A stretch of DNA of 56,456 bases from assembly GCA_964365185.1 (NCBI GenBank), contig CAYIOP010000004.1, positions 1-56,456 on the forward strand. Reading direction: 5' to 3'. Shown in pieces: positions 1 through 56,456 of the stretch (position 1 is the stretch's first letter; the number at the start of each line of letters is the position of its first letter). A program made the translations under genes and the position numbers. The DNA comes from an uncultured Candidatus Saccharibacteria bacterium. Its GTDB lineage: Bacteria; Patescibacteriota; Minisyncoccia; UBA6257; 2-01-FULL-56-20. A model generated the notes under the pieces. The model was given only the letters and a program-made list of their open reading frames with translations. It had not been told where the DNA came from and ran no database searches.

Positions 1-1
1 A

Positions 2-3000
2 ATTAAATTAATTGATGGCCGCACTGGCCGTCCTTTTGATCGTCCCGTAACTGTCGGTTATATCTACATGATGAAGTTAAACCATCTAGTTGAAGACAAG
101 GTTCACGTCCGATCGATTGGTCCTTATTCGCTTATCACCCAGCAACCCCTAGGCGGTAAAGCTCAATTTGGAGGTCAGCGTTTTGGGGAGATGGAGGTCT
201 GGGCTCTTGAGGGTTATGGCGCCCGCCACACCCTTCAGGAAATGTTGACTATAAAATCCGATGACATCCTCGGCCGTTCATCGGCTTATGAATCAATAAT
301 CCGGGGAGAAAAAATCAAAAAACCTAACATTCCGGCTTCTTTTAATGTTTTACTTGCGGAACTCAAATCGCTAGGTTTTAATATTGAGCCCCTCTATGAT
401 TCCAATGAAAAAAACGATGCGTTTAAGGCTCTTAAAATTAATGTGGCCTCGCCTCAAGATATTTTAAGATGGTCTCACGGAGAAGTAGTTAAGCCCGAGA
501 CCATTAATTACCGCACTCAGCGCCCTGAAAAGGATGGTCTTTTTTCTGAGAGAATTTTTGGTCCCACTAAGGATTATGAGTGTTACTGCGGTAAATATCG
601 GCGTATTCGTTATAAAAATGTTGTTTGCGATAAATGCGGCGTCGAAGTCACCCGTTCCATTGTTCGCCGCGAACGCATGGGGCATATTGAGTTATCCACT
701 CCGGTTTGTCATATTTGGTTCTTAAAAAGCGTTCCGTCGAGGTTAAGTCTAATTTTAAATACCTCCTCTTCTAAACTAGAACGAGTTATTTATTATTCAG
801 CTTATATTGTCACCGACGTTGACGAGACCGCTCGAAAACAGGCCCTTGAAGAATTAGACAGGGAACTTAAAAGCAAACTTAAAATTGTCGGCGCCAAAGA
901 TCCTAAAGTTAAAAAAGATTTAGTTGGAGCCGCCAGTCAAACTCGAGAATTTTTAAATAATCTTAGGGCTGGAGATATTTTAAGTGAATTGGAATATTTC
1001 AATATTTCCCGCCGCTTCGGCAATGTTTTTCGAGCTGGCAGCGGCGCCGAAGCTGTTCGCTCTATCTTAGAAAAAATTGATCTTAGAAAAGACGTTCAAA
1101 AAATAGAAAAAGAAATTAATTCTCCCGGGAAAAAACAGGTTGATTTAAGGCAGTACCGCCGCCTTAAAATGCTCAAGGCCATGATAAAAAACAACACTCG
1201 GCCGGAGTGGATGATTATCACCGTCTTGCCTGTGCTGCCTCCCGACCTAAGGCCAATGGTGGCTTTAGATGGCGGCCGTTACGCCACTTCAGATTTAAAT
1301 GATCTTTATCGCCGAGTCATCAACCGCAATAATCGTTTGAAAAAACTGCTCGAGATTAAAGCGCCAGATGTTATCGTCAAAAACGAGAAACGCATGCTCC
1401 AAGAAGCGGTAGATGCGCTCATTGATAACTCCGCTCGCTTTGGCACTCAACAACTTTCCACTCAACGCCGTCCGCTTCGATCTCTCGCGGATATGTTAAA
1501 AGGTAAACAAGGTCGGTTTAGGCAAAATCTTTTGGGCAAAAGAGTTGATTATTCTGGCCGTTCGGTTATTGTCGTGGGTCCAAAATTAAAAATTAATGAA
1601 TGTGGTTTGCCTAAAAAAATGGCTCTTGAATTATTCCGTCCTTTTGTTATTAGTGAAATTATCAAACGGGGCTTAGCTAATAATATCCGGAGCGCCAACC
1701 GGATTCTTGAGCAAACCAGCGACGAAATTTGGGCTATTCTTGAAGAAATTATTAAAGATCGCTATGTCTTATTAAATCGCGCTCCCACTCTCCATCGTTT
1801 AAGCGTTCAGGCCTTTAAACCCATTCTCGTTGAGGGCTTAGCTATTCAGATCCCTCCTTTAATTTGTATGGCTTTTAACGCCGATTTCGACGGCGACCAG
1901 ATGGCGGTTCATTTACCTCTCTCCGAAGAGGCCCAATTGGAGTCCAAAACCATCATGTCGGCTAACCGCAATCTTTTAAAACCCGCTACCGGAGACCTGA
2001 TTACTATTCCTACTCAAGATGTGGTTTTGGGCATTTATTACCTCACTCAACTTGATCAGAGTTTTTCTGGACCGGCTAAACATTTTATTGACGCCGAAGA
2101 TGCCCTCTTGGCTTATAATTACAGTATTATTAATTTAAGGCAGCCGATTAAAATAGGATTCTCTGATGCAATTCTCGAAACAACTGTGGGGCGATTAATC
2201 TTCAATCAGATTTTTCAAGGGGAAATCGCTTTTATCAATAAAACTTTAAATAAGAAAGAACTTTCCAAGATTCTAGATGAATACGTCGAGAATTACGGTT
2301 TTGAAAAAACTGGCGATATTTTGGACAAAATTAAACTGTTGGGTTTTGAAAGGTCAACCCGGTCAGGGATTACTTGGGCTACTTCTGATTTAATTATTCC
2401 CAAAGAGAAGCCCCAAATCTTAAAAGAAGCTGAAGTTAAAGTTGACGAAGTTTACAGCCAGTTTTTTAGCGGTCTTTTAACTAATGAAGAGCGGCGCATT
2501 CGAATTATTAATGCTTGGGAAGAAGCCAAGAAAAAGATTTCAGAATTGGTTCTGAAAGTCCTGCCACCCAATAATTCTATTTATCAAATTATCGATTCAG
2601 GGTCGCGTGGTTCTTGGATCCAGCCCATTCAAATGATGGGCATGAAAGGTTTAGTTCAAAATTCTCAAGGCGCAACCATTGAATTGCCCATCAAATCTTC
2701 CCTCAAAGAAGGGCTTTCGGTTCTCGAATATTTCATCTCAACTCATGGTGCCAGAAAAGGCACAACTGACACTGCGCTTAAAACCGCTCAAGCCGGTTAT
2801 CTTACTCGACGGCTAGTTGATGTTTCTCAAGATATCTTCACTAAAGAAGAAGATTGTCGCACCACCGAAGGTATTGAAATCGTTCGGGTTGATGGCCAGA
2901 AAATCAATCAATCTTTTACCAGCCGGATTTTTTCCAGAACTTCTCTCGAGGAAATTAAGATTGGCCGCAAAATTATCATTAAGCCCAATGAAATCATCAA

Positions 3001-4063
3001 CAAAGTTAACGCCGAATTAATTGATAAATCAGAAATTGCCTCAGTTAGAGTTCGTTCGCCGATTACCTGCAAAACTCTATACGGCATTTGTAATCGATGT
3101 TACGGTTTTAATTTAGGAGATAATCGGCCCATTAAAATCGGGGAAGCGGTCGGCGTTGTCGCCGCTCAATCCATCGGCGAGCCCGGCACGCAGCTTACCA
3201 TGCGTACTTTCCACTCTGGCGGTGTTGCCGGAGTCGACATCACTCATGGTCTGCCCAGAATCGAAGAAATTTTTGAAGCTCGTCCGCCTAAAGGTAAGGC
3301 TATTTTGGCTTATGAGGACGGAGTTGTTCAAAACATCGAAGAAAGGGGAACCCTCCGCGTTCTTTCTTTATCTACCGACAAAAAGAAAGCCACCTCTTCC
3401 AAAAAAACTTCCAAAGCCGCCAAATTTGCCGAATACTCTATTTCGAGTTCATCTTCATTTTTGGTTAAGATTGGCGATAGCGTTAAGAAGGGAGATCAAA
3501 TTTCAAACGGCAACCTCGACCTAAAAGAACTGCTGGAATTTAGAGGTAAGCACGAGGTTGAGAAATATATCGTGAGCGAAGTTCAGAAAATTTATTTCTC
3601 CGAAGGCGCTTCTATTAACAATAAACATATCGAAGTTATCGTAAAACAAATGTTCTCTCGGGTTAAAATTAAAGACGCGGGCGACGCTCCCGATCTGGTT
3701 ATCGGTGAAATTATTGAAAAACCAAAATTTCTGGAAATTAATCGCGAACTAAAAAAACAAAATCACGAACCCGCTAAGGCCGAGCAACTTTTAATGGGCA
3801 TTACTCAAGTGGCTCTCTCTACCGAAAGTTTCTTGTCGTCCGCTTCCTTCCAAGACACCGCTCGAGTTTTGGTTAGGTCGGCCATTGAGTCCCGTATCGA
3901 TCCTCTTCGGGGCCTCAAGGAAAACGTTATTATTGGTCGCCTTATTCCTACCGCCCACTCAAAAGAAGTTGAGGCATTAGCCAATCGAGTAGCGGCAGAA
4001 TCACCAGAAGAAGAAAAAACCCTAGAGGTCGCCACGCTTGACGAATCCGCCAAAGTCAGCTAA
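2..4063 (+). CDS. rpoC: RNA polymerase beta subunit C-terminal end (5' partial, open to the window edge) fused in frame to a full-length beta-prime subunit
   Basis: Frame 2 is open from nt 2. The first ~110 aa are the RpoB C-terminus ([75 protein letters not shown]). It runs without a stop into the RpoC N-terminus ([24 protein letters not shown], Zn motif [30 protein letters not shown]). Confidence 0.92.
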
Positions 4064-4091
4064 ACATACAAAGTAATTTCTAATTATAATC

Positions 4092-4520
4092 ATGGAATCA
4101 AAAGAAGATTTTTCTAAAAAAGAGTACGAAATCTCCTTTCTCTTAAAAAACGAGAATTCGGGAAAAGATATTCTTGACTCTTTAAAACGCAATCAATTCG
4201 AAGTTATTCTCGATAATCCGGTCAAAAAAATAACCTTAGCTTATAAAATCAAAAAAGAAGACCAGGCCTATTTTGGGTTCATTCATTTTGGCGGGGATCC
4301 TGCTAATCTCAGTCATGTAAACGAAGAATTCAAAAACAAAGCTGAAGTGTTGAGATTTCTAATTATCACGCCGCCTTTCACTAAACCGAAAGTTAGTTTG
4401 CAAAGTCGTCCCACCGCCACTAAAATTTCCCGAGAGAAATCCATTCCCGCCGAGGTTAAATCCAATTTACCCTTAAGTAACGAGGATATCGAAAAAAAGA
4501 TCGAGGAAATATTAAAATAA
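4092..4520 (+). CDS. rpsF: 30S ribosomal protein S6 with a C-terminal extension
   Basis: S6-like pattern (YEISFLL...ITLAYKIKKEDQAYFGFIHF...VLRFLII) and position directly upstream of ssb. Confidence 0.7.
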   Translation: MESKEDFSKKEYEISFLLKNENSGKDILDSLKRNQFEVILDNPVKKITLAYKIKKEDQAYFGFIHFGGDPANLSHVNEEFKNKAEVLRFLIITPPFTKPKVSLQSRPTATKISREKSIPAEVKSNLPLSNEDIEKKIEEILK

Positions 4521-4557
4521 TCCCTCACTCTTTTTTGAAACATTATTAATTGTTAAA

Positions 4558-5037
4558 ATGAACCTAAACAAAGTTTTTATCATCGGCCGATTAACCGCCG
4601 ACCTTCAACTTAAAACCACGCCCAGTGGCCAGTCGGTTTCAAGTTTCAGTGTTGCCACCAATCGAGTTTGGAATGATAAATCCGGCGCCAAGCAAGAAAG
4701 CACCGAGTTTCACAATGTGGTGGTTTGGGGTAAGCAGGCCGAAGTGGCCAGTCAATTTTTAACTAAAGGCAGTTTGGTTATGATTGAGGGCCATCTTCAA
4801 ACTCGTTCTTGGACCGATAAACAAAGTCAAACAAGAAAAACCACCGAGATTGTCTGTGAGCGCATTCAATTTGGGCCTAGGTCTAGCGGGGGAGGCAATA
4901 GGGCTGATTCATCTTTTTCTAAACCCACCAATCCTTCCCAAAATCCAAATATCGATGTTCCTCCCCAAGAAGATATTCCAGTAATCGATCTTGAGGGCGA
5001 CAAAGAAGACATCAAACCCGAAGACATCCCATTTTAG
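4558..5037 (+). CDS. ssb: single-stranded DNA-binding protein
   Basis: OB-fold motifs ([39 protein letters not shown]), a Gly/Pro-rich tail and an acidic C-terminal tip (EDIPF). Confidence 0.9.
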
Positions 5038-5050
5038 ATATTTGTTAATC

Positions 5051-5476
5051 ATGGCCAAAAAAATAAAAACAATTTTAAAAATTCAATTAGAGGCAGGCAA
5101 AGCCAATCCTGCGCCTCCAGTTGGGACGGCTTTGGGTCCGCATGGCATTAACTTGCAGGAATTCTGTAAGCAGTTTAACGATGCCACCAAAGATATGACC
5201 GGCGATGTGGTGCCGGCTGAAATTACTATTTATGAAGATAGAAGTTTTAGTTTTGTTTTAAAAACTCCTCCTGCCTCGGACTTGCTTAAAAAAGCCGCGG
5301 GCATTGAAAAAGGTTCCGGCACTACTCCTAAAAGTAAAGCCGGCAAGGTCACCCGTGCCGACATCAAAAGAATCGCCGAGCGCAAGATGCCCGACTTAAA
5401 TGCCCACACTCTCGAAGCCGCTGAAAAGATTATTGAAGGCACAGCCAGAAGTATGGGAATCGACGTAGTCAATTAA
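5051..5476 (+). CDS. rplK: 50S ribosomal protein L11
   Basis: [44 protein letters not shown] use the ATG at 5051 rather than the longer ORF start at 4991. Confidence 0.95.
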
Positions 5477-5531
5477 CCCATACTCCTCGGAAAGGGCGAT
5501 GGGAAAACTTCCGTTAGTTAGTTATCTCAAC

Positions 5532-5553
5532 ATAGCCATTCGTGGCTATTTTT
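5532..5553 (+). terminator. intrinsic terminator after rplK
   Basis: ATAGCCA-TTCG-TGGCTAT hairpin followed by a T-run. Confidence 0.6.
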
Positions 5554-5569
5554 GTTATCCTAGAATTTC

Positions 5570-5701
5570 TACCCCGTAGGAAATAGCGAAAAAATTCCTA
5601 AATATTTTTGAGCTGTATAATCTATATAAGCATTGAGTAAAGCAAAATAATAAAAAAGTCGTTTGTGAATTAACAAAAAATATTTAATTTCCTACGGGGT
5701 A
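5570..5701. repeat. 15-bp perfect inverted repeat pair (TACCCCGTAGGAAAT / ATTTCCTACGGGGTA) bracketing 102 bp
   Basis: Arms at 5570-5584 and 5687-5701. The right arm ends 5 nt before the tmk ATG. A TATAAT (5616-5621) lies inside. Confidence 0.7.
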
Positions 5702-5705
5702 TATT

Positions 5706-6302
5706 ATGGCCACAGGTAAATTCATTGTTTTTGAAGGTCCGGATGGTTCCGGACAAACCACTCAAGTCAATTTATTAAAAGAAGCTCTTGAGAAAAAAGG
5801 ATTAGACGTCGTAGCCACCAAAGAACCTACCGAAAATAGTCCTGTCAGTCGCAAAATTCATTCAATTTTAAAACACGAAATTGAATCATCTCCCCAGAAA
5901 CTCCAAGAACTTTTTGTTGAAGATAGACGTCATCATGTTCAAAACTTCATTCTACCTAATCTCGAAAAATCAAAAATTGTCATTTCAGATCGCTATTTTT
6001 TATCCACTCTGGCCTACGGCTCTTTAAGCTGCGACTTGGGCTGGCTCACTACTCTTAACCAGAATTTTCCTAATCCCAATATCACTTTTATTCTGGATGT
6101 TAATCCCGAAATTTGTATAGAGCGAATCATCAAAAGAGGTAAAGCCGCTCAATTCTTTGAAACCAAAAAGAAACTAACTCGAATTATGGAAAATTACCGC
6201 AATCTTGCGCCGAAATTTAAAAATACGCGTCTTATAAATGGCGAAGGGTCTATCAAAGAAGTTCATCAAAAAATTGTTGAGATAGTATCAAAAATCCTCT
6301 AA
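5706..6302 (+). CDS. tmk: thymidylate (dTMP) kinase
   Basis: P-loop FEGPDGSGQTTQ and the DRY motif (ISDRYFLSTLAYG). Confidence 0.9.
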   Translation: MATGKFIVFEGPDGSGQTTQVNLLKEALEKKGLDVVATKEPTENSPVSRKIHSILKHEIESSPQKLQELFVEDRRHHVQNFILPNLEKSKIVISDRYFLSTLAYGSLSCDLGWLTTLNQNFPNPNITFILDVNPEICIERIIKRGKAAQFFETKKKLTRIMENYRNLAPKFKNTRLINGEGSIKEVHQKIVEIVSKIL

Positions 6303-6360
6303 AATCATTATAAAGAATTTTTAACTTTACGATTTTCGTTTTGCGCCTTAAATTTCGCCT

Positions 6361-7809
6361 ATGCCCAACTACACCCCCACTATTGGTTTAGAAATCCATA
6401 CTGAACTTAAGACCAAAACTAAGATGTTTTGTGATTCTCCCAATAATCCCGAAGAGCATCACCCCAATGTGAATGTGTGTCCGGTTTGCTTGGGCCACCC
6501 TGGCGCTCTGCCGACAATAAATAAAGAAGCTGTCGAGTTTGTTATTAAAACTGGTTTAGCCCTCGGTGGAGAAATTAATCCCGAAACTAAATTTGACCGT
6601 AAAAATTATTTCTACCCCGATCTTCCCAAGGGTTATCAAATTTCTCAATACGATAAACCTCTAATTTTGGGCGGTACTCTAAATGGCATCACTCTTCGCC
6701 GCATTCATTTAGAAGAAGACACCGGTCGCCTGCTTCATTCGTCACGAGTTATAAGTCATCAGTCGCCAGTTAGTTATGTCGACTTCAACCGCGCTGGCGT
6801 ACCCTTGATGGAGTTGGTGACCGAACCCGAAATAAAATCTGGCGAAGAAGCGGCAAAATTCGCCAAAGAATTCCAGTTGATTTTACGTTACTTAGATATT
6901 TCAACCGCGGATATGGAAAAAGGTCAGATGAGAGTTGAGGTGAATATATCTTTAGGCAAATGGACAAAAGGCGTTTGGAAGCAGGGGACTAAAGTGGAAA
7001 TCAAAAATCTAAATTCCTTCCGAGCTGTTGCCGAATCGATTGATTATGAAATTAAGCGCCAGGCCGAAGTGATGAAGCATAGCAAAGTGCATCAAGAAAC
7101 CCGTGGCTGGGATGACGCCAAAAAAGAAACCACTTCGCAACGTTCCAAAGAAGAAGCTCACGACTACCGCTATTTTCCCGAGCCAGATTTACCGCCTTTT
7201 GAAACCGCCTCTTTTAATCTGGATGATTTAAAATCATCTATTCTCGAATTACCCAAAGAGAAAAGAGAACGCTTTAAAAAAGAGTTTCAGTTAAACGAAA
7301 GCCAGGCCGAAGTTTTAATCGCTGATAAAAAACTTTCCGATTTTTTTGAGTCCGCTGTCTCCGAACTAAAAGTCAAAAATCCTGCCGCCAACATCCAAAT
7401 GCTTTTCAACTATCTAACCAGCGACCTTGTTGGGCTACTAAACGAGACTAGTACCCCTTTTGAAGAAATTAAGGTCTCGCCCGAAGAGCTGGCTCATTTG
7501 GTCGCGTTAATTGAACAAGGCAAAATCTTAAGCCGTGGCGCCAAAGACATTTTACGCAAGATGTTTGAAACCGGCGAAGACCCAGAAACCATTCTTGAGT
7601 CCGAAGGCCTACATTTGGTTTCCGATGAAAAAGAAATCGAAAAAATTATCCAAGCAGTCATCGTCGAAAACGAAAAAGCTGTCGCCGACTACAAAGGTGG
7701 CAAAGAAGCCAGCTTAAAATTTTTAATCGGCCAAGCTATGGGGAAGTTGAGAGGGAAGGGGAATCCGGAAGTCCTAAAAGAGCTTTTTCTGAAGCACTTG
7801 ACAAAGTAG
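6361..7809 (+). CDS. gatB: Asp/Glu-tRNA(Asn/Gln) amidotransferase subunit B
   Basis: PTIGLEIHTEL, VCPVCLGHPGALP, FDRKNYFYPDLPKGYQISQ, and a C-terminal YqeY-like tail. Confidence 0.95.
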   Translation: MPNYTPTIGLEIHTELKTKTKMFCDSPNNPEEHHPNVNVCPVCLGHPGALPTINKEAVEFVIKTGLALGGEINPETKFDRKNYFYPDLPKGYQISQYDKPLILGGTLNGITLRRIHLEEDTGRLLHSSRVISHQSPVSYVDFNRAGVPLMELVTEPEIKSGEEAAKFAKEFQLILRYLDISTADMEKGQMRVEVNISLGKWTKGVWKQGTKVEIKNLNSFRAVAESIDYEIKRQAEVMKHSKVHQETRGWDDAKKETTSQRSKEEAHDYRYFPEPDLPPFETASFNLDDLKSSILELPKEKRERFKKEFQLNESQAEVLIADKKLSDFFESAVSELKVKNPAANIQMLFNYLTSDLVGLLNETSTPFEEIKVSPEELAHLVALIEQGKILSRGAKDILRKMFETGEDPETILESEGLHLVSDEKEIEKIIQAVIVENEKAVADYKGGKEASLKFLIGQAMGKLRGKGNPEVLKELFLKHLTK

Positions 7810-7863
7810 ATAAATGTGCCATAATAGAAAAAGAATAAAGGAAATCTTTGCCAAGGAGGCAAA

Positions 7864-7938
7864 ATGACTTATTACGTGGTTAATGGCGTCGTCATCACGG
7901 ATCGCGAAAGTGCCATCATCATCCGTAACGAAAAGTAA
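7864..7938 (+). CDS. 24-codon mini-ORF (MTYYVVNGVVITDRESAIIIRNEK); coding status uncertain
   Basis: AAGGAGG (7853-7859) lies just upstream of the ATG. The SD lies in and around a small hairpin (TTTGCC..GGCAAA). The ORF is followed by a stack of hairpins. Confidence 0.25.
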   Translation: MTYYVVNGVVITDRESAIIIRNEK

Positions 7939-8166
7939 TGCGGGTGAAAAAAATCGGGGAAGAAATCTATCTTCCCCGCCTATCAGAGTAGCTGAATTTG
8001 TTGTAATCCCTCGATAAGCTCGGGATCTCGTTACACTCGGCTTTTCTGATAGGACTTTTAAACAAGTCCCTCTTGCACTCTTGAAAATTTAATTAAGCAG
8101 TTCACCTAAAACCAAAAACCCGCGACAAGTTTTTATAAACAGGTCGCAAACAGAAAGGAACAAGTC

Positions 8167-8790
8167 ATGTCTGACAGGTTCACATTTAATAGTGCTGGTC
8201 AGGTTCACGAGCTCGAAATGGCGATGGATCGAGCCGGCGACTGGAGCGCCGCATTAGTGAAGCGGTTGTGCGAAGAGGACCGCTTGACTAAGGTCCGGGA
8301 CTATCTCCTCGGTCTAGCCGAAATCAGATATCCCGAACACATCATCGACTGCGACGCCGTCCCATTTGTTCCGAAAAATTGGGAAGTGGAGCATCACCAG
8401 AAGGGCGGGCAATTTAAGTTCGATCCCACCAAGGTGTTGTTCTACTTATCTGAATCGCAGAGTAGCGGTGGGGTTATAAAGGGACATGAACTTCGCAAGG
8501 AGATGGCTGATAAGCCGGTTCTAAACGCGAATGTCCTTGATTACCTCATTGTTAATCCACACCTCATTCCCGAGGAATGGAAGTTAGACGAGCAGGGCCG
8601 CACTCGTTACATCTTTTTCTGGGGTACAATTTACCGCGACTCGGACGGCGACCTGTATGTGCGCTATCTGTCTTTCGAGGACAGTGGCTGGGACTGGGGC
8701 TACCGCTGGCTTGACGGCGGTTGGCGCGGCGCGAGCCCCGCGGCTCTTCTCGCAAGTATCCCCGCCGGAGCGCAAGCGCAGGCGGGTTGA
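8167..8790 (+). CDS. DGR target protein (hypothetical, 207 aa) with a C-terminal variable region
   Basis: Clearly more G+C-rich than its neighbours. The C-terminus (SDGDLYVRYLSFEDSGWDWGYRWLDGGWRGASPAALLAS) is the variable copy of the downstream template repeat. Confidence 0.85.
   Translation: MSDRFTFNSAGQVHELEMAMDRAGDWSAALVKRLCEEDRLTKVRDYLLGLAEIRYPEHIIDCDAVPFVPKNWEVEHHQKGGQFKFDPTKVLFYLSESQSSGGVIKGHELRKEMADKPVLNANVLDYLIVNPHLIPEEWKLDEQGRTRYIFFWGTIYRDSDGDLYVRYLSFEDSGWDWGYRWLDGGWRGASPAALLASIPAGAQAQAG
8631..8757 (+). repeat. DGR variable repeat (VR)
   Basis: 127-nt match to 9148-9274 (offset 517). It differs only where the other copy has adenine. Confidence 0.85.
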
Positions 8791-8810
8791 ACCTTAACTC
8801 TTTGACACTT

Positions 8811-8838
8811 CCGCTTGGGAATTAAAATTCCCAAGCGG
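8811..8838. other. perfect 12-bp hairpin downstream of the VR
   Basis: CCGCTTGGGAAT-TAAA-ATTCCCAAGCGG. A GC-rich imperfect palindrome also lies at 8761-8786, directly after the VR. Confidence 0.6.
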
Positions 8839-8882
8839 AGAGAACTTTATAGCTTTTGTTTAAAATTTTGATCCCTATATTT

Positions 8883-8915
8883 ATCCGCGCTCAAATTCTT
8901 GGCGCGGATTTTTTT
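8883..8915 (+). terminator. intrinsic terminator of the target gene
   Basis: ATCCGCGC..GCGCGGAT stem followed by TTTTTTT. Confidence 0.6.
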
Positions 8916-8923
8916 GATATAAT
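8915..8923 (+). promoter_or_regulatory. extended -10 promoter element (TGATATAAT) upstream of the TR
   Basis: TGnTATAAT match immediately after the terminator, about 225 nt upstream of the TR. Confidence 0.4.
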
Positions 8924-9147
8924 AAAAACGGCAGTAGGTGAATATGCGGGCGGCTACGGTTTCCCGCTACCGAACCCGGGTTCTTGTCTCGAGAGCATCT
9001 CCGGTTACGGCTTGAGATGGAATGGGACAGGAATATCCGAAAAAAGTGAAGATACTTGGTGTAGGATGCTAGGGCATTTTAGATGCCGAATAAGATACAG
9101 CCCAGAGAATATTCAATGGGCAGTGGCGCGGATGGCATTTTACACAG

Positions 9148-9274
9148 AAACCGCGACTCGAACGGCAACCTGTATGTGCGCTATCTGTATTTCAAGGACA
9201 GTGGCTGGAACTGGAGCTACAACTGGCTTAACAACGATTGGCGCGGCGCGAGCCCCGCGGCTCTTCTCGCAAAT
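9148..9274 (+). repeat. DGR template repeat (TR), non-coding
   Basis: Adenine-rich copy with six in-frame-equivalent AAC triplets. All VR differences map to its adenines. The ORFs predicted across it (8856-9302, 9083-9364) are not credible. Confidence 0.85.
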
Positions 9275-9284
9275 CACTTCACTT

Positions 9285-9320
9285 CTCCCTCAAATAATCT
9301 GAGGGAGTTTTATTTTTTTT
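9285..9320 (+). terminator. intrinsic terminator immediately 3' of the TR
   Basis: CTCCCTCA-AATAATC-TGAGGGAG stem-loop followed by TTTTATTTTTTTT. Confidence 0.65.
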
Positions 9321-9360
9321 CACATCAAACTTGCTTCAATCAAGCTCAACCCCAAAGTGA

Positions 9361-9396
9361 TTAACATTATATCCGCTTAAGCGGATATAATGTTAA
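9361..9396. repeat. 36-nt perfect palindrome overlapping the miaA stop codon
   Basis: TTAACATTATATCCGCTT|AAGCGGATATAATGTTAA. Confidence 0.7.
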
Positions 9397-10373
9397 TCGT
9401 CTAGTAATTTTCTTACCAATTTCTCCACTTCCGATTTTCGCGAAATCCACACGATATTTTTATCTCGCCTAAACCATGTCATCTGCCGCTTGGCGTAGCG
9501 CCAAATCTCAACTACCGACTTTTCAATCATCTCCTCGCGGCTGATCTTCTCCTCTAAAAATAAATTCACAATCGGATACTCCATCCCAATCTCCTTTAGT
9601 CGTTTCTCTGACACTCCTGATTTTTTTAAACCCTGAACCTCAATTACCAATCCGCGCCTCAACCACTCCATCAATCGCTTTCGAATAATGTTTTTCAATT
9701 TCCGACCATCAATTTTTAATCCAATCTTCAATGCCTGATATTTATCTATTCTAATATTCTCAAGAACACTAGAATAAGACGATTTACCGGTTTGAATCGC
9801 AATTTCAATCGCTCGTACCAGCCGGCGCCGGTTGTGTTGGTCAATATTTTCCGCCCGTCGCGGGTCTAATTTTTTTAGCCCTCTGAATAACTCTTCGGTT
9901 GTTTTTCTCTCTAACTTCCTGCGAAGCAGGGGATTGGGCTTTACTTCCGGAAAAGTCCGCTCGCCCAAAAGCGTGTCAATATAAAGTCCGGTTCCCCCGC
10001 AGATAATTGGCAACCGGCCGCGCCGCCAAATATCTTTTATCGCTTTCTCGGCCATTCGCTTATACACCGCCACGCTAAAAACTTTCTTCACGCTCGCCAC
10101 GTCAATCAAATGATGCCGTATCCCTTTGTAGTAGTATTTATTTACCTGACACCTGACACCTGGCACCTGGCACCTTTCGCAGGGTATTTTCCCCGTCCCA
10201 ATATTAAGCTCCCGATACACCTGCCTTGAATCCGCCGAGATAACCTCGCCGTTGAACTTCTTGGCCATCTGAATCGCGAGCTCTGATTTACCGCTCCCAG
10301 TCGGCCCCAAAATCACCAGTATTTTAGGCCTTACTTTCCGGCTATTTCCCGCTATTGACAATTTATTTATCAT
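9393..10373 (-). CDS. miaA: tRNA dimethylallyltransferase
   Basis: P-loop ILGPTGSGKSELA, ISADSRQVYRELNIGTGK, RHHLIDV. Confidence 0.9.
   Translation of the reverse strand: MINKLSIAGNSRKVRPKILVILGPTGSGKSELAIQMAKKFNGEVISADSRQVYRELNIGTGKIPCERCQVPGVRCQVNKYYYKGIRHHLIDVASVKKVFSVAVYKRMAEKAIKDIWRRGRLPIICGGTGLYIDTLLGERTFPEVKPNPLLRRKLERKTTEELFRGLKKLDPRRAENIDQHNRRRLVRAIEIAIQTGKSSYSSVLENIRIDKYQALKIGLKIDGRKLKNIIRKRLMEWLRRGLVIEVQGLKKSGVSEKRLKEIGMEYPIVNLFLEEKISREEMIEKSVVEIWRYAKRQMTWFRRDKNIVWISRKSEVEKLVRKLLDD
9746..9777. repeat. palindromic element copy inside miaA (CTATTCTAATATTCT-CA-AGAACACTAGAATAA)
   Basis: About 33 of 36 nt identical to the intergenic perfect palindrome at 31287-31318. Here it encodes SVLENIRID. 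Confidence 0.65.
10144..10175. repeat. heptanucleotide tandem repeat (ACCTGRC x4.5) inside miaA
   Basis: ACCTGAC ACCTGAC ACCTGGC ACCTGGC ACCT. It encodes CQVPGVRCQV within a lineage-specific insert. Confidence 0.85.
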
Positions 10374-10423
10374 ATGCTAAAATACAAACAGTAGAATTAA
10401 CATCAACCCAAAAGGAGATTTTT

Positions 10424-10573
10424 ATGGAACTCGTGGATCCATCGGCCTACTATTGGCCGTTCAAATTAATAGTAATAGCGATCGCCGCTCCTCTTTGTTT
10501 GTTGTTACGGGCGATAGATATCGCTAGAACAAACAAAAGGGTCGCTGCAAATTCACAAAAATCCTCTGCGTAA
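10424..10573 (+). CDS. small membrane protein (49 aa), hypothetical
   Basis: AAAGGAG upstream of the ATG at 10424, one hydrophobic helix, and a hairpin plus T-run downstream (about 10599-10633). Confidence 0.4.
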   Translation: MELVDPSAYYWPFKLIVIAIAAPLCLLLRAIDIARTNKRVAANSQKSSA

Positions 10574-10710
10574 ACCACGATCTTTCCTCCTCTTTGCAAC
10601 CCCGTCGCTACTAAGCTGCGGGGTCTTCTTTTTATAATCCTCTTCCTTTTTAAAGTCCAATGTATTAGGATTAAACTAGTTGCTTGATTCAAGAGTTGGA
10701 GGTTTCTAGT

Positions 10711-10926
10711 ATGGAAATAAGAATCTTAATTCTACTGTTTGGCGCCATAATAACCAATATTTTCGTTCTTTCTGCCTCAATCATGGGGTACGTTCAGTCT
10801 CATCCGCTTTTGAGTGGTACATTATCATTCCTTAATTTTTTCGGCACTTTTCTTGTAACTTTTCTTATTCCACTTGGAGTAACCCTCCTTTTTTTTATTA
10901 AGTTCCTCAGAAAAATTTCGAATTGA
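10711..10926 (+). CDS. small membrane protein (71 aa), hypothetical
   Basis: GGAGG upstream of the ATG at 10711, two hydrophobic helices, and a terminator downstream. Confidence 0.4.
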   Translation: MEIRILILLFGAIITNIFVLSASIMGYVQSHPLLSGTLSFLNFFGTFLVTFLIPLGVTLLFFIKFLRKISN

Positions 10927-10984
10927 GAGCAGGGTAGCCGCTCCGCGCGACATGGATGTTCTGCAAAGTAACGTCCAGCCAACC

Positions 10985-11020
10985 AAAAAAGACCCCCGTG
11001 TTTCACGAGGGTCTTTATTT
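10985..11020. terminator. bidirectional intrinsic terminator
   Basis: A-run, then AAGACCC-CGTG-TTT-CACG-GGGTCTT, then a T-rich tract. It lies between convergent genes. Confidence 0.55.
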
Positions 11021-11114
11021 ATATTGTTATTTTAATATTTTAACATTCACGCATTCCCATCATTCAAACAATTCAAGCATTACAACATTACAACACCTAC
11101 AATATTTAGAACAT

Positions 11115-12395
11115 CTACAGCATTCTCTCCATTATTTTCTTCTTAATTTCTTCAACTAAATCTTTAATTTTATAATCCTCGTTTTTATTCTGACCCAACT
11201 TACGCGCGCTTACTTCTCCAACTTTCTCTTCTTTTTCTCCCACCACTAAAATATAAGGAATCTTCTGCATCTCCGCCTCGCGGATTCTTTTATTTAGTGT
11301 TTCGTTGGCATCCGACATTTCCACTCTCACTCCCGCAACTTTAAGTTCATCAAAAATTTTCCGGCCATAATCCGCAATCTTCTCGCTTATCGGCAAAACT
11401 GTTGCCTGAACCGGAGCGAGCCACAAAGGCAAAGCGCCGTTAAAATGTTCGAGCAATATTCCGATGAATCGCTCAAACGACCCGTAAACCGCCCGATGAA
11501 TCACCATTGGTTTTTGTTTTTTGCCGTCTTCGTCAATGTAAGCCAAACCAAACTGCTCGGGCAGCATCACAAGGTCGAGTTGAATCGTGGCCAACTGCCA
11601 GCTCCGCTCTAGCGAGTCCTTAATTTCAATATCAATCTTCGGGCCATAAAACGCGCCGTCTTTTTCTTTAAGTTCGTATTTAACTTTGTTTTCTGTAAGC
11701 GCGGACTTTAATGATTCCTCGGCCTTATCCCAGACCTTTTTCTCGCCCATGGCCTTATCCGGCATGGTGGAGAGATAAAACTTCGGCGAAAAACCAAAGA
11801 TGGCATAAACCTTAGTCACTAATTTTAAAAGTGAGGAAACTTCCGTGTGAATTTGGTCTGGTCGCAAATAGATATGCGCGTCATCCATTGTAAATTGCCT
11901 CAACCGAAAAAGTCCGCCCACCACTCCTGAAAGTTCATTTCGGTGCAGTCGCCCAATCTCTGCTAATCGTAAGGGCAAATCCTTATAACTTCTGGTTCTG
12001 ACGTTAAAAACATAAGTTGACTCCGGACAGTTCATTGGCTTAATTGCGTAAGTTTCTTTTTCTTGGTCAAAATAAAACATATTTTCTCGGTAATATTTCC
12101 AGTGTCCGGATTTTTCAAAAACTGCTTTTTTGACCATAATCGGCGTGGAAATTTCGTTATAGCCCATCAGGTCCAATTCCTCTCGAATTAACTTTTCAAG
12201 TTCCCTAAAAATAATCATTCCCTTACCGTGCCAAAAAACCGTGCCTGGTGCCACTTCGTGAAACGAAAAAAGATTTAATCGCTCGCCGAGTTCCCGGTGA
12301 CCTGCGGTGAGCTTGCCTGCACTGAGTTTGTCGAATGTGTCGAATCCGTCGGCCTGATTTGATCCTCCATTTTTTTCTTCCTTAGGTTTAGACAT
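11115..12395 (-). CDS. thrS: threonyl-tRNA synthetase, catalytic plus anticodon-binding domains only (426 aa)
   Basis: HRELGERLNLFSF, class II motifs (FRLRQFTMDDAHIY, GSFERFIGILLEH). Only about 30 aa precede the catalytic core. Confidence 0.9.
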   Translation of the reverse strand: MSKPKEEKNGGSNQADGFDTFDKLSAGKLTAGHRELGERLNLFSFHEVAPGTVFWHGKGMIIFRELEKLIREELDLMGYNEISTPIMVKKAVFEKSGHWKYYRENMFYFDQEKETYAIKPMNCPESTYVFNVRTRSYKDLPLRLAEIGRLHRNELSGVVGGLFRLRQFTMDDAHIYLRPDQIHTEVSSLLKLVTKVYAIFGFSPKFYLSTMPDKAMGEKKVWDKAEESLKSALTENKVKYELKEKDGAFYGPKIDIEIKDSLERSWQLATIQLDLVMLPEQFGLAYIDEDGKKQKPMVIHRAVYGSFERFIGILLEHFNGALPLWLAPVQATVLPISEKIADYGRKIFDELKVAGVRVEMSDANETLNKRIREAEMQKIPYILVVGEKEEKVGEVSARKLGQNKNEDYKIKDLVEEIKKKIMERML

Positions 12396-12447
12396 TGCTT
12401 TAAATTATACTTGATTTTTTTTGGTTTTTAAAGCTATAATTGCAGTA

Positions 12448-12693
12448 ATGTTAACTCAATTTATAATTAAAAAACTAAAAACCGCCCGGTATAAAATTTT
12501 AAAAGATGGTGTTTATTTTGGCGAAATTCCCGGCCTTCGCGGTGTTTGGGCTAGCGCCAAAAATCTCGAAGATTGCCGGCGTGAATTAGCCGAGGTTTTA
12601 GAGGACTGGCTTTTGCTTAAAATCCGCAGCCACGCCAAAATTCCTGGTTTTAAAATAAAAGTTGATCGGCGCGAGCTCGTGAGAAATGCCTAA
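12448..12693 (+). CDS. hicB: HicB-family antitoxin
   Basis: YFGEIPGLRGVWASAKNLEDCRRELAEVLEDWLL. It overlaps the downstream HicA gene by 8 nt. I prefer the ATG at 12448 over the TTG at 12421. Confidence 0.7.
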   Translation: MLTQFIIKKLKTARYKILKDGVYFGEIPGLRGVWASAKNLEDCRRELAEVLEDWLLLKIRSHAKIPGFKIKVDRRELVRNA

Positions 12694-12901
12694 AAATGTT
12701 TCGTGGCGTAAGTTAGTCCAGAGATTTAGGCAACTTGGTTTTGATGGCCCCTATTCCGGAGGGCGCCACCTGTTTATGTCTAAAGGAGAATTCAAAGTTC
12801 GCATTCCCAATCCTCACAAAGGCGATATTTCGAAACATTTACTTTCGGAAATTTTGCGTCAATCTGGAATATCAACTAAGGACTGGGACAATGTAAAATA
12901 A
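12686..12901 (+). CDS. hicA: HicA-family mRNA interferase toxin
   Basis: WRKLVQRFRQLGFDGPYSGGRHLFMSKGEFKVRIPNPHKGDISKHLLSEILRQSGIS matches the HicA/YcfA pattern. Confidence 0.8.
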   Translation: MPKNVSWRKLVQRFRQLGFDGPYSGGRHLFMSKGEFKVRIPNPHKGDISKHLLSEILRQSGISTKDWDNVK

Positions 12902-12979
12902 ATCCATATTTGACTTTAATCCAGTTAAGGAATATAAAATTATCAGTTCAACAATAATTTCATTAAGAAAGGATTCCTT

Positions 12980-13228
12980 GTGACTAGTAATTTTTCATCA
13001 GACCTTGAAAGAATAGAAAGGCAAACCAATAAATGGATCGCAATAATTTGTATCATTTTTGGTCCCTCACTATTAATTACTGCTATCGTGGGTTCGGTCA
13101 TGCTTGCAAACTCCGTCGATAGATCCAATGGCGGTCTATGGTGCTTGGCAATAATAATAGCGTCTGCGGGCGTGGTAGAAATCTTTGTGGGTAAACACAT
13201 GCTCAAACGGATTAAATCACATCCCTAA
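12980..13228 (+). CDS. small 2-TM membrane protein, hypothetical (GTG start)
   Basis: Two hydrophobic segments and a plus-strand terminator directly downstream. I prefer it over the antisense ORF 12943-13206. Confidence 0.4.
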   Translation: MTSNFSSDLERIERQTNKWIAIICIIFGPSLLITAIVGSVMLANSVDRSNGGLWCLAIIIASAGVVEIFVGKHMLKRIKSHP

Positions 13229-13261
13229 CCAAATCCGCCATAAATTTAATAAAGATAATTA

Positions 13262-13298
13262 CCCCGCCTGTAAATTCAAGCGGGGCTTTTCTTTTCTT
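13262..13298 (+). terminator. intrinsic terminator
   Basis: CCCCGC..GCGGGG stem followed by CTTTTCTTTT. Confidence 0.6.
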
Positions 13299-13330
13299 AA
13301 CTAAAATTTTGAGGTATTATCTCTAAATAC

Positions 13331-14644
13331 ATGCTCGACATCAAACTCATCCGCGAAAATCCCGACCGCGTAAAACTCGGGGTTAAGTCAAAAGGAATAA
13401 GTCCCAAATTAGTGGACGACTTTTTGGCGCTGGATGAAAAATGGAGAAAATTAACCCAAGAATCCGAAAATCTCCGGGCGGAACAGAAAAAAGCCGGTGA
13501 GGCCAAAGATGTGGCCAAGGCCAAAAAACTCAAAGAAAAAATCTCTGGCTTAAACGAGGATTTGGAAAAAACTGGCCACAAGCGCGATATTCTGCTTTTG
13601 GAATTTCCCAATCTACCGTTTGAAGATGTTCCGGTTGGCAAAGATGAATCAAGCAACAAAGTTCTCCGCGAAGTGGGGGACAAGCCCGACCTTAAAAACC
13701 CCAGCGACTACTCAACTCTCGCCGAAAAACTGGATTTAATCGACACCGAAAAAGCTGGCGCCATCTCCGGTTCTCGTTTCGGCTATCTCAAAAACGAAGC
13801 TGTTTTGCTTGAATTCGCGCTTATTGACTTGGCTATGAAAACTTTAGTTAAAGAGGGTTTCTCGCCCATCCTGCCGCCGGTCTTGGTAAAGCCCGAAATT
13901 ATGAAAGCTATGGGTAAACAAAAATTTATCGCGGAAAAAGATGCTTACTATCTTCCTGAAGATAATCTTTATCTGGTCGGCTCCTCTGAACACTCTATTG
14001 GTCCCTATCATATGAGCGAAACCTTAAGTGAAGCTGACTTGCCCAAACGCTATGTCGGTTTTTCAACTTGTTTCCGCCGTGAAGCCGGCAGTTATGGCAA
14101 AGACACCAAAGGCTTTTTAAGAGTGCATCAATTCGACAAAGTTGAAATGGTGGTTTTCTCCAAACCCGAGGATTCGGAAAAAGAACACCAGAAAATGCTG
14201 GCCTTACAGGAAAAATTAATGCAGACGCTTGAATTGCCGTATCGCGTGGTTGAAATCTGCAGCGGCGATATGACTTTTGCCGACGCCCGCCAATTTGACA
14301 TCGAAGCCTGGTTTCCGAGTCAGGGCGAATATCGCGAAACCCATTCTTGCTCCAATACCACCGACTATCAAGCCCGCGGGTTAAACACTCGTTACAAATC
14401 CCTAACACCTTCCGCCAAAGGCGGATCCTCCTTTGGAGGAAACACCTCCAGTGTCCGTCCGCAGCTTCAGGCGAAGGCGGAAAACCTAAAACCTGACTTT
14501 GTTCACATTCTAAACGGAACCGTTTTTTCCGGGCGGCCTATTTTGGCGATTATCGAAAACTTTCAAACTCCAGACGGCAAAATCAAAATTCCCAAAATTT
14601 TACAGGACTATGTTGGCAAAAAAGAAATCGGGTTTAAAAATTAG
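13331..14644 (+). CDS. serS: seryl-tRNA synthetase with a ~25-aa insert
   Basis: MLDIKLIRENP, motif 2 TCFRREAGSYGKDTKGFLRVHQFDKVE, HILNGT..ILAIIENFQ. Confidence 0.95.
   Translation: MLDIKLIRENPDRVKLGVKSKGISPKLVDDFLALDEKWRKLTQESENLRAEQKKAGEAKDVAKAKKLKEKISGLNEDLEKTGHKRDILLLEFPNLPFEDVPVGKDESSNKVLREVGDKPDLKNPSDYSTLAEKLDLIDTEKAGAISGSRFGYLKNEAVLLEFALIDLAMKTLVKEGFSPILPPVLVKPEIMKAMGKQKFIAEKDAYYLPEDNLYLVGSSEHSIGPYHMSETLSEADLPKRYVGFSTCFRREAGSYGKDTKGFLRVHQFDKVEMVVFSKPEDSEKEHQKMLALQEKLMQTLELPYRVVEICSGDMTFADARQFDIEAWFPSQGEYRETHSCSNTTDYQARGLNTRYKSLTPSAKGGSSFGGNTSSVRPQLQAKAENLKPDFVHILNGTVFSGRPILAIIENFQTPDGKIKIPKILQDYVGKKEIGFKN
14411..14440. repeat. 30-nt double-hairpin element, copy 1 (in serS, in frame)
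   Basis: TCCGCCAAAGGCGGA + TCCTCCTTTGGAGGA with a central GGATCC. It encodes SAKGGSSFGG and is flanked on both sides by AACACCT (14404-14410, 14441-14447). Confidence 0.85.
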
Positions 14645-15785
14645 CGGCCAGTTTAATTCCTTCGGAACATTTCGTACTTGGATTGAAATTAATGCATCCG
14701 CTGCGAGAAAAAATGCCGAGATTTTAAGGAAAATTACCGGTCCCAAAGTTAAGCTTTGGTCAGTGGTTAAATCAAACGTCTATGGCCACGGCATCACCGT
14801 CTATCCTAAGTTGGCTGAAAAATTTCCTATCGACGGTTTTTGCGTGGATTCTTTTGTGGAAGGCCTCCGACTAAGACGAGACGGTATTAAAAAATCTATT
14901 CTGGTTTTAGGTCCCACTTTAGCCGAACTCGCCAAAGATGCCGCCGATAAAAAAATTACTCTTTCGATTTCTAATTTTGAAGTCCTAAAGCATCTTATTC
15001 AAACTAAAAATCCTCCTGAATTTCATATAAAGATTGATACTGGCATGAACCGCCAAGGTTTCTTTCTCGAAGACATCCCCAAAGTTATTAAATTTCTCCG
15101 TTCGCGATTTGCAATTAGCGATTTGCGATGCGCTGGTCTCTACACCCACTTCGCCTCAGCTAAAGATATTAACTATCCAACTTACACCGATAATCAATTA
15201 AATAAATTCGAAAAAGCCGTTGAATTTTTCAAAAAAGCCGGCTACAAAAATTTAGTTAGACATGCTGCCGCTACCGGCGCCACTTTAATAAATAAAAAAT
15301 ATCATTTAGATGCCGTTCGTGCGGGCATTGGTTTTTATGGTCTGTGGCCGTCTAAGGAATTAGAAATTCAGCTCGCTCATCAAAACACCTTAAGCCCGAT
15401 TTTAAGCTGGAAAACTATTGTGAGTGAAATCAAAAATATTTCCGCGGGCGAATTTATCGGTTATGATTTAACCGAAAAAGTCAGCCGTTCGGCCAAAATC
15501 GCGGTTTTGCCCATTGGCTATTGGCACGGCTTCCCCCGCGCCCTCTCGGGTATTGGCGAGGTTTTAATTAAAGGACACAGGGCTCGCGTTCTCGGTCGGG
15601 TTTCTATGGATTTGGTGGTGGTTGACGTAACCGGCATTAATTGCCGAGTGGGGGACATTGCTACCTTAATCGGCCAAGATGGGAAAGATGAAATTACTGT
15701 TTCTGAACTGGCGCAAAAATCATTGACTAGCCACTATGAAATTATCACTCGCTTAAACCCTTTAATAGAGAGAATTATCGTTTGA
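14610..15785 (+). CDS. alr: alanine racemase
   Basis: PLP-lysine motif VVKSNVYGHG and C-terminal RVSMD. The ATG at 14610 overlaps serS by 35 nt, so the true start is uncertain. Confidence 0.88.
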   Translation: MLAKKKSGLKISGQFNSFGTFRTWIEINASAARKNAEILRKITGPKVKLWSVVKSNVYGHGITVYPKLAEKFPIDGFCVDSFVEGLRLRRDGIKKSILVLGPTLAELAKDAADKKITLSISNFEVLKHLIQTKNPPEFHIKIDTGMNRQGFFLEDIPKVIKFLRSRFAISDLRCAGLYTHFASAKDINYPTYTDNQLNKFEKAVEFFKKAGYKNLVRHAAATGATLINKKYHLDAVRAGIGFYGLWPSKELEIQLAHQNTLSPILSWKTIVSEIKNISAGEFIGYDLTEKVSRSAKIAVLPIGYWHGFPRALSGIGEVLIKGHRARVLGRVSMDLVVVDVTGINCRVGDIATLIGQDGKDEITVSELAQKSLTSHYEIITRLNPLIERIIV

Positions 15786-15786
15786 A

Positions 15787-16602
15787 ATGAAAAAAGAATC
15801 TCATTTTAATTTATTAAATTCCCAAAATAAGCGCCGCCGCCGCAAGCTTATTGTTAGATTTATTCTTTCCGGTTTAATTTTTCTAAGTGCCGTCACCTTA
15901 GTGATTTGGATTGTTTTTTACTCTCCAATTTTTAAATTCAATGAAATTGTTATCAAAAATATAGAGAATGAAAAAATCAAAGAAGATATCTCCGATTTTT
16001 TTAAAACCAAATTATCCACCGGCCCACTGCTTATTCGCCTACTAGGCTTTAATAATTTTTTAGCTTGGCCAAAAAGTATTGACGCAGCCGACCTTAAATC
16101 TTTACCCACTATCGCCGACCTGAAAATTACCAGAGAATATAACGAAAACGCGCTTATTATCGAGGTCTCTGAGCGTCAACCATTCGCGATTTGGTGTTTA
16201 AATAAAATTCTTCCTTCACGTTGTTTTTGGTTTGATGAGACCGGTGAAATTTTTAAAGAATCATTAACTGCCACCGGTAATCTCGTTCAGGTCGTCTCCG
16301 ATTATTCCCAAGATAATTTAACGTTTCAGTCGAAAGTTCTGCCGGACGAACTCAACGCCAACTTAATTTCAATTTTAAAAGTTTTGGAGTCCATTCCTCT
16401 GGATGTTCAAACTATAACCCTTGAAGATATTGCCCTTGAAGAAATTAAGGTTCAAATTCGGCGCGGCCCGATTATTTATTTTAGCTTGGCCCGTCAAGCC
16501 GATAATTTTAAAGCTGCTCTTAAATCTCTTGTTAATAATCCCGACTTTAAAAAATATCAGTATATCGATCTTCGGTCCGAAAACAGGATTTATTATCAAT
16601 AA
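15787..16602 (+). CDS. ftsQ: FtsQ/DivIB-like cell division protein (POTRA)
   Basis: Basic N-terminus, single TM, then a POTRA-like segment (FKFNEIVIKNIENEK). Confidence 0.55.
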   Translation: MKKESHFNLLNSQNKRRRRKLIVRFILSGLIFLSAVTLVIWIVFYSPIFKFNEIVIKNIENEKIKEDISDFFKTKLSTGPLLIRLLGFNNFLAWPKSIDAADLKSLPTIADLKITREYNENALIIEVSERQPFAIWCLNKILPSRCFWFDETGEIFKESLTATGNLVQVVSDYSQDNLTFQSKVLPDELNANLISILKVLESIPLDVQTITLEDIALEEIKVQIRRGPIIYFSLARQADNFKAALKSLVNNPDFKKYQYIDLRSENRIYYQ

Positions 16603-16677
16603 TTCGATAGTTATATTATCAGCACTTATTAAGAGAATATTTTGAATTTGGCTTCAGGCCTGATAAAATTCTAGTTA

Positions 16678-18762
16678 GTGCCTAAATTTTTTAATCGCCA
16701 AAATTTCAAAAGAGTCACCGATATTATTAAGCCCTCTTTAGAACCGGAAAACGACGCTTTAAAAAAATCGATTTTTAGAAAGCGTAAACCTGAGGATATA
16801 AAGAAAGATCTTATTCGAACTCTCCCCAAGAAAAATTTCTCTCCGGTCAGCCATCGAATCAATCGCGGCTTTATTTTCGCGCTTATTGTTTTTTGTGTTT
16901 TGGGTGCCAGTTTTGTTTTTTACAATCTATATAATTTTAATCATCAGGTCTTGAGCACTCTCGAGGAAGGAATTGATCAATTTAACTCTCGCGCCTCTAA
17001 CCTTAAAATTTTTGGCTTTGGCCAAAAAATCCAAGAGTTAGCTCCGGTAGGCGAGTTGGATTTAAATAATCCTTTCAAAGAATTCGGCGTCAAAATCTGG
17101 CCTCTTTTAAAAGATAGCGTTGGCGCTTACAGCAATTTTCAAGGTCTTTCTTTTGGCTTGGTTGGACTTTTGGAAAAAATCAATGTTTTGGCCGCCGATT
17201 TTTTTGATTTGGTTTTTAAACAAAGAGGAGGTGAGCTTATTGCCCAGCTCGAAGACATTAAAAAATCTTTGGGAGTTGTGAGCGAAAAGAATTCCAATCT
17301 AATAGACGCCACTTCTCGGCTTAAAGATTTTTCTATGCTCGGGGCCGATTTTTATCTGCCTCTTCATTCCGAATTGGCTAGCTACGATAAGTTTTTGGGC
17401 TTATTGATTAATTGGCTTAAATCTTCTTCTGACCACCACTTATTTGTAATGTTTTTAAACCCTTCCGAAATTAGGCCCGGGGGGGGATTTTTAGGAAGCT
17501 ATGCTGATTTGGTGGTGAGCGGCGGGCACGTTAAAAGCATCGACATTTATGACATCAATGAACTAGACCGAGAAATTGACCTAAAAATAATTCCTCCCAA
17601 ACCTATTCAAGCTATCTCTAAAGGATGGAACGCGGCTGATGCTAACTGGTTTTTCGATTTTCCCACTTCTGCTAATCAAACCCTGCAATTTGCTGAAAGT
17701 TCTAATTTATATAAGAAAAAAGATCCACCGATTGCTTTTGACGGTGTTATTGCGGTTAGCGCTCGCATCCTCGAAGATATTTTAAAAATTACCGGTTCCA
17801 TAGAAATTCCGGAGAGCAAAATTATTTTGACGTCCGATAATTTTCTTCTTGAAATTCAAAAACAAATTCAAACCCAAAGGGAAAAGAAAAGTTCTTCACC
17901 CAAGGATATTTTAAAAGAGCTAGCCCCTCTGCTTCTTGAAAAAATCGTTTCTTTTGACGATTTGAATAATCAAAAATTTTTATCCTTACTTGAAGATTGG
18001 ATTTTAAAAAAGGATTTAATGGTCTATTTTAAAGATCCGGAATTCGAGAATTTTATGAGCCAATTTAATCTTGACGGCGCAGTTTATAAACTTCCCCAAA
18101 ATTTCATCGGTGATTATCTAGCAGTCGTAAACGCCAACCTGGGCGGCAATAAAACCGATATCTATATTGATCAAACCATCACTCTGATTTCCCAAATTGA
18201 AGAAGAGGGCTTGGTTAAAAATCATCTTGTAATTGAAAGAAATCATCGAGGCGACAAATCTTCTTATTCTTGGTATAAAACCACCAACCAAAATTATCTC
18301 CAAGTTTTTACCCTGCCGGACGCCCAGCTTGGGGACTCAAGCGGTAGCATCGAAAAGAAAATCGTTTCTCCTCTAAATTACAAAACCGCCGGATACATCA
18401 GCAATCCTTTGGTATCTCAAATTGAATCCACCAAAAAAGATTTCCTTCATTACCCAGCCCTTCAAAGTTTTTCGTCTTTTGGCAAAAACATTTTTGCCAC
18501 TTGGACCAAGACCTTGCCCGGCAAAAAAACCGAGACCGTTTTTGACTACACTAATCATTTATCCGTGCCTTTTAAAGAGGGCAGTTCTTATCAATTTATT
18601 TTTGAGAAACAAGCCGGCGTTAAAGGTAATTATAAATTTGAGCTTCAAGCTCCAGTTGGTTTCATTTGGCGAGAAAACAATCTGCCGATTTATGAATATA
18701 AATCTTCAAATCCTCCCGGCCGCCTAATTTTAAAACTCACTTTAAAAAAAGCAGATTTATAA
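16678..18762 (+). CDS. DUF4012 domain membrane-anchored protein (GTG start)
   Basis: N-terminal TM and the DUF4012 signature LNPSEIRPGGGFLGSYADLVVSGG. Confidence 0.7.
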   Translation: MPKFFNRQNFKRVTDIIKPSLEPENDALKKSIFRKRKPEDIKKDLIRTLPKKNFSPVSHRINRGFIFALIVFCVLGASFVFYNLYNFNHQVLSTLEEGIDQFNSRASNLKIFGFGQKIQELAPVGELDLNNPFKEFGVKIWPLLKDSVGAYSNFQGLSFGLVGLLEKINVLAADFFDLVFKQRGGELIAQLEDIKKSLGVVSEKNSNLIDATSRLKDFSMLGADFYLPLHSELASYDKFLGLLINWLKSSSDHHLFVMFLNPSEIRPGGGFLGSYADLVVSGGHVKSIDIYDINELDREIDLKIIPPKPIQAISKGWNAADANWFFDFPTSANQTLQFAESSNLYKKKDPPIAFDGVIAVSARILEDILKITGSIEIPESKIILTSDNFLLEIQKQIQTQREKKSSSPKDILKELAPLLLEKIVSFDDLNNQKFLSLLEDWILKKDLMVYFKDPEFENFMSQFNLDGAVYKLPQNFIGDYLAVVNANLGGNKTDIYIDQTITLISQIEEEGLVKNHLVIERNHRGDKSSYSWYKTTNQNYLQVFTLPDAQLGDSSGSIEKKIVSPLNYKTAGYISNPLVSQIESTKKDFLHYPALQSFSSFGKNIFATWTKTLPGKKTETVFDYTNHLSVPFKEGSSYQFIFEKQAGVKGNYKFELQAPVGFIWRENNLPIYEYKSSNPPGRLILKLTLKKADL

Positions 18763-18974
18763 TTGATATTTTTTAATTATCCCCCATTCTTTTATTTAAG
18801 TGCGAGGAAACAAAAAACCCGCACGTCTTAGGTGGGGTTTTAATTAAAGGAGGGGAAAATAAGAAGTAAATCTGAAGTAATTTTTTTCATACTGAACATC
18901 GAGAAAGAAGAGATCCATCCTATGGATTCTGGTCCGTCCCATGTAGCGGTAAAGTGAAGAGGCGCATACAATCA

Positions 18975-19400
18975 TCAGATAATTTCCTTAGCTAGAGATC
19001 CTTTTGTTTTACTCTGACCCAAATCTATTCTTGGAATCGGATTTTCGTATCCAAAAATTTTCTCTGTTTTTTTGGATCTAGGCTGCTTTCCTGGGTTGGT
19101 TTCTCTTGAAGTGTCAGGAATTATAATCTGAAGAGACAGAGAATCTCCACTCGCTGTGCCAGTAATACCGGTAACTCCGTCGCCAGTAAACATGCCATAA
19201 ATTATTAAAACCAAAACCCCGATGGCCATAATAAACGGAATCGCGGCTTTAATAAGTTTTTCGATCGCTATGGCTAATTTTCCTAAAAGCCACAGGCATC
19301 CTAGCACCAGCAATACACCGATCACGAGTCCAATCAAATTTCGTCCCCACGCAACGTCTCCTTGAGACATTCCTTTCAAAAAGGGCTCTAAAAACTCCAT
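18975..19400 (-). CDS. hypothetical membrane protein
   Basis: Two to three hydrophobic helices and a bidirectional hairpin downstream at about 18821-18850. Confidence 0.5.
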   Translation of the reverse strand: MEFLEPFLKGMSQGDVAWGRNLIGLVIGVLLVLGCLWLLGKLAIAIEKLIKAAIPFIMAIGVLVLIIYGMFTGDGVTGITGTASGDSLSLQIIIPDTSRETNPGKQPRSKKTEKIFGYENPIPRIDLGQSKTKGSLAKEII

Positions 19401-19521
19401 AGATATCTCCTTATTTCGAAGTTAAAGGTCTAATCCAATTATACTACCAATCACCCCCAAAAGTCAAGTTTTTTAATTTTACGCTGTTTTTAGCTCTTAA
19501 TTCGTGTTAATTTGAATCTCA

Positions 19522-21372
19522 ATGAATCATATTCGTAATTTTGTTATTATCGCCCACATCGATCACGGCAAATCCACTTTAGCTGACCGCTTACTTGAAT
19601 TTACCGGCACAGTCGAAGCGAGAAAAATGCGCCCCCAATATCTTGACCGTCTTGAACTCGAACGCGAGAGGGGCATCACCATCAAAATGGCCCCCGTCCG
19701 CATGATTTACAAATTACCCGAGCTCGATCATCGATCATCAAACACCGAACAATCAAATTCAGAATATATTCTGAATTTGATAGACACTCCCGGCCACAGC
19801 GATTTTTCCTATGAGGTCTCCCGCGCCTTAGCTGCGGTTGAAGGCGCTGTGCTTTTAGTTGACGCCCTAAAGGGCATTCAGGCCCAGACCCTTTCTAATT
19901 TTAGAGCCGCTAAAAAAGCCGGCCTTAAAATTATCGGCGCGGTGAATAAAATTGATTTAAACCCTCAAAATCTTCCCAAAATTGAATCCTCACTAGCCCA
20001 GCTTCTTGAAGTTCCAACTTCTGAAATTTTAAGGGTCTCTGGAAAAACCGGCGAAGGCGTAGAAAAACTTTTAGCGGCCGTCATCGAAAAAATCCCTGCG
20101 CCAAAACCGCTTGATTCGAGCAAAAACCATTCTCTTTCCCAGGCCTTGATTTTTGATTCTCTTTACGACGACCACAAGGGCATTTTGGCTTTTGTGAGAA
20201 ATTTTAGCGGCACTTTCGAAGTCGGCCAAGACATTTTTCTTATCGCGAGCGACAAAAAAGTAAAGACCAAAGAAATTGGCTATTTTGTTCCGGATTTAAA
20301 ACCGTCGCCCGAAATTAAAACCGGCGAAATCGGCTACCTCGCCACCAATCTCAAAGAATCGGACTTAATTAAAATAGGGGATACCGTGCTCGGCGGCAAG
20401 ATTTTAAAAGACAGCCACTCTTTGAGTTCAATTAGAGGTTTGGCTCTTTCGGGCTACCAAGAACCGCGCCCCGTTGTCTTTATTTCTTTTTACCCGATCG
20501 GCCAAACTAAATTTGAGGATTTAAAATCCGCTTTCTCCAAATTAAAACTCACTGACTCGGCCTTAAACATCGAGCCCGAAGCCAACGACGCCTTGGGTCG
20601 AGGACTCAAAATTGGCTTTTTGGGCCAGCTTCATTTTGAGATTATCTCAAGCCGCCTTAAAGATGAATTCAACATCGATTTTATCACCAGCTTTCCTTCA
20701 GTCGCTTACCGCATTAAAGAAGGAACGCGAGAATATATCATTAAACAACCCCAAGATTTTCCCGTAAAACCCGATAAGGTCTTTGAACCTGTCATTAATA
20801 TCGAAATTATCGCTCCGGCTAATTACTTGAATTCCGTTGTTAATCTTCAGCAGGTTTTTAATCTTGAGATTAAAGAAATCGAAAACTTAAACGACAACGT
20901 TATTATCTCCGGCGTTATGTCTCTCTCTGAACTGGTGCGCGATTTTGACGACCAGCTTAAATCCATCTCCCAAGGTTATGCCTCTTTTAGTTATGAACTC
21001 GCTGGCGAAAGAGAAGCGGATGTCGAAAAATTGGAAATTTTGGTTGCTGGCGACTTCATTCCGGCCTTAACCAGAATCGTCGCTAAAAAAGATTTGGAAA
21101 AAGAAGCCCGCAAATCCGTCGAAAAACTAAAAGAACTTTTACCTAAACAGCAATTTACCCAAGCCATTCAGGCCTCGGTCTCCGGCCGCATTGTGGCGAG
21201 AGAAACTATCCCTGCTGCGAAAAAACTGCTCGGCAATTTTGGTAAAACCGGCGGCGACCGAACTCGTAAAATGAAACTCTGGAAAAAACAAAAACGTGGC
21301 AAAGAAAGGCTTCAAGAGCGCGGCCGAGTAAATGTCCCGATCGAGGTTTTCCGAGAGATACTTAAGAAATAA
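19522..21372 (+). CDS. lepA: translation elongation factor 4
   Basis: IIAHIDHGKSTLADRLLE, DTPGH, NKID, and a LepA C-terminal domain. Confidence 0.95.
   Translation: MNHIRNFVIIAHIDHGKSTLADRLLEFTGTVEARKMRPQYLDRLELERERGITIKMAPVRMIYKLPELDHRSSNTEQSNSEYILNLIDTPGHSDFSYEVSRALAAVEGAVLLVDALKGIQAQTLSNFRAAKKAGLKIIGAVNKIDLNPQNLPKIESSLAQLLEVPTSEILRVSGKTGEGVEKLLAAVIEKIPAPKPLDSSKNHSLSQALIFDSLYDDHKGILAFVRNFSGTFEVGQDIFLIASDKKVKTKEIGYFVPDLKPSPEIKTGEIGYLATNLKESDLIKIGDTVLGGKILKDSHSLSSIRGLALSGYQEPRPVVFISFYPIGQTKFEDLKSAFSKLKLTDSALNIEPEANDALGRGLKIGFLGQLHFEIISSRLKDEFNIDFITSFPSVAYRIKEGTREYIIKQPQDFPVKPDKVFEPVINIEIIAPANYLNSVVNLQQVFNLEIKEIENLNDNVIISGVMSLSELVRDFDDQLKSISQGYASFSYELAGEREADVEKLEILVAGDFIPALTRIVAKKDLEKEARKSVEKLKELLPKQQFTQAIQASVSGRIVARETIPAAKKLLGNFGKTGGDRTRKMKLWKKQKRGKERLQERGRVNVPIEVFREILKK
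19752..19781. repeat. 30-nt perfect palindrome inside lepA
   Basis: ATCAAATTCAGAATA|TATTCTGAATTTGAT. The right arm encodes the conserved ILNLID segment. A GATCATC x2 repeat lies just upstream. Confidence 0.85.
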
Positions 21373-21475
21373 GGATTTCTAAAATTCTTCTTGACATATA
21401 CATAAAATAAATATATTATATTTTTGGTTCTAAATGAAAGTTATTTGACATAAAACACATATAAAGGAGGTGCTC

Positions 21476-22039
21476 ATGGAGCACAAAAAGTTGAAGTTCT
21501 TGGGCGAGATTTTCTTGCTTCTCAGCGTAGTTCTTGGTGCTGTGAGTTGTGCGGTGATTTTTTGGCTTAGTGGAAACTTAACGCCATTCGTGAACATCTT
21601 TTCCTTAGAAATGAAACCCTATTCTTTCGAATTACTATTACTAGAATCTGATGTCAAGAATCTAAATTTCATCCAAGCCGACACCGCTATACAAAGCGTG
21701 ATTGCTTATCTCGAAGAACAAAATCTAACCCAAGGTCTAATTTGGTCAAGGATTCCGAGCTGGGGTAATCTAGAATCCAGATATCGATCCATTCAAAAAC
21801 TGGCCTTGAATACCAAAGTTCTAAGAGCGGTGTTTCCTGACCTTACGTCAACCCAATATCTTCCAGAAGAAACCAAAAAGGATTTACGAAAGTTTTTAGG
21901 GAAAATCCAATCGATCGAAGGTAATTATGTGTATAAACACATATTCTTCAATCGATATCCGGGCTGGACCTTCGCTTTCTACGCCTCGTTGTTCGGTGTT
22001 GTCTTCGTCATTATCAGAAGTTCCAAGGAGGGTAACTAA
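21476..22039 (+). CDS. hypothetical membrane protein
   Basis: AAGGAGG lies 7 nt upstream of the ATG at 21476. There are N- and C-terminal TM segments. Confidence 0.5.
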   Translation: MEHKKLKFLGEIFLLLSVVLGAVSCAVIFWLSGNLTPFVNIFSLEMKPYSFELLLLESDVKNLNFIQADTAIQSVIAYLEEQNLTQGLIWSRIPSWGNLESRYRSIQKLALNTKVLRAVFPDLTSTQYLPEETKKDLRKFLGKIQSIEGNYVYKHIFFNRYPGWTFAFYASLFGVVFVIIRSSKEGN

Positions 22040-23007
22040 TGTTTGTAAAACAACCAACTATTCATCGTCACACTCTTCACTACAAAGTCTGGCGATGGAC
22101 TTTCAGAAATTTGCTCTGGAAAAAAAGAGTAGTAGAAAACAAATCACTTTGCCAATACTGGTGGAGGACTATCTTAGGGGGTATCATCACCGCGATTCTC
22201 CACATATTGTACGGACCGCTTAAAATTTTACTTTACAACATTCTCTATCAAGCAGTTCGTCCGATTTTCCGAAACGATGTCGCCGCCGCGTTTGTCGTCT
22301 GGTTGCTTCTTCTTTTTTTGGTGAATATTTCCGGCGCCTGGGTTTTTCTGCCCTGGATTCTTGGATTTATTTTACACTGTGCCGGTCTGATAGGTTTAGT
22401 TTTTTTGATAATTTTGGTTTTAAAAAAGTTTTCAGAAACCGAAATCATTGATCACTTCTCAGGCTGGGTCTTAAAGTGGTTATTAAAACCCGTGGGATTG
22501 GTTTTTGTCTTCATCTTCAAAATCGTGCTTTGGAATTTATTCAAATTCCTGTTTGGTTGCTTGCCTGTTTTTACGGTGCAGGTAATTGAAAAGTTCTATA
22601 TTCCAAGGCATGAACTTCCCGATGGAGAATACAAATTCCGTCAGCAAAATCAAACCCTTGTCAAATTGTCGTTTTGGACGCTCCAATTCATCTTCCTAGC
22701 ATCAATCCTGGTTGCGATCTTAAAAACAGGAATTACTCTTCCACTCCTTACGGCCAGAGAGATTATTACCTCAGCGTTGATTCTTACTGTGTCGATTTTA
22801 GTTCCGTGGACTTATGCCTACTTCGGCTTAAAGAGAATGGAACGCGAGTGGATTTATTCTCATCATCCCGAGTTACGGCCCAAGAAAAAATTCGCCCAAC
22901 TCAAGGCTCGAATTGCAACCAATATTGACCACAACAAACAACCTTTTCTTGATTGGCTCAAAGCCATCAAGGAAAAAGTTTGTCCTATGGTCAAATTCGT
23001 CGATTAG
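22039..23007 (+). CDS. hypothetical polytopic membrane protein
   Basis: The start overlaps the upstream stop (TAATG). Multiple hydrophobic helices. Confidence 0.55.
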   Translation: MFVKQPTIHRHTLHYKVWRWTFRNLLWKKRVVENKSLCQYWWRTILGGIITAILHILYGPLKILLYNILYQAVRPIFRNDVAAAFVVWLLLLFLVNISGAWVFLPWILGFILHCAGLIGLVFLIILVLKKFSETEIIDHFSGWVLKWLLKPVGLVFVFIFKIVLWNLFKFLFGCLPVFTVQVIEKFYIPRHELPDGEYKFRQQNQTLVKLSFWTLQFIFLASILVAILKTGITLPLLTAREIITSALILTVSILVPWTYAYFGLKRMEREWIYSHHPELRPKKKFAQLKARIATNIDHNKQPFLDWLKAIKEKVCPMVKFVD

Positions 23008-23022
23008 CCAATTGTCCAATTG

Positions 23023-23057
23023 TCCCTATCGCATACTTTCTGCGATAGGGATTTTTT
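23023..23057 (+). terminator. intrinsic terminator
   Basis: CCCTATCGC..GCGATAGGG stem followed by TTTTTTT. Confidence 0.7.
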
Positions 23058-23223
23058 TATTTTCTTTAGAACTTTCGCCCCCCACCCTTTTTAGAAGATT
23101 GGGGATTTTACCCTGTTTCCGCTGTCAAATTATATTAAAATATTAGGTTTTATTCGCCTTTTTATTGATAATTTTAAAAATATTTCTATCGTATCTTAGT
23201 CGGATTTGTAATATAATCTCTAT

Positions 23224-23520
23224 ATGCGACTAACTCTCATTTTCGTTGCTTTAGTTGCTTTCGGATTTTTTATCTTTCAAATTCCTTCGCTGTGGATTAA
23301 TCAGCGAAATTTAAGCGAAGAATTTAAAGAATCCCAAATGAAACTTAATGAAGCCAAAGAAAGCGCCACTGAACTTAAAAACGAGCTAGAATATCTAAGT
23401 AATCCTCTAAATCTTGAAAAAGAACTTCGCTCGCGCTTTAACCTCAAAAAGCCCGGAGAAAAAACCATTATCATTGTTCCCAAAAATGAAACTTCAAGCC
23501 CCAATGAATCCAATAATTAA
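23224..23520 (+). CDS. FtsB/DivIC-like septum formation initiator
   Basis: N-terminal TM followed by a coiled coil (EEFKESQMKLNEAKESATELKNELEYL) and ..LKKPGEKTIIIV. Confidence 0.55.
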   Translation: MRLTLIFVALVAFGFFIFQIPSLWINQRNLSEEFKESQMKLNEAKESATELKNELEYLSNPLNLEKELRSRFNLKKPGEKTIIIVPKNETSSPNESNN

Positions 23521-23523
23521 ATT

Positions 23524-24108
23524 ATGAAATTTTTATCTGAATATAAACCTTACCTTATTTTCTCGGGGCTTTTTGTCTGCGGGTTAGCCGTAATTTTAAT
23601 TATTTCTTCCGGGCTTTATCCTATTGCGTTAGTCAACGGCAAGTTTTTAAGCGCCCGCACTCTCGAAGACCATCTTCAAGCCGAATCAATTTACTATCAA
23701 AATTTTCTTAAAACCTACACCACGCCTGACACCAAAATCGAAAAAATCACAGTCGAGGATTTAAAAAAATTTATCCTCACTAAATTAATTGAGAATGTTT
23801 TAGTGAATAATGAAGTGGAGAAAAAGTTGGGCAACGACTTAAATGTTATTATTGAAGACCGGATTCAAAAAATTACCCAAGACCAAAAACTCGAAAAAGC
23901 CGCCACTGCCATCTACGGCCTGACTTTTGAAGATTTTCGAGAGGAGATTTTAGTGCCGCTAGCCAAAGAAGACATTCTAGCCGGCCGCCTTTTTTTGGAA
24001 GGCCAAAATTTTGACGACTGGCTCGCAAGCGCTAAAAAATTAAGTAAAGTAAAAATTTTTTCCACTAATTTTTATTGGGATGGAGAAGAAGTCCAAACCA
24101 AACCCTAG
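23524..24108 (+). CDS. membrane-anchored hypothetical protein, possibly a SurA N-terminal-like chaperone domain
   Basis: N-terminal TM, then VNGKFLSARTLEDHL. Weak similarity only. Confidence 0.35.
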   Translation: MKFLSEYKPYLIFSGLFVCGLAVILIISSGLYPIALVNGKFLSARTLEDHLQAESIYYQNFLKTYTTPDTKIEKITVEDLKKFILTKLIENVLVNNEVEKKLGNDLNVIIEDRIQKITQDQKLEKAATAIYGLTFEDFREEILVPLAKEDILAGRLFLEGQNFDDWLASAKKLSKVKIFSTNFYWDGEEVQTKP

Positions 24109-24219
24109 AACTTGAATCAAGAATTATGAATAATGCTTGCCCTCTGTAATCTTGATGAAGGAGGGAATCGTGAATCTTAAATCTTGAAAATCTAATAATT
24201 GATACTTCATTGATAATTG

Positions 24220-24249
24220 TCCTCCGAAGGAGGATCCGCCTCCGGCGGA
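24220..24249. repeat. 30-nt double-hairpin element, copy 2 (intergenic)
   Basis: TCCTCCGAAGGAGGA + TCCGCCTCCGGCGGA, flanked by ATAATTG / ATTATTG. Confidence 0.85.
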
Positions 24250-24311
24250 ATTATTGAAAATTGTAATTTTGGATTTATTTAGAACTTAGGATTTAGAAAT
24301 TAGAGCTTTTT

Positions 24312-24950
24312 ATGAATACTCTTCAAGAATTAGTCAGCAATCTTATTTTTGATGGTTATCTAAAAACCCCGCGGCTAATTGAGGCCTTTAAAAAAATTGA
24401 CCGGGCGGATTTTGTTTCGGAAGAGTATCGACATCTAGCTTATATCAATGAGCCACTTCCTATTGGCCACAATCAAACCATCTCCCAGCCCTTAACTGTG
24501 GCTTTTATGCTCGAATTCTTAGAGCCCAAACCTGGAGAAAAAATTTTGGATATTGGCTCTGGTTCTGGTTGGCAAACTGCGCTTTTGGCTCAAATTGTCG
24601 GGCCAGAAGGAAAAGTTTTGGCGATGGAAAGAATTCTGGAACTGAAAAGTATGACCGAAGCTAATTTAAAAAAATATAGTTTTGTAGAAAAGGGGATTGT
24701 GAAAGTGATTTATGAAAATGCCGGGAAAGGCGCGCCCCAAAGCTTAGTTCCTAAAGGAGGATTTGATAAAATCATCGCTGCTGCCTCTGCCGAGAATATT
24801 CCCGCTATCTGGAAAGAGCAGCTAAAAATCGGTGGTCGCATCGTGGCCCCAGTTGGCCACAGCATCGTTGCCATCGACAAAATCTCTGAGAATGAATTTA
24901 GGGAAAAAGAATATTTTGGCTTCGCCTTCGTGCCTTTAATAGAGGATTGA
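24312..24950 (+). CDS. pcm: protein-L-isoaspartate O-methyltransferase
   Basis: GHNQTISQPLTVAFMLE and the SAM motif ILDIGSGSGWQTALLA. Confidence 0.9.
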   Translation: MNTLQELVSNLIFDGYLKTPRLIEAFKKIDRADFVSEEYRHLAYINEPLPIGHNQTISQPLTVAFMLEFLEPKPGEKILDIGSGSGWQTALLAQIVGPEGKVLAMERILELKSMTEANLKKYSFVEKGIVKVIYENAGKGAPQSLVPKGGFDKIIAAASAENIPAIWKEQLKIGGRIVAPVGHSIVAIDKISENEFREKEYFGFAFVPLIED

Positions 24951-24988
24951 CCTTATTAATAAGCAAGGTTAGGATTTCTACAAAAGAC

Positions 24989-25062
24989 GCGGGATTAGTA
25001 TAGTGGTAATATATTTGCTTCCCAAGCAAAAGACGCGAGTTCGATTCTCGTATCCCGCTCCA
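24989..25062 (+). tRNA. tRNA-Gly (anticodon CCC), CCA encoded
   Basis: I folded it by hand. Acceptor GCGGGAT/ATCCCGC, D-loop AGTGGTA, anticodon stem TTTGC/GCAAA with loop TTCCCAA, T-arm GCGAG-TTCGATT-CTCGT, discriminator U, CCA. Confidence 0.9.
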
Positions 25063-25157
25063 AGATATTATATTGACACCCCTTTAGTTGTGGCCTATTC
25101 TGTCGTTGAAAGTAAACATAGCTCTTTTAATTTTCAACCTCTAAGGTGGTGAGAAAT

Positions 25158-25343
25158 ATGAATGGTAAAGTTTATTGGTGGACGGTCTTTGTGGTTGCTA
25201 TCATCTCGGTCTTAGCTGCTTTAATAATCAAAAATCCTATGTGCCTTCTCGGAATTCTTGGTGGGTTTGTCGTCGGGATTCCCTTCGGTCTTGTGACCAA
25301 AAAAGCTGAACCACGAATCCGCGGGTCTTCAAAGCGCATATAA
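25158..25343 (+). CDS. small 2-TM membrane protein, hypothetical
   Basis: AAGGTGG lies 7 nt upstream of the ATG at 25158, with a terminator downstream. Confidence 0.4.
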   Translation: MNGKVYWWTVFVVAIISVLAALIIKNPMCLLGILGGFVVGIPFGLVTKKAEPRIRGSSKRI

Positions 25344-25363
25344 AAACCACTTTCCAATTCTCC

Positions 25364-25393
25364 TTGTCCCGACCAAAATCGGGACAATTTTTT
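25364..25393 (+). terminator. intrinsic terminator
   Basis: TTGTCCCGA..TCGGGACAA stem followed by TTTTTT. Confidence 0.65.
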
Positions 25394-25509
25394 AATCTAC
25401 TTCTTCTTTACTTACTACTATATCTCAACTGTATTCCTATTGTATCTCTATTTGTACCTTTGCCATTTGCCATTTACCCTTTGCTTATCTATTCTATTAT
25501 TGAAATACT

Positions 25510-27225
25510 ATGCCCTCCTCACCTGTCGAACAAATTAAAGCCAAACTTGATGTTGTCGAGTTTTTAAAGGGTTATCTGGAGCTTCAAAAAGCCGGCAAGA
25601 ATTTTAAAGCCCGTTGCCCCTTTCATCGGGAAAAAACTCCTTCGTTTATGATTTCGCCCGACCGTGGGTCCTGGCGTTGTTTTGGCTGTAATCAGGGCGG
25701 CGACATTTTCACTTTTATAATGAAATATGAAAATCTGGAATTCGCCGAAGCGCTCAAAGTTCTAGCCGAGAAAGCCGGCATTGAGCTTCAGCGCATCAGC
25801 CCAGCCGACTACCGCCTTTTTGGCCTGCTTTACGATTTAAATGACATCGCCAAAGATTTTTTTAAAAAAGAATTAGCCAACTCCGAGCTCGCCCAAAAAT
25901 ATCTAAAAAGCCGTGGCCTCAAAACCGAAACTCTGGAAGATTTTGATATTGGTTTTGCCCCTAATAATTCCGAGTCCTTAAATCTCCATTTTGTAAATTT
26001 AGGTCATCGTCCGGAAGATGTTATTCGGGCTGGTCTGATTATTAAAAACGAAAAGAATGTTCAGTTTGATCGTTTTCGCGGCCGGATTATGTTTCCCATC
26101 CGCAATCACATGGGTAAAGTTGTCGGCTTCACCGGCCGCGTTCTGCCGGAGTTCGACACCGGTCAGACCGGTAAATATATGAATAGTCCCGAGACCCCGA
26201 TTTTCAATAAATCCAAACTGCTTTACGGTTTTTCTAAAGCCAAAGACGCTATCCGCGAATCCAAATTCGCTTTTTTAGTTGAAGGCCAGATGGATATGGT
26301 GATGGCTTGGCAATCCGGCGTAAGAAACGTGGTGGCCTCATCCGGCACTGCCCTTACTCCCGACCACTTAACTGCTTTAAAGCGCCTTACCGATCAACTG
26401 GTTATTAGTTTTGATAATGACGAAGCCGGATATGTCGCTGGCGAACGAGCTATTGACCTAGCCGAGAATATGGATTTTAATGTAAAGGTTGTCGTTTTTA
26501 ACGACTTTAAAGATGCTGCCGAGGCAGCTCAGGCGGGCGAGGAAATTTTAAAAAAACACCTTTCAAACTCCATTCCCGCCCCCAAATTTTATTTTGAGAG
26601 ATATCTCTCTGGAACCCAAAGTTTTAAAGATCGCGAGGCCCTAAGTAATCTTCGGGTCGTCCTCTCTAAAGTTAAAAATATATCGAGTCCGGTTGAACAA
26701 GGTTTTTGGCTCAAAGAATTATCTAACCTTACCAATATTCCCGAAAAAACCTTAAGCGAAGAAACTGATAAGTTAGTTGTTAGAAGCTCTGAAAACTTAT
26801 CAACTTCGCCAGAGAAAGAAAGTTCAACCAGCAATTTTGCCAATAATTTTTCCCGCTGGGATATTGTTAGCCAACGTTTCCTATCCGCTATTTTTGAGCA
26901 AGGCAATTTGGAAATGGCTGCGAGTAGTTTAGAGTATTTAAAACCCGAGTATCTAACTATTTTTGACCTGCTAAAACGCGGCGAGAAAAAAAGTAACGAC
27001 CCTGCTTTAGACCAGATGATCGATCTGATTCTCCTGCGTTCCGAAAATTTTGAAGCCGGTGAACTCGAAGATTTAAAACGCCATCTCTTTGCGGAATACG
27101 TTAAAGAAAAAAGAAACGCCATCACTAATAAAATCAAACAAGCCGAAAGTTCAAACGACGAACCCGCCTTAAAAATGGCCATGGCTGAATTAAACCAACT
27201 CAACTCCGCCCCACCTAAATTTTAA
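25510..27225 (+). CDS. dnaG: DNA primase
   Basis: Zn finger CPFHREKTPSF..CFGC and TOPRIM motifs (EGQMDMV, DNDEAG). Confidence 0.95.
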   Translation: MPSSPVEQIKAKLDVVEFLKGYLELQKAGKNFKARCPFHREKTPSFMISPDRGSWRCFGCNQGGDIFTFIMKYENLEFAEALKVLAEKAGIELQRISPADYRLFGLLYDLNDIAKDFFKKELANSELAQKYLKSRGLKTETLEDFDIGFAPNNSESLNLHFVNLGHRPEDVIRAGLIIKNEKNVQFDRFRGRIMFPIRNHMGKVVGFTGRVLPEFDTGQTGKYMNSPETPIFNKSKLLYGFSKAKDAIRESKFAFLVEGQMDMVMAWQSGVRNVVASSGTALTPDHLTALKRLTDQLVISFDNDEAGYVAGERAIDLAENMDFNVKVVVFNDFKDAAEAAQAGEEILKKHLSNSIPAPKFYFERYLSGTQSFKDREALSNLRVVLSKVKNISSPVEQGFWLKELSNLTNIPEKTLSEETDKLVVRSSENLSTSPEKESSTSNFANNFSRWDIVSQRFLSAIFEQGNLEMAASSLEYLKPEYLTIFDLLKRGEKKSNDPALDQMIDLILLRSENFEAGELEDLKRHLFAEYVKEKRNAITNKIKQAESSNDEPALKMAMAELNQLNSAPPKF

Positions 27226-27236
27226 AAATTTAAAAT

Positions 27237-28493
27237 ATGAAAAAAAAGAAACCGAAATTAAAACCACGGAAAATTGGCAAAGTTAAAAAACCTAAATCCA
27301 AGGCGAAAAAAGTTTTAAAAAAAGTTGCCAAAAAATTGGTTAAAAAACCAAAAAAAGCCAAAGTTTTAAAAGCCAAAAAAACCCCTGCGCCCAAAGTCCC
27401 TAAAAAAAGCAAAAAGGACTTAGACGAAACCGCCTTAAACGAACTTATCGAAACTGGCCGTCCGCGTGGTTTTGTGACCGACAATGAAATTCTTTATTAC
27501 TTTCCTAGAGTTGAGGAGGATTTATTTTTCCTCGAAGAAATTTACAACCGGCTCGAGAAAGCCGGCATTAAAGTCATCGAAACTACGGCTTTAATCGATA
27601 TCTCCAAAGATGAACCTTCTGAAAACGAATTAAAAAATATTGGTAAATTCGACACCGATGTGCCGGACGCCGTGCAAATGTATCTAAAAGAAATCGGCCG
27701 CACCCCGCTTTTAACCAAGGACGAAGAAAGAGATCTCGCCAAACGCTTGGAGCAAGGCGACGAAGAAGCCCGCCAAAAACTCATCAAAGCCAATTTGCGT
27801 TTAGTGGTCTCGATTGCTAAGCGTTACGCTAACCGCACGCCGCACTTAAGCATTCTGGACTTAACCCAAGAGGGAAATTTAGGGCTCGCCCGGGCAGTTG
27901 AAAAATTCGACTATCGCAAAGGGTTTAAATTCTCCACCTACGCCACTTGGTGGATTCGTCAGGCCATCACCCGCGCTCTGGCCGACCAGTCGCGCACCAT
28001 TCGTATTCCCGTGCATATGGTTGAGACCATTTCCAAATACACCCAAGTTCGCCGCCAATTAATGCAAGAGTTGGGCCGCGACCCTTTGGCCGAAGAAATC
28101 GCCTCCGAAATGAGCGTGGATGTGGAAAAAATCCGCCACATCCAAAAAATTTCCCAAGAAGTTCTCTCTATCGAATCACCGGTGGGCGAAGACGACGACT
28201 CCACTCTCTCCGATTTTATTCCAGATGAAAAAAATTCCTCGCCCTCACAACTAGTTACCCAGTCCTTGCTTCGGGACTTAATCAAAGAAGTTTTGGTGGA
28301 TTTAGCTGATCGGGAACAGAAAATTTTAAAAATGCGTTTTGGTTTAGAGGACGGCGTCTCTCATACCCTAGAAGAAGTGGGTAAGGTCTTCGGCGTCACC
28401 CGTGAGCGTATCCGTCAGATTGAAGCTAAGGCGCTTGAAAAAATCCGCGAGCACCACCACTCTGATGCCTTAAGAAGTTTTGATCAACTTTAG
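27237..28493 (+). CDS. rpoD: primary sigma-70 factor with a lysine-rich N-terminal tail
   Basis: Region 2 ([14 protein letters not shown]), region 3, region 4.2 ([23 protein letters not shown]), and the dnaG-rpoD linkage. Confidence 0.95.
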
Positions 28494-28524
28494 CTTTTTC
28501 GTACTTTAGTATATTTCCGCAATT

Positions 28525-30279
28525 ATGATTAGCTCAAGTGAAATAAGAAATAAATTTCTGGAATTTTTTAAAAAGCGTGACCACGCTATTGTACCGTCTT
28601 CTTCTTTAATTCCAGCCGATTCCTCGGTACTTTTAACCACCGCCGGCATGCAACAGTTTAAATCCTATTTTACCGGCGAGAATAATCCCGAAAATGACTT
28701 TAAAAGTAAAAATACCGTCTCGATTCAAAAATGTTTTCGCACCTCGGATATTGATGAAGTGGGGGACGAAACCCACCTCACTTTTTTTGAGATGCTCGGC
28801 AATTTCAGTTTTGGCGGCTATTTCAAAGAGCAGGCGATTAAGTTGGCGCACGAATTTATCACTCAAGAACTAGGGCTTGAAATTGATTATGTGAGCGTTT
28901 TTGTAGGCGACCCGGCAGCTGCCGGAGCCACCGCCGGAGCCGGAGTGTCCAAAGACGAAGAATCCGAAAAAATCTGGGGTTCTCTTGGGGTAAAAAATAT
29001 CAAATTTGCAGGCCGCGAAGATAACTTTTGGGGTCCCACTGGGAGCGAAGGCCCGTGCGGCCCCACCACCGAGATTTACGTGAATGGCGTTGAGGTCTGG
29101 AATATTGTTTTTAACGAGTATTACCAAGATTTAAGCGGAAAACTTGAGCCATTAAAACAAAAAGGCGTGGACACTGGCATGGGCTTGGAACGACTGGCGA
29201 TGGTGATACAGAATAAATCAAATCTTTTTGAGACAGATTTGTTTGAGCTGATTTTTAAAATCCTGCCGGCTGAAATGGACGCTAAAACCAAAAGAATTTT
29301 TGCCGACCACGCCCGGGGCATTTATTTTTTAATTTCTGATGGCGTTAGGCCTTCGAATAAAGAAGCGGGTTATATTTTGCGCCGTTTAATGCGTCGGCTA
29401 ATTTCATATCAAGCGAGCGTTGATATTTCTAAAATTTTTAAAGCCATAGTAGAAAATTATAGCGATTTTTATAAAGAGCTAAATCTTAAAATTGTTCTAA
29501 GTATTTTTGAAGAAGAAAATCAAAAATTTTCTAAAACCCTTTCCACTGGCCTTAAAGAATTATCAAAGCTTAAAGAAATAAACGCCCAATCCGCTTTTAA
29601 ACTATATGAAAGTTTTGGTCTGCCTTATGAAACCATCAAAGAAGTTGACGCCGGCAAAGCTAAAAACTTAACTCGCGAAGAATTTGATGAAGAGTTTAAA
29701 AAACATCAAGCTATCTCCCGCGCTGGGGCAGAGAAAAAATTCGGCGGTCACGGCTTGATTTTAAACACTGGTGAACTCAAAGCAGGGAGTGAGGAGGAAC
29801 TGCAAAAAGTGCTTCGGCTTCACACCGCCACTCACTTGCTCCAGCAAGCCCTGCGAGAAGTTTTAAGCAAAGAAGTAAGTCAAGCCGGCTCGGACATCAC
29901 TCCCGAACGCACTCGTTTTGATTTTAATTTTTCAAGGAAATTAACGCCCGAAGAAATCAAAAAAGTTGAAGGTTTGGTCAATCAAAAAATCAAAGAAGAC
30001 CTGCCGGTTAATTTTGTGGAACTACCCAAAAGCGAAGCCGAGAAAACCGGCGCCTTGCATTTTTTTTCCGCTAAAGGCGGATCCGCCTCCGGCGGAAAGG
30101 AAAAATATCCTGACAAAGTAAAAGTTTATTATGTCGGCCGTTCGCTAGAGGACGCTTGGAGCAAGGAGTTCTGCGGGGGACCGCATGTTGATCATACGGG
30201 TGTTATCGGTAAATTTAAAATAATTAAGGAAGAGGCCGTTGGACAAGATATAAGAAGAATCAGAGCCGTCGTTGAATAG
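28525..30279 (+). CDS. alaS: alanyl-tRNA synthetase, short form (584 aa) that appears to end after the editing domain
   Basis: FEMLGNFSFGGYFK and GMGLERL, plus editing-domain HTATHLL and CGGPHV. The ORF ends soon after the editing domain. Confidence 0.95.
   Translation: MISSSEIRNKFLEFFKKRDHAIVPSSSLIPADSSVLLTTAGMQQFKSYFTGENNPENDFKSKNTVSIQKCFRTSDIDEVGDETHLTFFEMLGNFSFGGYFKEQAIKLAHEFITQELGLEIDYVSVFVGDPAAAGATAGAGVSKDEESEKIWGSLGVKNIKFAGREDNFWGPTGSEGPCGPTTEIYVNGVEVWNIVFNEYYQDLSGKLEPLKQKGVDTGMGLERLAMVIQNKSNLFETDLFELIFKILPAEMDAKTKRIFADHARGIYFLISDGVRPSNKEAGYILRRLMRRLISYQASVDISKIFKAIVENYSDFYKELNLKIVLSIFEEENQKFSKTLSTGLKELSKLKEINAQSAFKLYESFGLPYETIKEVDAGKAKNLTREEFDEEFKKHQAISRAGAEKKFGGHGLILNTGELKAGSEEELQKVLRLHTATHLLQQALREVLSKEVSQAGSDITPERTRFDFNFSRKLTPEEIKKVEGLVNQKIKEDLPVNFVELPKSEAEKTGALHFFSAKGGSASGGKEKYPDKVKVYYVGRSLEDAWSKEFCGGPHVDHTGVIGKFKIIKEEAVGQDIRRIRAVVE
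30067..30096. repeat. 30-nt double-hairpin element, copy 3 (in alaS, in frame)
   Basis: TCCGCTAAAGGCGGA + TCCGCCTCCGGCGGA. It encodes SAKGGSASGG and splits the conserved GAL.FF/KEKY segment. Confidence 0.85.
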
Positions 30280-30286
30280 CTTCCAC

Positions 30287-30318
30287 GACATTTTAAGAGA
30301 ATATTCTCTTAAAATGTC
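30287..30318. repeat. 32-nt perfect palindrome 8 nt after the alaS stop
   Basis: GACATTTTAAGAGAAT|ATTCTCTTAAAATGTC with no T-run. Confidence 0.7.
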
Positions 30319-30526
30319 ATGGCTTGCTTTTCTCATATTTAATACTAAAATACAAATTAGCAGAACCTGTGCCAGATTTACCCTTTGGATCACAAACCTG
30401 GAGGTGTGAAGCTATGAAGTTTTTAATCTGATGATTAAGTAACCTCAACTGGTTAACATTGAAAGTATCTTCTTTCTTCTTATGCGGTTCCCGTTTGCGT
30501 GCCGCAAGCAGGAGAAAGGAGAAATC

Positions 30527-30673
30527 ATGTTTTACTCTGGCGCTGGTACTAATTGTTCGCCGTTCGTCTTTTGGGTGAAAGCGGCGACTGCTGATAATCC
30601 CTCGCGATTCCGGATGGTATACTTTTTCACAACGCGAGCGGGTTGTCGGTCAATCGGCTGGATTGATTTCTAG
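30527..30673 (+). CDS. 48-aa hypothetical peptide (MFYSGAGTNCSPFVFWVKAATADNPSRFRMVYFFTTRAGCRSIGWIDF)
   Basis: AAAGGAG SD 5 nt upstream, a clean terminator right after the stop, and locally higher G+C. Confidence 0.35.
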   Translation: MFYSGAGTNCSPFVFWVKAATADNPSRFRMVYFFTTRAGCRSIGWIDF

Positions 30674-30679
30674 CCAAAA

Positions 30680-30703
30680 GGGAGACAAATGTCTCCCTTT
30701 TTT
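30680..30703 (+). terminator. intrinsic terminator
   Basis: GGGAGAC-AAAT-GTCTCCC followed by TTTTTT. Confidence 0.65.
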
Positions 30704-31286
30704 ATCCCTCACTAAACAAACATCTTTGTTTCATTTCTACTCCGGAGCGAATTTTATGTTCCAGAGAAGCTACCGGAGGCATTACGAGATTGGTTTTTTG
30801 CCGCTAGGTAAAAATCGTAATGCCGAGATGCAGGCGCGTATTTTCCGCTGGAGAAAATACGACGCCGGTTCTCTGGATCATAAAATGAGGAGACCTCTAA
30901 CGGGGTTGACAAAAAATTCCTTAGAGTTATCCTAAAAACAGTGCCTATGTAATCGCTTTGCTTTCTTTAAAATTCCCTCTGAGAAAAGGGAATAAGAAAA
31001 CTTAGCGGCCAACATAGAGTCAAATAATTCTATCCGTCAAGCAGATTCTCGGTGTTTACGTCGAGGGTTTGCCAACAAGTGGGAGTGGTCTGTTGTCGCT
31101 GCAACACCCACTCCTTTTTATTTCTTGACAAAAATTATGTAAAAACAAAAAATAATAATGCCTCAGTATTAAGGCCTCCGGTCTGTGCTGATGTTTCGAA
31201 AGATAAATCCTAACTACCATTAGAGATTTATCAGAGGGGTGGTTTCTAGCAGAATCACTCCTTTTTTATTTTTCCGGGGTTTATAT

Positions 31287-31318
31287 CTATTCTAATGTTC
31301 TCAAGAACATTAGAATAG
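31287..31318. repeat. 32-nt palindromic element (CTATTCTAATGTTCT-CA-AGAACATTAGAATAG)
   Basis: Perfect 15-bp arms. Same family as the copy inside miaA (9746-9777). Confidence 0.75.
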
Positions 31319-31349
31319 AGTTTACGCAGTGGGCGAAGAAGGGGACTTA

Positions 31350-31406
31350 AACATTCCAACATTCTGACTTGTCCTGAGCTTGTCGAAGGAAGAATGTTGG
31401 AATGTT
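31350..31406. repeat. 16-bp inverted repeat (AACATTCCAACATTCT / AGAATGTTGGAATGTT) around a 25-nt loop
   Basis: Arms at 31350-31365 and 31391-31406. They are related to the palindrome at 40137-40172. The loop contains CTTGTC twice. Confidence 0.75.
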
Positions 31407-31461
31407 GGAAAACTGAACAAGTATTGCCAAAAGATATTAGTCGGGTAATATATAAGCCGTA

Positions 31462-34400
31462 ATGAAGAGTAATAAAATCGCCAATATCTTAGTTTTAACA
31501 ACTCTATTCGCCGGATTTTGGCCCTTTTCAGTCATTCCGGCTGAAATAGATAAAACTCATTCTACCCCTTATCAAATCCCAGAAGATGTTAAAATTTTGG
31601 ATTCGGTTAAGATTGATTCTTCTAAAATTTATCGTCCCTCTCCCGAAGAAAAATCTGATTTCAAATTAGAACCCGCCAAAATTAAAATTCTTGAGACCAA
31701 AAATAAAACCACTGATTCAAGAGACGTTATTCCAGATCCGGTTTCGGCTGGCCTTCATTTCTTAGTACAAAATCAAAATGCCGACGGTTCTTTTAGTAAT
31801 AACTCCAAGACAAGATTAATTAATACTTTTGCCGCCACTGAAATTTTAGGCAATTTAAACCAGAAAATCTCTGGCTCTGACCAACCTTTAATAAATCAAA
31901 GCTATCCTTCTTCGACTAATTGGCTGAACTTTTCTTTTCCAGAAAACAATGACTATCTCGCTCAAAAAATTTCGGTCTTAGCTGAAGCCAGCGAAGAAAT
32001 GTCCGACCCAATGGATTATCTCGCGGGCCAAATCAATGAAACCAATCTCGCTTTTGGTTTCAAAAAACAATTTTCCCCAGATGTTATTACCACAGCCCGA
32101 GTTTTAAAAGCCATTGCCAAAACCAATTATCAAGATGCCGGCTCTGACTCGCAGTTTACTCTCAAAGCCGCTCTGCTCTATATTTTAAATTCCCAAAGTT
32201 TAGATGGCGGCTGGCCAGAAATTGACGGTGAAACCAGCTCTATTTATGCCACTAACATCATTCTTGAAGCCCTAAGGCCCTATCAAAACATCACCATCGA
32301 AGGCCTTCCCGGTGGCGACACAATTCTTCCAACTAAAATCAATCTCGGCTTTAATTTCCTAAAAAGTAATCAATATTTCTGGGGTTCCTGGCAGGATAAC
32401 TTGCTTCTCACCGCCTTATCCTTAAATAATTTTCTGTCTTACGCTAAAACCCCTACTTATTATGATTCCGCTCTTACTTATCTAAAAAATTCCCAGAGTC
32501 CGGACGGCAGCTTTGATTCGGGAAATATTTTTACTAGCTCCAAGGCCGTAAAATCGCTTGCCTATCCAGACGTTGCCGTGGTCGATATCCAAAATCCGCT
32601 TTCAGTTCCCAATCCTTCAGCTGTTATTTGGGCCACCATCGAAAATAAGGGCTATCTTAACTCCGATGTTTTAAATCTCTCTGCCGCGCCTAGCGCCTTC
32701 TCCTTATTTGTTGACGGCGAAGAAGTTAATCTCGATTTTAGCGACGCTCCGCCGACCGCTATTTTTGAACCCGGCTCGCAAGTTATTTTCCAAATCGAAT
32801 TTTCCAAGCCGATTTTTGGCGAACACGACCTTAAATTTAAAATCAATCACCCCGGACCGGAATTTTATAAAAACAATAACGAGCTTACCAAACCCATTGC
32901 CTTTGACAGCGAACAATTTAGCGGACCCCAACCTCCGCCTTGGCTTGGCGCTTCTTCTGGCTCTGGTCCTGGTGAGATTACTTTAAGATGGCAGCAATCA
33001 AACGACCCTAATCGAGATCACTACGTTCTCTATGGTAGTTCCGCGAGCGGTCTCTACAATCCCGATATTCCTCTCTACATTTTCCCACCCGGAAATTTCG
33101 CCGGCATCACTTTTTATTTTGATAATCCAGCCGACTACGATAAACAATTTTATTTCACAATTGTCTCATTTGACTCAAGCGGCAACCGCGGCAACTATTC
33201 CAAAGAATCCTATGCTAAGGCCTACGCTGACCCGGAAAATTATCGCGGCACCGTATCTGGTCGGGTTTTCGATAAAGTCACCAATCAAAATCTTGCGGAT
33301 GTTGAACTAAGCTTTTTCCTTATCAATGAGTGGTATACCGATGCCTCGGGTAATTATTCTATCAATTATTACCCGGGTTTTTATCTTAATTCGGTTTATA
33401 AAACCGGTTATTATTCAGATGTTAGTGTTTTAGAGATTAAAACCCAAACCACGGATTCACGCGATTTCGGACTCGATCCGCTTTCAGATTATACTCCGCC
33501 CGCGCCGGTCTCTAATTTGCGCGGCGTCGCTTCTGATGGTCAAATTCGTCTGGACTGGGACGCCTATTCGCCTCCGCCCGACTTTAAAGAATTTAGAATT
33601 TATCGCTCGAATACATATTTCTATTCTCAATACTCCAGTCAACTTTTTGTCGTTGTTTCCAGTTCAGCCGCCACTTCATTTACGGATAACACAATTTCAA
33701 ATGGGATCAATTATTACTACGCCGTTGTCCCAAGGGATACCGCCGGCGGTGAGCCATCCATGCCCTCCCTTGGTCCTTTCAAAGGCAATTCGCGTCCGGT
33801 TGTCTCTAATTTTAGCGCCTCGCAAAGCGACCAATCAGTTAATCTTTACTATGATCTCTCTGATCAAGAAGGGGACTTAACTTTTGCGGCTTTCGAATTT
33901 TGGAACGGTTCCAATTGGCAGGAAATTTCAGATGCCATTGGCGAAGGGTCATCTACTCCCGGCAGCGGTAAACTTGGCATTTGGAATGCTAAGTCAGAAT
34001 TTCCCAATTTCTCCGGCGAATCCAAAATTAGAATCAAAACCTGGAACGATGGCTATTTTGCCGATGCCGCCTATTTCGAATCCAACCCTTTTAACCTCGA
34101 TACCTTAAACCCAACCTCGCCGACAGTTAATAATTATTTTTCTCCCACCAACCAGTTCCATAAAACTTTCTCCGGTACTAAAGAGGCCAACTCTTCCGTT
34201 CTTTTTAATAATCAAACGGTCGCTGAACTATCCTCAAGCACCGATTGGTTCTACGCCGCCACACTCCAAGAAGGTGAAAATAATTTTACGGTTACCTCCA
34301 AGGACGCTTTTAAAAACCAAAGCGTCCCAACTCAGATCAACATCACTTACGATCCTAACTCTTACACCTGTGGCGATGTTGACAATAGCGGCGCCATCGA

Positions 34401-34653
34401 CGTCTCCGACATCGTCTACATCATCCAGTATATTTTCAACGACGGCCCCGCGCCCTCGCCGCTTATCTCGGCTGATGTGGATTTAAGCGGATCGGTTGAC
34501 GTAAGCGACGCGGTCTATTTCGTGCAATATATTTTTAACGATGGTCCAGCTCCTTGCGAGCCAAACACCTCTTTCAATCGCGAACCGTATCTTAATTGGA
34601 ATCTTGACCAAATCAATAATTATTTAAACGAACAAAAAATTAAAAATCGATGA
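31462..34653 (+). CDS. large secreted protein with prenyltransferase/terpene-cyclase-like repeats, FN3-like and carboxypeptidase-regulatory-like domains, and a C-terminal dockerin
   Basis: Signal-like N-terminus. Repeats QNQNADGSF, NSQSLDGGWPE, NSQSPDGSFDS. Also GTVSGRVFDKVTNQNLADV. Two dockerin repeats (GDVDNSGAIDVSDIVYIIQYIFNDGPAP and ADVDLSGSVDVSDAVYFVQYIFNDGPAP). Confidence 0.8.
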   Translation: MKSNKIANILVLTTLFAGFWPFSVIPAEIDKTHSTPYQIPEDVKILDSVKIDSSKIYRPSPEEKSDFKLEPAKIKILETKNKTTDSRDVIPDPVSAGLHFLVQNQNADGSFSNNSKTRLINTFAATEILGNLNQKISGSDQPLINQSYPSSTNWLNFSFPENNDYLAQKISVLAEASEEMSDPMDYLAGQINETNLAFGFKKQFSPDVITTARVLKAIAKTNYQDAGSDSQFTLKAALLYILNSQSLDGGWPEIDGETSSIYATNIILEALRPYQNITIEGLPGGDTILPTKINLGFNFLKSNQYFWGSWQDNLLLTALSLNNFLSYAKTPTYYDSALTYLKNSQSPDGSFDSGNIFTSSKAVKSLAYPDVAVVDIQNPLSVPNPSAVIWATIENKGYLNSDVLNLSAAPSAFSLFVDGEEVNLDFSDAPPTAIFEPGSQVIFQIEFSKPIFGEHDLKFKINHPGPEFYKNNNELTKPIAFDSEQFSGPQPPPWLGASSGSGPGEITLRWQQSNDPNRDHYVLYGSSASGLYNPDIPLYIFPPGNFAGITFYFDNPADYDKQFYFTIVSFDSSGNRGNYSKESYAKAYADPENYRGTVSGRVFDKVTNQNLADVELSFFLINEWYTDASGNYSINYYPGFYLNSVYKTGYYSDVSVLEIKTQTTDSRDFGLDPLSDYTPPAPVSNLRGVASDGQIRLDWDAYSPPPDFKEFRIYRSNTYFYSQYSSQLFVVVSSSAATSFTDNTISNGINYYYAVVPRDTAGGEPSMPSLGPFKGNSRPVVSNFSASQSDQSVNLYYDLSDQEGDLTFAAFEFWNGSNWQEISDAIGEGSSTPGSGKLGIWNAKSEFPNFSGESKIRIKTWNDGYFADAAYFESNPFNLDTLNPTSPTVNNYFSPTNQFHKTFSGTKEANSSVLFNNQTVAELSSSTDWFYAATLQEGENNFTVTSKDAFKNQSVPTQINITYDPNSYTCGDVDNSGAIDVSDIVYIIQYIFNDGPAPSPLISADVDLSGSVDVSDAVYFVQYIFNDGPAPCEPNTSFNREPYLNWNLDQINNYLNEQKIKNR

Positions 34654-37600
34654 ATAAATCTAAAATTATTATTGTAGGTTTTCTTATTTTGTCGTTTTTC
34701 GGGTCGAATTCGGGCCTGGCCGCCTTGGCTCCCGCGCCCGGCAATGATTCTGAAATAATTTCCAAGCCAGCTCCGCTCGCTCCCGAGGCGCCTGAACCTA
34801 AAACAATAATAGCGCCACCCTCATCCGGCGGCGGAATTATTCAACCTTCGGCTCCGGCCAAAACTTCGCTTCCAGCTCCGGATTCAAAAACGCTGAAGTC
34901 CAATTTAGATAAGATAAACGAAAATTTAGCGTCTTTCGTCGCCTCCAAATCCACGAAGGCCTCTCTGTCTTTAATTCAGGAGCTTGAGAAAAATTTAAGC
35001 CAAATTCAATCCGATTTAATCGGATTAAAACAAGAGCTCGAATCTAAAAATCTGTCATCTAAAATTATCGCTCGCCTCGACGACTTCCAAACCCGTTATC
35101 AAAACCAAATCACGCCGATTATAAATGGATTAAAAAAGGGCAATGACGCGGAAAAAGAAATCAAAAGTTTTCTCCAAAAACCAGAAGTAAAAATCGAAAA
35201 TCCCACTCCGTTTCGCGCCACCGAGTTTAAAGGCGAAATAAAAAAATTGCCGGTCTCCGAGTTTCCCAAAACCGCCCTGGCTCAAAAAGGGGATTTTATC
35301 AAAAACTTAGTCAATTCAACAGTTCTTAAATTCAAAGAGGTTTTCAACTCTTCAGATTCGCCGGCTTCGGCTTCTGATTCACCCGAACCATCTTCCGCTT
35401 CTTCGCCGGCCGAGCCGCGAACGCCGAATGTCTCGCCGCCGGCTCCTGGCGACACCCTCGAGGCCGAAGAAATTCAATTTACCGAAAATATCCGCAACCT
35501 GGCGACTGCTTTAGAAAACGACCCCTTAACCATTTTTAACTATGTGGCAAATAACGTTGATTACGTTCCCTACTATGGTTCCAAAAAAGGCGCTGATTCC
35601 ACTTTGCTTGAAAAACTGGGCAATGATTTTGACCAGGCCTCGCTTTTGATTGGTCTTCTAAGGGTCGGGAATGGACAAGGTCAAAATCAAACTCCAGCTC
35701 GTTATCGCCAGGCAACCGTCAAACTCGATGTCGGCCGGGTAATGGATTTATTGGGAGTTGAAGATCCAATCGTGGCCGCCACAATTTTTGAAAAAACCGG
35801 CGTGCCCTATATTTTATACGCCGATCAAAATCAAACCCCGCAATTTTTTGTTTTGGAATTAACTTATGTCGAGGCCTACGTGGACTACGACTACACTCGT
35901 GGAATAATCCAGGGCAATCCCGGCGCCACCAAACGTTGGGTGCCGCTTATGCCGTTCCTCGCCAAATTTTACAAAAGCCAATATCTAAATGTTTTAGACG
36001 AGATGAATTTTGATATTTCCGTTTTTTATGAAAACTATTTAAACGGCGGCTACGGCGAACAAAAACCCATCGCGGCGCTAAAAGGCGAAATTCAGAATTA
36101 TATTTCCGCGAACCATCCGGATTTAACTCCCGAAGACACTTATGTCCAAACCTATCGAAGTGAAGAGGATTTGGAATTTTTGCCGCTCACTTTGCCGGTT
36201 GAAGTGGTCGGCGACTCGGGCGCGTTTAGCGCCGCGCCGGAAAATCTAAAACATCGACTTGAATTTTCGGTTGAATCGGGCGACGGCAGCCAAGGTCTTC
36301 TTAGTTACATTTCAAATGTCTCTGGTATTTCAAATAAAGAACTTACTTTGGAATATGTCGCCGCCACTCCTGAAGACCAAGCCGTGATTGACAGTTTTCC
36401 CACCATTTACGATGTGGTGCCGCTCTCGCTGGTGAATGTAAAACCAGTGATTAAAGTAAACGGCGAAATTCGCTCGGGCGGGGGAGCGGCTAGTCCCGAA
36501 GTTCAGATGGGCCGAGAAAATAAACTTAAAATCATTTTCAAGTCGCCGAGTAAAAATATCGGTTATCCGGTTTTGGAAAAAATTGCCGAGACCGTCGAAA
36601 AGGCCAATATTGCTGGCAATGTCGAGGCCATTGCGATAAACACCGATCACATCGCGCCGCCCGAAATTCGCCCGAGCGCGGACACACAAAGTTTATCCGC
36701 TGTCGCCAATCAAAAACTTTATAAAACCGCCGAAAATTTCTTGTATCGTTTGCAATCATCTCACGACGAACTCTCCCGTATCACCGGCGGGCGCTTCACT
36801 AATTCCGCCACCCGCGCTGTTGTTTTCAACGGCCTCGAAGTTAGCTATCAAAGCGGCGAGCCCTATTCTTTTTCTTGGCAGGGCCTTCGCATCGACGCTT
36901 CTTCTTTAATTAACTACTACTCCTATTTTTCTCAAAATCCCGAGCATCATCAAAAAGAGTTTATGCATGTTTTCGGCCTCGAGGCCTCGCAGGATGAAGC
37001 CGATATTTTTGAGGATGACTACAATATAGAATCCATCTCTACCGTAAAGGGCCTAAAGCTCATCAATCAAAACCAAATCCCGGGAATTCAGGTGAAAAAA
37101 ATTACTTCCGCAAATGAAAGTGAAATCAATGCGCTTGGTATTTCCGACTCCACTAAAACCAAACTTAGAAACGCGGTTCATCAGGGCCATATTGTCTATG
37201 TGCCGAGCGCTAACTTTATTTATCAATCTTGGAATGGACTCATCTATATCAATATTGACCCCGCGACCGGATTTGGCGAATACATTATCGGTGAAGGATT
37301 AAACGGGGGATATACCGTGGAACAGTGGCCTGACGGCTGGCAACATTTCTGGCGAGATCATTTGATTTATAACCTTACGGCGACAATTCAAAGTCCTATC
37401 GCCGGACAGATTTTTATGCAGGACGATCTTATTCCTTGGCAGGCCTATTATCGAGGAGATACTTCTGTTCCAGGGCTACCAACCGAATGGTATGACATAG
37501 TTAATTTAGATTTTTCTAACGCGCCCTCTGGTCCAGCCACTCTAAAAAGCGGGTATGGCACAAACCAAAGCGTGCAAATTATTTTAAAGGGAGACACCGT

Positions 37601-38213
37601 CCCCTCCACTATTGATTGTACAACGAATTTAGAAGGTAGAATTATTCCCGAAGTATCCGGAGAAATTTCTGAAGAAATGCACTTGCCTCTTTGGATAAGA
37701 GAAAATTCAGGAATATTTCAATATCGATTAAATGATCAGGTTCAGTATAATAAACAGGATGGAATAGAAACTCACCCGACTTCAAGAGAATACTTCGCCG
37801 AGCTTATAACTCCAGAATCAACTTATCTTAATGTTAACAATCCTTGGATTGATCCAGAAACCGGCAAATATTGGAACATGTCTATCAGATTCGGAGCTTT
37901 TAATAAATCTGCTTTAAGTAATGATCACGAAAAGTATTACATGAATATGAGGTGGGCCTATTTAGACATTCCCATACCTCAAAGATATGAAGAGGTTAAA
38001 TGGTATTTTGGGAAAAAGGTTTGGATTAAAAATCCAGCGACTAGGAAGGCTGTGGTCGGCGGTATACTGGATTATGGACCCTCGCCAAATGAGGGTGCAG
38101 GTGGAGCATCATTGGAAACTTTACGTGCTATTGGTGCAAAGCATGATGATATTGTGGAGTTTTGCTGGGCAGTCGACCAAAGCGCCCCTTATGGGAGTGT
38201 AGTAAGTTACTAA
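34650..38213 (+). CDS. large secreted transglutaminase-like protein with a possible RlpA/DPBB-like C-terminal domain
   Basis: The start overlaps the upstream stop (ATGA). Signal-like N-terminus and Pro/Ser/Ala linkers. Transglutaminase-core-like segment NYVANNVDYVPYYGSKKGADSTLLEKLGNDFDQASLLIGLLRV. The C-terminus KKVWIKNPATRKAVVGGILDYGPSP..ASLETLRAIG resembles RlpA. Confidence 0.75.
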   Translation: MNKSKIIIVGFLILSFFGSNSGLAALAPAPGNDSEIISKPAPLAPEAPEPKTIIAPPSSGGGIIQPSAPAKTSLPAPDSKTLKSNLDKINENLASFVASKSTKASLSLIQELEKNLSQIQSDLIGLKQELESKNLSSKIIARLDDFQTRYQNQITPIINGLKKGNDAEKEIKSFLQKPEVKIENPTPFRATEFKGEIKKLPVSEFPKTALAQKGDFIKNLVNSTVLKFKEVFNSSDSPASASDSPEPSSASSPAEPRTPNVSPPAPGDTLEAEEIQFTENIRNLATALENDPLTIFNYVANNVDYVPYYGSKKGADSTLLEKLGNDFDQASLLIGLLRVGNGQGQNQTPARYRQATVKLDVGRVMDLLGVEDPIVAATIFEKTGVPYILYADQNQTPQFFVLELTYVEAYVDYDYTRGIIQGNPGATKRWVPLMPFLAKFYKSQYLNVLDEMNFDISVFYENYLNGGYGEQKPIAALKGEIQNYISANHPDLTPEDTYVQTYRSEEDLEFLPLTLPVEVVGDSGAFSAAPENLKHRLEFSVESGDGSQGLLSYISNVSGISNKELTLEYVAATPEDQAVIDSFPTIYDVVPLSLVNVKPVIKVNGEIRSGGGAASPEVQMGRENKLKIIFKSPSKNIGYPVLEKIAETVEKANIAGNVEAIAINTDHIAPPEIRPSADTQSLSAVANQKLYKTAENFLYRLQSSHDELSRITGGRFTNSATRAVVFNGLEVSYQSGEPYSFSWQGLRIDASSLINYYSYFSQNPEHHQKEFMHVFGLEASQDEADIFEDDYNIESISTVKGLKLINQNQIPGIQVKKITSANESEINALGISDSTKTKLRNAVHQGHIVYVPSANFIYQSWNGLIYINIDPATGFGEYIIGEGLNGGYTVEQWPDGWQHFWRDHLIYNLTATIQSPIAGQIFMQDDLIPWQAYYRGDTSVPGLPTEWYDIVNLDFSNAPSGPATLKSGYGTNQSVQIILKGDTVPSTIDCTTNLEGRIIPEVSGEISEEMHLPLWIRENSGIFQYRLNDQVQYNKQDGIETHPTSREYFAELITPESTYLNVNNPWIDPETGKYWNMSIRFGAFNKSALSNDHEKYYMNMRWAYLDIPIPQRYEEVKWYFGKKVWIKNPATRKAVVGGILDYGPSPNEGAGGASLETLRAIGAKHDDIVEFCWAVDQSAPYGSVVSY

Positions 38214-38222
38214 ATTAATAAT

Positions 38223-39035
38223 ATGAAAAAACCTACCTTTGTATTAGGTATTTTACTAACAGTATTACTTATTTTTATTTTCGCTAGCAAAAAACCTAGT
38301 CCTGACCCTAGTGAAAACGCTAATAATCAAATTGTTGAAATAGCACTACAAAAGATTTTTGAAACACAAAATATTAATAAAATATCAGATTTTCAGTACA
38401 TAATAAATAATAAAATTTATTACGCAAGAACCATTGATGATTTAGATAAAAATGGATCGCGAGAGATAGTAGTTATGGAACCGAAAATTGAATCAGGGAA
38501 AATTTATAGATTCTATAGAAAAAACGGCGATAATTTTCAATTCATTGGAGAAGAGGGTTCTGTTATTTGGTATTTTGAAGAAGAAAAAAATAGAGAAATA
38601 GAGCTGATTTTAAAAGACGTAACTGGAGATGGTACATCCGAGATATTTGTCCCATTCGAACAGAACGCTAAAGGTAATAAGTGGTATTCTGTGTTTAGAT
38701 TCTCAAGCATAGAATCAAAACTTGAAAACTTGTTCTTTAACCACTATTCAGAAAATAAGCCGTCTCGAGTAATAAGTTTTGATAACTTAAATTATCAAAA
38801 TAATCGATTAATCGCAGATTGGCACGGAACTTACGAAAGAGGGAAATCGTCTTATCGTCTAGAGAATAATATTTTTATTAGTGAAAAAACTATAGGATTA
38901 TTTGGTCAACCTCGCAGTGAGAATTATGAATATAGAGAAATTAATGAAAGTGGGGACGTAACCTATCAAGAAAAACGAACTGGTAGCGTATGGGTAGATT
39001 CTATAGAAAGAGAAAAATTACCACAGGGTAATTAA
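38223..39035 (+). CDS. secreted or lipoprotein-like hypothetical with FG-GAP/VCBS-like Ca-binding motifs
   Basis: N-terminal TM or signal. DLDKNGSREIVV and DVTGDGTSEIFV. Confidence 0.55.
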   Translation: MKKPTFVLGILLTVLLIFIFASKKPSPDPSENANNQIVEIALQKIFETQNINKISDFQYIINNKIYYARTIDDLDKNGSREIVVMEPKIESGKIYRFYRKNGDNFQFIGEEGSVIWYFEEEKNREIELILKDVTGDGTSEIFVPFEQNAKGNKWYSVFRFSSIESKLENLFFNHYSENKPSRVISFDNLNYQNNRLIADWHGTYERGKSSYRLENNIFISEKTIGLFGQPRSENYEYREINESGDVTYQEKRTGSVWVDSIEREKLPQGN

Positions 39036-39106
39036 TAACAAAAAGGTCGCATTATTAATTTGTCGCTCAATAAAATAAAAACCAATCAAAACACAATAAA
39101 AAAATC

Positions 39107-39745
39107 ATGCGCAAAATTATTTTTCTATCAACAATTATTTTAGCATCGGCCATTTTTATCTCTTCGGTCAGCGCCGAAACTTTCACTAAAGATTTGAAAT
39201 TTGGTATGCAAGCCGACCAAGACATTCGTCTTCTCCAGGAATTCTTGAAAAGCGAAAATCTCTATACTGGACCCGTCACAGGTAATTTCTTCAACTTAAC
39301 TCAAAAAGCCGTTATTGATTTTCAAAAGCGAGAAGGAATTGTACCCGCTTCTGGTTATTTAGGACCAAAAACACGAGCTAAAATAAACATTTCCCCAATT
39401 CAAAAAGATGTCTCAATTGGGCTAAATCAACCGACATCGTTTAAACTCCAATCCACCGAAACTCCAACCTCAATCTCCATCCAAAAAATCGAGACCAATC
39501 CTTCTGCTTTACAGACACAACTTAATTCGCTCCTGGAACAGGTAAAAATACTTCAGCAGCAAGTTCAAGCCCAACAATCAATCAATCCACAAAATCTAAC
39601 CGTTCAGCAGGGCCAATCGATGTATATTCCGGTCTCAACACCGCAACCGACCATTCAAAACCCGCCTCCAAGCCAACCTCAAACGCCCACTTCCTCAACC
39701 CGTCCATTCGGCACTGTCGTTCCGGGGAATATTATTATTCTTTAA
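39107..39745 (+). CDS. secreted peptidoglycan-binding domain protein
   Basis: Signal peptide, a PG_binding_1-like segment (IRLLQEFLKSENLYTGPVTGNFFNLTQKAVIDFQKREGI..GYLGPKT), and a Q/P-rich tail. Confidence 0.75.
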   Translation: MRKIIFLSTIILASAIFISSVSAETFTKDLKFGMQADQDIRLLQEFLKSENLYTGPVTGNFFNLTQKAVIDFQKREGIVPASGYLGPKTRAKINISPIQKDVSIGLNQPTSFKLQSTETPTSISIQKIETNPSALQTQLNSLLEQVKILQQQVQAQQSINPQNLTVQQGQSMYIPVSTPQPTIQNPPPSQPQTPTSSTRPFGTVVPGNIIIL

Positions 39746-39792
39746 TAAATCCGAAATTACGAAATTCGCTTAATCCCTAAAAACTTTCTTCG

Positions 39793-40101
39793 ATGGAAGT
39801 TGAATCAAAAGAAAAAATCTTTGAGCGGCGGAAAGAAATAGAGAAGGAGCTTTTGGAGATGCTTAAAGAAAGCGGTAGTGATTTTGGAATTGAGGATATT
39901 AAAGACGTTATTTATAACGAGAAGGACTCTGATGATATGACGAAGGTCGTCGCGATGTTTGATCGCGGCGGCGATGCTTCGGAATTGAGCAATATTCTTG
40001 AATTAGTAACTGACGCTTGGAATTATTTTCCGCACAAAATTATCGGCGGCATATCTCCGGCCGAGAAATTGCTTGAATATAAGAAAGAAGAAAAGGGGTG
40101 A
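39793..40101 (+). CDS. acidic hypothetical protein (102 aa)
   Basis: Intact ORF. I recognise no family. Confidence 0.45.
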   Translation: MEVESKEKIFERRKEIEKELLEMLKESGSDFGIEDIKDVIYNEKDSDDMTKVVAMFDRGGDASELSNILELVTDAWNYFPHKIIGGISPAEKLLEYKKEEKG

Positions 40102-40136
40102 TGAGTAGGTATTATGTAGCCGCCTTTTTTGTTTGA

Positions 40137-40172
40137 AAACATTCTCACATTCTTAAGAATGTGAGAATGTTT
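40137..40172. repeat. 36-nt perfect palindrome (AAACATTCTCACATTCTT|AAGAATGTGAGAATGTTT)
   Basis: Same arm family as 31350-31406 (AACATTCnnACATTCT). It sits at the left edge of the LexA-methylase module. Confidence 0.75.
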
Positions 40173-40305
40173 CGGTACGGAGTTGGTTGACACCCCATTA
40201 AAACAGAGTAAATTAAGAATGAAATTAAAAGTAATCCTTCGTCGCTAATGGCTCCTCAGGACGATTGATTTTCTGAATTCATTCTTTATTAACAAAATCT
40301 AATCG

Positions 40306-40596
40306 ATGAATAAAACCGCTGAGATTATAAAATCAATTGCGTTGCTTTTAATACCGCTCGTTATTGGCATTGGCGGGTGGGTGGTTCAGACCTCGATTCA
40401 ACACTCAAATCTTGACCGCGATTATGTTCAAATCGCGATTTCAATTTTGCAAGATAAGGACTCAAGCCAAGATCTTCGGGCTTGGGCCACGGATATTTTA
40501 AATAAAAAATCTCCCGTTCCGCTTAAGCAAATACTGGTTAATGATTTAATAATGGGTTCAAGCTCTCTGCCTTCTATGATTATTCTTTCAAAGTAA
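40306..40596 (+). CDS. small membrane-anchored hypothetical (96 aa)
   Basis: N-terminal TM. It lies 4 nt upstream of the next ORF, so probably the same operon. Confidence 0.45.
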   Translation: MNKTAEIIKSIALLLIPLVIGIGGWVVQTSIQHSNLDRDYVQIAISILQDKDSSQDLRAWATDILNKKSPVPLKQILVNDLIMGSSSLPSMIILSK

Positions 40597-40600
40597 TAAT

Positions 40601-41575
40601 ATGAATCAAAATTCCTCAATAGGAATTGATTACGGTGCTTTACTAAAGAAATACCCTTGGGTAGTTGAGCGTGATCAGGATTGTATTTTAAGTCCAGATA
40701 GCGATGGCCTTCTGTGCGGTTTATTTATGTCTCATTATTTAGGGTGGAAGATTCGCGGATTTTATGACGGCAAAGTTCTTGTTGTTGAAGAAGATATTAA
40801 TCATAAAAAATGTATTTTCTTAGACATGGAAATATTTCGTTCAGGTATTCGTAGCGTTGGACAGCATATGGTTATGTACGACAAGGCAGATTTGCCACTA
40901 AATTGGAATAATTTTGAAAACTCTATAGCGGCGAATAATTTAAGAAATTATGATTTCAAGAATGATTTCAAATCCAAATATCCGTTTGGAACAATTCATA
41001 TTTTACTTTCTATTCTAGGTCAAAATCGCAGCATTTCAATTGCAAAAAAAGCAGTAAGTCCGCTGTTATATACTGATGGGACTTTCAAGAATCAATTTAA
41101 TTACCCAGAAAATTGTTTGGGTTGGTTGGATTTCTTGGGCGTAGATAGTGCAAACAATCCCCTCCAAAAAGTATTTTTAGATCGGCATTATTCAACATAT
41201 GAATTGATGATTGAGTTGAAGGATTTATTTTCAAAAATCAACGTTATCGGTGGAGGAAAGCGTGGTGGCGACAAGATTAAGATTTCCGATTCTCGGGGGA
41301 ATATAACCAATATCGATTCTCACACGCATCAATTAAAAACAACTACAAAAACGCAGGCCGAAACATTTTTGAGAATGCTTGCGGATAAAACAGGATGGGC
41401 ATTTACACCTACTCATTGGTCTTGGGGTCCTTATCGGATCGCTACCTTTAAAAAGGGTAGCGTAAAGCCAGGAAAAGCACGCTATAATTCACTCCTTGCT
41501 CAAAACCCCATATCTTTAGCGATTATTAGCAGGAACAGTATTGAATTTACAATTGACAGCAAAAAAGTTTTTTAA
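40601..41575 (+). CDS. hypothetical 324-aa protein, positional candidate for the nuclease/effector partner of the adjacent methyltransferase
   Basis: I recognise no family. It is convergent with the methylase gene and their stop codons overlap (41572-41575). Confidence 0.55.
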   Translation: MNQNSSIGIDYGALLKKYPWVVERDQDCILSPDSDGLLCGLFMSHYLGWKIRGFYDGKVLVVEEDINHKKCIFLDMEIFRSGIRSVGQHMVMYDKADLPLNWNNFENSIAANNLRNYDFKNDFKSKYPFGTIHILLSILGQNRSISIAKKAVSPLLYTDGTFKNQFNYPENCLGWLDFLGVDSANNPLQKVFLDRHYSTYELMIELKDLFSKINVIGGGKRGGDKIKISDSRGNITNIDSHTHQLKTTTKTQAETFLRMLADKTGWAFTPTHWSWGPYRIATFKKGSVKPGKARYNSLLAQNPISLAIISRNSIEFTIDSKKVF

Positions 41576-43023
41576 AACATTCTACTTGATGTTTGAGCGC
41601 ACTCTTCTTTTATCCGTTTTTCGGCAATAGCGCAGTAGTCAGGCGCGATGTCAATTCCAATATATTTGTAGCCTAAATTTTTTGCCGCAACGGCAGTTGT
41701 GCCACTTCCAATAAAAGGATCTAATACAACTCCGTTTTTTGGAGTAAAACAACTAATAAAATCATATGGAAGTTGATTTGGAAAAGTGGCCGGGTGCTGA
41801 TGTTTTAGGCGGCTTCCGTCGCCAGCTGTTAGGTATTCCCAAATAGTTCCGCGACATTTCATTAGGTTAATTTTAATAGAGCGTGTATCTATACGAATTC
41901 CATTTGTAAGACGGGTGCCTCCCCCAGTCATTGTTTTGCCGCCGTGTTTTGAAGGAATTTTTAGATGTTCTTTGTTGAAATGTTGTGGTCTCTCACCTTT
42001 TAAAAATATCGGAACATACTCATGATCAACACGGAATCTTTTATTCCACCACGCGCCCTCTGCTCCATATTTACGATAAATCACGGTTTCGAAAAGCTTG
42101 AAGCCAAAACTATCACACCAATCAACTATTGTCCTAAAAGAGGTTAGCGATTTTCCAAAGTTTTTTGTTTGATCTTGAATTACCATAGCCACCACTCCGC
42201 CGTTTTTTAGAACCCGATATATTTCTTTGCCAGATGCGTGTAGATCAAGGGAAAATCCTTTGTAATCACGAACCGCATCGTACGGAGGAGAGGTAATCAC
42301 TATGTCTATTGAATTTGAAGGAAACTTTTTCATTACTTCCACTGCGTCACCGCATATAATTTTATTCAGTGGAAGATCATTGTATTTCTCTTGTTTTTTA
42401 TATTCTGGTAATTCGATTGTAGAATTTCCTTCCTCCCGAATCACATCAATCACTATTCCCTGTATCGCAACATCCCGACCATTTCGGAATATGAGTGGCT
42501 CCATATTTTTATTGGCTGGTTGTAGGCGTATATATCCTCGCTCTTTATAAAATTTCTTAAGCGTCGCTCCGTGATTATCTATCAAAGCAACTACTTTTTG
42601 GCCATTCTCAGCGGTCTCTTGTTGACGCACTAAAACAATATCGCCATCGTTGATATTTTCATCAACCATACTATTTCCAACTACTCGGAGAGCATAAATT
42701 TCAGATGAGGCGGGGACTTTACTTTTTGGTACCGCAATCGTTTCTCTATCTTGAATTGCTTCAATAGGTTGTCCGGCGGAAATAGTACCTAAAAGTGGAA
42801 TCTTCATCATTGTCTCGTTGCCTAAGGCCTTGATAGATCGCGGTTTGTTTTCTCCTTTCGATAAATATCCCAAGTCACGGAGTTTGGAGACATGGAAATG
42901 GGCAGTTGAAACAGAGGCAAGTTTGAATTTCTTGCGTATCTCGTGAAGCGTGGGGGAGTACCCTTTTCGCCCTTGATAATCAGTTATAAAATCCAGGACT
43001 TGTTTTTGCTTTTTTGTTACCAT
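41572..43023 (-). CDS. LexA-type repressor (wHTH + S24 self-cleaving peptidase) fused to a beta-class N4/N6 DNA methyltransferase
   Basis: N-terminal part: KQKQVLDFI..GYSPTLHEI..HVSKLRDLGYL, cleavage site LLGTISAGQP, Ser in VVGNSMVD, Lys in ATLKKF. C-terminal part: motif IV IVITSPPYD then motif I VLDPFIGSGTTAVAA. Confidence 0.85.
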   Translation of the reverse strand: MVTKKQKQVLDFITDYQGRKGYSPTLHEIRKKFKLASVSTAHFHVSKLRDLGYLSKGENKPRSIKALGNETMMKIPLLGTISAGQPIEAIQDRETIAVPKSKVPASSEIYALRVVGNSMVDENINDGDIVLVRQQETAENGQKVVALIDNHGATLKKFYKERGYIRLQPANKNMEPLIFRNGRDVAIQGIVIDVIREEGNSTIELPEYKKQEKYNDLPLNKIICGDAVEVMKKFPSNSIDIVITSPPYDAVRDYKGFSLDLHASGKEIYRVLKNGGVVAMVIQDQTKNFGKSLTSFRTIVDWCDSFGFKLFETVIYRKYGAEGAWWNKRFRVDHEYVPIFLKGERPQHFNKEHLKIPSKHGGKTMTGGGTRLTNGIRIDTRSIKINLMKCRGTIWEYLTAGDGSRLKHQHPATFPNQLPYDFISCFTPKNGVVLDPFIGSGTTAVAAKNLGYKYIGIDIAPDYCAIAEKRIKEECAQTSSRMF

Positions 43024-43112
43024 ATTGATATTATAGAAAATAAATAGAAAGTGTAAAAGTAGTAGTTATCCACAAAATAGAGTAAATTAAAACCATATTA
43101 GCATGAATCTTT

Positions 43113-43829
43113 ATGAATAGTAGGTCTAAAAAACCAGGAGGTATTAAGAATAATCTAATTCAATTAGCACAAGATTTTGCAATAGAATTTCCTAAAATTT
43201 TAGATCCAGCGATTATAAATGATCCAATTATTCCTCTTACTAAAATACTACAGAATTTAGCCACCAGAACAATTTCAAGATTTTTAAGTGATTACAGGAG
43301 TCAAAAAGAATTAAATAAAGTGAAAACCAAATCTTTTGTTACTAATAAACCAAAAGCTTCCTTAATTGATCTCATCAAATTTATTGGTAAAGAAATTCCA
43401 GATGAAGATCGAATGAAAATTCTCAAATCCATTTTTTTCTCTGGTATAAGCAAAAATGCAACTGAACAAGACGAAATATTTGCTTATGAATTTTTACAAA
43501 CTGCAAAAAGATTAAATGCGACAGAAATTTTAATACTAAAAGCAAATTTTGAAATAGCGCAAAACAAATTTTCAGAAGCAGTTTTGAAGCAAGGAATAGA
43601 ACATGGTAAACGAGGTCGCAAAGCTTGGAGAAGAGTCATAGCTCAGCAAATGGGCTATGGCGATATGGATTCAGTTGTTTTAAAATACGAAAATAATTTA
43701 GAATCTTTAGGATTAATATCATCAAGATATGAAATGGATCGTTTGCAACATGAATTTGAACCAACATTAAAATTTCGTCTTACTGAAATGGGGTATAAAT
43801 TTTGTGAATTTATGACGCAATATGAATAA
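43113..43829 (+). CDS. hypothetical 238-aa protein, divergent from the LexA-methylase gene
   Basis: Intact ORF sharing an 89-bp intergenic region with 41572-43023. I recognise no family. Confidence 0.55.
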   Translation: MNSRSKKPGGIKNNLIQLAQDFAIEFPKILDPAIINDPIIPLTKILQNLATRTISRFLSDYRSQKELNKVKTKSFVTNKPKASLIDLIKFIGKEIPDEDRMKILKSIFFSGISKNATEQDEIFAYEFLQTAKRLNATEILILKANFEIAQNKFSEAVLKQGIEHGKRGRKAWRRVIAQQMGYGDMDSVVLKYENNLESLGLISSRYEMDRLQHEFEPTLKFRLTEMGYKFCEFMTQYE

Positions 43830-43942
43830 TAACAGCAAATTTAAATCGAAAATTTTAAGTAGTAAGTGTTTACCCCCAACCCCAAACATACTATAATAAA
43901 ACAAAGGTCAGTTTCATTATTTTAAATTTTTTAAAAAAATTT

Positions 43943-44275
43943 ATGTCCAATATACTTTTAGTGATTATTTTTGGGTTTGTAGGCGGAGCAGTTAGGGGAC
44001 TGGTCGGCTATCTTAAATACCGCAGTTCCTATAAAAACACCGCGTTTATGTTTAACTATTTTGCCCTTAGCGTTGGCATCTCGGGCGCGGTGGGGTTAAT
44101 CGCCGCTTGGGTGACCAAGGACTTGGGTATTTCGTTTTTGGGTCTGCCATCAATTACACCGGCTTTGGCCATAGTTATCGGCTACGCAGGCGGCGACTTT
44201 ATCGAAAACCTGTTTAAAATCATCACTGGCAAAACTACGATTTTTGAATTTAAGGTTACCCTGCCCAAAAATTAA
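43943..44275 (+). CDS. hypothetical 3-TM membrane protein
   Basis: Gly-rich hydrophobic helices and a terminator downstream. Confidence 0.5.
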   Translation: MSNILLVIIFGFVGGAVRGLVGYLKYRSSYKNTAFMFNYFALSVGISGAVGLIAAWVTKDLGISFLGLPSITPALAIVIGYAGGDFIENLFKIITGKTTIFEFKVTLPKN

Positions 44276-44298
44276 AATAGAAATATTGATAGGGATAT

Positions 44299-44337
44299 AA
44301 AAAACCGGTCATTCATTTTAGAATACCGGTTTTTTTG
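44299..44337. terminator. bidirectional intrinsic terminator
   Basis: AAAAAACCGGT..ACCGGTTTTTTT, lying between convergent genes. Confidence 0.7.
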
Positions 44338-44352
44338 TTTTGTTTCCGTGGA

Positions 44353-44547
44353 TCACTTTACGCGATTTTTGTTGCCAGATTCAAGCAGTGGTACAAAAAT
44401 TCGCAGAACAAGAAAGGCCACTAGGAACATCGCAACGCCAGTCATTAGAAATGCTTCCGGCGTCGGCATCCCATTTCCCAAAGCGAGCAAGACAACGGAA
44501 ACCACGGTAATGCCAAAACTGTAGAGTAGGGCTTTTTTGGTAGTCAT
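44353..44547 (-). CDS. small 2-TM membrane protein, hypothetical
   Basis: A 64-aa hydrophobic ORF. Confidence 0.4.
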   Translation of the reverse strand: MTTKKALLYSFGITVVSVVLLALGNGMPTPEAFLMTGVAMFLVAFLVLRIFVPLLESGNKNRVK

Positions 44548-44598
44548 TCAATCACCTCGCTGTTTTATAGATTTTCTATTTTTATTATTATGATATAT

Positions 44599-44889
44599 TT
44601 AACTATTTGTCAACCCATTTTTGAAAATGTATTTTGTCCAAACTCTTTTGAAAAAAGGTAGCGCTAAAGTTGAAAGCATAAACCCAACTGCAGGAACAAT
44701 TGCATTTAACCAGGCATTTGAAATGTTGATTGCGTCCAAGTAAATTCCGACAGCTAGATAAGTAAAAGTCGTTAATAAGATTCGGCGCGTGTAGCTTGTC
44801 TCCCAGATTTTATCTGATTCAACTCGTTTATTACGTTCTTTGATTAATTCTATTTCTCGTTTTATCTCAGGTAGATTATTTTCGTCCAT
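44599..44889 (-). CDS. small membrane protein, hypothetical
   Basis: Charged N-terminus (EIKREIELIKERNKRVESDKIWETSYTRR) followed by two TM helices. Confidence 0.5.
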   Translation of the reverse strand: MDENNLPEIKREIELIKERNKRVESDKIWETSYTRRILLTTFTYLAVGIYLDAINISNAWLNAIVPAVGFMLSTLALPFFKRVWTKYIFKNGLTNS

Positions 44890-44979
44890 TAATACAATTA
44901 TACACTAAAAAATCAGCCCGAGCGCGCTTTTGCTTGCTCGGGCTTTTTTTAATACTCCAAACGGCGTAAAATTAAATAA

Positions 44980-46026
44980 ATGGAAATCTCCAAACTGCCG
45001 GAGTTTGATAATCACGAACTAGTTTCATACTTCAACGACTCCGAAACCGGCTTGCGAGGATTTGTTGCGATTCATAATTCTAATTTAGGTCCAGCGGTTG
45101 GAGGCACGCGTTATTTTAATTACAAATCAAAAGAGGAAGCGCTCCGCGATGTTTTGCGGCTATCGGAGGCCATGACTTATAAATGCGCTTTGGCCGGCGC
45201 GCCACACGGCGGCGGCAAGGCGGTGATTATGGCCAATCCTAAATTTCCGAAAACAACTAAATTTTTAAACGCCTTCGCCGGACAAATTAATTTACTCAAA
45301 GGTTCTTTTTATACCGGCGAAGACGTTGGCATTACCCAACAAGATGTAAACATTTTGAGTAAAAAAAGTCCCTTTCTGATTGGACACCAAAACTTAGCTG
45401 GCGACCCGAGCCCCTGGGCGGCGCTCGGGGTTTTTTATTCTATGCAGGCCGCTTTGAAATCTGTTTTTGGGAGCGATAAATTTTACGGCCGGAGTTTTGC
45501 GATTAAAGGCTTGGGCAAAGTTGGCTATCATCTTTTGGAATTGATTTATAAAGCTGGTGGAAGAGATATTTTTGTGGCGGATATTGATAAAACCGTATTG
45601 CGAAAAACTAAAAGGTGTTTTTCAATGGTTAAAATTGTGGCGCCCGCAACTATTTACAAACAAAAAGTGGATGTTTACGCGCCCTGCGCGATGGGCATTG
45701 ATTTGACTGAGAACAATGTTAAAGATTTGAAATGTAAAATAATTTGTGGGGGCGCCAATAATCAACTGGCCCACAATAAAGTGGGCGATAGTATTTATAG
45801 AAGGCGGATTTTGTATGTTCCTGATTATATTGCTAATTCCGGCGGGCTTATTAATGTTGTGAGCGAACTTAGAAAAGGCGGCTTCAGTCGCAAATGGGTT
45901 ATAGATAAAACTAAGGCCATTCGGCGAACAACTCAAAAAATCATTAACCTATCCAAGAAACTCAAAAAATCGCCAGATATAGTGGCCGATTTAATGGCCG
46001 AGAGAATCTTCCAAAAAAGCCGATAA
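44980..46026 (+). CDS. Leu/Phe/Val (Glu/Leu/Phe/Val family) amino-acid dehydrogenase
   Basis: GPAVGGTRYFNY..LRLSEAMTYKCALAGAPHGGGKAVI, and a Rossmann segment IKGLGKVGYHL. Confidence 0.85.
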   Translation: MEISKLPEFDNHELVSYFNDSETGLRGFVAIHNSNLGPAVGGTRYFNYKSKEEALRDVLRLSEAMTYKCALAGAPHGGGKAVIMANPKFPKTTKFLNAFAGQINLLKGSFYTGEDVGITQQDVNILSKKSPFLIGHQNLAGDPSPWAALGVFYSMQAALKSVFGSDKFYGRSFAIKGLGKVGYHLLELIYKAGGRDIFVADIDKTVLRKTKRCFSMVKIVAPATIYKQKVDVYAPCAMGIDLTENNVKDLKCKIICGGANNQLAHNKVGDSIYRRRILYVPDYIANSGGLINVVSELRKGGFSRKWVIDKTKAIRRTTQKIINLSKKLKKSPDIVADLMAERIFQKSR

Positions 46027-46044
46027 GATTATATAATTAATCTT

Positions 46045-47559
46045 GTGTCTGGCGGCTTTAGTGATAAATTTTCAGCCGACAAAATCCTCCGTTTTGTAAG
46101 AACGAAGGGGGATGCGTTTTGGTCTCACGAAAGGGAATCGAGAACGATTAAATTGTTTCGCGCGGCCGCAAGCCGAGTTCCGGCTTACAAGGATTTTTTA
46201 AAAAAACATCGGGTTAATCCCGCTAAAATCAAAACTTTTAAAGATTTTGAGCTTTTGCCCATTACGGATAAAAAGACATATCTTCGGGCGTATCCTTTAG
46301 AAAAACTTTCTTGGGAAGGCAATATTAATAAACCAGTTGTTTTTACTTCAACCTCTGGCTCAACCGGCGAGCCGTTTTATTTTCCGCGTGAGCAAAAACT
46401 GGACTGGCAGTACTCGATTTTGGCCGAAGAATTTTTAAATAACAGTTCTTATGGCACCGGCGGGCCGACCTTAGTGATTGTCGGTTTTGGGATGGGCGTT
46501 TGGATTGGCGGGCTTATTACTTACAAGGCCTTTGAAATAGCCGCGGAGAGGAGTGGCTTGCCAGTTTCGATTATTACGCCGGGCATTAATAAGCCAGAGA
46601 TTTTCCACGCGTTAAAAAATCTTGCTCCGCATTATCGGGAGACAATTTTGATTGGTTATCCGCCTTTTATAAAAGATATTATTGATGAAGCGCCGGAGAG
46701 GGGAATTAATTTGAGGCGTTTGAATTTGCGATTGCTTTTTGCGGCGGAGGCCTTTAACGAGAAATTTAGAGATTATGTTGTTAAAAATGGTGGAGTTCGA
46801 AATCCGGTTTTAGACACTTTAAACATTTACGGTACGGCGGATATCGGCGCGATGGCTTATGAAACGCCGACATCTATTTTAGTTCGACGGCTGGCCCTAA
46901 AGAACCAAAAAGTTTTCCGCGAGATTTTTTCGGACATTCACAAGACCCCGACTTTAGCCCAATATAATCCGTTTTTTATGACTTTCGAAGCTGCGGGCGA
47001 AGACATCCTTTTAACTGGTGATAACACTATTCCCCTTATTCGTTACGCGATTGGTGATCATGGCGGGGTGATGAATTTTTCGGAACTCGAAGAAAAACTA
47101 AAATCGAATGGAGTTGATTTAAAAAAAGAAGCCAGAAAAATCGGAGCTGATAAAAGCATTTCGGAAATTCCGTTTGTTTATGTGTACGAGCGCAAAGATT
47201 TGTCGACTAAATTATACGGGGCCATAATTTATCCAGAGCATATTAGAGAAGCCATACAGCACGATAAGCTCGAAAAATTTGTCACGGGAAAATTTACTAT
47301 TATGACAAAATATAATAAAAAACAGAATCAGTTTATGGAGGTTCATATTGAATTAAAGCCTAAGGTTCAATCATCAAAGTATCTTAGAAAATTGTGCCAT
47401 GATTTAGTTGTTGACAGCTTATTACTTAAAAACGCTGAATATAGGAATAATTACTCATCGGTGCCCCATAAAGTTAGGCCCCGGGTTTTTTTCTGGCCCC
47501 ATGAACATAATTTACATTTCAAACCCGGTATTAAACAAAAATGGGTAAAAAAATCTTAA
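46045..47559 (+). CDS. PaaK/CapK/F390-synthetase-like adenylate-forming ligase (GTG start)
   Basis: FTSTSGSTGEPFYFP AMP-binding motif and YGTADIG. Length and layout resemble phenylacetate-CoA ligase family proteins. Confidence 0.7.
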   Translation: MSGGFSDKFSADKILRFVRTKGDAFWSHERESRTIKLFRAAASRVPAYKDFLKKHRVNPAKIKTFKDFELLPITDKKTYLRAYPLEKLSWEGNINKPVVFTSTSGSTGEPFYFPREQKLDWQYSILAEEFLNNSSYGTGGPTLVIVGFGMGVWIGGLITYKAFEIAAERSGLPVSIITPGINKPEIFHALKNLAPHYRETILIGYPPFIKDIIDEAPERGINLRRLNLRLLFAAEAFNEKFRDYVVKNGGVRNPVLDTLNIYGTADIGAMAYETPTSILVRRLALKNQKVFREIFSDIHKTPTLAQYNPFFMTFEAAGEDILLTGDNTIPLIRYAIGDHGGVMNFSELEEKLKSNGVDLKKEARKIGADKSISEIPFVYVYERKDLSTKLYGAIIYPEHIREAIQHDKLEKFVTGKFTIMTKYNKKQNQFMEVHIELKPKVQSSKYLRKLCHDLVVDSLLLKNAEYRNNYSSVPHKVRPRVFFWPHEHNLHFKPGIKQKWVKKS

Positions 47560-47563
47560 AATA

Positions 47564-48754
47564 ATGGAACTCACGGAAATTCTAAAACAAAAATCAAAAG
47601 TAGTAGCGGATTCAAAACCAAAGATTTTTGATTTAAGTAGTCAAGATGACGAGAGATTATTTATTTCTTTGCTATCCGAAAATAAAATTCAGCACATAGT
47701 TGATGATTTTAAAGAACAACTTCACGAACTCTTTGCCGTTAATAATCCCGATAAAGTTTTTAACCCTAATTTTAAAGACGAATTTGAAAATCATTTTTCC
47801 GACCAAGAAAAGCAGAATTCATTAATTAAAACCGGCCGGTGGGTTTATTTTCCCTGGATTTCAACCGTTGTCCATATTTTGGATGATAAAGATTTCCAGT
47901 TAGTTAGAACTGCGCGTAATAAAAATTTAATTAATGCGGAAGAACAGGGAAAATTTTATAACTCGACTATCGGTATTGGAGGGTTAAGCGTTGGCAATAG
48001 CGTGGCTTTAGCTATCGTTCTTCAAGGTGGGGGGAGGCGAATTCGTTTAGCTGATTTTGATACCTTAGCTCTAACCAATACTAATCGCATTCGAGCCGGA
48101 GTAGAAAATCTTGGATTGAAGAAAATAGAAATGACCGCGCGGCAAATTTATCAAATTAACCCCTATGCCGAAGTCGAATTGTTTTCCGATGGTCTAACTA
48201 AAGAAAATATCTCCCAATTTTTCTTAGGGCCTCCAAAGCTTGATATTATGATTGATGAACTGGACAATCTGGCTGTTAAATTTTTGATTAGAGAAGAAGC
48301 TAAGAAGAACAGATTAGCAGTGGTGATGGCCGCGGATAATGGAGATAATGGAGTGATCGATATAGAGAGATATGATTTAGATTCTAACACGTCATTCTTT
48401 CATGGCCGCATGGGAGATGTTACTTACGAAAAACTTATTGGTTTAGACAAGATGAGCATCGGTAAACTTATCGCTCAACATATTGGTATTGAAACAGTAA
48501 CTAATCGAGTTAGGGAATCAATGCCCGAGATCGGAAAAACTATCGTTTCTTGGCCTCAACTTGGCGGAGCGGCGCTTTTAAATGGTTCAGCAGTGGCTTA
48601 TTGCGTGCGGCGCATTATTAATAATCAACTTATTGAGAATAACCGAGCTCTAATTTCTTTAGACGAAAAATTAGTGCCGGGTTACAATTCACCCGAAGAA
48701 ATTCAAAAGAGGACCGAATCAATAGAGAAATTCAAATCAATTTTTGGACTTTAG
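47564..48754 (+). CDS. ThiF/MoeB/E1-like nucleotide-binding protein (Rv1355c-type ThiF domain)
   Basis: STIGIGGLSVGNSVALAIVLQGG..IRLADFDTLALTNTNRI. There is an extra ~110-aa N-terminal region. Confidence 0.65.
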   Translation: MELTEILKQKSKVVADSKPKIFDLSSQDDERLFISLLSENKIQHIVDDFKEQLHELFAVNNPDKVFNPNFKDEFENHFSDQEKQNSLIKTGRWVYFPWISTVVHILDDKDFQLVRTARNKNLINAEEQGKFYNSTIGIGGLSVGNSVALAIVLQGGGRRIRLADFDTLALTNTNRIRAGVENLGLKKIEMTARQIYQINPYAEVELFSDGLTKENISQFFLGPPKLDIMIDELDNLAVKFLIREEAKKNRLAVVMAADNGDNGVIDIERYDLDSNTSFFHGRMGDVTYEKLIGLDKMSIGKLIAQHIGIETVTNRVRESMPEIGKTIVSWPQLGGAALLNGSAVAYCVRRIINNQLIENNRALISLDEKLVPGYNSPEEIQKRTESIEKFKSIFGL

Positions 48755-48790
48755 TTCGTATAATAATTTCATGGGAGAAAGCTACATTTT

Positions 48791-49183
48791 TTAGGAGATA
48801 GACAGCCGAGGAAAATTTTTCCTATCTTCGAAGCCATTACAACGTAGAGCTATGCTGTTCTTGATCTCTAGGCGCCTGATATTAAGTTCTCTGATTTCCT
48901 TATAGATCTTTCCTGCCGCGAGGAAATCATTCTTTGTATAACTAACAGTTATCATTTCTTCTTTAGTCCATATCAAGCGATGAATTCTTATCAACTCCAA
49001 ATAGTTTTTTGTTTCTGAGACGGGCACTGATTTTAATAGTAAATCCCTTTGTGATTCAACTTGGAGTCCATTTTCGGCTTTTATAGCAAAAATCGCTGCC
49101 CGATCAACCAACTCTGCAATTGGATATTCCATTTTTTTATTTATCGTAGCTATCTCAATAATATTGTCAAATTTTGACAACAT
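48791..49183 (-). CDS. small helical hypothetical protein
   Basis: IAELVDRAAIFAIK..LIRIHRLIWTKEE..ELNIRRLEIKNSI. The true start is possibly the internal Met (MEYPIAEL). Confidence 0.45.
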   Translation of the reverse strand: MLSKFDNIIEIATINKKMEYPIAELVDRAAIFAIKAENGLQVESQRDLLLKSVPVSETKNYLELIRIHRLIWTKEEMITVSYTKNDFLAAGKIYKEIRELNIRRLEIKNSIALRCNGFEDRKNFPRLSIS

Positions 49184-49268
49184 CGTTTTTTGACTCTATT
49201 ATTCTTACGGCTCTTTCTGTATCTAGTTGAATCCTCGATTTGTATCTATCCTTTGAAAGGAGGGAAAA

Positions 49269-49955
49269 ATGTGGGCAATTGTCCTTGCGGGAGGAAGGGG
49301 AGAAAGACTGCGACCCCTAACCGAAAAAACCCCTAAGCCTATGATTGAAGTTCTAGGTAAACCGATTCTTTATCGCCACCTTGCTTGGCTTGCTTCGGAG
49401 GGCATAGAAGATGTTGTCGTTGCATGCGGCTATAAGGAGAATGTTATCATAACCTCCTTAACTAAAAACTATCCACCCAGATTAAATGTTCAATTCGTCA
49501 CTAAATGCGAACCCCTTGGAAGAGGTGGGGCAATAAAGAAAGCCGCGCAGCTAATTCCCTCAGAAAAAGAACCAGTAGTCATTTCGTACGCAGACATCAT
49601 CACCGACATTCCTATTCGTGAAGTCTTGCAACTGCATCGTGAGCGGCGCCCCCTTCTTACGCTTGTAGTAGTTCCGTATCGCTCGCCATTTGGTATTGCG
49701 GAAGTCGCTGATGATGACTACTTAGTAGGATTCCGGGAGAGACCGCAACTACCATATTGGGTTAATAGCGGAATCTTCGTTGCTTCTAGGGAGTTTTTGG
49801 ATGATCTACCAGAAAAAGGAGAAGAAGAGAGGACTATCTCGATTTTCGCGAAAAGAAGACAGGTAGTTGCATTTCGCGCTACTAACCAACTTTGGCGGTC
49901 AATCGATACGCCGAAAGACCTCCAGGAATTGGAGCAAGGTTCCATTCTTTTTTAG
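49269..49955 (+). CDS. sugar-phosphate nucleotidyltransferase (NTP-transferase family)
   Basis: N-terminal VLAGGRGERLRPLTEKTPKPM signature. Confidence 0.8.
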   Translation: MWAIVLAGGRGERLRPLTEKTPKPMIEVLGKPILYRHLAWLASEGIEDVVVACGYKENVIITSLTKNYPPRLNVQFVTKCEPLGRGGAIKKAAQLIPSEKEPVVISYADIITDIPIREVLQLHRERRPLLTLVVVPYRSPFGIAEVADDDYLVGFRERPQLPYWVNSGIFVASREFLDDLPEKGEEERTISIFAKRRQVVAFRATNQLWRSIDTPKDLQELEQGSILF

Positions 49956-49994
49956 CGGAACAGGCGTGTTTTTGTTCTAGCTCTGCGTATAGTA

Positions 49995-50570
49995 TTATAT
50001 GTGGAGCTTTTTCTTTTTGAGCAGACCTAAAAGAATAGCAAGGGTGCTTGGGCTAACCTTTATCTGATTCGTCGTTATTTTTTTTAGTATCTCCATTTGA
50101 CTAAAGAGATGAACTTCTATCGTTTCCGTTATATCGAGATTTTGTTTTGCTATAAGTGTTGCTCCTTCAGCTATAAACACATGGGTTCCATTTCCCTTCT
50201 CAAGTGTTGGGTTGCTATAAAAAAACCCCAACTTACGCCACCTTCTCGCCATATGACCAGTTTCTTCGAGTAACTCACGTTTCGCAGCCGTCAGCGGTTT
50301 TTCCCCTTTACGCATATATCCTGCCGGTACTTCCAATAAGACTTTTCCAGCTCCGTGTTTATACTGTCGAACCATAATAATCTTTTTTTTATCGGTAATA
50401 GCTAAGATGTGTACTGCATTCTCGAAAACTCCTAAAAAATAATCGTCAATAATTTTCCCCGGCCTTATCTCAACCGAATCTCTTCGTAATTTGTACCATC
50501 GGTTACGAAATACGAATTTTGAACGCAAAATCTTCCAACGATGAATTTTTCTTGAATTTAATATATCCAT
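49995..50570 (-). CDS. NUDIX hydrolase (ADP-ribose pyrophosphatase-like)
   Basis: Perfect Nudix box GYMRKGEKPLTAAKRELLEETGH. Confidence 0.85.
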   Translation of the reverse strand: MDILNSRKIHRWKILRSKFVFRNRWYKLRRDSVEIRPGKIIDDYFLGVFENAVHILAITDKKKIIMVRQYKHGAGKVLLEVPAGYMRKGEKPLTAAKRELLEETGHMARRWRKLGFFYSNPTLEKGNGTHVFIAEGATLIAKQNLDITETIEVHLFSQMEILKKITTNQIKVSPSTLAILLGLLKKKKLHI

Positions 50571-50734
50571 TATCAGAGTTTAAAAAACAAAACTTATCTA
50601 ATTTTAATTAGAATCCTAATCTAACCTAGCAATTATAGCATACCTAATATTTCACTTCTGATTTCGAGCTTTATTAAATTCGACTTGTAGTGCCTCACCT
50701 TAATTTAGGTATAATTAATATAAATGAAAGATAT

Positions 50735-51805
50735 ATGGCTTTGTTTGAAGATATAAAAAAAATTATCGAGTATGGCGTAACAGCACCTTCTGGCGAAAAT
50801 TGTCAGCCATGGAGATTTATAATTTCAAAAAATAAAATAAAAATTTTTAATTTACCAGAAAAAGATCAATCTTTATATAATTTCAATCAGTTTGGCTCCT
50901 ATATATCACACGGCGCCCTAATCGAAAATATAATAATTTCTGCTCAGGAAATTGGATATAGCGTTGATGTTGCAATATTTCCCGACTCTCAAAATATTAA
51001 TCATGTTTCTACGTTGATTTTAAATAAACTTGAAAAAGAAAAAAAAGACGAGTTATTTCCTTTTATTAACAAAAGAGTTAGCAATAGGAATCCTTATGAA
51101 AATACATTATTAAATCCCGAACAGGAAAATAAATTAATTACGGCCGCTCAAAAAATAAATGGAATAGAACTAAAATTAATTTCGGATCAGAAAAAGAAAG
51201 ATAAATTAGGCAAATCATTATCCTTGAGTGATCGTCTTCTTTTTGAAAACAAGGAATTACATGACTTTCTATTTCATCACATAATTTGGAATGAAAAAGA
51301 GAGCCAAGAAAAAAAATCCGGCTTTTATATCAAGGAATTAGCTCTCCCGCCACCAATCGAAAAGATCTTCAAATTACTCAGAAGTTGGGGAAAGGTAAAA
51401 ATCTTTAATAAATTCGGATTCTCTAAAATTGCTGCTAAGGGAAATATTAAACTATATAGTAAGGTTGGTGCGATTGGAGTTATACTATCTAAAGGCAATA
51501 CACCCGAGGACTATGTGTCTACTGGGAGGGCCATGCAGAGAGTTTGGCTAGAAGCCACGAGCTTGGGATTGAGCATACAAGCAGTTACAGGGATAATTTT
51601 TTTCATTCAAAGATTAATGGCCGGAGACAAAGAAAGTTTTTCGGAAATGCATTCAGCTATGATTCAGAGGGCTTTTCAAGAAATAACTGAAGAATTCGGT
51701 GTAACTAACAATAATATTTCAATGCTTTTTCGTATAGGATACGCAAAAAAGAAAGCATATAAATCTTTACGTCTTCCTCCCGTAATAAGTTTTGAAAATA
51801 GTTAA
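50735..51805 (+). CDS. tandem nitroreductase-fold protein (Acg/Rv1355c-C-terminal-like)
   Basis: APSGENCQPWRF and a second half with NKRVSNRNPY. I prefer the ATG at 50735 over the GTG at 50690. Confidence 0.7.
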   Translation: MALFEDIKKIIEYGVTAPSGENCQPWRFIISKNKIKIFNLPEKDQSLYNFNQFGSYISHGALIENIIISAQEIGYSVDVAIFPDSQNINHVSTLILNKLEKEKKDELFPFINKRVSNRNPYENTLLNPEQENKLITAAQKINGIELKLISDQKKKDKLGKSLSLSDRLLFENKELHDFLFHHIIWNEKESQEKKSGFYIKELALPPPIEKIFKLLRSWGKVKIFNKFGFSKIAAKGNIKLYSKVGAIGVILSKGNTPEDYVSTGRAMQRVWLEATSLGLSIQAVTGIIFFIQRLMAGDKESFSEMHSAMIQRAFQEITEEFGVTNNNISMLFRIGYAKKKAYKSLRLPPVISFENS

Positions 51806-51806
51806 T

Positions 51807-53456
51807 ATGGGAAAATTTGGATTATTAGTCAATTTAGATCTCCTTTCTGTGGGTATATCCATTGCCGGTATTTGTATTCTTGGATTTGCAGTTTTCTTCA
51901 ACAATAAGAATAGTTCGACAAATAGAACGTTTTTAACTTTTTCAATTTCGGCATTTTTTTGGAGTGTCTCCAATTATTTAATATATCAATTCCAGTCCTC
52001 TGAGGTTATTTTGCTTATTACTAGATTGCACATGTTTTTTTCGGTTTTATATTCTTTCTTAATTTTTAGATTATTTTTTGTCTTTCCTTTAGAAAAAATT
52101 AAATTTCCTAAATTTTATAGATCAATAATTTTACCCGTAGTAGGACTTACTTCTTTACTTACCCTTACTCCACTAGTCCTGCATCAAGTTACCGATTCTT
52201 CTATTGGAAACGTAGCTGTTATAAGCCCCGGCCCAGGTATCGCTGTTTTTGGCATAGTTGTTGTTACTCTTATTCTTAGTGGGATAATTATTTTATCAAA
52301 AAGAATGTTGAAGGTTGAGAAAAAAGAAAGAATACCTTTTAAATTCATAATCACCGGAGTCTCTATTACTTTTACTTTACACATCATTTTTAATTTTATA
52401 TTTCCAATAATTTTAAAAAATCCAAGATTTGTACCTCTGGGCGCTGTATTTACATTTCCTTTCGTGGCATTAACTTCCTACGCCATATTTAGGCATCATC
52501 TATTAAGCATAAAAGTTATAACTACTGAAATCGTTGCCTTCTTACTCTCTGTAGCATCCTTATTTGAAGTTATATTATCAAAAGACCCACTCACATTAGT
52601 ATTTAGGTCTGGAATATTTTTGCTAGTTCTTGGATTCGGCATTCTCCTCATCAAAAGCGTTTTAAGAGAAGTCGAACAGCGCGAAGAATTACAAAAACTA
52701 ACTGAACAGCTCAAAAAAGCTAACACCGAACTCGAAAGTTTAAGCCGCTTTAAAACCCAAATTCTTTCTTTTGCCTCTCATCAAATTAAAGCCCCGCTCG
52801 CGGTTATTAAACAATTCGCGAGTATCTTAATTGAAGGTCTCTATGGTCCGGTGAGCGACAAAGTTAAAGAAACCCTTGGCAAGATGAAGGGCTCGGCGGA
52901 TGAGCTGATTGACCTGATTAACACCTTGCTTGATTTACGAAAAGTGGAGGAGGGGAGGATGGAATATAAATTTGAAACCGTTAAGCTAAAGGACTTGGTC
53001 CAAGGCGTTTTTGATTCCCTAAAAGTCCAAGCCGAAGGCAAAAAATTGGCATTCACCTTTACCTCTCTAACCGAAGCCAGCGTGAGCGCTGACCCGCAAA
53101 AATTAAAACAAGTCGTTCAAAATCTAATTGAAAACGCCATTAAATACACTCCGCAGGGTTTTGTGAAAGTAGAAACTTCCTCCGAAGGAGGATCCTCCTC
53201 TGGAGGAAAGAATTCTGGCGGCTACGTGATTTTCTCGGTTTCGGACTCTGGCCTTGGAATCACACCCACTCTTTTGCCTAATCTTTTTAACCAAGAATTT
53301 GTCCGCGATGAACGCATCAAGCGCGAAATCAAAGGCACGGGCCTCGGCCTCTATATCGCCAAAAGCATTATTGACGCGCACAACGGAAAAATCTGGGCGG
53401 AATCATCAGGAGATGGAAAAGGCTCGACCTTTTACGTAAAATTAAGAAAGACGTAG
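51807..53456 (+). CDS. sensor histidine kinase with a polytopic membrane N-terminus
   Basis: H-box FASHQIKAPL, N-box QNLIENAIKYT, G-boxes DSGLGI and GTGLGLYIAKSI. No response regulator lies adjacent. Confidence 0.85.
   Translation: MGKFGLLVNLDLLSVGISIAGICILGFAVFFNNKNSSTNRTFLTFSISAFFWSVSNYLIYQFQSSEVILLITRLHMFFSVLYSFLIFRLFFVFPLEKIKFPKFYRSIILPVVGLTSLLTLTPLVLHQVTDSSIGNVAVISPGPGIAVFGIVVVTLILSGIIILSKRMLKVEKKERIPFKFIITGVSITFTLHIIFNFIFPIILKNPRFVPLGAVFTFPFVALTSYAIFRHHLLSIKVITTEIVAFLLSVASLFEVILSKDPLTLVFRSGIFLLVLGFGILLIKSVLREVEQREELQKLTEQLKKANTELESLSRFKTQILSFASHQIKAPLAVIKQFASILIEGLYGPVSDKVKETLGKMKGSADELIDLINTLLDLRKVEEGRMEYKFETVKLKDLVQGVFDSLKVQAEGKKLAFTFTSLTEASVSADPQKLKQVVQNLIENAIKYTPQGFVKVETSSEGGSSSGGKNSGGYVIFSVSDSGLGITPTLLPNLFNQEFVRDERIKREIKGTGLGLYIAKSIIDAHNGKIWAESSGDGKGSTFYVKLRKT
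53178..53207. repeat. 30-nt double-hairpin element, copy 4 (in the histidine kinase gene, in frame)
   Basis: TCCTCCGAAGGAGGA + TCCTCCTCTGGAGGA. It encodes SSEGGSSSGG inside the ATPase domain. Confidence 0.85.
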
Positions 53457-53480
53457 TCGGCGCCGCAAATTTTATTTTCC

Positions 53481-53514
53481 TTATATCCCTAATTCGCGCG
53501 AATTAGGGATATAA
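53481..53514. repeat. 34-nt perfect palindrome upstream of the ArsR-family gene
   Basis: TTATATCCCTAATTCGC|GCGAATTAGGGATATAA. It lies 16 nt before the ATG and shares the core CTAATTCGCGCGAATTAG with 53776-53815. Confidence 0.8.
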
Positions 53515-53529
53515 AGTAGAATAATAATT

Positions 53530-53790
53530 ATGAAAGAACTTGAAAAAGTTTTGAAGGCATTAGCCAATAAACGCCGTTTGGCTATATTAAAACACCTAAA
53601 GTATAATCGGGAGGCATCGGTAGGTGAAATCGCCCGGTCAATCAATCTATCTTTCAAGGCCACCTCAAAACACTTAGCCATTCTTACTGCTTTAGACATT
53701 ATCGAAAAAGAACAGCGAAGTTTACAGATGTTTTACGCTATATCCAAAAATCAAAAATCCATTGTCCGCCACCTTTTCTCCATTCTCTAA
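53530..53790 (+). CDS. ArsR/SmtB-family transcriptional regulator
   Basis: LKALANKRRLAILKHL..ASVGEIARSINLSFKATSKHLAILTALDIIEKEQ. Confidence 0.8.
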   Translation: MKELEKVLKALANKRRLAILKHLKYNREASVGEIARSINLSFKATSKHLAILTALDIIEKEQRSLQMFYAISKNQKSIVRHLFSIL

Positions 53791-53815
53791 TTCGCGCGAA
53801 TTAGAGAATGGAGAA
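53776..53815. repeat. 40-nt perfect palindrome overlapping the ArsR-family gene stop codon
   Basis: TTCTCCATTCTCTAATTCGC|GCGAATTAGAGAATGGAGAA with no T-run. Confidence 0.8.
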
Positions 53816-53894
53816 GCTCTGGTCAGGAAACACAAAAAACTATTAAAATTTGCTTAAGCTAAACAAAAATTTTAATCTTAAATAGATTCTATTT

Positions 53895-55748
53895 ATGAAA
53901 TCTATAGGAACCGCGGAGAAAATTTTAAGCCACCTTGTCCAAGAAATTGCGAGAGCCAGCCAAGGGAAAGTTAAAGTCAGTAATATTATTTTAACCACTC
54001 CACCTTCGGCGGAACTAGGGGACTATTCCTTCCTATGTTTTGAAATTTCTAAAGAATTAAAAACCCCAGCCGCAAAAGTCGCGAGTGACCTGGCCGCTAA
54101 AATTTCCGCAACCGAGTTTATTGAAAAAGCCGTTGCCGTCGGACCGTATCTTAACTTCTATCTGAACCGCAATCAGATATCAAAAAAAGCACTGGCTGAA
54201 GTTTTAAAAGAAAAAAATAAATACGGGCATTCCAAATCAAAATCCAAGGAATTCGTGATGATGGAATATATCTCGCCTAACACCAATAAACCGCTTCACA
54301 TTGGCCATATTCGAAACGGACTAATCGGTTCTTCGGTCTCTGAAATTATAAAAACTCAAGGCAGTCGGGTTTTTAAAAATGACATTATAAATGACCGCGG
54401 CATTCACATTATTAAATCCATACTTGCGTATTTGAAATGGGGGAATAATGAAACACCCGCCTCCGCGAATCTTAAAGGCGACCATTTGGTTGGAAAATAC
54501 TACGTTCGCTTTAGCCAAGAATATAATCAAGAATTTCTAACCTGGCAGAGAAACAAAAATCTGGATTTTGAAAAACTGGAACATGATAAAAAAGAAAAAA
54601 TAAAAGAGGATTTTGATAAAGAATCCGCGTTAATGAAGCAAGCTCGCGAGCTTTTAAAAAAATGGGAAGATAATGATAGGAAAATTCGCGTTCTTTGGAA
54701 AAAAATGAATTCTTGGGTCTACAAAGGTTTTGAAAACACTTATAAAAAACTTGGGCTCAATTTTGACAAACATTATTACGAAAGCGAGATTTATCAAGCT
54801 GGCAAAGAAATTATTTTTGAAGCTTTAAAAAAAGGAATTTTTTATAAAAATAAAAGCGGTGCCATCATCGCCCCGCTTTCAAAGCACCCTGAAGTTTGGC
54901 CAATTATAAACGGCAAACAAAATCCATTGGATGATAAAGTGGTTTTACGCTCTGATGGCACCAGTTTGTATATCACCCAAGATATTAATCTGGCCGCGCT
55001 CAGGGCCAAAGAATACAAAATCACCAGCTCTCTTTACTGCGTCGGTTCAGAGCAAGATTATTATTTTCGCCAGCTTTTTGCTATTTTTGAACTGCTTAAA
55101 TTTCCTAATGCCGACAAACTTTATCATTTAAGCTATGCGTTGGTTTATCTGCCCGAGGGCAAACTTAAGTCCCGCGAGGGCAAAGTGGTGGACGCCGACG
55201 AATTAATTAAAAAAATAGTTGAGCTGGCTTATGACTCACTCAAGGAACGCTATCCCAAGCTCAAAGAAACTGAACTTAAAAAACGTTCTGAAATTATCGG
55301 TTTGGGAGCGCTTAAATTTAATTTCTTGATTGCCAGCAAGACCACGCCAATTTATTTTGACCCCAAGGCCTCTCTTTCTTTTGAAGGCAAGACCGGGCCC
55401 TACTTGCAATACTCTTACGCACGAGCCGCGAGTATTTTGCGAAAAGCCAAAAAAATAAATAAACCTCGGGAGATTTTAGTAAGCGACACCCAAGAATGGA
55501 AAATTATTCTCGGTCTTATAAACTTTCCCAAAATTTTATCTGATATCGCTGAAGAATATGACCCGGCTAAATTAGCCAATTATTTAATTGAACTCTCGCA
55601 GGACTTTAACACTTTCTACCACAACCTGCCGGTTTTGGAGGCCGAGGGAAAAATCCGCGCCACCCGATTATCGCTCACTGCCGCCTTTAAAAATGTTCTA
55701 GCGCAGGGACTTTCACTTTTAGGTATTGAAACATTAGAAGAGATGTAG
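53895..55748 (+). CDS. argS: arginyl-tRNA synthetase
   Basis: PNTNKPLHIGHIRN (HIGH motif) and a DALR anticodon-binding C-terminus ending in M. Confidence 0.95.
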   Translation: MKSIGTAEKILSHLVQEIARASQGKVKVSNIILTTPPSAELGDYSFLCFEISKELKTPAAKVASDLAAKISATEFIEKAVAVGPYLNFYLNRNQISKKALAEVLKEKNKYGHSKSKSKEFVMMEYISPNTNKPLHIGHIRNGLIGSSVSEIIKTQGSRVFKNDIINDRGIHIIKSILAYLKWGNNETPASANLKGDHLVGKYYVRFSQEYNQEFLTWQRNKNLDFEKLEHDKKEKIKEDFDKESALMKQARELLKKWEDNDRKIRVLWKKMNSWVYKGFENTYKKLGLNFDKHYYESEIYQAGKEIIFEALKKGIFYKNKSGAIIAPLSKHPEVWPIINGKQNPLDDKVVLRSDGTSLYITQDINLAALRAKEYKITSSLYCVGSEQDYYFRQLFAIFELLKFPNADKLYHLSYALVYLPEGKLKSREGKVVDADELIKKIVELAYDSLKERYPKLKETELKKRSEIIGLGALKFNFLIASKTTPIYFDPKASLSFEGKTGPYLQYSYARAASILRKAKKINKPREILVSDTQEWKIILGLINFPKILSDIAEEYDPAKLANYLIELSQDFNTFYHNLPVLEAEGKIRATRLSLTAAFKNVLAQGLSLLGIETLEEM

Positions 55749-55751
55749 AAT

Positions 55752-55787
55752 AAAAAAATAGAAACCTTTAAAAGTTTCTATTTTTTT
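55752..55787. terminator. bidirectional intrinsic terminator between argS and rpmE
   Basis: A-run, then ATAGAAAC..GTTTCTAT, then a T-run. It overlaps the rpmE stop codon. Confidence 0.7.
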
Positions 55788-56032
55788 ATCTTCTTCACGT
55801 GAGCTTTTTTAACTTTTTTCAGGGCTGATTCAGCTTTTGTTTTTCTAGCTTTAAATTTCTCTACTCGGCCGGCAGTGTCGATTAATTTTTCCTCACCCGT
55901 GTAAAAAGGGTGACACTTATAGCAGATTTCCACATTGATTTTTTCTTGGGTTGAGCCAATGGTAAAGCTATTTCCGCAAACACACCGCACCGGCGTTTTT
56001 TCAAAATATTTAGGATGAATGTCTTTTTTCAT
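55778..56032 (-). CDS. rpmE: 50S ribosomal protein L31
   Basis: [30 protein letters not shown]. Confidence 0.95.
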
Positions 56033-56091
56033 GGCTATTTTTGTTAATAGTTATCGGTTATTAGTTGATTATTATACACACCTTATTCAAT

Positions 56092-56119
56092 TTGACAAGT
56101 CCGAATAGGTATATATAAT
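56092..56119 (+). promoter_or_regulatory. consensus sigma-70 promoter (TTGACA - 16 nt - TATAAT)
   Basis: Exact -35 (56092-56097) and -10 (56114-56119) hexamers, about 310 nt upstream of the 16S 5' end. Confidence 0.5.
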
Positions 56120-56176
56120 AGCCCTGTACCATGAGGTCCGATAGCAATTATTGAGCTATAAAAAACAGTCTTTGAA

Positions 56177-56209
56177 AAAAGAGCTGTCGGGCCCCCCGAC
56201 AGCTCTTTT
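56177..56209. other. perfect 15-bp GC-clamped hairpin flanked by A- and T-runs
   Basis: AAAAGAGCTGTCGGG-CCC-CCCGACAGCTCTTTT. Confidence 0.7.
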
Positions 56210-56427
56210 AAAATTTAATATATAAATGTCAGTACAATAAATAAGATTTTTTTAGTTGTCCCAATCAAAACTTTCAACAATTTTAAAGTCATTGACCAAG
56301 AAATTTTTGTTTTAGTTTTGAGCATTCCGCCAAAACTTCGGTTGTGGTGGAATATTCCAGTATCATTTGTTATCGTCGCGTTTCAAATTTTTTGATTCGC
56401 GGCAGTAAATACACTTGATACTTTTTA

Positions 56428-56456
56428 TGAGGATTTGATCCTGGTCCAGGATGAAC
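56428..56456 (+). rRNA. 16S rRNA, extreme 5' end (partial, runs off the window)
   Basis: GAGGATTTGATCCTGGTCCAGGATGAAC aligns with the universal 16S 5' end (AGAGTTTGATCCTGGCTCAGGATGAAC) with a few substitutions. Confidence 0.75.

Follow-up and report, generated by a model that had tools for sequence, protein, structure and literature searches.

A target and template cassette of a diversity-generating retroelement without a reverse transcriptase in a Patescibacteria genome, possibly served in trans

In the BPP-1 diversity-generating retroelement (DGR), which has the order mtd-avd-TR-brt, avd and brt flank the template copy (TR) on the same strand. Most of the structured RNA of this element trails the TR (PMC8867640), while pairing between sequences upstream and downstream of the TR generates a cPRT-Stop duplex that, together with an Avd-binding stem-loop, is also predicted in CPR DGRs (Handa et al., 2024, bioRxiv 10.1101/2023.10.23.563531). 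Experiments have shown that avd, TR and brt also function when provided in trans, and in Treponema denticola and others the RT-Avd reaches remote targets, on DNA distant from the gene that encodes it (Wu et al., 2018, PMC5758913). CPR DGRs, which correspond to DGR clade 2 and have targets with no recognisable domain (Roux et al., 2021, PMC8144416), belong for 90% of them to a 'B3' subtype of avd/TR/RT architecture (Wu et al., 2018, PMC5758913). Since both of these surveys start from the reverse transcriptase (RT), TR-bearing cassettes that lack one would escape them.

The window that was analysed, i.e. the whole stretch of 56,456 nucleotides, comes from a groundwater bacterium (an uncultured Candidatus Saccharibacteria) of Hainich well H43 (0.1 um fraction; ENA ERZ1292629 and ERZ1292626), with ~4-6x coverage and ~40% G+C. 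It contains such a cassette, in the locus order gatB-cassette-miaA, with the following features.

8100..8166, plus strand: 5'UTR of the target gene, at the left border of the cassette; homology to the related locus L087 (GCA_030697795.1) and other subfamily members begins at ~8100
8167..8790, plus strand: DGR target gene encoding 207 aa, from a large Patescibacteria family of ~190-200 aa proteins
8633..8757, plus strand: variable copy (VR), codons 156-197 of CDS 8167-8790, with 13 mismatches to the TR, all adenine-templated
8737..8755, plus strand: putative IMH-equivalent, a GC-rich segment at the VR 3' end (CCCGCGGCTCTTCTCGCAA) that recurs unchanged at TR 9254-9272
8761..8787, plus strand: GC-rich palindromic insertion of 27 nt directly after the VR (-16.8 kcal/mol, z = -2.7)
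8809..8840, plus strand: spacer hairpin, a perfect 14-bp stem lacking a U-tract (-23.3 kcal/mol, z = -8.3)
8883..8915, plus strand: predicted target-gene terminator, a GC-rich hairpin followed by T7 (z = -5.3)
8913..8923, plus strand: predicted extended -10 promoter (TTTGATATAAT), which fits a TGnTAnAAT box
8930..9149, plus strand: predicted structured 5' leader of the DGR RNA, ~220 nt, 55 pairs
9046..9052, plus strand: leader strand (GTGAAGA) of a predicted TR-bracketing helix, pairing with 9276-9282
9150..9274, plus strand: TR, non-coding and intergenic, with 28 adenines
9276..9282, plus strand: post-TR strand (ACTTCAC) of the same helix, partner of the leader strand
9285..9320, plus strand: predicted stem-loop and U-tract at the 3' end of the RNA gene (z = -3.9), where the cassette also has its right-hand border

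The core of this cassette is a direct repeat of 125 nt (VR 8633-8757 versus TR 9150-9274, offset 517), on which a scripted ungapped comparison and a repeat finder agree. Its copies differ at 13 positions (TR 9161, 9167, 9189, 9194, 9209, 9215, 9221, 9222, 9230, 9233, 9234, 9237 and 9273), 13/13 of which are TR adenines, a pattern with a probability of P = 2.4e-10 by chance (hypergeometric, 28 adenines in the 125-nt TR). This is the same list of positions that a preliminary description of the locus had drawn up by eye, and differences at a C, G or T of the TR, named there as the observation that would speak against a DGR, were looked for over the 125 nt and none was found. The repeat extent given at that time (8631-8757/9148-9274) was correct in its core, but 9148 and 9149 lie outside the computed repeat and non-adenine mismatches appear farther upstream. 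Similarly, the substitutions described as mostly A to G with a few A to C or T are indeed 11 A>G and 2 A>C, but there is no A>T among the computed 13. This strong A>G bias was dropped as a distinguishing mark because it is shared by canonical loci of the family, in which A>G is dominant as well (278 G, 62 C and 55 T). Each of the 13 mismatches affects the first or second position of a codon in CDS 8167-8790, which places them in residues 160, 162, 169, 171, 176, 178, 180, 183-185 and 197 of the protein (arithmetic from the mismatch coordinates), and the six diversified AAC codons of the TR read D, D, D, R, D and G in the VR, exactly as had been reported.

The window pair is a genuine DGR VR/TR pair, as was originally proposed, since homologous target and RNA genes adjoin bAvd and RVT_1 in ~35 relatives. 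A segmental duplication, a chance repeat or an assembly artefact dropping the RT would explain that a 125-nt direct repeat exists and nothing more, and we consider these scenarios negligible in view of (i) the restriction of all mismatches to adenines of one copy, (ii) the homology of target and RNA genes to those of RT-linked DGRs and (iii) the presence of the TR-to-miaA junction in three independent assemblies from two samples (the window, L001 and L002), which are identical over 1.3 kb save one SNP at 9109.

The GC-rich segment at 8737-8755, a conserved 3' feature of every aligned TR, occurs in two copies only within the 56-kb window, where no further VR or TR copy was found. It is this segment of ~19 nt that is characteristic of the family, and not the identical 3' tract of ~35 nt that had initially been likened to an IMH, the length of which is atypical. 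Within this tract, the window TR lost three AAC codons at 9242-9252, which are present in 43/43 other aligned TRs, and it carries the VR version at this place, the only one among 44 TRs to do so. An exact search of 185,579 GTDB genomes with the 35-nt VR/TR 3' end gave no match. Downstream of the VR, the hairpins at 8761-8786, 8809-8840 and 8883-8908 (plus T7) are predicted to fold as had been described. The GC-rich end shared by VR and TR, together with these downstream hairpins, matches the DGR pattern for an IMH, which makes them candidates for a role in homing. The 27-nt insertion is missing from aligned relatives, whose targets end with ...AS* or ...ASI*; it takes the place of the family stop codon and the protein gains PAGAQAQAG. 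The hairpin with a T-run before the RNA promoter has an equivalent in all aligned relatives.

No RT or Avd is encoded in the window, as previously stated on the basis of its open reading frames. Pfam scans of 30 ORFs detected neither RVT_1 nor bAvd, tblastn with RT and Avd proteins of relatives against all frames of the 56 kb gave no match (E > 0.04), and no Y/FxDD motif was found within a plausible ORF. The only trace of avd in the window is the terminator segment, which doubles as the last codons of avd in relatives. The cassette is followed after 72 nt by miaA (minus strand, 9393-10373), with no convergent avd and no RT there.

How does this cassette compare to described systems? In ~35 relatives, the order is target, TR RNA gene, avd (on the minus strand) and RT (on the plus strand), the convergent avd overlapping the TR terminator and the RT coming next, a layout that probably corresponds to the 'B3' subtype of Wu et al. 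(2018, PMC5758913). The window shares with these CPR/Patescibacteria DGRs a homologous target family with a C-terminal VR, a homologous RNA gene and TR, the absence of a recognisable domain in the target and the dominance of A>G, but it has neither avd nor RT and its cassette stops with the U-tract that closes the RNA gene. With the BPP-1 DGR it has in common adenine-specific transfer, a GC-rich identical 3' end, a post-VR hairpin, TR-flanking segments that are predicted to pair together and a stem-loop just downstream of the TR. The differences are that the enzyme genes that flank the TR in BPP-1 are missing, and that the bulk of RNA structure trailing the TR in BPP-1 contrasts with ~220 nt of covarying structure on the 5' side, and only ~45 nt after the TR, in the window family. 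As for remote-target DGRs, only their extra VR targets are remote while the TR stays by the RT, whereas in the window the TR RNA gene is itself apart from an RT. Finally, degenerate DGR cassettes, which are frequent in the family, have likewise lost enzyme genes by deletion, but the window differs from them by its complete RNA gene, the absence of non-adenine divergence and a boundary common to four unrelated loci.

The TR is part of a self-contained transcription unit of ~390 nt (about 8930-9320, predicted from sequence) with its own predicted promoter and terminator. The extended -10 element that had been pointed out fits a TGnTAnAAT box that is near-invariant in 56 aligned loci, but a -35/-10 consensus scan found no promoter at the TR RNA gene; at the other end, a terminator scan also detects the stem-loop 9285-9307 with its T-run. 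A TR gene with its own promoter and terminator, as suggested early on, is thus supported by the conserved box and by this match. However, the notion that a stand-alone TR gene is a peculiarity of an RT-less locus has to be abandoned, since every member of this CPR family has its TR in a self-contained RNA gene, which makes it the norm.

The leader preceding the TR is predicted to comprise a pair of hairpins whose loops carry the motif RYTACGGYTT, as well as an A-run and a 3' domain, the closing helix of which ends just before the TR. A 'type II' version of the leader is seen in L050, L087, L090 and L173. RNAalifold on 56 sequences yields 55 leader pairs, 41 of which show compensatory double changes, and the window leader retains 55/55 of them, with an nhmmer score (205) that is mid-range among canonical loci. 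No Rfam family was found for the TR RNA, at gathering or permissive thresholds. Structural intactness of the leader was dropped as evidence of function because dead loci retain 50-54/55 pairs. The perfect identity at non-adenine positions, which is confirmed and had been taken to speak against old decay, is likewise no proof of activity, since the leaders of clearly dead loci are also intact.

The TR is in addition bracketed by a predicted helix, newly found here and backed by covariation. Its leader strand precedes the TR by ~100 nt and falls beyond the 40 nt that Handa et al. (2024) analysed. In the window, six Watson-Crick pairs are intact, from G9046-C9282 through G9051-C9277. Across 44 RNAs, 86.6% of cells are paired, versus 38-65% with a slid partner, and compensatory changes are seen in 6/7 pairs, with 0/500 shuffles reaching the observed value. 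Judged by position, the stem-loop at 9285-9320 would correspond to the one reported to bind Avd just past the TR (Handa et al., 2024, bioRxiv 10.1101/2023.10.23.563531); in canonical relatives its 3' arm and U-tract are the reverse complement of the last codons of avd (KQNSP).

The window is not an isolated case. Five cassettes have a complete RNA gene and no RT or Avd, namely the window, L050 (JBBTRR01, H52-bin035_1), L087, L173 and L177. They are followed by different, unrelated housekeeping genes (miaA, alaS, an M48 peptidase gene, rpoB and, presumably, leuS, as read from its N-terminal sequence, respectively) and show no synteny among themselves. All five stop 0-12 nt past the U-tract with no avd remnant, and homology of the window to all relatives stops at the U-tract of the TR RNA gene. 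Because these five boundaries cluster in this way, uniformly random deletion is very unlikely, with a probability <1e-3 even for 2-3 independent events (our own arithmetic); left deletion ends inside the ~1.35 kb of avd and RT are found in only about 2-5 other loci. Over the five cassettes, 90/90 VR/TR mismatches are at TR adenines, and while the five TRs differ from one another by 12-28 non-adenine differences pairwise, each VR follows its own TR in every pair. In the neighbour-joining tree, a single clade of 12 targets, without any canonical RT-linked member, holds four of the five, whereas 31/34 TR-bearing targets in the rest of the tree are canonical.

The reading that we lean towards, with a probability of roughly 45%, is that the window is a discrete RT-less module of target and template, written by an RT-Avd encoded elsewhere. 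The recurrence of a module with a boundary at the RNA 3' end suggests that RT-Avd is encoded outside the locus, and the shared boundary of the five cassettes, their 90 adenine-only mismatches and the clustering of their targets lean the same way. At least when homing last took place, an RT-Avd supplied in trans, from a second DGR or from an RT-Avd unit located elsewhere in the genome, would have bound the structured DGR RNA, made a TR cDNA with adenine errors and replaced the VR with it (mutagenic retrohoming).

We prefer this module over a frozen relic, which nevertheless is a realistic possibility. In that case, a canonical DGR would have lost avd and RT by deletion, no compatible RT would exist in the genome, the VR would have been fixed since and the RNA gene would look intact only because the loss is recent. 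Decay by deletion is the commonest fate in the family: ~22 loci are reduced to a truncated leader, a truncated TR or fragments of avd/RT, and in ~60 nothing is left. Examples are truncated leaders (L015, L017, L019 and the first target of L043), TRs cut inside (L009, L090 and L122), avd without RT (L038 and L162) and a leader directly followed by an RT fragment (L092). In the window's own clade, 8/12 targets are already without an intact RNA gene (five truncated, three gone), and since L092, which belongs to it, still has its RT fragment, a cis RT once existed there. Signs of wear in the TRs point in the same direction, i.e. the three AAC codons missing from the window TR and an in-frame TGA at an invariant Trp codon in the L177 TR, as do the odd 27-nt insertion directly after the window VR and the retention of leader structure by dead loci. 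Moreover, the second target of L043 has lost its RNA gene 7 kb from a complete DGR, which indicates that an RT residing in the same genome does not, as a rule, keep additional RNA genes intact. On the other hand, a relic requires 3-5 independent deletions with left ends within ~12 nt past the U-tract out of ~1350 nt, and it leaves unaccounted for the absence of any non-adenine VR/TR difference in five cassettes and the grouping of intact RT-less cassettes within a single target clade, not dispersed among canonical relatives. Against the module stands the observation that the window leader is closest to that of a canonical DGR (L005, 82%), which implies repeated origins of RT-lessness or repeated swaps of the RNA gene. 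Both options originally left open, an RT elsewhere or an RT recently lost, are still alive.

Two further observations were set aside. The VRs in the three assemblies (window, L001 and L002) are identical, which might lean against a module served in trans together with common decay and worn TRs, but this is weak evidence because the VR of a canonical target, P0047, is equally invariant, on 16 contigs, and invariance was dropped as a sign of inactivity. The RT-less RNAs differ from the canonical consensus at 8-18 conserved columns versus a median of 3, a deviation that was dropped as a decider between the hypotheses since it is confounded by divergent ancestry.

Base composition raises another scenario, in which a 1.2-kb unit of target and RNA gene, acquired horizontally or copied without the enzyme genes, was dead on arrival in a host that had at no time possessed a compatible RT, the donor being the source of the adenine-only pattern. 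The cassette (~0.50 G+C) is indeed richer than its flanks (0.41), by ~10 points, as had been noticed, and the largest excesses are found in low-GC hosts of RT-less cassettes (0.53 vs 0.37 for L050 and 0.52 vs 0.41 for L087). The five unrelated contexts of the five cassettes and the mosaic histories of target genes and RNA genes would also fit. However, the excess is family-wide (mean +7.6 points, 59/65 loci), which makes it weak evidence for the recent horizontal acquisition that was first suggested. In addition, the exact stop at the RNA 3' end would be unexplained unless the copy was made from a transcript, and repeated recent arrivals would be needed for VR and TR to be the same at all non-adenine sites. 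We regard this scenario as quite improbable. Inspection of the cassette ends by eye for target-site duplications revealed only a weak TTCAC...AAAC resemblance.

If the window is a module served in trans, one may go further and ask whether RT-less units of target and TR RNA form a real, propagating class of DGR satellites in Patescibacteria, which we consider unlikely at present. Such satellites would be transcript-shaped, with a right end at the U-tract and variable, possibly 5'-truncated left ends. They could originate as retro-copies of a transcript that reads through from target to TR, or through boundary-specific recombination, and insert at new chromosomal sites, a single remote RT-Avd diversifying many templates in a network that RT-anchored surveys would not see.

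The implications differ accordingly. If these cassettes are served in trans, (i) DGR target counts in DGR-rich CPR bacteria would be underestimated, (ii) one RT-Avd could drive several independent template/target pairs and (iii) the unit of DGR mobility would be an RNA-plus-target module and not the whole element. Should they be relics, this family would provide a decay series of unusual completeness, showing how hypervariable proteins become fixed once the mutator is lost. Either way, the 5' structured leader, with its covariation in 56 loci, and the TR-bracketing helix are testable elements for RNA recognition by CPR-type RT-Avd.

As for the target itself, its family has 1210 homologues at E <= 1e-3 and is essentially cellular, since only three matches are on viral contigs; identity to targets of RT-linked loci and other family members is 46-72%. 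An RT from a relative used as query returned >8000 homologue matches. The protein has no Pfam domain, no sequence-profile match in PDB and no Foldseek match in BFVD. Its AlphaFold2 model (mean pLDDT 89) gives weak matches in PDB by Foldseek (E 0.2-1, TM at most 0.47), many of which are C-type-lectin domains, and the variable residues are predicted to lie in or between C-terminal beta strands (149-157, 163-171, 174-181 and 192-195).

The closest target is that of L182, where an Avd-like gene 1.2 kb downstream was rejected as a DGR partner because it encodes a 23S-rRNA-IVS-type four-helix protein; it sits between what we take to be the two halves of a transketolase. In the window, the 5'UTR of the target gene contains a conserved putative hairpin (GCGAC 8122-8126/GTCGC 8143-8147) immediately ahead of the ribosome-binding site, which L087, L089, L090 and L091 retain through compensatory changes.

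A scripted comparison of the variable repeat (VR) in the target gene with the downstream template repeat (TR), at an offset of 517, gives 13 differences over 125 nt, all on TR adenines (11 A>G and 2 A>C; P = 2.4e-10, given the 28 adenines in the TR) and all at codon position 1 or 2 of the target CDS. These are the mismatch positions listed in a preliminary description, except that its two edge positions, 9148 and 9149, are not part of the computed repeat, and a repeat search of the window returns the identical pair. The hairpins and the stem-loop with U-tract reported around the repeats also fold as described there.

Features of the cassette (target gene plus TR RNA gene) and its border in the window
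8167-8790, target gene, encoding 207 aa
8633-8757, VR
8761-8786, hairpin
8761-8787, 27-nt GC-rich palindromic insertion
8809-8840, hairpin
8883-8908, hairpin followed by T7
9046-9052, GTGAAGA in the RNA leader (ATGAAGA in the family)
9150-9274, TR
9276-9282, post-TR ACTTCAC (conserved as TCTTCAT in the family)
9285-9307, stem-loop followed by the U-tract
9359-9398, perfect palindrome

A search with the target found 1210 homologues, about 190-200 aa long and nearly all from Patescibacteria (CPR) MAGs. On two long contigs (L003 and L005), the homologue is followed by a TR ~330 nt downstream, then by bAvd (minus strand) and the reverse transcriptase (RT) domain RVT_1 (plus strand), a layout that we take to be the 'B3' subtype of avd/TR/RT architecture, described in general terms for 90% of CPR diversity-generating retroelements, or DGRs (Wu et al., 2018, PMC5758913). 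The window locus therefore belongs by homology to a known DGR family, and its repeats, with their adenine-only mismatches, are a genuine CPR VR/TR pair. CPR DGRs form clade 2, with targets lacking recognisable domains (Roux et al., 2021, PMC8144416), and the window target found nothing in BFVD, a PDB sequence profile or Pfam. In an AlphaFold2 model of the protein (pLDDT 89), the variable residues derived from the mismatch coordinates (160, 162, 169, 171, 176, 178, 180, 183-185 and 197) lie on and between C-terminal beta strands, and the alternate residues 176, 178 and 180 on one modelled strand would fit a binding surface. Foldseek gave no significant match to this model; many of the weak top ones (E 0.2-1, TM at most 0.47) are C-type-lectin domains. 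Immediately before the ribosome-binding site of the target gene, a 5'UTR hairpin (8122-8147, GCGAC...GTCGC) is kept with compensatory changes in four relatives (L087, L089, L090 and L091) and may be a regulatory element. Right after the target stop, 2-4 copies of a CTTTGAC / CTTGGA / CTTAGAC motif occur across the family (window 8790-8810; L050 10580-10640; most relatives).

The window repeats have two peculiarities. Three AAC codons of TGG-AAC-GGC-AAC-AAC-CCC are missing from this TR alone among 44 aligned TRs, its 9238-9274 part carrying instead the VR version, CGC GGC GCG AGC, which suggests that the 3' part of the VR was copied back into the TR by gene conversion or self-homing. This VR-like 3' part accounts for the unusually long identical VR/TR tail, and the loss leaves fewer variable codons. 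In addition, the palindromic insertion directly after the VR takes the position of the stop codon used by the family, lengthens the protein by PAGAQAQAG and is absent from every relative compared.

Alignments running from the stop codon of the target past the TR covered 26 loci, and later 56 and 44. All aligned members have, in the same order, (i) a terminator hairpin of the target gene, (ii) a TGnTAnAAT box, (iii) a conserved leader of ~220 nt, (iv) the TR, (v) a short conserved tail and (vi) a stem-loop with a U-tract. The TR thus forms a transcription unit of its own family-wide, so that the stand-alone RNA gene first proposed for the window is real but is a trait shared with its relatives. 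Of the 55 pairs that RNAalifold predicts from 56 leaders, 41 show compensatory double changes, and all 55 are present in the window, whose RNA gene is complete, with its structure intact; it matches no Rfam family. The leader heptamer is complementary to the post-TR TCTTCAT, forming a helix that encloses the TR: over 44 RNAs, 86.6% of cells are paired, versus 38-65% with the partner slid, 6/7 pairs show compensatory changes and 0/500 shuffles reach the observed values.

In the Bordetella phage DGR RNA, sequence upstream of the TR pairs with sequence downstream of it and an Avd-binding stem-loop lies just downstream of the TR, both features being predicted in CPR DGRs too from an analysis that reached just 40 nt upstream of the TR (Handa et al., 2024, bioRxiv 10.1101/2023.10.23.563531). 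The CPR bracketing helix and post-TR stem-loop resemble these elements. However, the bulk of the CPR structure precedes the TR, whereas that of the phage structure trails it (PMC8867640).

The note of an absent RT and Avd holds for all 56 kb. Pfam scans of 30 window ORFs found neither protein, only housekeeping genes (an RNA polymerase beta/beta-prime ORF, rpsF, ssb, rplK, tmk, gatB, miaA, a class II tRNA synthetase, hicAB, serS, alr, lepA, dnaG, a sigma-70 factor, alaS and argS), and tblastn of the relatives' RT and Avd proteins against all frames gave no match (best E 0.04). An assembly artefact is ruled out, since two more Hainich groundwater assemblies (L001 and L002) have the same TR-to-miaA junction. 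Over 1.3 kb the only difference among the three is one leader SNP at 9109 (L001 6642), which is A in the window and L002 and G, the family consensus, in L001. The invariance of the VR among assemblies says little, because a canonical target protein (P0047) is also identical on 16 contigs. Between the U-tract and miaA, over the miaA stop codon, lies the single-copy palindrome (40 nt, 20+20 without loop, -27 kcal/mol, z = -8.8), which could be the miaA terminator or a scar at the cassette junction.

Elsewhere in the window, a plus-strand frame open at the left edge (1-4063) runs through Rpb2_6, Rpb2_7 and Rpb1_1 to Rpb1_5 with no stop between and looks like an rpoB-rpoC fusion. A 483-aa ORF (41572-43023, minus strand) unusually fuses a LexA DNA-binding domain, an S24 peptidase and an N6/N4 DNA methyltransferase. 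A HicB-like/HicA toxin-antitoxin pair (12421-12901) sits between the class II tRNA synthetase gene (11115-12395) and serS, and a similar pair lies downstream of the RT-less cassette in L087.

A complete RNA gene without avd or RT occurs at four distinct loci in addition to the window, and the five show no synteny.

RT-less cassettes: locus, source, following gene
Window, Hainich H43, then miaA (minus strand)
L050, H52-bin035_1, then alaS
L087, GCA_030697795.1, then M48 peptidase
L173 (same as L093), JGI and ENA metagenomes, then rpoB
L177, ENA groundwater metagenomes, then a gene read as leuS from its N-terminus

The unit recurs as a discrete module ending at the RNA 3' end. In 5/5 cassettes homology to relatives ends 0-12 nt past the U-tract, and nothing after it resembles the GGW-coding region of avd. 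In canonical loci (L003, L005 and others) avd converges on the post-TR stem-loop and its reading frame enters the TR terminator, so that the conserved GGGGGAGTTTTGTTT is both the RNA 3' arm with U-tract and the reverse complement of the last avd codons, KQNSP. The interrupting G of the U-tract, retained in L173 and nearly every canonical locus, is gone (TTTTATTTT or T7) in the other four RT-less cassettes, in three of which its loss would put a stop in the KQNSP frame.

Across the five, 90/90 VR/TR mismatches fall on TR adenines. Any two of their TRs show 12-28 differences at non-adenine sites, and both VRs track their own TR in 10/10 pairwise comparisons, so homing went on in each lineage after TR divergence. 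The VR would have been written by adenine-mutagenic retrohoming dependent on RT and Avd. Uniformly placed deletions would share the U-tract boundary with a probability of <1e-3 (a rough binomial), even with two or three independent events, and the locus itself thus probably did not encode the enzyme; how independent the five are is uncertain, since target and RNA-gene modules recombine. Our tentative reading, with a probability of about 0.45, is that RT-Avd was supplied in trans, at least at the last homing event. Action in trans has precedent in plasmid-borne avd, TR and brt, which are functional, and in DGRs that act on distant targets (PMC5758913), although in these cases the TR remains with the RT. 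As speculation, the sharp 3' boundary with variable left ends could reflect a transcript-shaped copy.

A recent loss of avd and RT in cis, leaving the VR frozen, is a real contender that we hold at rather less than even odds. The module boundary is unlike the outcome of random deletion, and in only about 2-5 other loci does a left deletion end fall within the ~1.35 kb of avd and RT. Decay by deletion is nevertheless very common in the family, as follows from the remnant and traceless loci in a census of 80 loci from GTDB genomes, 80 from metagenomes and individual look-ups, classified by tblastn for RT and Avd, a VR/TR scan and an nhmmer leader profile (classes are script-assigned and some, e.g. 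L110 and L065, borderline).

Census classes, in distinct target loci
Canonical (TR with RT, or TR with avd where the contig stops), about 35
TR and avd with no RT downstream, 3 (L154 has an inverted RT upstream)
Remnants only (truncated leader or TR, or avd/RT fragments), about 22
RNA gene gone without trace, about 60
Truncated by the end of a contig, about 28

Remnants include truncated leaders (L015, L017 and L019), TRs cut after about 25, 15 and 85 nt (L009, L090 and L122) and, in L092, a leader that runs straight into RT codons 272-326. A neighbour-joining tree of the target outside the VR puts 4/5 RT-less cassettes in one 12-member clade (4 intact RT-less, 5 with remnants, 3 with nothing, none canonical; L179, script-labelled target-only, stands in for L177), while canonical loci make up 31/34 TR-bearing targets in the rest of the tree. 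The heavy loss of the RNA gene in this clade counts against a trans-supplied module, as does the L092 fragment, which proves that a cis RT once existed in the clade. Intact structure is no sign of function, since dead loci keep 50-54/55 leader pairs. Also to be counted against such a module are the missing AAC codons and the 27-nt insertion of the window, and a TGA in the L177 TR (2014-2133) that falls, in the frame of the target, on an invariant Trp codon (TGG in the VR) and whose faithful copying would bring a stop into the target. The same holds for the window leader being closest to those of canonical L005 (82%) and L118 (81%), then L177 (76%), apart from a separate 'type II' group (L050, L087, L090 and L173). 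Target and RNA-gene histories are reticulate, a further point on that side: the window and L087 have a target lineage and left boundary in common but not an RNA gene, whereas L087 and L050 share 90% identity in the RNA gene and only 48% in the targets.

That the cassette arrived as a fragment, by horizontal transfer or by copying, and was at no time active in this genome strikes us as improbable. Horizontal acquisition had been proposed from base composition, and the excess is real (G+C about 0.50 versus 0.41 in the flanks), but the non-VR part of the target exceeds flank G+C in 59/65 loci (mean +7.6 points), which makes it weak evidence for recent transfer. Target non-VR and host G+C correlate (r = 0.60), and the low-GC hosts of RT-less cassettes show the greatest excess.

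Two further observations concern insertions. A palindromic element, GCCTGCCTGC(C/T)GGCAGGCAGG, sits in the first hairpin loop of the L177 leader (about 1790-1812) and recurs in spacer/remnant regions of L181 (about 930-960) and L182 (about 745-765); it may be a small mobile repeat. In L122, the cut TR meets, from about 4618, sequence reading like a large serine recombinase, which suggests a mobile element or rearrangement inside this DGR RNA gene.

Follow-up and report, generated by a model that had tools for sequence, protein, structure and literature searches.

A 30-bp double hairpin in genes and spacers of uncultivated bacteria looks like an undescribed, extremely small selfish DNA

Four copies of a 30-bp palindromic sequence in a 56,456-nt stretch of DNA (the window, i.e. 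the whole stretch that was analysed) probably belong to a large, unnamed family of GC-rich palindromic mini-insertions that behave as non-autonomous selfish or mobile DNA; we would put the probability of this reading at roughly 0.7. Copies of this element, apparently an extremely small selfish DNA that has not been described before, are scattered over hundreds of unrelated sites, and the uncultivated bacteria that carry them come from at least 10 phyla. In the window, the copies start at 14411, 24220, 30067 and 53178 and have the form TCCKCC-NNN-GGMGGA·TCCKCC-NNN-GGMGGA, for which the chance expectation is 0 (a match in 0 of 100 dinucleotide shuffles). All four had been proposed by a first-pass annotation and all are present; three match the pattern exactly, and the alaS copy stands outside the strict pattern by one mismatch (TCCGCT for TCCGCC). 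A search of the whole window gave no further convincing half-units. The host genes and copies are the following (no strand is assigned to the element copies):

13331..14644, + strand: host gene serS, seryl-tRNA synthetase, 437 aa
14411..14440, no strand: element copy 1, TCCGCCAAAGGCGGA followed by TCCTCCTTTGGAGGA, in serS at codon position 1, SAKGGSSFGG
24220..24249, no strand: element copy 2, TCCTCCGAAGGAGGA followed by TCCGCCTCCGGCGGA, intergenic between the ORFs 23524-24108 and 24312-24950
28525..30279, + strand: host gene alaS, short CPR-type alanyl-tRNA synthetase, 584 aa
30067..30096, no strand: element copy 3, TCCGCTAAAGGCGGA followed by TCCGCCTCCGGCGGA, one stem mismatch, in alaS at codon position 1, SAKGGSASGG
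51792..53456, + strand: host gene for a membrane histidine kinase, 554 aa
53178..53207, no strand: element copy 4, TCCTCCGAAGGAGGA followed by TCCTCCTCTGGAGGA, in the histidine-kinase gene at codon position 1, SSEGGSSSGG

Copy 1 lies in a variable surface loop of SerRS that precedes FVHILNGT, copy 3 interrupts a conserved AlaRS motif between GALHFF and KEKYP, and copy 4 is located in the C-terminal catalytic part of the kinase, with VKVET on one side and KNSGGYVIFSVSDSGLGI on the other. The three genic copies indeed translate, from codon position 1, into the S-(A/S)-x-G-G repeats that the annotation had listed. An example of a predicted insert-containing peptide is ...FFSAKGGSASGGK.

The family consensus is tTT/TCCGCC-nrA-GGCGGA TCCGCC-Tyn-GGCGGA/AAa (slashes mark the element borders here and below), and the unit is a doublet of two self-complementary 15-nt halves, with T(-1) and A(+32) found jointly in 82 of 132 copies. 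We counted 128 doublets, no triplets and 25 apparent singlets; as the latter are mostly decayed doublets, single- or triple-hairpin units were rejected as real forms of the element. When folded as single-stranded DNA, each window copy forms two 6-bp hairpins with 3-nt loops (-8.9 to -11.5 kcal/mol), the mismatched first half of the alaS copy folding with 5 bp and a 5-nt loop. The stems are highly conserved across phyla and the loops vary freely. Where stems do change, the changes are compensated within each 15-nt half (Fisher p=6e-22, 262 arms): 22 of the 41 non-consensus arms form Watson-Crick pairs and 3 form G-T pairs, and in 13 copies the halves differ from each other, yet each is internally complementary. 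Since the compensation takes place inside each half, it is the two small hairpins that are maintained or copied, and not a dyad symmetry of the duplex. The initial proposals that stem changes are compensatory and that the hairpin rather than the peptide shapes the unit are both supported. A subfamily with T-A arms is lineage-specific, making up 4 of 8 in the window and 3 of 4 in the relative L050, in comparison to 11 of 260 over all other loci, L050 included (p=4e-4).

A scan of species-representative genomes revealed at least 119 further loci among the matches listed, far above the chance expectation of about 1 (596 Gb x 2 strands / 4^20). The outcome that the annotation would have taken as a refutation, four solitary copies compatible with chance Gly/Ser coding, is not borne out. 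About half of the listed matches are from CPR/Patescibacteria, the others from Omnitrophota, PVC phyla, Elusimicrobia, Ignavibacteria and more, with the caveat that taxon labels may be unreliable for some third-party metagenome-assembled genomes (MAGs). The bearing genomes or contigs range from 33 to 70% G+C. In four groundwater runs, the sequencing depth rises from 4-8 to 1100-3600 over the element, i.e. 100-400-fold, and unrelated flanks begin at its borders. Viral carriers are nearly absent (just 3 matches in 2.9 million viral contigs), and cultured plasmids and phages gave partial matches at chance level only. Rfam covariance models identified no element family in the window, the threshold being reached only by a tRNA at 24989-25059. 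The annotation had not recognised the family, and our searches by sequence, peptide and keywords likewise found no description of it in the literature covered.

Could such a sequence be chance coding of Gly/Ser linkers, an assembly or library artefact, or contamination by synthetic GGATCC linkers? GGATCC (BamHI; Gly-Ser) is frequent in engineered linkers, the only literature matches are such primers or linkers, and all listed genome matches are MAGs or single-cell genomes (SAGs). However, the same element is present in IDBA, SPAdes, MEGAHIT and long-read assemblies from many laboratories, including long-read MAGs with contigs of 0.7-1.6 Mb and a single-cell genome. Its absence from the shuffles, the existence of intergenic copies, the bias in codon phase, the decayed copies in orthologues and the compensated stems all argue in the same direction, and we regard an origin by chance or artefact as practically excluded.

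Comparison of sequences shows that every copy was inserted at a (T/C)T/AA junction, adding exactly 30 bp and leaving no target-site duplication. This rests on AlaRS at the DNA level, on the kinase by length and on SerRS by array reconstruction. In AlaRS, the empty sites TTC/AAA and TTC/AAG differ from the filled sites TTT-(30 bp)-AAG and TTC-(30 bp)-AAG by exactly 30 bp, with unambiguous borders and no target-site duplication. About 105 of 120 orthologues have the motif unbroken, which bears out the clean 10-codon split that had been inferred for alaS. The kinase differs from an orthologue by exactly 10 aa, so that presence and absence are cleanly resolved in both of these comparisons, and in SerRS the reconstruction fits a 30-bp insertion to the base. 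Orthologues with the same residues but without the palindrome would have spoken against the element; filled orthologues do carry the palindromic nucleotides and not the residues alone. The AlaRS site is occupied in at least five separate clades, which implies recurrent gain or precise loss, and in other lineages two different AlaRS sites and a different SerRS site are occupied. In the source community, no precise 30-bp skip was detected among near-identical contigs from five runs, and current activity is therefore not shown; as contigs drop rare variants, this is weak evidence.

Two copies in the window are embedded in short repeats, which the annotation had noted as bracketing direct repeats:

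14402..14410, + strand: first unit of the heptamer array in serS, CTAACACCT, which includes the left AACACCT (14404-14410)
14441..14447, + strand: heptamer unit AACACCT in serS, the right 'direct repeat' of the annotation
14481..14494, + strand: two more units of the serS array, AAAACCT AAAACCT
24213..24219, + strand: heptamer unit ATAATTG, immediately left of copy 2
24250..24263, + strand: heptamer units ATTATTG AAAATTG, immediately right of copy 2

The pairs AACACCT/AACACCT and ATAATTG/ATTATTG are thus present, but their reading as target-site duplications cannot be upheld. The serS element lies at the unit junction CCT/AAC, and the AACACCT 'direct repeat' is not a duplication because it consists of two units of a pre-existing heptamer array: a SerRS relative (L129) has the same array without the element, and the lengths become exactly equal after removal of the element. 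In the family, 6 of 124 copies have the same 7-mer on the left as on the right, and in 13 the two agree in at least 6 of 7 positions, versus 1.2 expected, with a significant signal at a length of exactly 7 and at no other length. Nearly all of these cases have at least three heptamer units and are therefore arrays, and arrays without the element are common. We thus rejected a 7-bp target-site duplication, as pre-existing arrays account for the length-7 signal. A classical cut-and-paste MITE with terminal inverted repeats and such a duplication, to which the excess of flank matches and the appearance of the serS and intergenic window copies could point, is also at odds with the AlaRS and kinase insertions of exactly 30 bp and with the fact that a 37-bp gain would break the reading frame. 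The duplication criterion of classical DDE-type MITEs is not met, and this explanation appears hardly tenable.

About 10% of the copies are located exactly at unit junctions of heptanucleotide tandem arrays, although such arrays make up less than 0.3% of the DNA. This enrichment is not explained by a mobile element and counts against it. It could be accommodated if no dedicated transposase exists and the copies are pasted by template switching or repair at stalled or slipping forks or at breaks, using 2-3 nt of T/A microhomology, with slippage-prone heptamer arrays as favoured sites. Such an origin would agree with the flanks, which are short T/A runs, and with the lack of a transposase partner in the examined neighbourhoods (149 ORFs, 21 multi-copy loci); moreover, CPR genomes are small and poor in transposases. 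Nevertheless, microhomology of 2-3 nt rarely gives base-exact borders in well over a hundred copies, and the strict doublet and the hairpin-internal compensation point to recognition of a structure. We therefore consider template switching unlikely, albeit not to be dismissed.

Roughly two-thirds of the copies lie inside ORFs, about 39 being non-genic or ambiguous. The phase tabulation that the annotation had recommended gave a clear result: among about 89 genic copies, the first base of the element is the first of a codon in 77, and the other two phases account for 3 and 9, these off-phase copies being found mostly at ORF ends. At codon position 1, the element encodes S-A-x-G-G-S-A-x-G-G from either strand. 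The alternative phases would encode P-P-x-A-D-P-P-x-A-E or an Arg-rich peptide, and the T/AA junction that one of them requires would have acted as a stop codon before the gene was interrupted. In a structural model of AlaRS (mean pLDDT 84), the insert residues 515-526 have values below 50 and no secondary structure, and as modelled the insert is a disordered loop. Within essential genes, the element reads as a harmless Gly/Ser loop. The hosts cover 145 Pfam families, including DnaG, aminoacyl-tRNA synthetases, Pol III alpha, Pol I, DnaK and ribonucleotide reductase.

It is also conceivable that the sequence is a functional cis-element that was spread by selection or biased uptake, be it a site for a dimeric protein, a hairpin for RNA processing or stability, or a DNA-uptake signal fixed by transformation. 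The high conservation of the stems between phyla and the occupation of the same AlaRS site in several clades would be compatible with this idea; CPR bacteria are believed to rely on the uptake of DNA, and uptake sequences known from elsewhere likewise show frame biases where they lie within genes. On the other hand, the copies are found at unrelated positions in so many protein families as well as in spacers, halves that are unlike but internally paired argue against a dyad-symmetric protein site, the T...A flanks are on both strands the opposite of a terminator, and the loops are free to vary. Uptake sequences originate by point mutation within existing sequence, whereas the copies described here are 30-bp insertions relative to orthologues. 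Intergenic copies have no significant orientation with respect to neighbouring genes (8 versus 4). A functional cis-element thus seems improbable.

How might the mobile element that we favour be moved? It may spread as single-stranded DNA that is folded into the two hairpins and is cut and joined precisely, either by an HUH/Y1-type enzyme that acts in trans (IS200/IS605 TnpA, or RAYT-like "peel and paste") or by host replication or repair activity at forks. Genic insertions would then persist only where ten flexible residues are tolerated. These steps are inferred. A recurrent transposase family was not found among the 149 neighbouring ORFs of the 21 multi-copy loci, for which only 8-kb pieces per genome were available, nor did a Pfam scan of 64 host ORFs reveal one, and no half-site pairs enclose a gene in the loci examined. 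At one locus (L007), two identical copies 1.8 kb apart were considered as ends of a gene-carrying transposon, but they are part of a composite repeat of about 185 nt. The same stems over many phyla and over 33-70% G+C would demand that the enzyme is shared very widely or that horizontal transfer is frequent, which counts against the proposed mechanism. With IS200/IS605 elements and cargo-less PATE-type MITEs, the element shares insertion without duplication at a short specific flanking sequence (exactly 30 bp in AlaRS; TT/AA flanks), precise borders and end hairpins. However, no TnpA was found in the loci examined, and known IS200/IS605 members are at least about 100 nt long, their hairpins are subterminal, and the specific flank that they need is restricted to the 5' side. 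The hairpins of the 30-bp element extend to its very ends and both of its flanks are symmetrically biased, which argues against a mechanism of exactly this type.

The best reading remains a hairpin-dependent, non-autonomous mobile or selfish element that in its behaviour comes nearest to Rickettsia palindromic elements (RPEs), REPINs and mitochondrial GC clusters, but is a member of none of them. The resemblance to RPEs that the annotation had pointed out holds for behaviour, not for membership: RPEs are palindromes in spacers and in frame inside genes, including those of aminoacyl-tRNA synthetases, with lineage-specific proliferation (PMC1779305), and in-frame genic as well as spacer copies are a feature that the element shares. 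RPEs are 100-150 bp long and confined to Rickettsiales, with families RPE-1 to RPE-8 (PMC1779305), whereas the element has 30 bp, sharp borders and an unrelated TCCGCC/GGCGGA doublet sequence, and its hosts are uncultured bacteria, free-living or episymbiotic, from many phyla. REPs and REPINs are short (20-40 bp) GC-rich palindromes of which the inverted doublet replicates and singlets decay, and their single-stranded hairpins have been proposed as substrate of an HUH tyrosine transposase (PMC3116915, PMC3733652). The predominance of doublets fits this. REPs, in contrast, are extragenic, and one of their ends bears a GTAG or CGTC tetranucleotide (PMC3733652); the element is flanked by tTT/AAa, ends with TCC...GGA, is mostly intragenic and has no spacer between its halves. 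REPs go together with a RAYT (Y1 HUH) gene that usually has the repeats on its flanks; none was found nearby in the 8-kb pieces of the 21 multi-copy loci.

Mitochondrial GC clusters, double-hairpin elements and repetitive hairpin-forming elements are short GC-rich repeats of spacers and occasionally of protein or rRNA genes, which are retained in the transcript, have conserved stems and variable loops, and move by an unknown mechanism (PMC2800124, PMC4478555). The 30-bp element resembles them as a short GC-rich double hairpin in spacers and genes with conserved stems and variable loops. These clusters belong to organellar genomes and lie in an AT-rich context. Yeast GC42, with 42 nt, has an AG target site and two AG sets that mark footprints (PMC4478555). 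The element differs from these clusters in being bacterial, in its hosts of 33-70% G+C, in the lack of a duplication and in the strong codon-phase bias. Small mobile sequences inside enterobacterial genes, Correia and ERIC/RU elements are also non-autonomous and sometimes lie within ORFs, where they add peptide segments, but these and other bacterial MITEs are 100-170 bp long, possess terminal inverted repeats and make duplications (PMC2759123, PMC3184786), and the element is several-fold smaller and causes no duplication.

For those who work with such genomes, the element is a practical nuisance, as short-read contigs are broken at it and mis-joins of MAGs may result. It accounts for hitherto unexplained 10-residue Gly/Ser insertions in conserved CPR proteins (aminoacyl-tRNA synthetases, primase, polymerases, DnaK), which affect alignments, phylogenies and structure predictions, and it is a potential marker of DNA exchange between phyla in groundwater consortia. 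As the mover of mitochondrial GC clusters is still an open question and REPINs are only partly solved, a tractable 30-mer would offer a minimal substrate for the identification of the enzyme behind the movement of hairpin repeats. As Ser-Ala-x-Gly-Gly is read twice from each strand in the frame that is tolerated, the element can be called "pre-adapted" to coding regions. We tentatively suggest, at slightly less than even odds, that it is the smallest mobile DNA described so far, a cargo-less double hairpin of 30 nt that moves as single-stranded DNA, inserts to the base without duplication, has spread over many bacterial phyla in groundwater communities and acts as a general supplier of new surface loops to essential proteins, in CPR bacteria as well as in their neighbours. 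If this is true, the lower size limit of mobile or selfish DNA would be extended.

The whole window was searched with the pattern TCCKCCNNNGGMGGATCCKCCNNNGGMGGA, tolerating up to two mismatches, and gave exactly four matches, at the positions where the first-pass annotation had placed a 30-bp unit composed of two 15-nt hairpins:

14411-14440, in serS (13331-14644, + strand), starting at codon position 1; SAKGGSSFGG in seryl-tRNA synthetase (SerRS)
24220-24249, intergenic, between two ORFs
30067-30096, in alaS (28525-30279, + strand), starting at codon position 1; SAKGGSASGG in alanyl-tRNA synthetase (AlaRS)
53178-53207, in a histidine-kinase ORF (51792-53456, + strand), starting at codon position 1; SSEGGSSSGG

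The codon phase and the three peptides had been read correctly from the sequence, and the proposed stem pattern holds for the copies at 14411, 24220 and 53178, but not for the copy at 30067, which carries one mismatch (TCCGCT). There were no matches to TCCKCCNNNGGMGGATCCKCCNNNGGMGGA in 100 dinucleotide-preserving shuffles of the window, and a scan of the window for 15-nt half-units returned the eight halves of the four copies plus two one-mismatch matches that look like chance. When folded as single-stranded DNA, every window copy forms two 6-bp hairpins with 3-nt loops (-8.9 to -11.5 kcal/mol), except that in the alaS copy the half with the mismatch has 5 bp and a 5-nt loop.

The finding is real, and it is much bigger than could be seen from the window. 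With the variable stem positions left open (pattern TCCNCCNNNGGNGGATCCNCCNNNGGNGGA), at least 119 stretches with the element were found in a collection of species-representative genomes, where by our own arithmetic about one match would be expected by chance (20 specified bases, 596 Gb, both strands). All matches listed are in metagenome-assembled or single-cell genomes, and among them about 60 are labelled CPR/Patescibacteria, 12 Omnitrophota, 12 Kiritimatiellae, Lentisphaerae, Verrucomicrobiota or Planctomycetes, 11 ‘Gammaproteobacteria’ (third-party labels that we do not trust) and 11 unclassified; the rest include Elusimicrobia, Ignavibacteria, Bacteroidota, Melainabacteria, Firestonebacteria, KSB1, Chloroflexota, Firmicutes and Deltaproteobacteria. 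The genomes come from differing assemblers and technologies, including long-read MAGs with 0.7-1.6-Mb contigs, and the G+C content of the element loci ranges from 33 to 70%. Chance or artefact is essentially excluded as an explanation. The proteins of the window have their nearest relatives in Parcubacteria-type CPR bacteria, and a 0.1-µm-filtered groundwater metagenome has a contig that matches the window. Summed over contigs, depth in four groundwater runs is 1100-3600 at the element versus 4-8 in the flanks, and dozens of groundwater contigs part from the window exactly at 14410 and 14442; the alaS copy behaves like the serS copy in both respects. Some contigs of the groundwater runs X3 and X7, compared with window positions 23800-30500, carry a pair of element copies separated by only 12-28 nt. 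Only three of 2.9 million viral contigs carry the element, and a search of cultured plasmids and phages gave nothing beyond chance-level partial matches.

The consensus of 125 copies is tTT^TCCGCC-nrA-GGCGGA TCCGCC-Tyn-GGCGGA^AAa (here and below, ^ marks an element border or junction), and the information content of the flanks falls to zero from the fourth base outwards; 82 of 132 copies have both T(-1) and A(+32). The unit never departs from the doublet form: against 128 doublets there are no triplets, and the 25 apparent singlets are for the most part visibly decayed doublets. At the variable stem position, 221 of 262 arms have G-C; the other 41 include 22 Watson-Crick pairs (14 T-A, 5 A-T, 3 C-G) and three G-T. 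Changes on the two sides of a stem are associated (Fisher p=6e-22, 262 arms), which confirms statistically the compensation noted from the window alone, and 13 copies have two unlike but internally complementary halves, so that each small hairpin is conserved, and not the dyad symmetry of the duplex. The T-A arm variant makes up 4/8 arms in the window, 3/4 and 1/2 in the relatives L050 and L126, and only 11/260 in the family outside the window, L050 and L126 being counted there as well (p=4e-4), a distribution that indicates a lineage-specific subfamily. In 117 of 131 copies, loop 1 ends with A and loop 2 begins with T, and the middle loop positions favour transition mismatches (G/T 42, A/C 34) over complementary pairs (28). 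This gives the element a polarity, and only a minority of copies are perfect 30-nt palindromes.

Orthologues with empty sites define the inserted block. In AlaRS, a 10-residue insert, in some cases decayed, splits GALHFF^KEKYP in 12 of the 120 best orthologues (among them P0001-5, P0009, P0012 and P0064, and in decayed form P0044 and P0116), while the segment is uninterrupted in about 105 of the others; the histidine kinase differs from a 50%-identity orthologue by exactly 10 residues at the element site. At the DNA level, two empty AlaRS sites (TTC TTC^AAA GAA, TTT TTC^AAG GGG) and three filled ones (TTT TTT[30]AAG GAA twice, TTC TTC[30]AAG TGG) show that the block is exactly the 30-mer, with borders that cannot be moved by one base. 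In a neighbour-joining tree made without the insert columns, the filled state occurs in at least five separate clades, as in (P0004,(P0005,(P0006 empty, P0008 empty))) or in filled P0012 beside empty P0022, which means that a hot spot was filled more than once, that copies were lost precisely, or that both happened. Two further AlaRS sites are filled in other lineages, YVTIF^...^KGS and FLEFF^...^NGH, both with a ..TT codon before and an AA.. codon after the element. The second AlaRS hot spot, which in other lineages holds the element after ..YV(T/S)(I/V)F, is occupied in the window by a GC-rich insert of 48 nt (28901-28948) with the palindrome CCGGCAGCTGCCGG, encoding VGDPAAAGATAGAGVS; residues 133-137 within it have a pLDDT <50 in the model.

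The serS copy had been described as bracketed by a direct repeat, AACACCT, and the nature of this repeat emerges from comparison with L129, a 74%-identical SerRS relative. The window SerRS has about 24 extra residues at the element site. In the same surface loop L129 has CTAATACCT CAAACCT CAAACCT CAAACCT, an in-frame array of three 7-nt units, whereas the window has CTAACACCT, the element, AACACCT, a 33-nt GC-rich insert and AAAACCT AAAACCT; without both inserts, exactly the 39 nt of L129 remain. The two AACACCT copies are therefore adjacent units of a heptamer tandem repeat that predates the element, which sits at the unit junction CCT^AAC; a more distant SerRS relative has no such array. The 33-nt in-frame insert (14448-14480, CCAGTGTCCGTCCGCAGCTTCAGGCGAAGGCGG, SSVRPQLQAKA) lies at the next heptamer junction and is absent from L129, and its 3' end resembles the GGCGGA end of the element, without a convincing alignment to the consensus. 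Across the family, 6 of 124 copies have identical 7-base flanks on the left and right, and 13 have flanks that agree at six or more of seven positions (1.2 expected), a signal present only at a length of exactly 7, and nearly all of these copies have at least three heptamer units. Heptamer arrays free of the element are common in the element loci (134 in 885 kb), and 13 arrays span the junction after in-silico removal of the element; about 10% of copies are thus found in arrays that make up less than 0.3% of the DNA. We take this enrichment to reflect a genuine target preference, as yet unexplained, rather than a duplication produced on insertion, and a classical MITE with a 7-bp duplication is essentially excluded. 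Under comparable rules, heptanucleotide arrays outnumber those of period 5, 6 or 8 in these loci (window 10144-10175 and 24170-24300; outside it many loci, for example L005 126-264, L019 1930-1991, L054 4676-4914). At locus L080, an AAGATT(G/A) heptamer array surrounds the element copy, and about five units of a 15-nt tandem repeat, AACCTTTCACCTTCT, follow directly downstream of the copy (2495-2580).

The in-frame bias suggested by three genes extends to the family. Counting only copies in a clearly dominant ORF, 77 of 89 start at codon position 1, three in the next phase and nine in the third; most off-phase copies fall in the outermost 6% at either end of the stop-to-stop frame, probably outside the real gene, and without these about four internal exceptions remain. 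As TCC/GGA and GCC/GGC are reverse-complement codon pairs, both orientations encode S-A-x-G-G-S-A-x-G-G in phase 0. Read directly from the sequence, the other phases give P-P-x-A-D-P-P-x-A-E or an Arg-rich peptide, and one of them would require a T^AA stop codon at the empty site. The sense-strand orientation that gives K/E/Q and S is preferred (34:13, p=0.003), SAKGGSASGG being the commonest peptide, and intergenic copies lean in the same direction without significance in a small sample (8:4), so that selection on the peptide and strand-specific insertion cannot be separated. In the AlphaFold model of the window AlaRS (mean pLDDT 84), insert residues 515-526 have no secondary structure and a pLDDT <50. 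The hosts of 64 genic copies match 145 Pfam families and include DnaG, class I and II aminoacyl-tRNA synthetases, Pol III alpha, Pol I, DnaK, ribonucleotide reductase and helicases.

Several other repeats and gene pairs accompany the element. An AT-rich 34-nt palindromic repeat, TATCTATTCTAAT(A/G)TTCTCAAGAACA(C/T)TAGAATA, has two 94% identical copies, at 9743-9776 and 31284-31317, one inside a MiaA-like ORF (minus strand), the other in a non-coding gap. The 1.2 kb after alaS (30280-31461) contain no ORF >90 aa and no Rfam family, and a near-perfect 40-nt hairpin lies just past the alaS stop (30283-30322). In L007, a Kiritimatiellae MAG (4569-4752, 6390-6572), and L006, a Patescibacteria MAG (320-390, 530-590), the element or a decayed copy adjoins CCTGCCCTGAGCGAAGTCGAAGGG, another widespread GC-rich palindromic repeat (peptide ..PALSEVEG..), and in L007 the pair forms a composite repeat of roughly 185 nt in two copies. 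Just upstream of serS, at 12448-12901 (by correspondence with L001 9118-9571), is a HicB-like (UPF0150) and HicA toxin pair; relatives have other toxin-antitoxin pairs there, HepT/nucleotidyltransferase in L129 and ParE in L130. A 123-nt direct repeat (8633-8755 and 9150-9272, 90% identical) lies in the small ORFs 8167-8790 and 8856-9302, which are probably paralogues.

The data establish a strictly bounded 30-bp doublet, present without duplication at T^A junctions of many unrelated sites, at some of them repeatedly, with hairpin-internal compensation and lineage subfamilies, and with genic copies kept in the benign frame only, apart from the few internal exceptions counted. We interpret the family as a selfish or mobile hairpin insertion element, with a probability of roughly 0.7; that it is instead a selected cis-element or an uptake signal appears improbable. 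On this reading the element is non-autonomous: its two hairpins would be recognised in single-stranded DNA, and precise cutting and joining would follow; both steps are inferred. A single-strand substrate would also be consistent with a preference for arrays prone to slippage. HUH/Y1 transposases act on single-stranded DNA hairpins at replication forks and leave no duplication. Their chemistry (IS200/IS605 TnpA, RAYT) is the known one that leads to precise, duplication-free insertion, and a REPIN model exists for this type of hairpin mobilisation (PMC3116915). However, the flanks are symmetric, the hairpins run right up to both element ends, the 149 ORFs neighbouring element copies include no partner gene, and no presence/absence polymorphism was seen in the groundwater-run contigs examined. 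We consider a HUH/Y1-type route within the mobile-element reading possible but doubtful. The main alternative to that reading, a template-switch route that needs no transposase, we consider unlikely.

Among known systems, the Rickettsia palindromic elements, to which the first-pass annotation had likened the unit, are indeed nearest in behaviour, as they lie in frame inside genes, including a tRNA synthetase, but they measure 100-150 bp and are restricted to Rickettsiales (PMC1779305), whereas the present element has 30 bp and occurs in many phyla. With REPINs it has the doublet unit and the hairpin logic in common, but neither their GTAG/CGTC tag nor their extragenic position (PMC3116915, PMC3733652). 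Mitochondrial GC clusters and double-hairpin elements are similar, with conserved stems, variable loops, occasional genic insertion and retention in transcripts (PMC2800124, PMC4478555), but the present element is bacterial, duplication-free and shorter. As at least one defining feature failed for every family tested, we file it under none. The searched literature contained no description of such an element, and matches to its core sequence or peptide were only cloning primers and engineered linkers; most subscription journals were outside coverage, and a prior description is not excluded. The element is most probably a small palindromic selfish repeat of a novel form. It is unusual in being so small, in inserting without duplication and exact to the base, in having a ‘coding-neutral’ design, and in having invaded essential genes and spread through many phyla.

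Follow-up and report, generated by a model that had tools for sequence, protein, structure and literature searches.

A LexA–methyltransferase fusion in a probable type II restriction–modification cassette of Candidatus Saccharibacteria

Organization of the locus

The window, by which we mean the whole stretch of 56,456 nucleotides (nt) analysed here, carries four adjoining open reading frames (ORFs), all of them present where a sequence-only reading of this DNA had placed them. These are a 96-aa membrane ORF, the 324-aa gene R324 (40601–41575, plus strand), the 483-aa gene lexA::M (41572–43023, minus strand) and a 238-aa ORF (43113–43829) that diverges from lexA::M across an intergenic region of 89 bp (43024–43112). 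A perfect 36-nt palindrome, an 18+18 repeat that the same reading had reported, is found at 40137–40172, with 134 nt between it and the 96-aa ORF downstream.

The sequence-only reading joined all four genes into one defence module that starts at the palindrome and has the 89-bp region as a shared control element. Synteny draws narrower limits. In a syntenic relative that lacks the cassette (L090), the 96-aa ORF has a homologue with 67% identity (E 4e-47) and the 238-aa ORF one with 70%, and these two lie 5 nt apart with neither R324 nor lexA::M between them; window positions 40597–43112 therefore constitute a 2.5-kb insertion. Judged by this comparison, the module is two genes and an 89-bp promoter region set between two host ORFs, with R324 starting 4 nt past the end of the host 96-aa ORF. 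With the ancestral 96-aa gene downstream of it and about 425 nt separating it from the true edge of the cassette, the palindrome does not mark the start of the module. A four-gene module could draw on the adjacency of the genes in the window and on two features of the 238-aa ORF, namely a weak match to Abi_alpha below the Pfam cut-off and a homologue located within a type I restriction–modification (R-M) operon at locus L091. The Abi_alpha match has no bearing on the cassette, because the 238-aa ORF falls outside it. Neither this ORF nor the 96-aa ORF was found at any of 83 related loci, and the adjacency of their homologues in the cassette-free relative refutes their membership; we consider the four-gene arrangement very improbable. 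Of the co-occurrence expected among the neighbours, the part concerning R324 thus stands (71 of 73 informative loci, described below), whereas the part concerning the two flanking ORFs does not.

The same methylase–R324 pair is present in Patescibacteria, in other bacterial phyla and in archaea, and the cassette is mobile and patchily distributed and was probably acquired horizontally. Many relatives have an HTH_3 controller gene in front of R324; the copy in the window is without it, which we read as a loss.

A full LexA module fused to a DNA methyltransferase

The product of lexA::M combines a LexA module, comprising a winged helix-turn-helix (wHTH) and an S24 domain, with a beta-class N6_N4 DNA methyltransferase, as had been proposed. 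Pfam models match each part: LexA_DNA_bind (PF01726) at residues 3–62 (E 2.7e-12) within the wHTH DNA-binding domain (residues 1–65; 42829–43023, minus strand), Peptidase_S24 (PF00717; E 9e-29) over the autopeptidase and dimerisation domain (residues 76–192; 42448–42798, minus strand), and N6_N4_Mtase (PF01555; E 2.5e-38) over the methyltransferase domain (residues 239–469; 41617–42309, minus strand). The protein scores 178 bits against the NCBIfam LexA equivalog model TIGR00498, above the cut-off of 111, and the LexA structure 3k2z in the PDB aligns with residues 2–196 (E 2.4e-34). NCBI names the protein LexA. It departs from the stand-alone form of about 200 aa that is typical of LexA, having 483 aa with a C-terminal N6_N4_Mtase domain. 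The methylase part is assigned to MTase_II by PADLOC (E 6.7e-44) and has PDB relatives among both N4C enzymes (1boo, 8s9n) and N6A enzymes (6pbd, 5hek, 1g60); its SPPY motif makes an N4-cytosine class plausible.

The motifs quoted in the sequence-only reading are all present. ISAGQP contains the predicted autocleavage site Ala83-Gly84 (42772–42777), GNSMVD the predicted nucleophile Ser118 (42670–42672) and ATLKKF the predicted general base Lys156 (42556–42558), all on the minus strand and assigned by conservation in aligned fusions. In the methyltransferase domain, motif IV (TSPPY, residues 244–248; SPPY at 42280–42291, minus strand) precedes motif I (DPFIGSGTT, residues 435–443), which holds the FxGxG AdoMet motif (41695–41721, minus strand). 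The recognition helix, STAHFH, is at about residues 39–44. In an alignment of 48 fusions spanning 46–100% identity, Ala83, Gly84, Ser118, Lys156, SPPY and FxGxG are each kept in 47, and the conservation of the Ser/Lys dyad is thereby borne out among homologues. More than 120 full-length homologues (476–495 aa, 73–100% identity) come from independent assemblies, and 47 more fusion loci were found in species-representative genomes, so the fusion is not an assembly or frameshift artefact; it is real, far beyond chance. With an S24 domain in which the Ala-Gly site and the Ser/Lys dyad are intact, the repressor could in principle be removed by RecA.

The convergent partner gene R324

R324 and lexA::M converge with stop codons that overlap by 4 nt (41572–41575). 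The same overlap is found at loci L001, L080 and L077, and there is no terminator-like site between the two genes, in agreement with the earlier observation. R324 adjoins a methylase of the window type in 71 of 73 informative loci from bacteria and archaea, with or without LexA. Sixty of these pairs are intact and convergent, 2 are intact and in tandem, 7 are degraded and 2 are cut by a contig end; in archaeal loci, R324 is still linked to the methylase although LexA is absent. The family comprises 549 clusters, among which are a natural single-chain N6_N4_Mtase–R324 fusion (P0309) and an HTH_3–R324 fusion (P0282), and in about 25 loci an HTH_3 controller-like gene lies 2–26 nt upstream of R324. 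The seven degraded copies are frameshifted or truncated, as expected of a toxic gene. R324 is the conserved partner of the methylase and is placed as a restriction enzyme would be, which is the position that the sequence-only reading had given it.

Profile and structure searches of 40601–41575 recognised no nuclease fold or motif. The AF2 model of R324 has a pLDDT of 90.5, and neither model nor sequence has a significant Foldseek, Pfam or PDB match. The sole pointer towards a known family is a set of insignificant BFVD matches (E 0.16–1.7) enriched in DHH proteins. Assignment as a DHH/DHHA1 phosphoesterase was rejected, as 0 of 44 members match Pfam DHH even at E ≤ 10; so was a RecJ/NrnA-like N-terminal domain, for the model of which no DHH protein is among the top 50 PDB matches. 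From its conserved linkage and context, and with no recognised fold, R324 is a candidate cognate restriction or effector nuclease. It is probably transcribed by read-through from the promoter of the host 96-aa gene, and a scan of the 56-kb window placed no operator upstream of it.

Sister cassettes are consistent with the R-M character of the locus. The same LexA module is joined to about eight other methylase types, in cassettes that share the LexA module and promoter and carry other methylases; partners in these cassettes include an Endonuclease_7/His-Me nuclease (HNH; E 1.7e-16) and a protein with an EcoRII-C restriction domain (E 1.3e-22), and genes resembling HTH_3 controllers are frequently present upstream. 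By sequence comparison, the LexA–methylase arrangement is common in Patescibacteria. Our literature search found no prior description of this wiring, in line with what the sequence-only reading had supposed, and a LexA-fused R-M methylase is apparently undescribed so far.

Promoter, predicted operator and DnaA box

The lexA::M promoter (43030–43057, minus strand), with a −35 element TTTACA, a 16-nt spacer and a −10 element TATAAT, is the best promoter-like site in 39700–44400 (11 of 12 positions) and recurs in conserved form at other loci. Since 6 nt separate the −10 element from the ATG, the mRNA is probably leaderless. Within this promoter is a predicted LexA operator, the direct repeat TTTCTAT-N4-TTTCTAT (43033–43050, minus strand), whose first copy begins 1 nt past the −35 element and whose second copy overlaps the −10 element, with an 11-bp period. 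The repeat is the sole exact match in the 56-kb window. Of 47 fusion promoters, 45 have a direct repeat in this position, and of 57 matches to the operator pattern across 875 kb of related loci, 49 fall in promoters of LexA-MTase or HTH-MTase genes. Operator half-sites and recognition helices vary together (27/27, 12/13 and 2/2). Methylase variants with only the HTH retain the operator, and methylase-alone genes are without it. An operator at the promoter of lexA::M itself predicts autoregulation in silico.

A perfect DnaA-box sequence, TTATCCACA (43066–43074, plus strand), recognised by sequence identity, is present as a single copy in the window, 8 nt upstream of the −35 element. Across the 47 fusion loci, 29 of 37 exact DnaA boxes fall in the 160 bp that precede the fusion, an enrichment of about 230-fold, and a box with at most one mismatch occurs at 41 of the 47. 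No DnaA box was found upstream of methylase-alone genes.

The distribution of operators bears on whether the fusion could be the sole SOS master repressor of the organism, controlling a chromosomal regulon (recA, repair genes, small division inhibitors) with the methylase as a passenger. An R-M cassette would then have captured lexA, or the reverse, and its loss would deregulate SOS, a form of addiction that is compatible with the reading we prefer. This is possible but rather unlikely. Besides the equivalog score and the NCBI name, it is favoured by the nine complete metagenome ORFs behind a lexA::M-type promoter, all of which are LexA–methylase fusions and none a stand-alone LexA; by locus L132, where the same design of operator and DnaA box precedes a small unrelated ORF of about 47 aa; and by direct-repeat LexA motifs reported for taxa that include Patescibacteria (PMC7739468). 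However, the LexA module came in with an insertion that a close syntenic relative lacks, and one genome fragment (L045) has two LexA–methylase fusions with different operators. There is also no second operator in the 56-kb window, although no classic SOS gene was found there to test, and almost none outside the LexA-MTase and HTH-MTase promoters in the 875 kb of related loci.

A second alternative concerns the S24 domain. The LexA part could be a mere DNA-binding and dimerisation module that represses constitutively, as in SsoII-type methylases, with RecA-stimulated cleavage having no physiological role. Beta-class methylases often work as dimers, and S24 would give them dimerisation; moreover, at seven related loci a fusion of the LexA wHTH to a methylase lacks S24 yet retains the operator and DnaA box. 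Against this stands the near-complete retention of the Ala-Gly site, Ser118 and Lys156 across fusions of such varied identity, which would be hard to explain without selection for cleavage. We therefore regard a purely constitutive repressor as unlikely.

Proposed mechanism

We think it probable, though well short of certain, that 40597–43112 is a type II R-M cassette in which the methylase represses its own gene through the fused LexA and is de-repressed by RecA-stimulated cleavage, with R324 as the nuclease. LexA::M would dimerise through S24, bind the direct-repeat operator at the −35 and −10 elements and repress its own gene, as suggested by where the operator lies and by how it co-varies with the recognition helix; this would be the LexA counterpart of the autorepression by an N-terminal HTH known in some methylases. 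DNA damage would then lead to RecA filaments, at which S24 would cut Ala83-Gly84, free the DNA-binding domain and open the promoter, a step to which the conservation of the cleavage site and of the Ser/Lys dyad points. The damage may include breaks made by R324 at sites left unmethylated after repair, recombination or a drop in methylase. Methylase output would rise, and the stronger convergent transcription would enter R324, because the stop codons overlap and no terminator intervenes, with reduced R324 expression as the expected result. Taken together, SOS would trigger a shift to modification, the type II counterpart of restriction alleviation. More speculatively, the DnaA box near the −35 element suggests a second input from replication status.

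The outcome depends on the fate of the cleavage product. E. coli LexA fragments undergo degradation after cleavage, and if the S24–methylase fragment were likewise degraded, the result would be the opposite, a loss of modification. The cassette might then be a suicide or abortive-infection switch, in which damage or phage triggers self-cleavage of LexA::M, modification lapses with the degradation of the methylase fragment, and both the chromosome and replicating phage are destroyed by R324. The conserved cleavage apparatus is consistent with such a switch, and killing once methylation is lost, as well as SOS induction, is known from type II R-M systems (PMC3874152). But only the DNA-binding part, of 83 residues, is lost on cleavage, with the methylase domain left whole; cleavage also de-represses the promoter, so that new protein would be made. 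HTH-only and unfused variants function without the switch, and a cassette that makes ordinary DNA damage lethal seems costly for one so widespread. We judge the suicide switch quite unlikely and prefer de-repression of the methylase.

Comparison with known systems

Several type II methyltransferases (M.SsoII, M.Ecl18kI, M.EcoRII and M.ScrFIA) repress their own genes through an N-terminal HTH (PMC3874152). Like these SsoII-type enzymes, lexA::M has a DNA-binding domain N-terminal to the modification enzyme, with the balance of methylase and nuclease as its purpose, and an operator, here predicted, that overlaps the promoter of the methylase gene. It differs in that the N-terminal module is a full LexA with wHTH and an apparently self-cleaving S24 domain, that the enzyme is an amino-methyltransferase of the N6_N4 or D12 class rather than a C5-cytosine enzyme, and that the operator is a direct repeat with a DnaA box alongside. 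The genes of the cassette are convergent, whereas the R gene of SsoII-type systems is divergent and shares the regulatory region. Compared with canonical LexA (TIGR00498; PDB 3k2z and 1jhh), lexA::M has the same domain order, cleavage site and catalytic dyad and, as predicted, the same control of its own gene by an operator that covers the promoter, but it carries an extra C-terminal DNA methyltransferase of 270 residues, rides in a mobile R-M cassette and, as in the L045 fragment, can occur in several copies whose operators differ.

A review (PMC3874152) covers both C proteins and the SOS induction that unbalanced R-M systems cause. As in the C-protein systems PvuII and Esp1396I, the roughly 25 related cassettes with an HTH_3 gene have this small gene before the nuclease gene and convergent with the methylase gene. 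The window cassette has no C gene, and in the relatives that do, the predicted LexA control of the methylase coexists with it, giving one regulator at each cassette end. In type I restriction alleviation, ClpXP degrades HsdR after damage (PMC4231737, PMC12707154). As in the outcome proposed here, damage shifts the balance from restriction to modification and shields the unmodified sites that repair creates. Type I alleviation is proteolysis of the restriction subunit, whereas the window cassette would act by transcriptional de-repression of a type II methylase through repressor self-cleavage. LexA is unmentioned in the 2025 review of restriction alleviation among these two sources.

Implications for Patescibacteria

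Beyond this one locus, we put forward tentatively, as a possibility, that Patescibacteria have a portable control cartridge, made up of a self-cleaving LexA and a DnaA box, which has been fused repeatedly to the methylases of many different type II R-M systems and which would give these minimal cells a type II restriction alleviation coupled to SOS and replication. In that case, many or most "LexA" proteins of the lineage would be parts of R-M cassettes rather than of a classical SOS regulon, as perhaps would the LexA motif deduced for it, and R324 would be a restriction endonuclease with a fold not seen before. The size of the R324 family (549 clusters), its confidently predicted structure and its lack of known relatives recommend it as a candidate for a new nuclease fold.

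Type II R-M systems endanger their hosts, and to our knowledge the protection of new, unmethylated repair DNA from the nuclease is understood for type I systems only. If our proposal is true, methylase supply would be tied to DNA damage, and a universal damage signal that frees the methylase of its repressor would solve this problem for type II systems in a simple and self-contained way. The conserved DnaA box offers a testable link from replication initiation to methylase supply. Hundreds of Patescibacteria proteins that are R-M methylases carry the label "transcriptional repressor LexA", so that R-M cassettes may form part of the basis on which SOS networks have been reconstructed in this very large, uncultured lineage. 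The self-cleavage switch of LexA would, if the proposal holds, have been put to a new use beyond the SOS regulon and prophage repressors.

LexA–methyltransferase fusion

The gene lexA::M, at 41572–43023 on the minus strand, encodes a 483-aa protein, LexA::M, in which a domain search finds LexA_DNA_bind at residues 3–62, Peptidase_S24 at 76–192 and N6_N4_Mtase at 239–469. Its N-terminal 200 residues score 178 bits with the NCBI LexA equivalog model (cut-off 111), and crystallised LexA proteins align with them end to end (best 3k2z, E 2.4e-34). Our searches thus bear out the sequence-only reading, which had described LexA and a methyltransferase in one chain; its four ORFs lie where it placed them, and every motif it quoted was found, namely the Ala83–Gly84 cleavage site, Ser118, Lys156, SPPY at 245–248 and FxGxG at approximately 437–441, with motif IV preceding motif I.

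More than 120 full-length homologues (476–495 aa, 73–100% identity) come from independent assemblies, ruling out an assembly or frameshift artefact. All belong to Patescibacteria (Paceibacterota, Wolfebacteria, Liptonbacteria, Portnoybacteria and others) and are labelled ‘transcriptional repressor LexA’ at NCBI and either ‘SOS regulatory protein LexA’ or ‘site-specific DNA-methyltransferase’ at JGI. A scan of species-representative genomes yielded 47 more fusion loci. Across an alignment of 48 fusions, the Ala–Gly site, the Ser nucleophile and the Lys base of the dyad, the SPPY motif and the AdoMet motif are each kept in 47, despite identities in the LexA part as low as approximately 32%, so that both halves of the protein look functional and the fusion under selection.

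Extent of the cassette

The partner gene R324 (324 aa, 40601–41575, plus strand) converges on lexA::M; their stop codons overlap by 4 nt without a terminator-like site between the genes, as had been seen from the sequence. When all window proteins were compared by tblastn with 83 related loci, R324 directly adjoined the methylase almost everywhere, and the 96-aa ORF upstream of R324 and the 238-aa ORF (43113–43829) were found at none of the 83. Contig JBFOMN010000539.1 (L090) encodes a homologue of the 238-aa protein and runs collinear with the window: both have sigma-70, alaS, the 96-aa ORF (67% identical, E 4e-47), the 238-aa ORF, a 111-aa ORF, a Glu/Leu dehydrogenase, a 501-aa ORF and ThiF. 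There, the 96-aa and 238-aa homologues stand 5 nt apart, with neither R324 nor lexA::M between them. Window 40597–43112 (2,516 bp) is therefore an insertion that contains R324, lexA::M and the 89-bp promoter region and nothing else, and the inclusion of the two small ORFs in the proposed module is refuted by both co-occurrence and synteny. Some contigs that carry the cassette are long, for example CAWDSG010000002.1 (606 kb), JAQTYI010000001.1 (420 kb) and Ga0672912_0000004 (387 kb).

The palindrome that had been taken as the start of the module, at 40137–40172, is indeed a perfect 36-nt repeat (18 + 18, no loop, AT-rich), but it does not mark that start, since it precedes the ancestral 96-aa gene and has nothing to do with the cassette. 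It is found just upstream of a promoter-like site for this gene (TTGACA-16-TAAATT, 40187–40214) and could be an operator or a terminator. We also considered a prophage or plasmid context and rejected it: the window holds housekeeping genes, R324 has no match among annotated plasmids and phages, and viral contigs carry the methylase domain only, never the LexA–methylase fusion.

R324 as the partner of the methylase

Among loci with the window-type methylase, R324 is intact and convergent in 60, intact and in tandem in 2, frameshifted or truncated in 7, cut by a contig end in 2 and absent from 2, with 4 undecidable at a contig end. Methylases that lack a LexA part show the linkage as well, among them those of Kazan, Berkelbacteria, WOR-3, Bacteroidota, Chitinivibrionia, Pacearchaeota and Altarchaeum. 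R324 is the near-constant neighbour of this methylase, and a pairing that spans bacterial phyla and archaea is how a mobile M–R pair behaves. Conservation across loci is 65–90% for the methylase versus 31–81% for R324, whose family forms 549 clusters at 50% identity. Toxic restriction genes commonly decay, and for this reason we count the seven degraded copies as support for restriction–modification (R-M). One family member forms a single chain with N6_N4_Mtase (P0309) and another with HTH_3 (P0282), and in approximately 25 loci a conserved HTH_3 gene of approximately 73 aa lies 2–26 nt upstream of R324, the same layout as in controller (C) protein systems. The R-M-like or defence module that had been proposed is supported for the R324–methylase pair, by its linkage across phyla and archaea and its natural fusions, and falls for the 96-aa and 238-aa ORFs.

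R324 had been described as a protein of no recognised family, and this held: there was no match in Pfam, NCBIfam, PADLOC or PDB-sequence searches, and Foldseek with its confident AF2 model (pLDDT 90.5, pTM 0.91) returned nothing significant in PDB or BFVD. A DHH/RecJ-like fold was suggested by conserved acidic motifs and by resemblances seen by eye (SPDxDG, FLDME, GQH, YTDGTFKN and GGG), and the BFVD matches, although insignificant, are enriched in DHH proteins. As a DHH/RecJ-like phosphoesterase, however, R324 found no backing: Pfam DHH matches 0 of 44 members, the whole-chain PDB search was negative, and the N-terminal domain, modelled separately, matched generic alpha/beta folds only, leaving the likeness an unconfirmed lead. 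Residues D56, D75 and E77, again by eye, might form a BamHI-like D...DxE. From context alone, R324 is the candidate nuclease of the cassette.

Sister cassettes

The most telling point for R-M identity is that other methylases, each accompanied by a partner gene of its own, carry the same LexA module and promoter. L080 (LexA 86% identical to the window) has a different N6_N4 type, 31% identical, which meets a convergent 203-aa ORF with a 4-nt stop overlap; the C-like gene upstream is near-identical to those of R324 cassettes. In L081 (LexA 67%), another SPPY-type methylase is paired with an Endonuclease_7/His-Me finger nuclease (E 1.7e-16), also with a C-like gene upstream. L077 (LexA 70%) combines a DPPF-type methylase with a convergent 228-aa ORF, and L045 a permuted N6_N4 methylase with a same-strand EcoRII-C domain partner (E 1.3e-22); no C-like gene was seen in either cassette. 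In metagenomes, the methylases joined to LexA further include a Dam-like D12-class enzyme (E 2.7e-56) and three additional N6_N4 types. Comparison of these cassettes gives a general layout of DnaA box and operator followed by lexA::M, which converges on R, with an optional C gene before R, the M–R core being exchanged between conserved regulatory ends.

In L003 (7707–9021), an HTH_3 gene and a reverse transcriptase of 332 aa (RVT_1, E 6e-9) occupy the place of R324; the fusion upstream of this pair is 82% identical, a C5 methylase and a Vsr gene adjoin, and the whole looks like a defence island with an orphaned methylase. In L105 (2328–6270), a second, methylase-like gene (352 aa, DPPY) and a convergent ORF of 462 aa come after a LexA–Dam-like (D12 class) fusion, a layout that recalls the two-methylase systems of DpnII type.

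Promoter, operator and DnaA box

A perfect DnaA-box sequence, TTATCCACA (43066–43074; TGTGGATAA in the minus-strand reading, 43074–43066), stands 8 nt upstream of the −35 of lexA::M and is the sole copy in the window. Downstream on the minus strand are the −35 (TTTACA, 43057–43052), two copies of TTTCTAT (43050–43044 and 43039–43033), the −10 (TATAAT, 43035–43030), which has 3 nt in common with the second copy, and the start codon (ATG, 43023–43021). The gap between the −10 and the ATG is only 6 nt, and the mRNA is therefore probably leaderless.

A direct repeat of 11-bp period recurs in 45 of 47 fusion promoters, and a generic form of the pattern has 57 matches in 875 kb, 46 of them in fusion promoters and 3 in promoters of HTH-only methylases. 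Its half-site co-varies with the LexA recognition helix: among promoters with a detected repeat, S-T-A-H-[F/H/Y]-[H/Y] goes with TTC[T/G]AT in 27 of 27, [S/A]-T-[I/V]-H-[Q/E]-H with TTCGG[T/G/C] in 12 of 13 and P-T-[I/V]-x-Q-H with TTTAGG in 2 of 2, as raw counts over phylogenetically non-independent promoters. In silico, this co-variation is good evidence for binding of the fused LexA to the repeat. PMC7739468 speaks of direct-repeat LexA motifs, among them one for Patescibacteria.

A DnaA box with at most 1 mismatch is found ahead of the fusion in 41 of 47 loci, and some loci have two; of the 37 exact boxes in fusion loci, 29 lie in the 160 bp before the fusion gene, an approximately 230-fold enrichment. 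Whereas the HTH and the LexA operator diverge, the box stays unchanged, and it is absent upstream of methylase-alone genes, from which we predict that a conserved host factor, most simply DnaA, acts there.

A probable regulator private to the cassette

Several variants bear on what the LexA module controls. Seven loci encode a LexA wHTH–methylase of 353–369 aa that lacks the S24 domain and keeps operator and DnaA box; in five others a diverged, unfused LexA-like gene lies directly upstream of the methylase. L045 holds two different LexA–methylase fusions within 6 kb with different operators, the first (564–3204) having a direct repeat and being followed by an EcoRII-C nuclease, and the window-type one (4992–6299) having no direct repeat and the palindrome GGTGTCATTGACACC upstream; this suggests operators that diverged so as to avoid cross-talk. 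Among the metagenome matches listed, complete ORFs behind the window-type promoter are fusions in 9 of 9 cases and stand-alone LexA in none. Together, these observations argue for a LexA module that is private to the cassette and autoregulates through its HTH, the S24 domain being the feature that would make the repressor removable; an S24 domain that serves for dimerisation only seems improbable to us.

The cell's SOS network may offer another role. The key study of that network in Patescibacteria is reportedly Sanchez-Osuna et al. (2017, Environ Microbiol). In L132 (401–617), a DnaA box, the exact TTTCTATTTATTTTCTATAAT operator with a −10 and a second DnaA box precede an ORF of approximately 47 aa (MADKQWCLNMAIEIAKEHARGG...) in the place of lexA::M; it may be a second target of the window-type LexA, perhaps a small damage-induced protein. 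This ORF favours LexA::M as the general SOS repressor of the cell, which we nevertheless find doubtful given the variants that point to a private regulator. A metagenome search for a regulon by operator pattern was discarded, the pattern being too AT-rich and 100 of the 121 matches listed being chance.

In the most likely mechanism, LexA::M would repress its own promoter as a dimer until RecA filaments on damaged DNA, including breaks cut by R324 at unmodified sites, stimulated cleavage at Ala83–Gly84. The promoter would then open and methylase would be made in larger amount, while stronger convergent transcription into R324, unimpeded by a terminator, would lower nuclease expression. The opposite outcome, in which cleavage destroys the methylase and leads to suicide, appears very unlikely. 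Damage-induced restriction alleviation is known only in type I systems, where proteolysis brings it about (2025 R-M review); the proposed route would supply its type II counterpart. Its elements have precedents in autorepression by methylases with an N-terminal HTH, in C proteins and in SOS induction by unbalanced R-M (PMC3874152).

Other features of the window

GATC is the most depleted 4-bp palindrome, with an observed/expected ratio of 0.52 in the window, 0.62 pooled with the related loci L004–L083 and 0.99 in the cassette-free L090; carrier and non-carrier loci overlap, and the cassette itself is not depleted. GATC systems are common, and the depletion may hint, as a lead only, at the specificity of the cassette or of some other resident R-M system.

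With 55 clusters, all from Patescibacteria, the family of the 238-aa ORF is small; it has a weak, sub-threshold Abi_alpha match. A homologue at 5001–5753 of L091 sits in a type I R-M operon, between hsdM with an M23 peptidase and hsdS, and the family, although outside the cassette, may itself be defence-related. The 110-aa membrane protein at 43943–44275 has a weak, sub-threshold phage-holin (LydA-like) match; it is 82% identical in L090 and thus an ancestral chromosomal gene, not phage-derived.

Some 10 kb between alaS and the 96-aa ORF (31462–39745) are absent from L090 and form a second lineage-specific insertion, encoding giant proteins of 1063 aa (cyclase-like repeats and a dockerin domain) and 1187 aa (transglutaminase core) together with an unannotated ORF of 270 aa and a peptidoglycan-binding protein. 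At 1–4063, no stop codon separates rpoB from rpoC and the reading frame is continuous, an rpoBC fusion in which a single ORF holds RpoB C-terminal domains 6 and 7 and then RpoC domain 1; the two genes are separate in L092, another Patescibacteria contig.

Implications

The sequence-only reading knew of no established description of such wiring, and we found none of a LexA–methylase fusion in full-text literature searches or R-M reviews (including PMC3874152); the 2025 R-M review never mentions LexA. We place the cassette among type II R-M systems whose methylase is autoregulatory; its fusion proteins are already public under the labels of plain LexA or plain methylase. Its interest lies in a regulatory module that is a complete self-cleaving LexA, that recurs with many methylase families and with which a DnaA box travels along.
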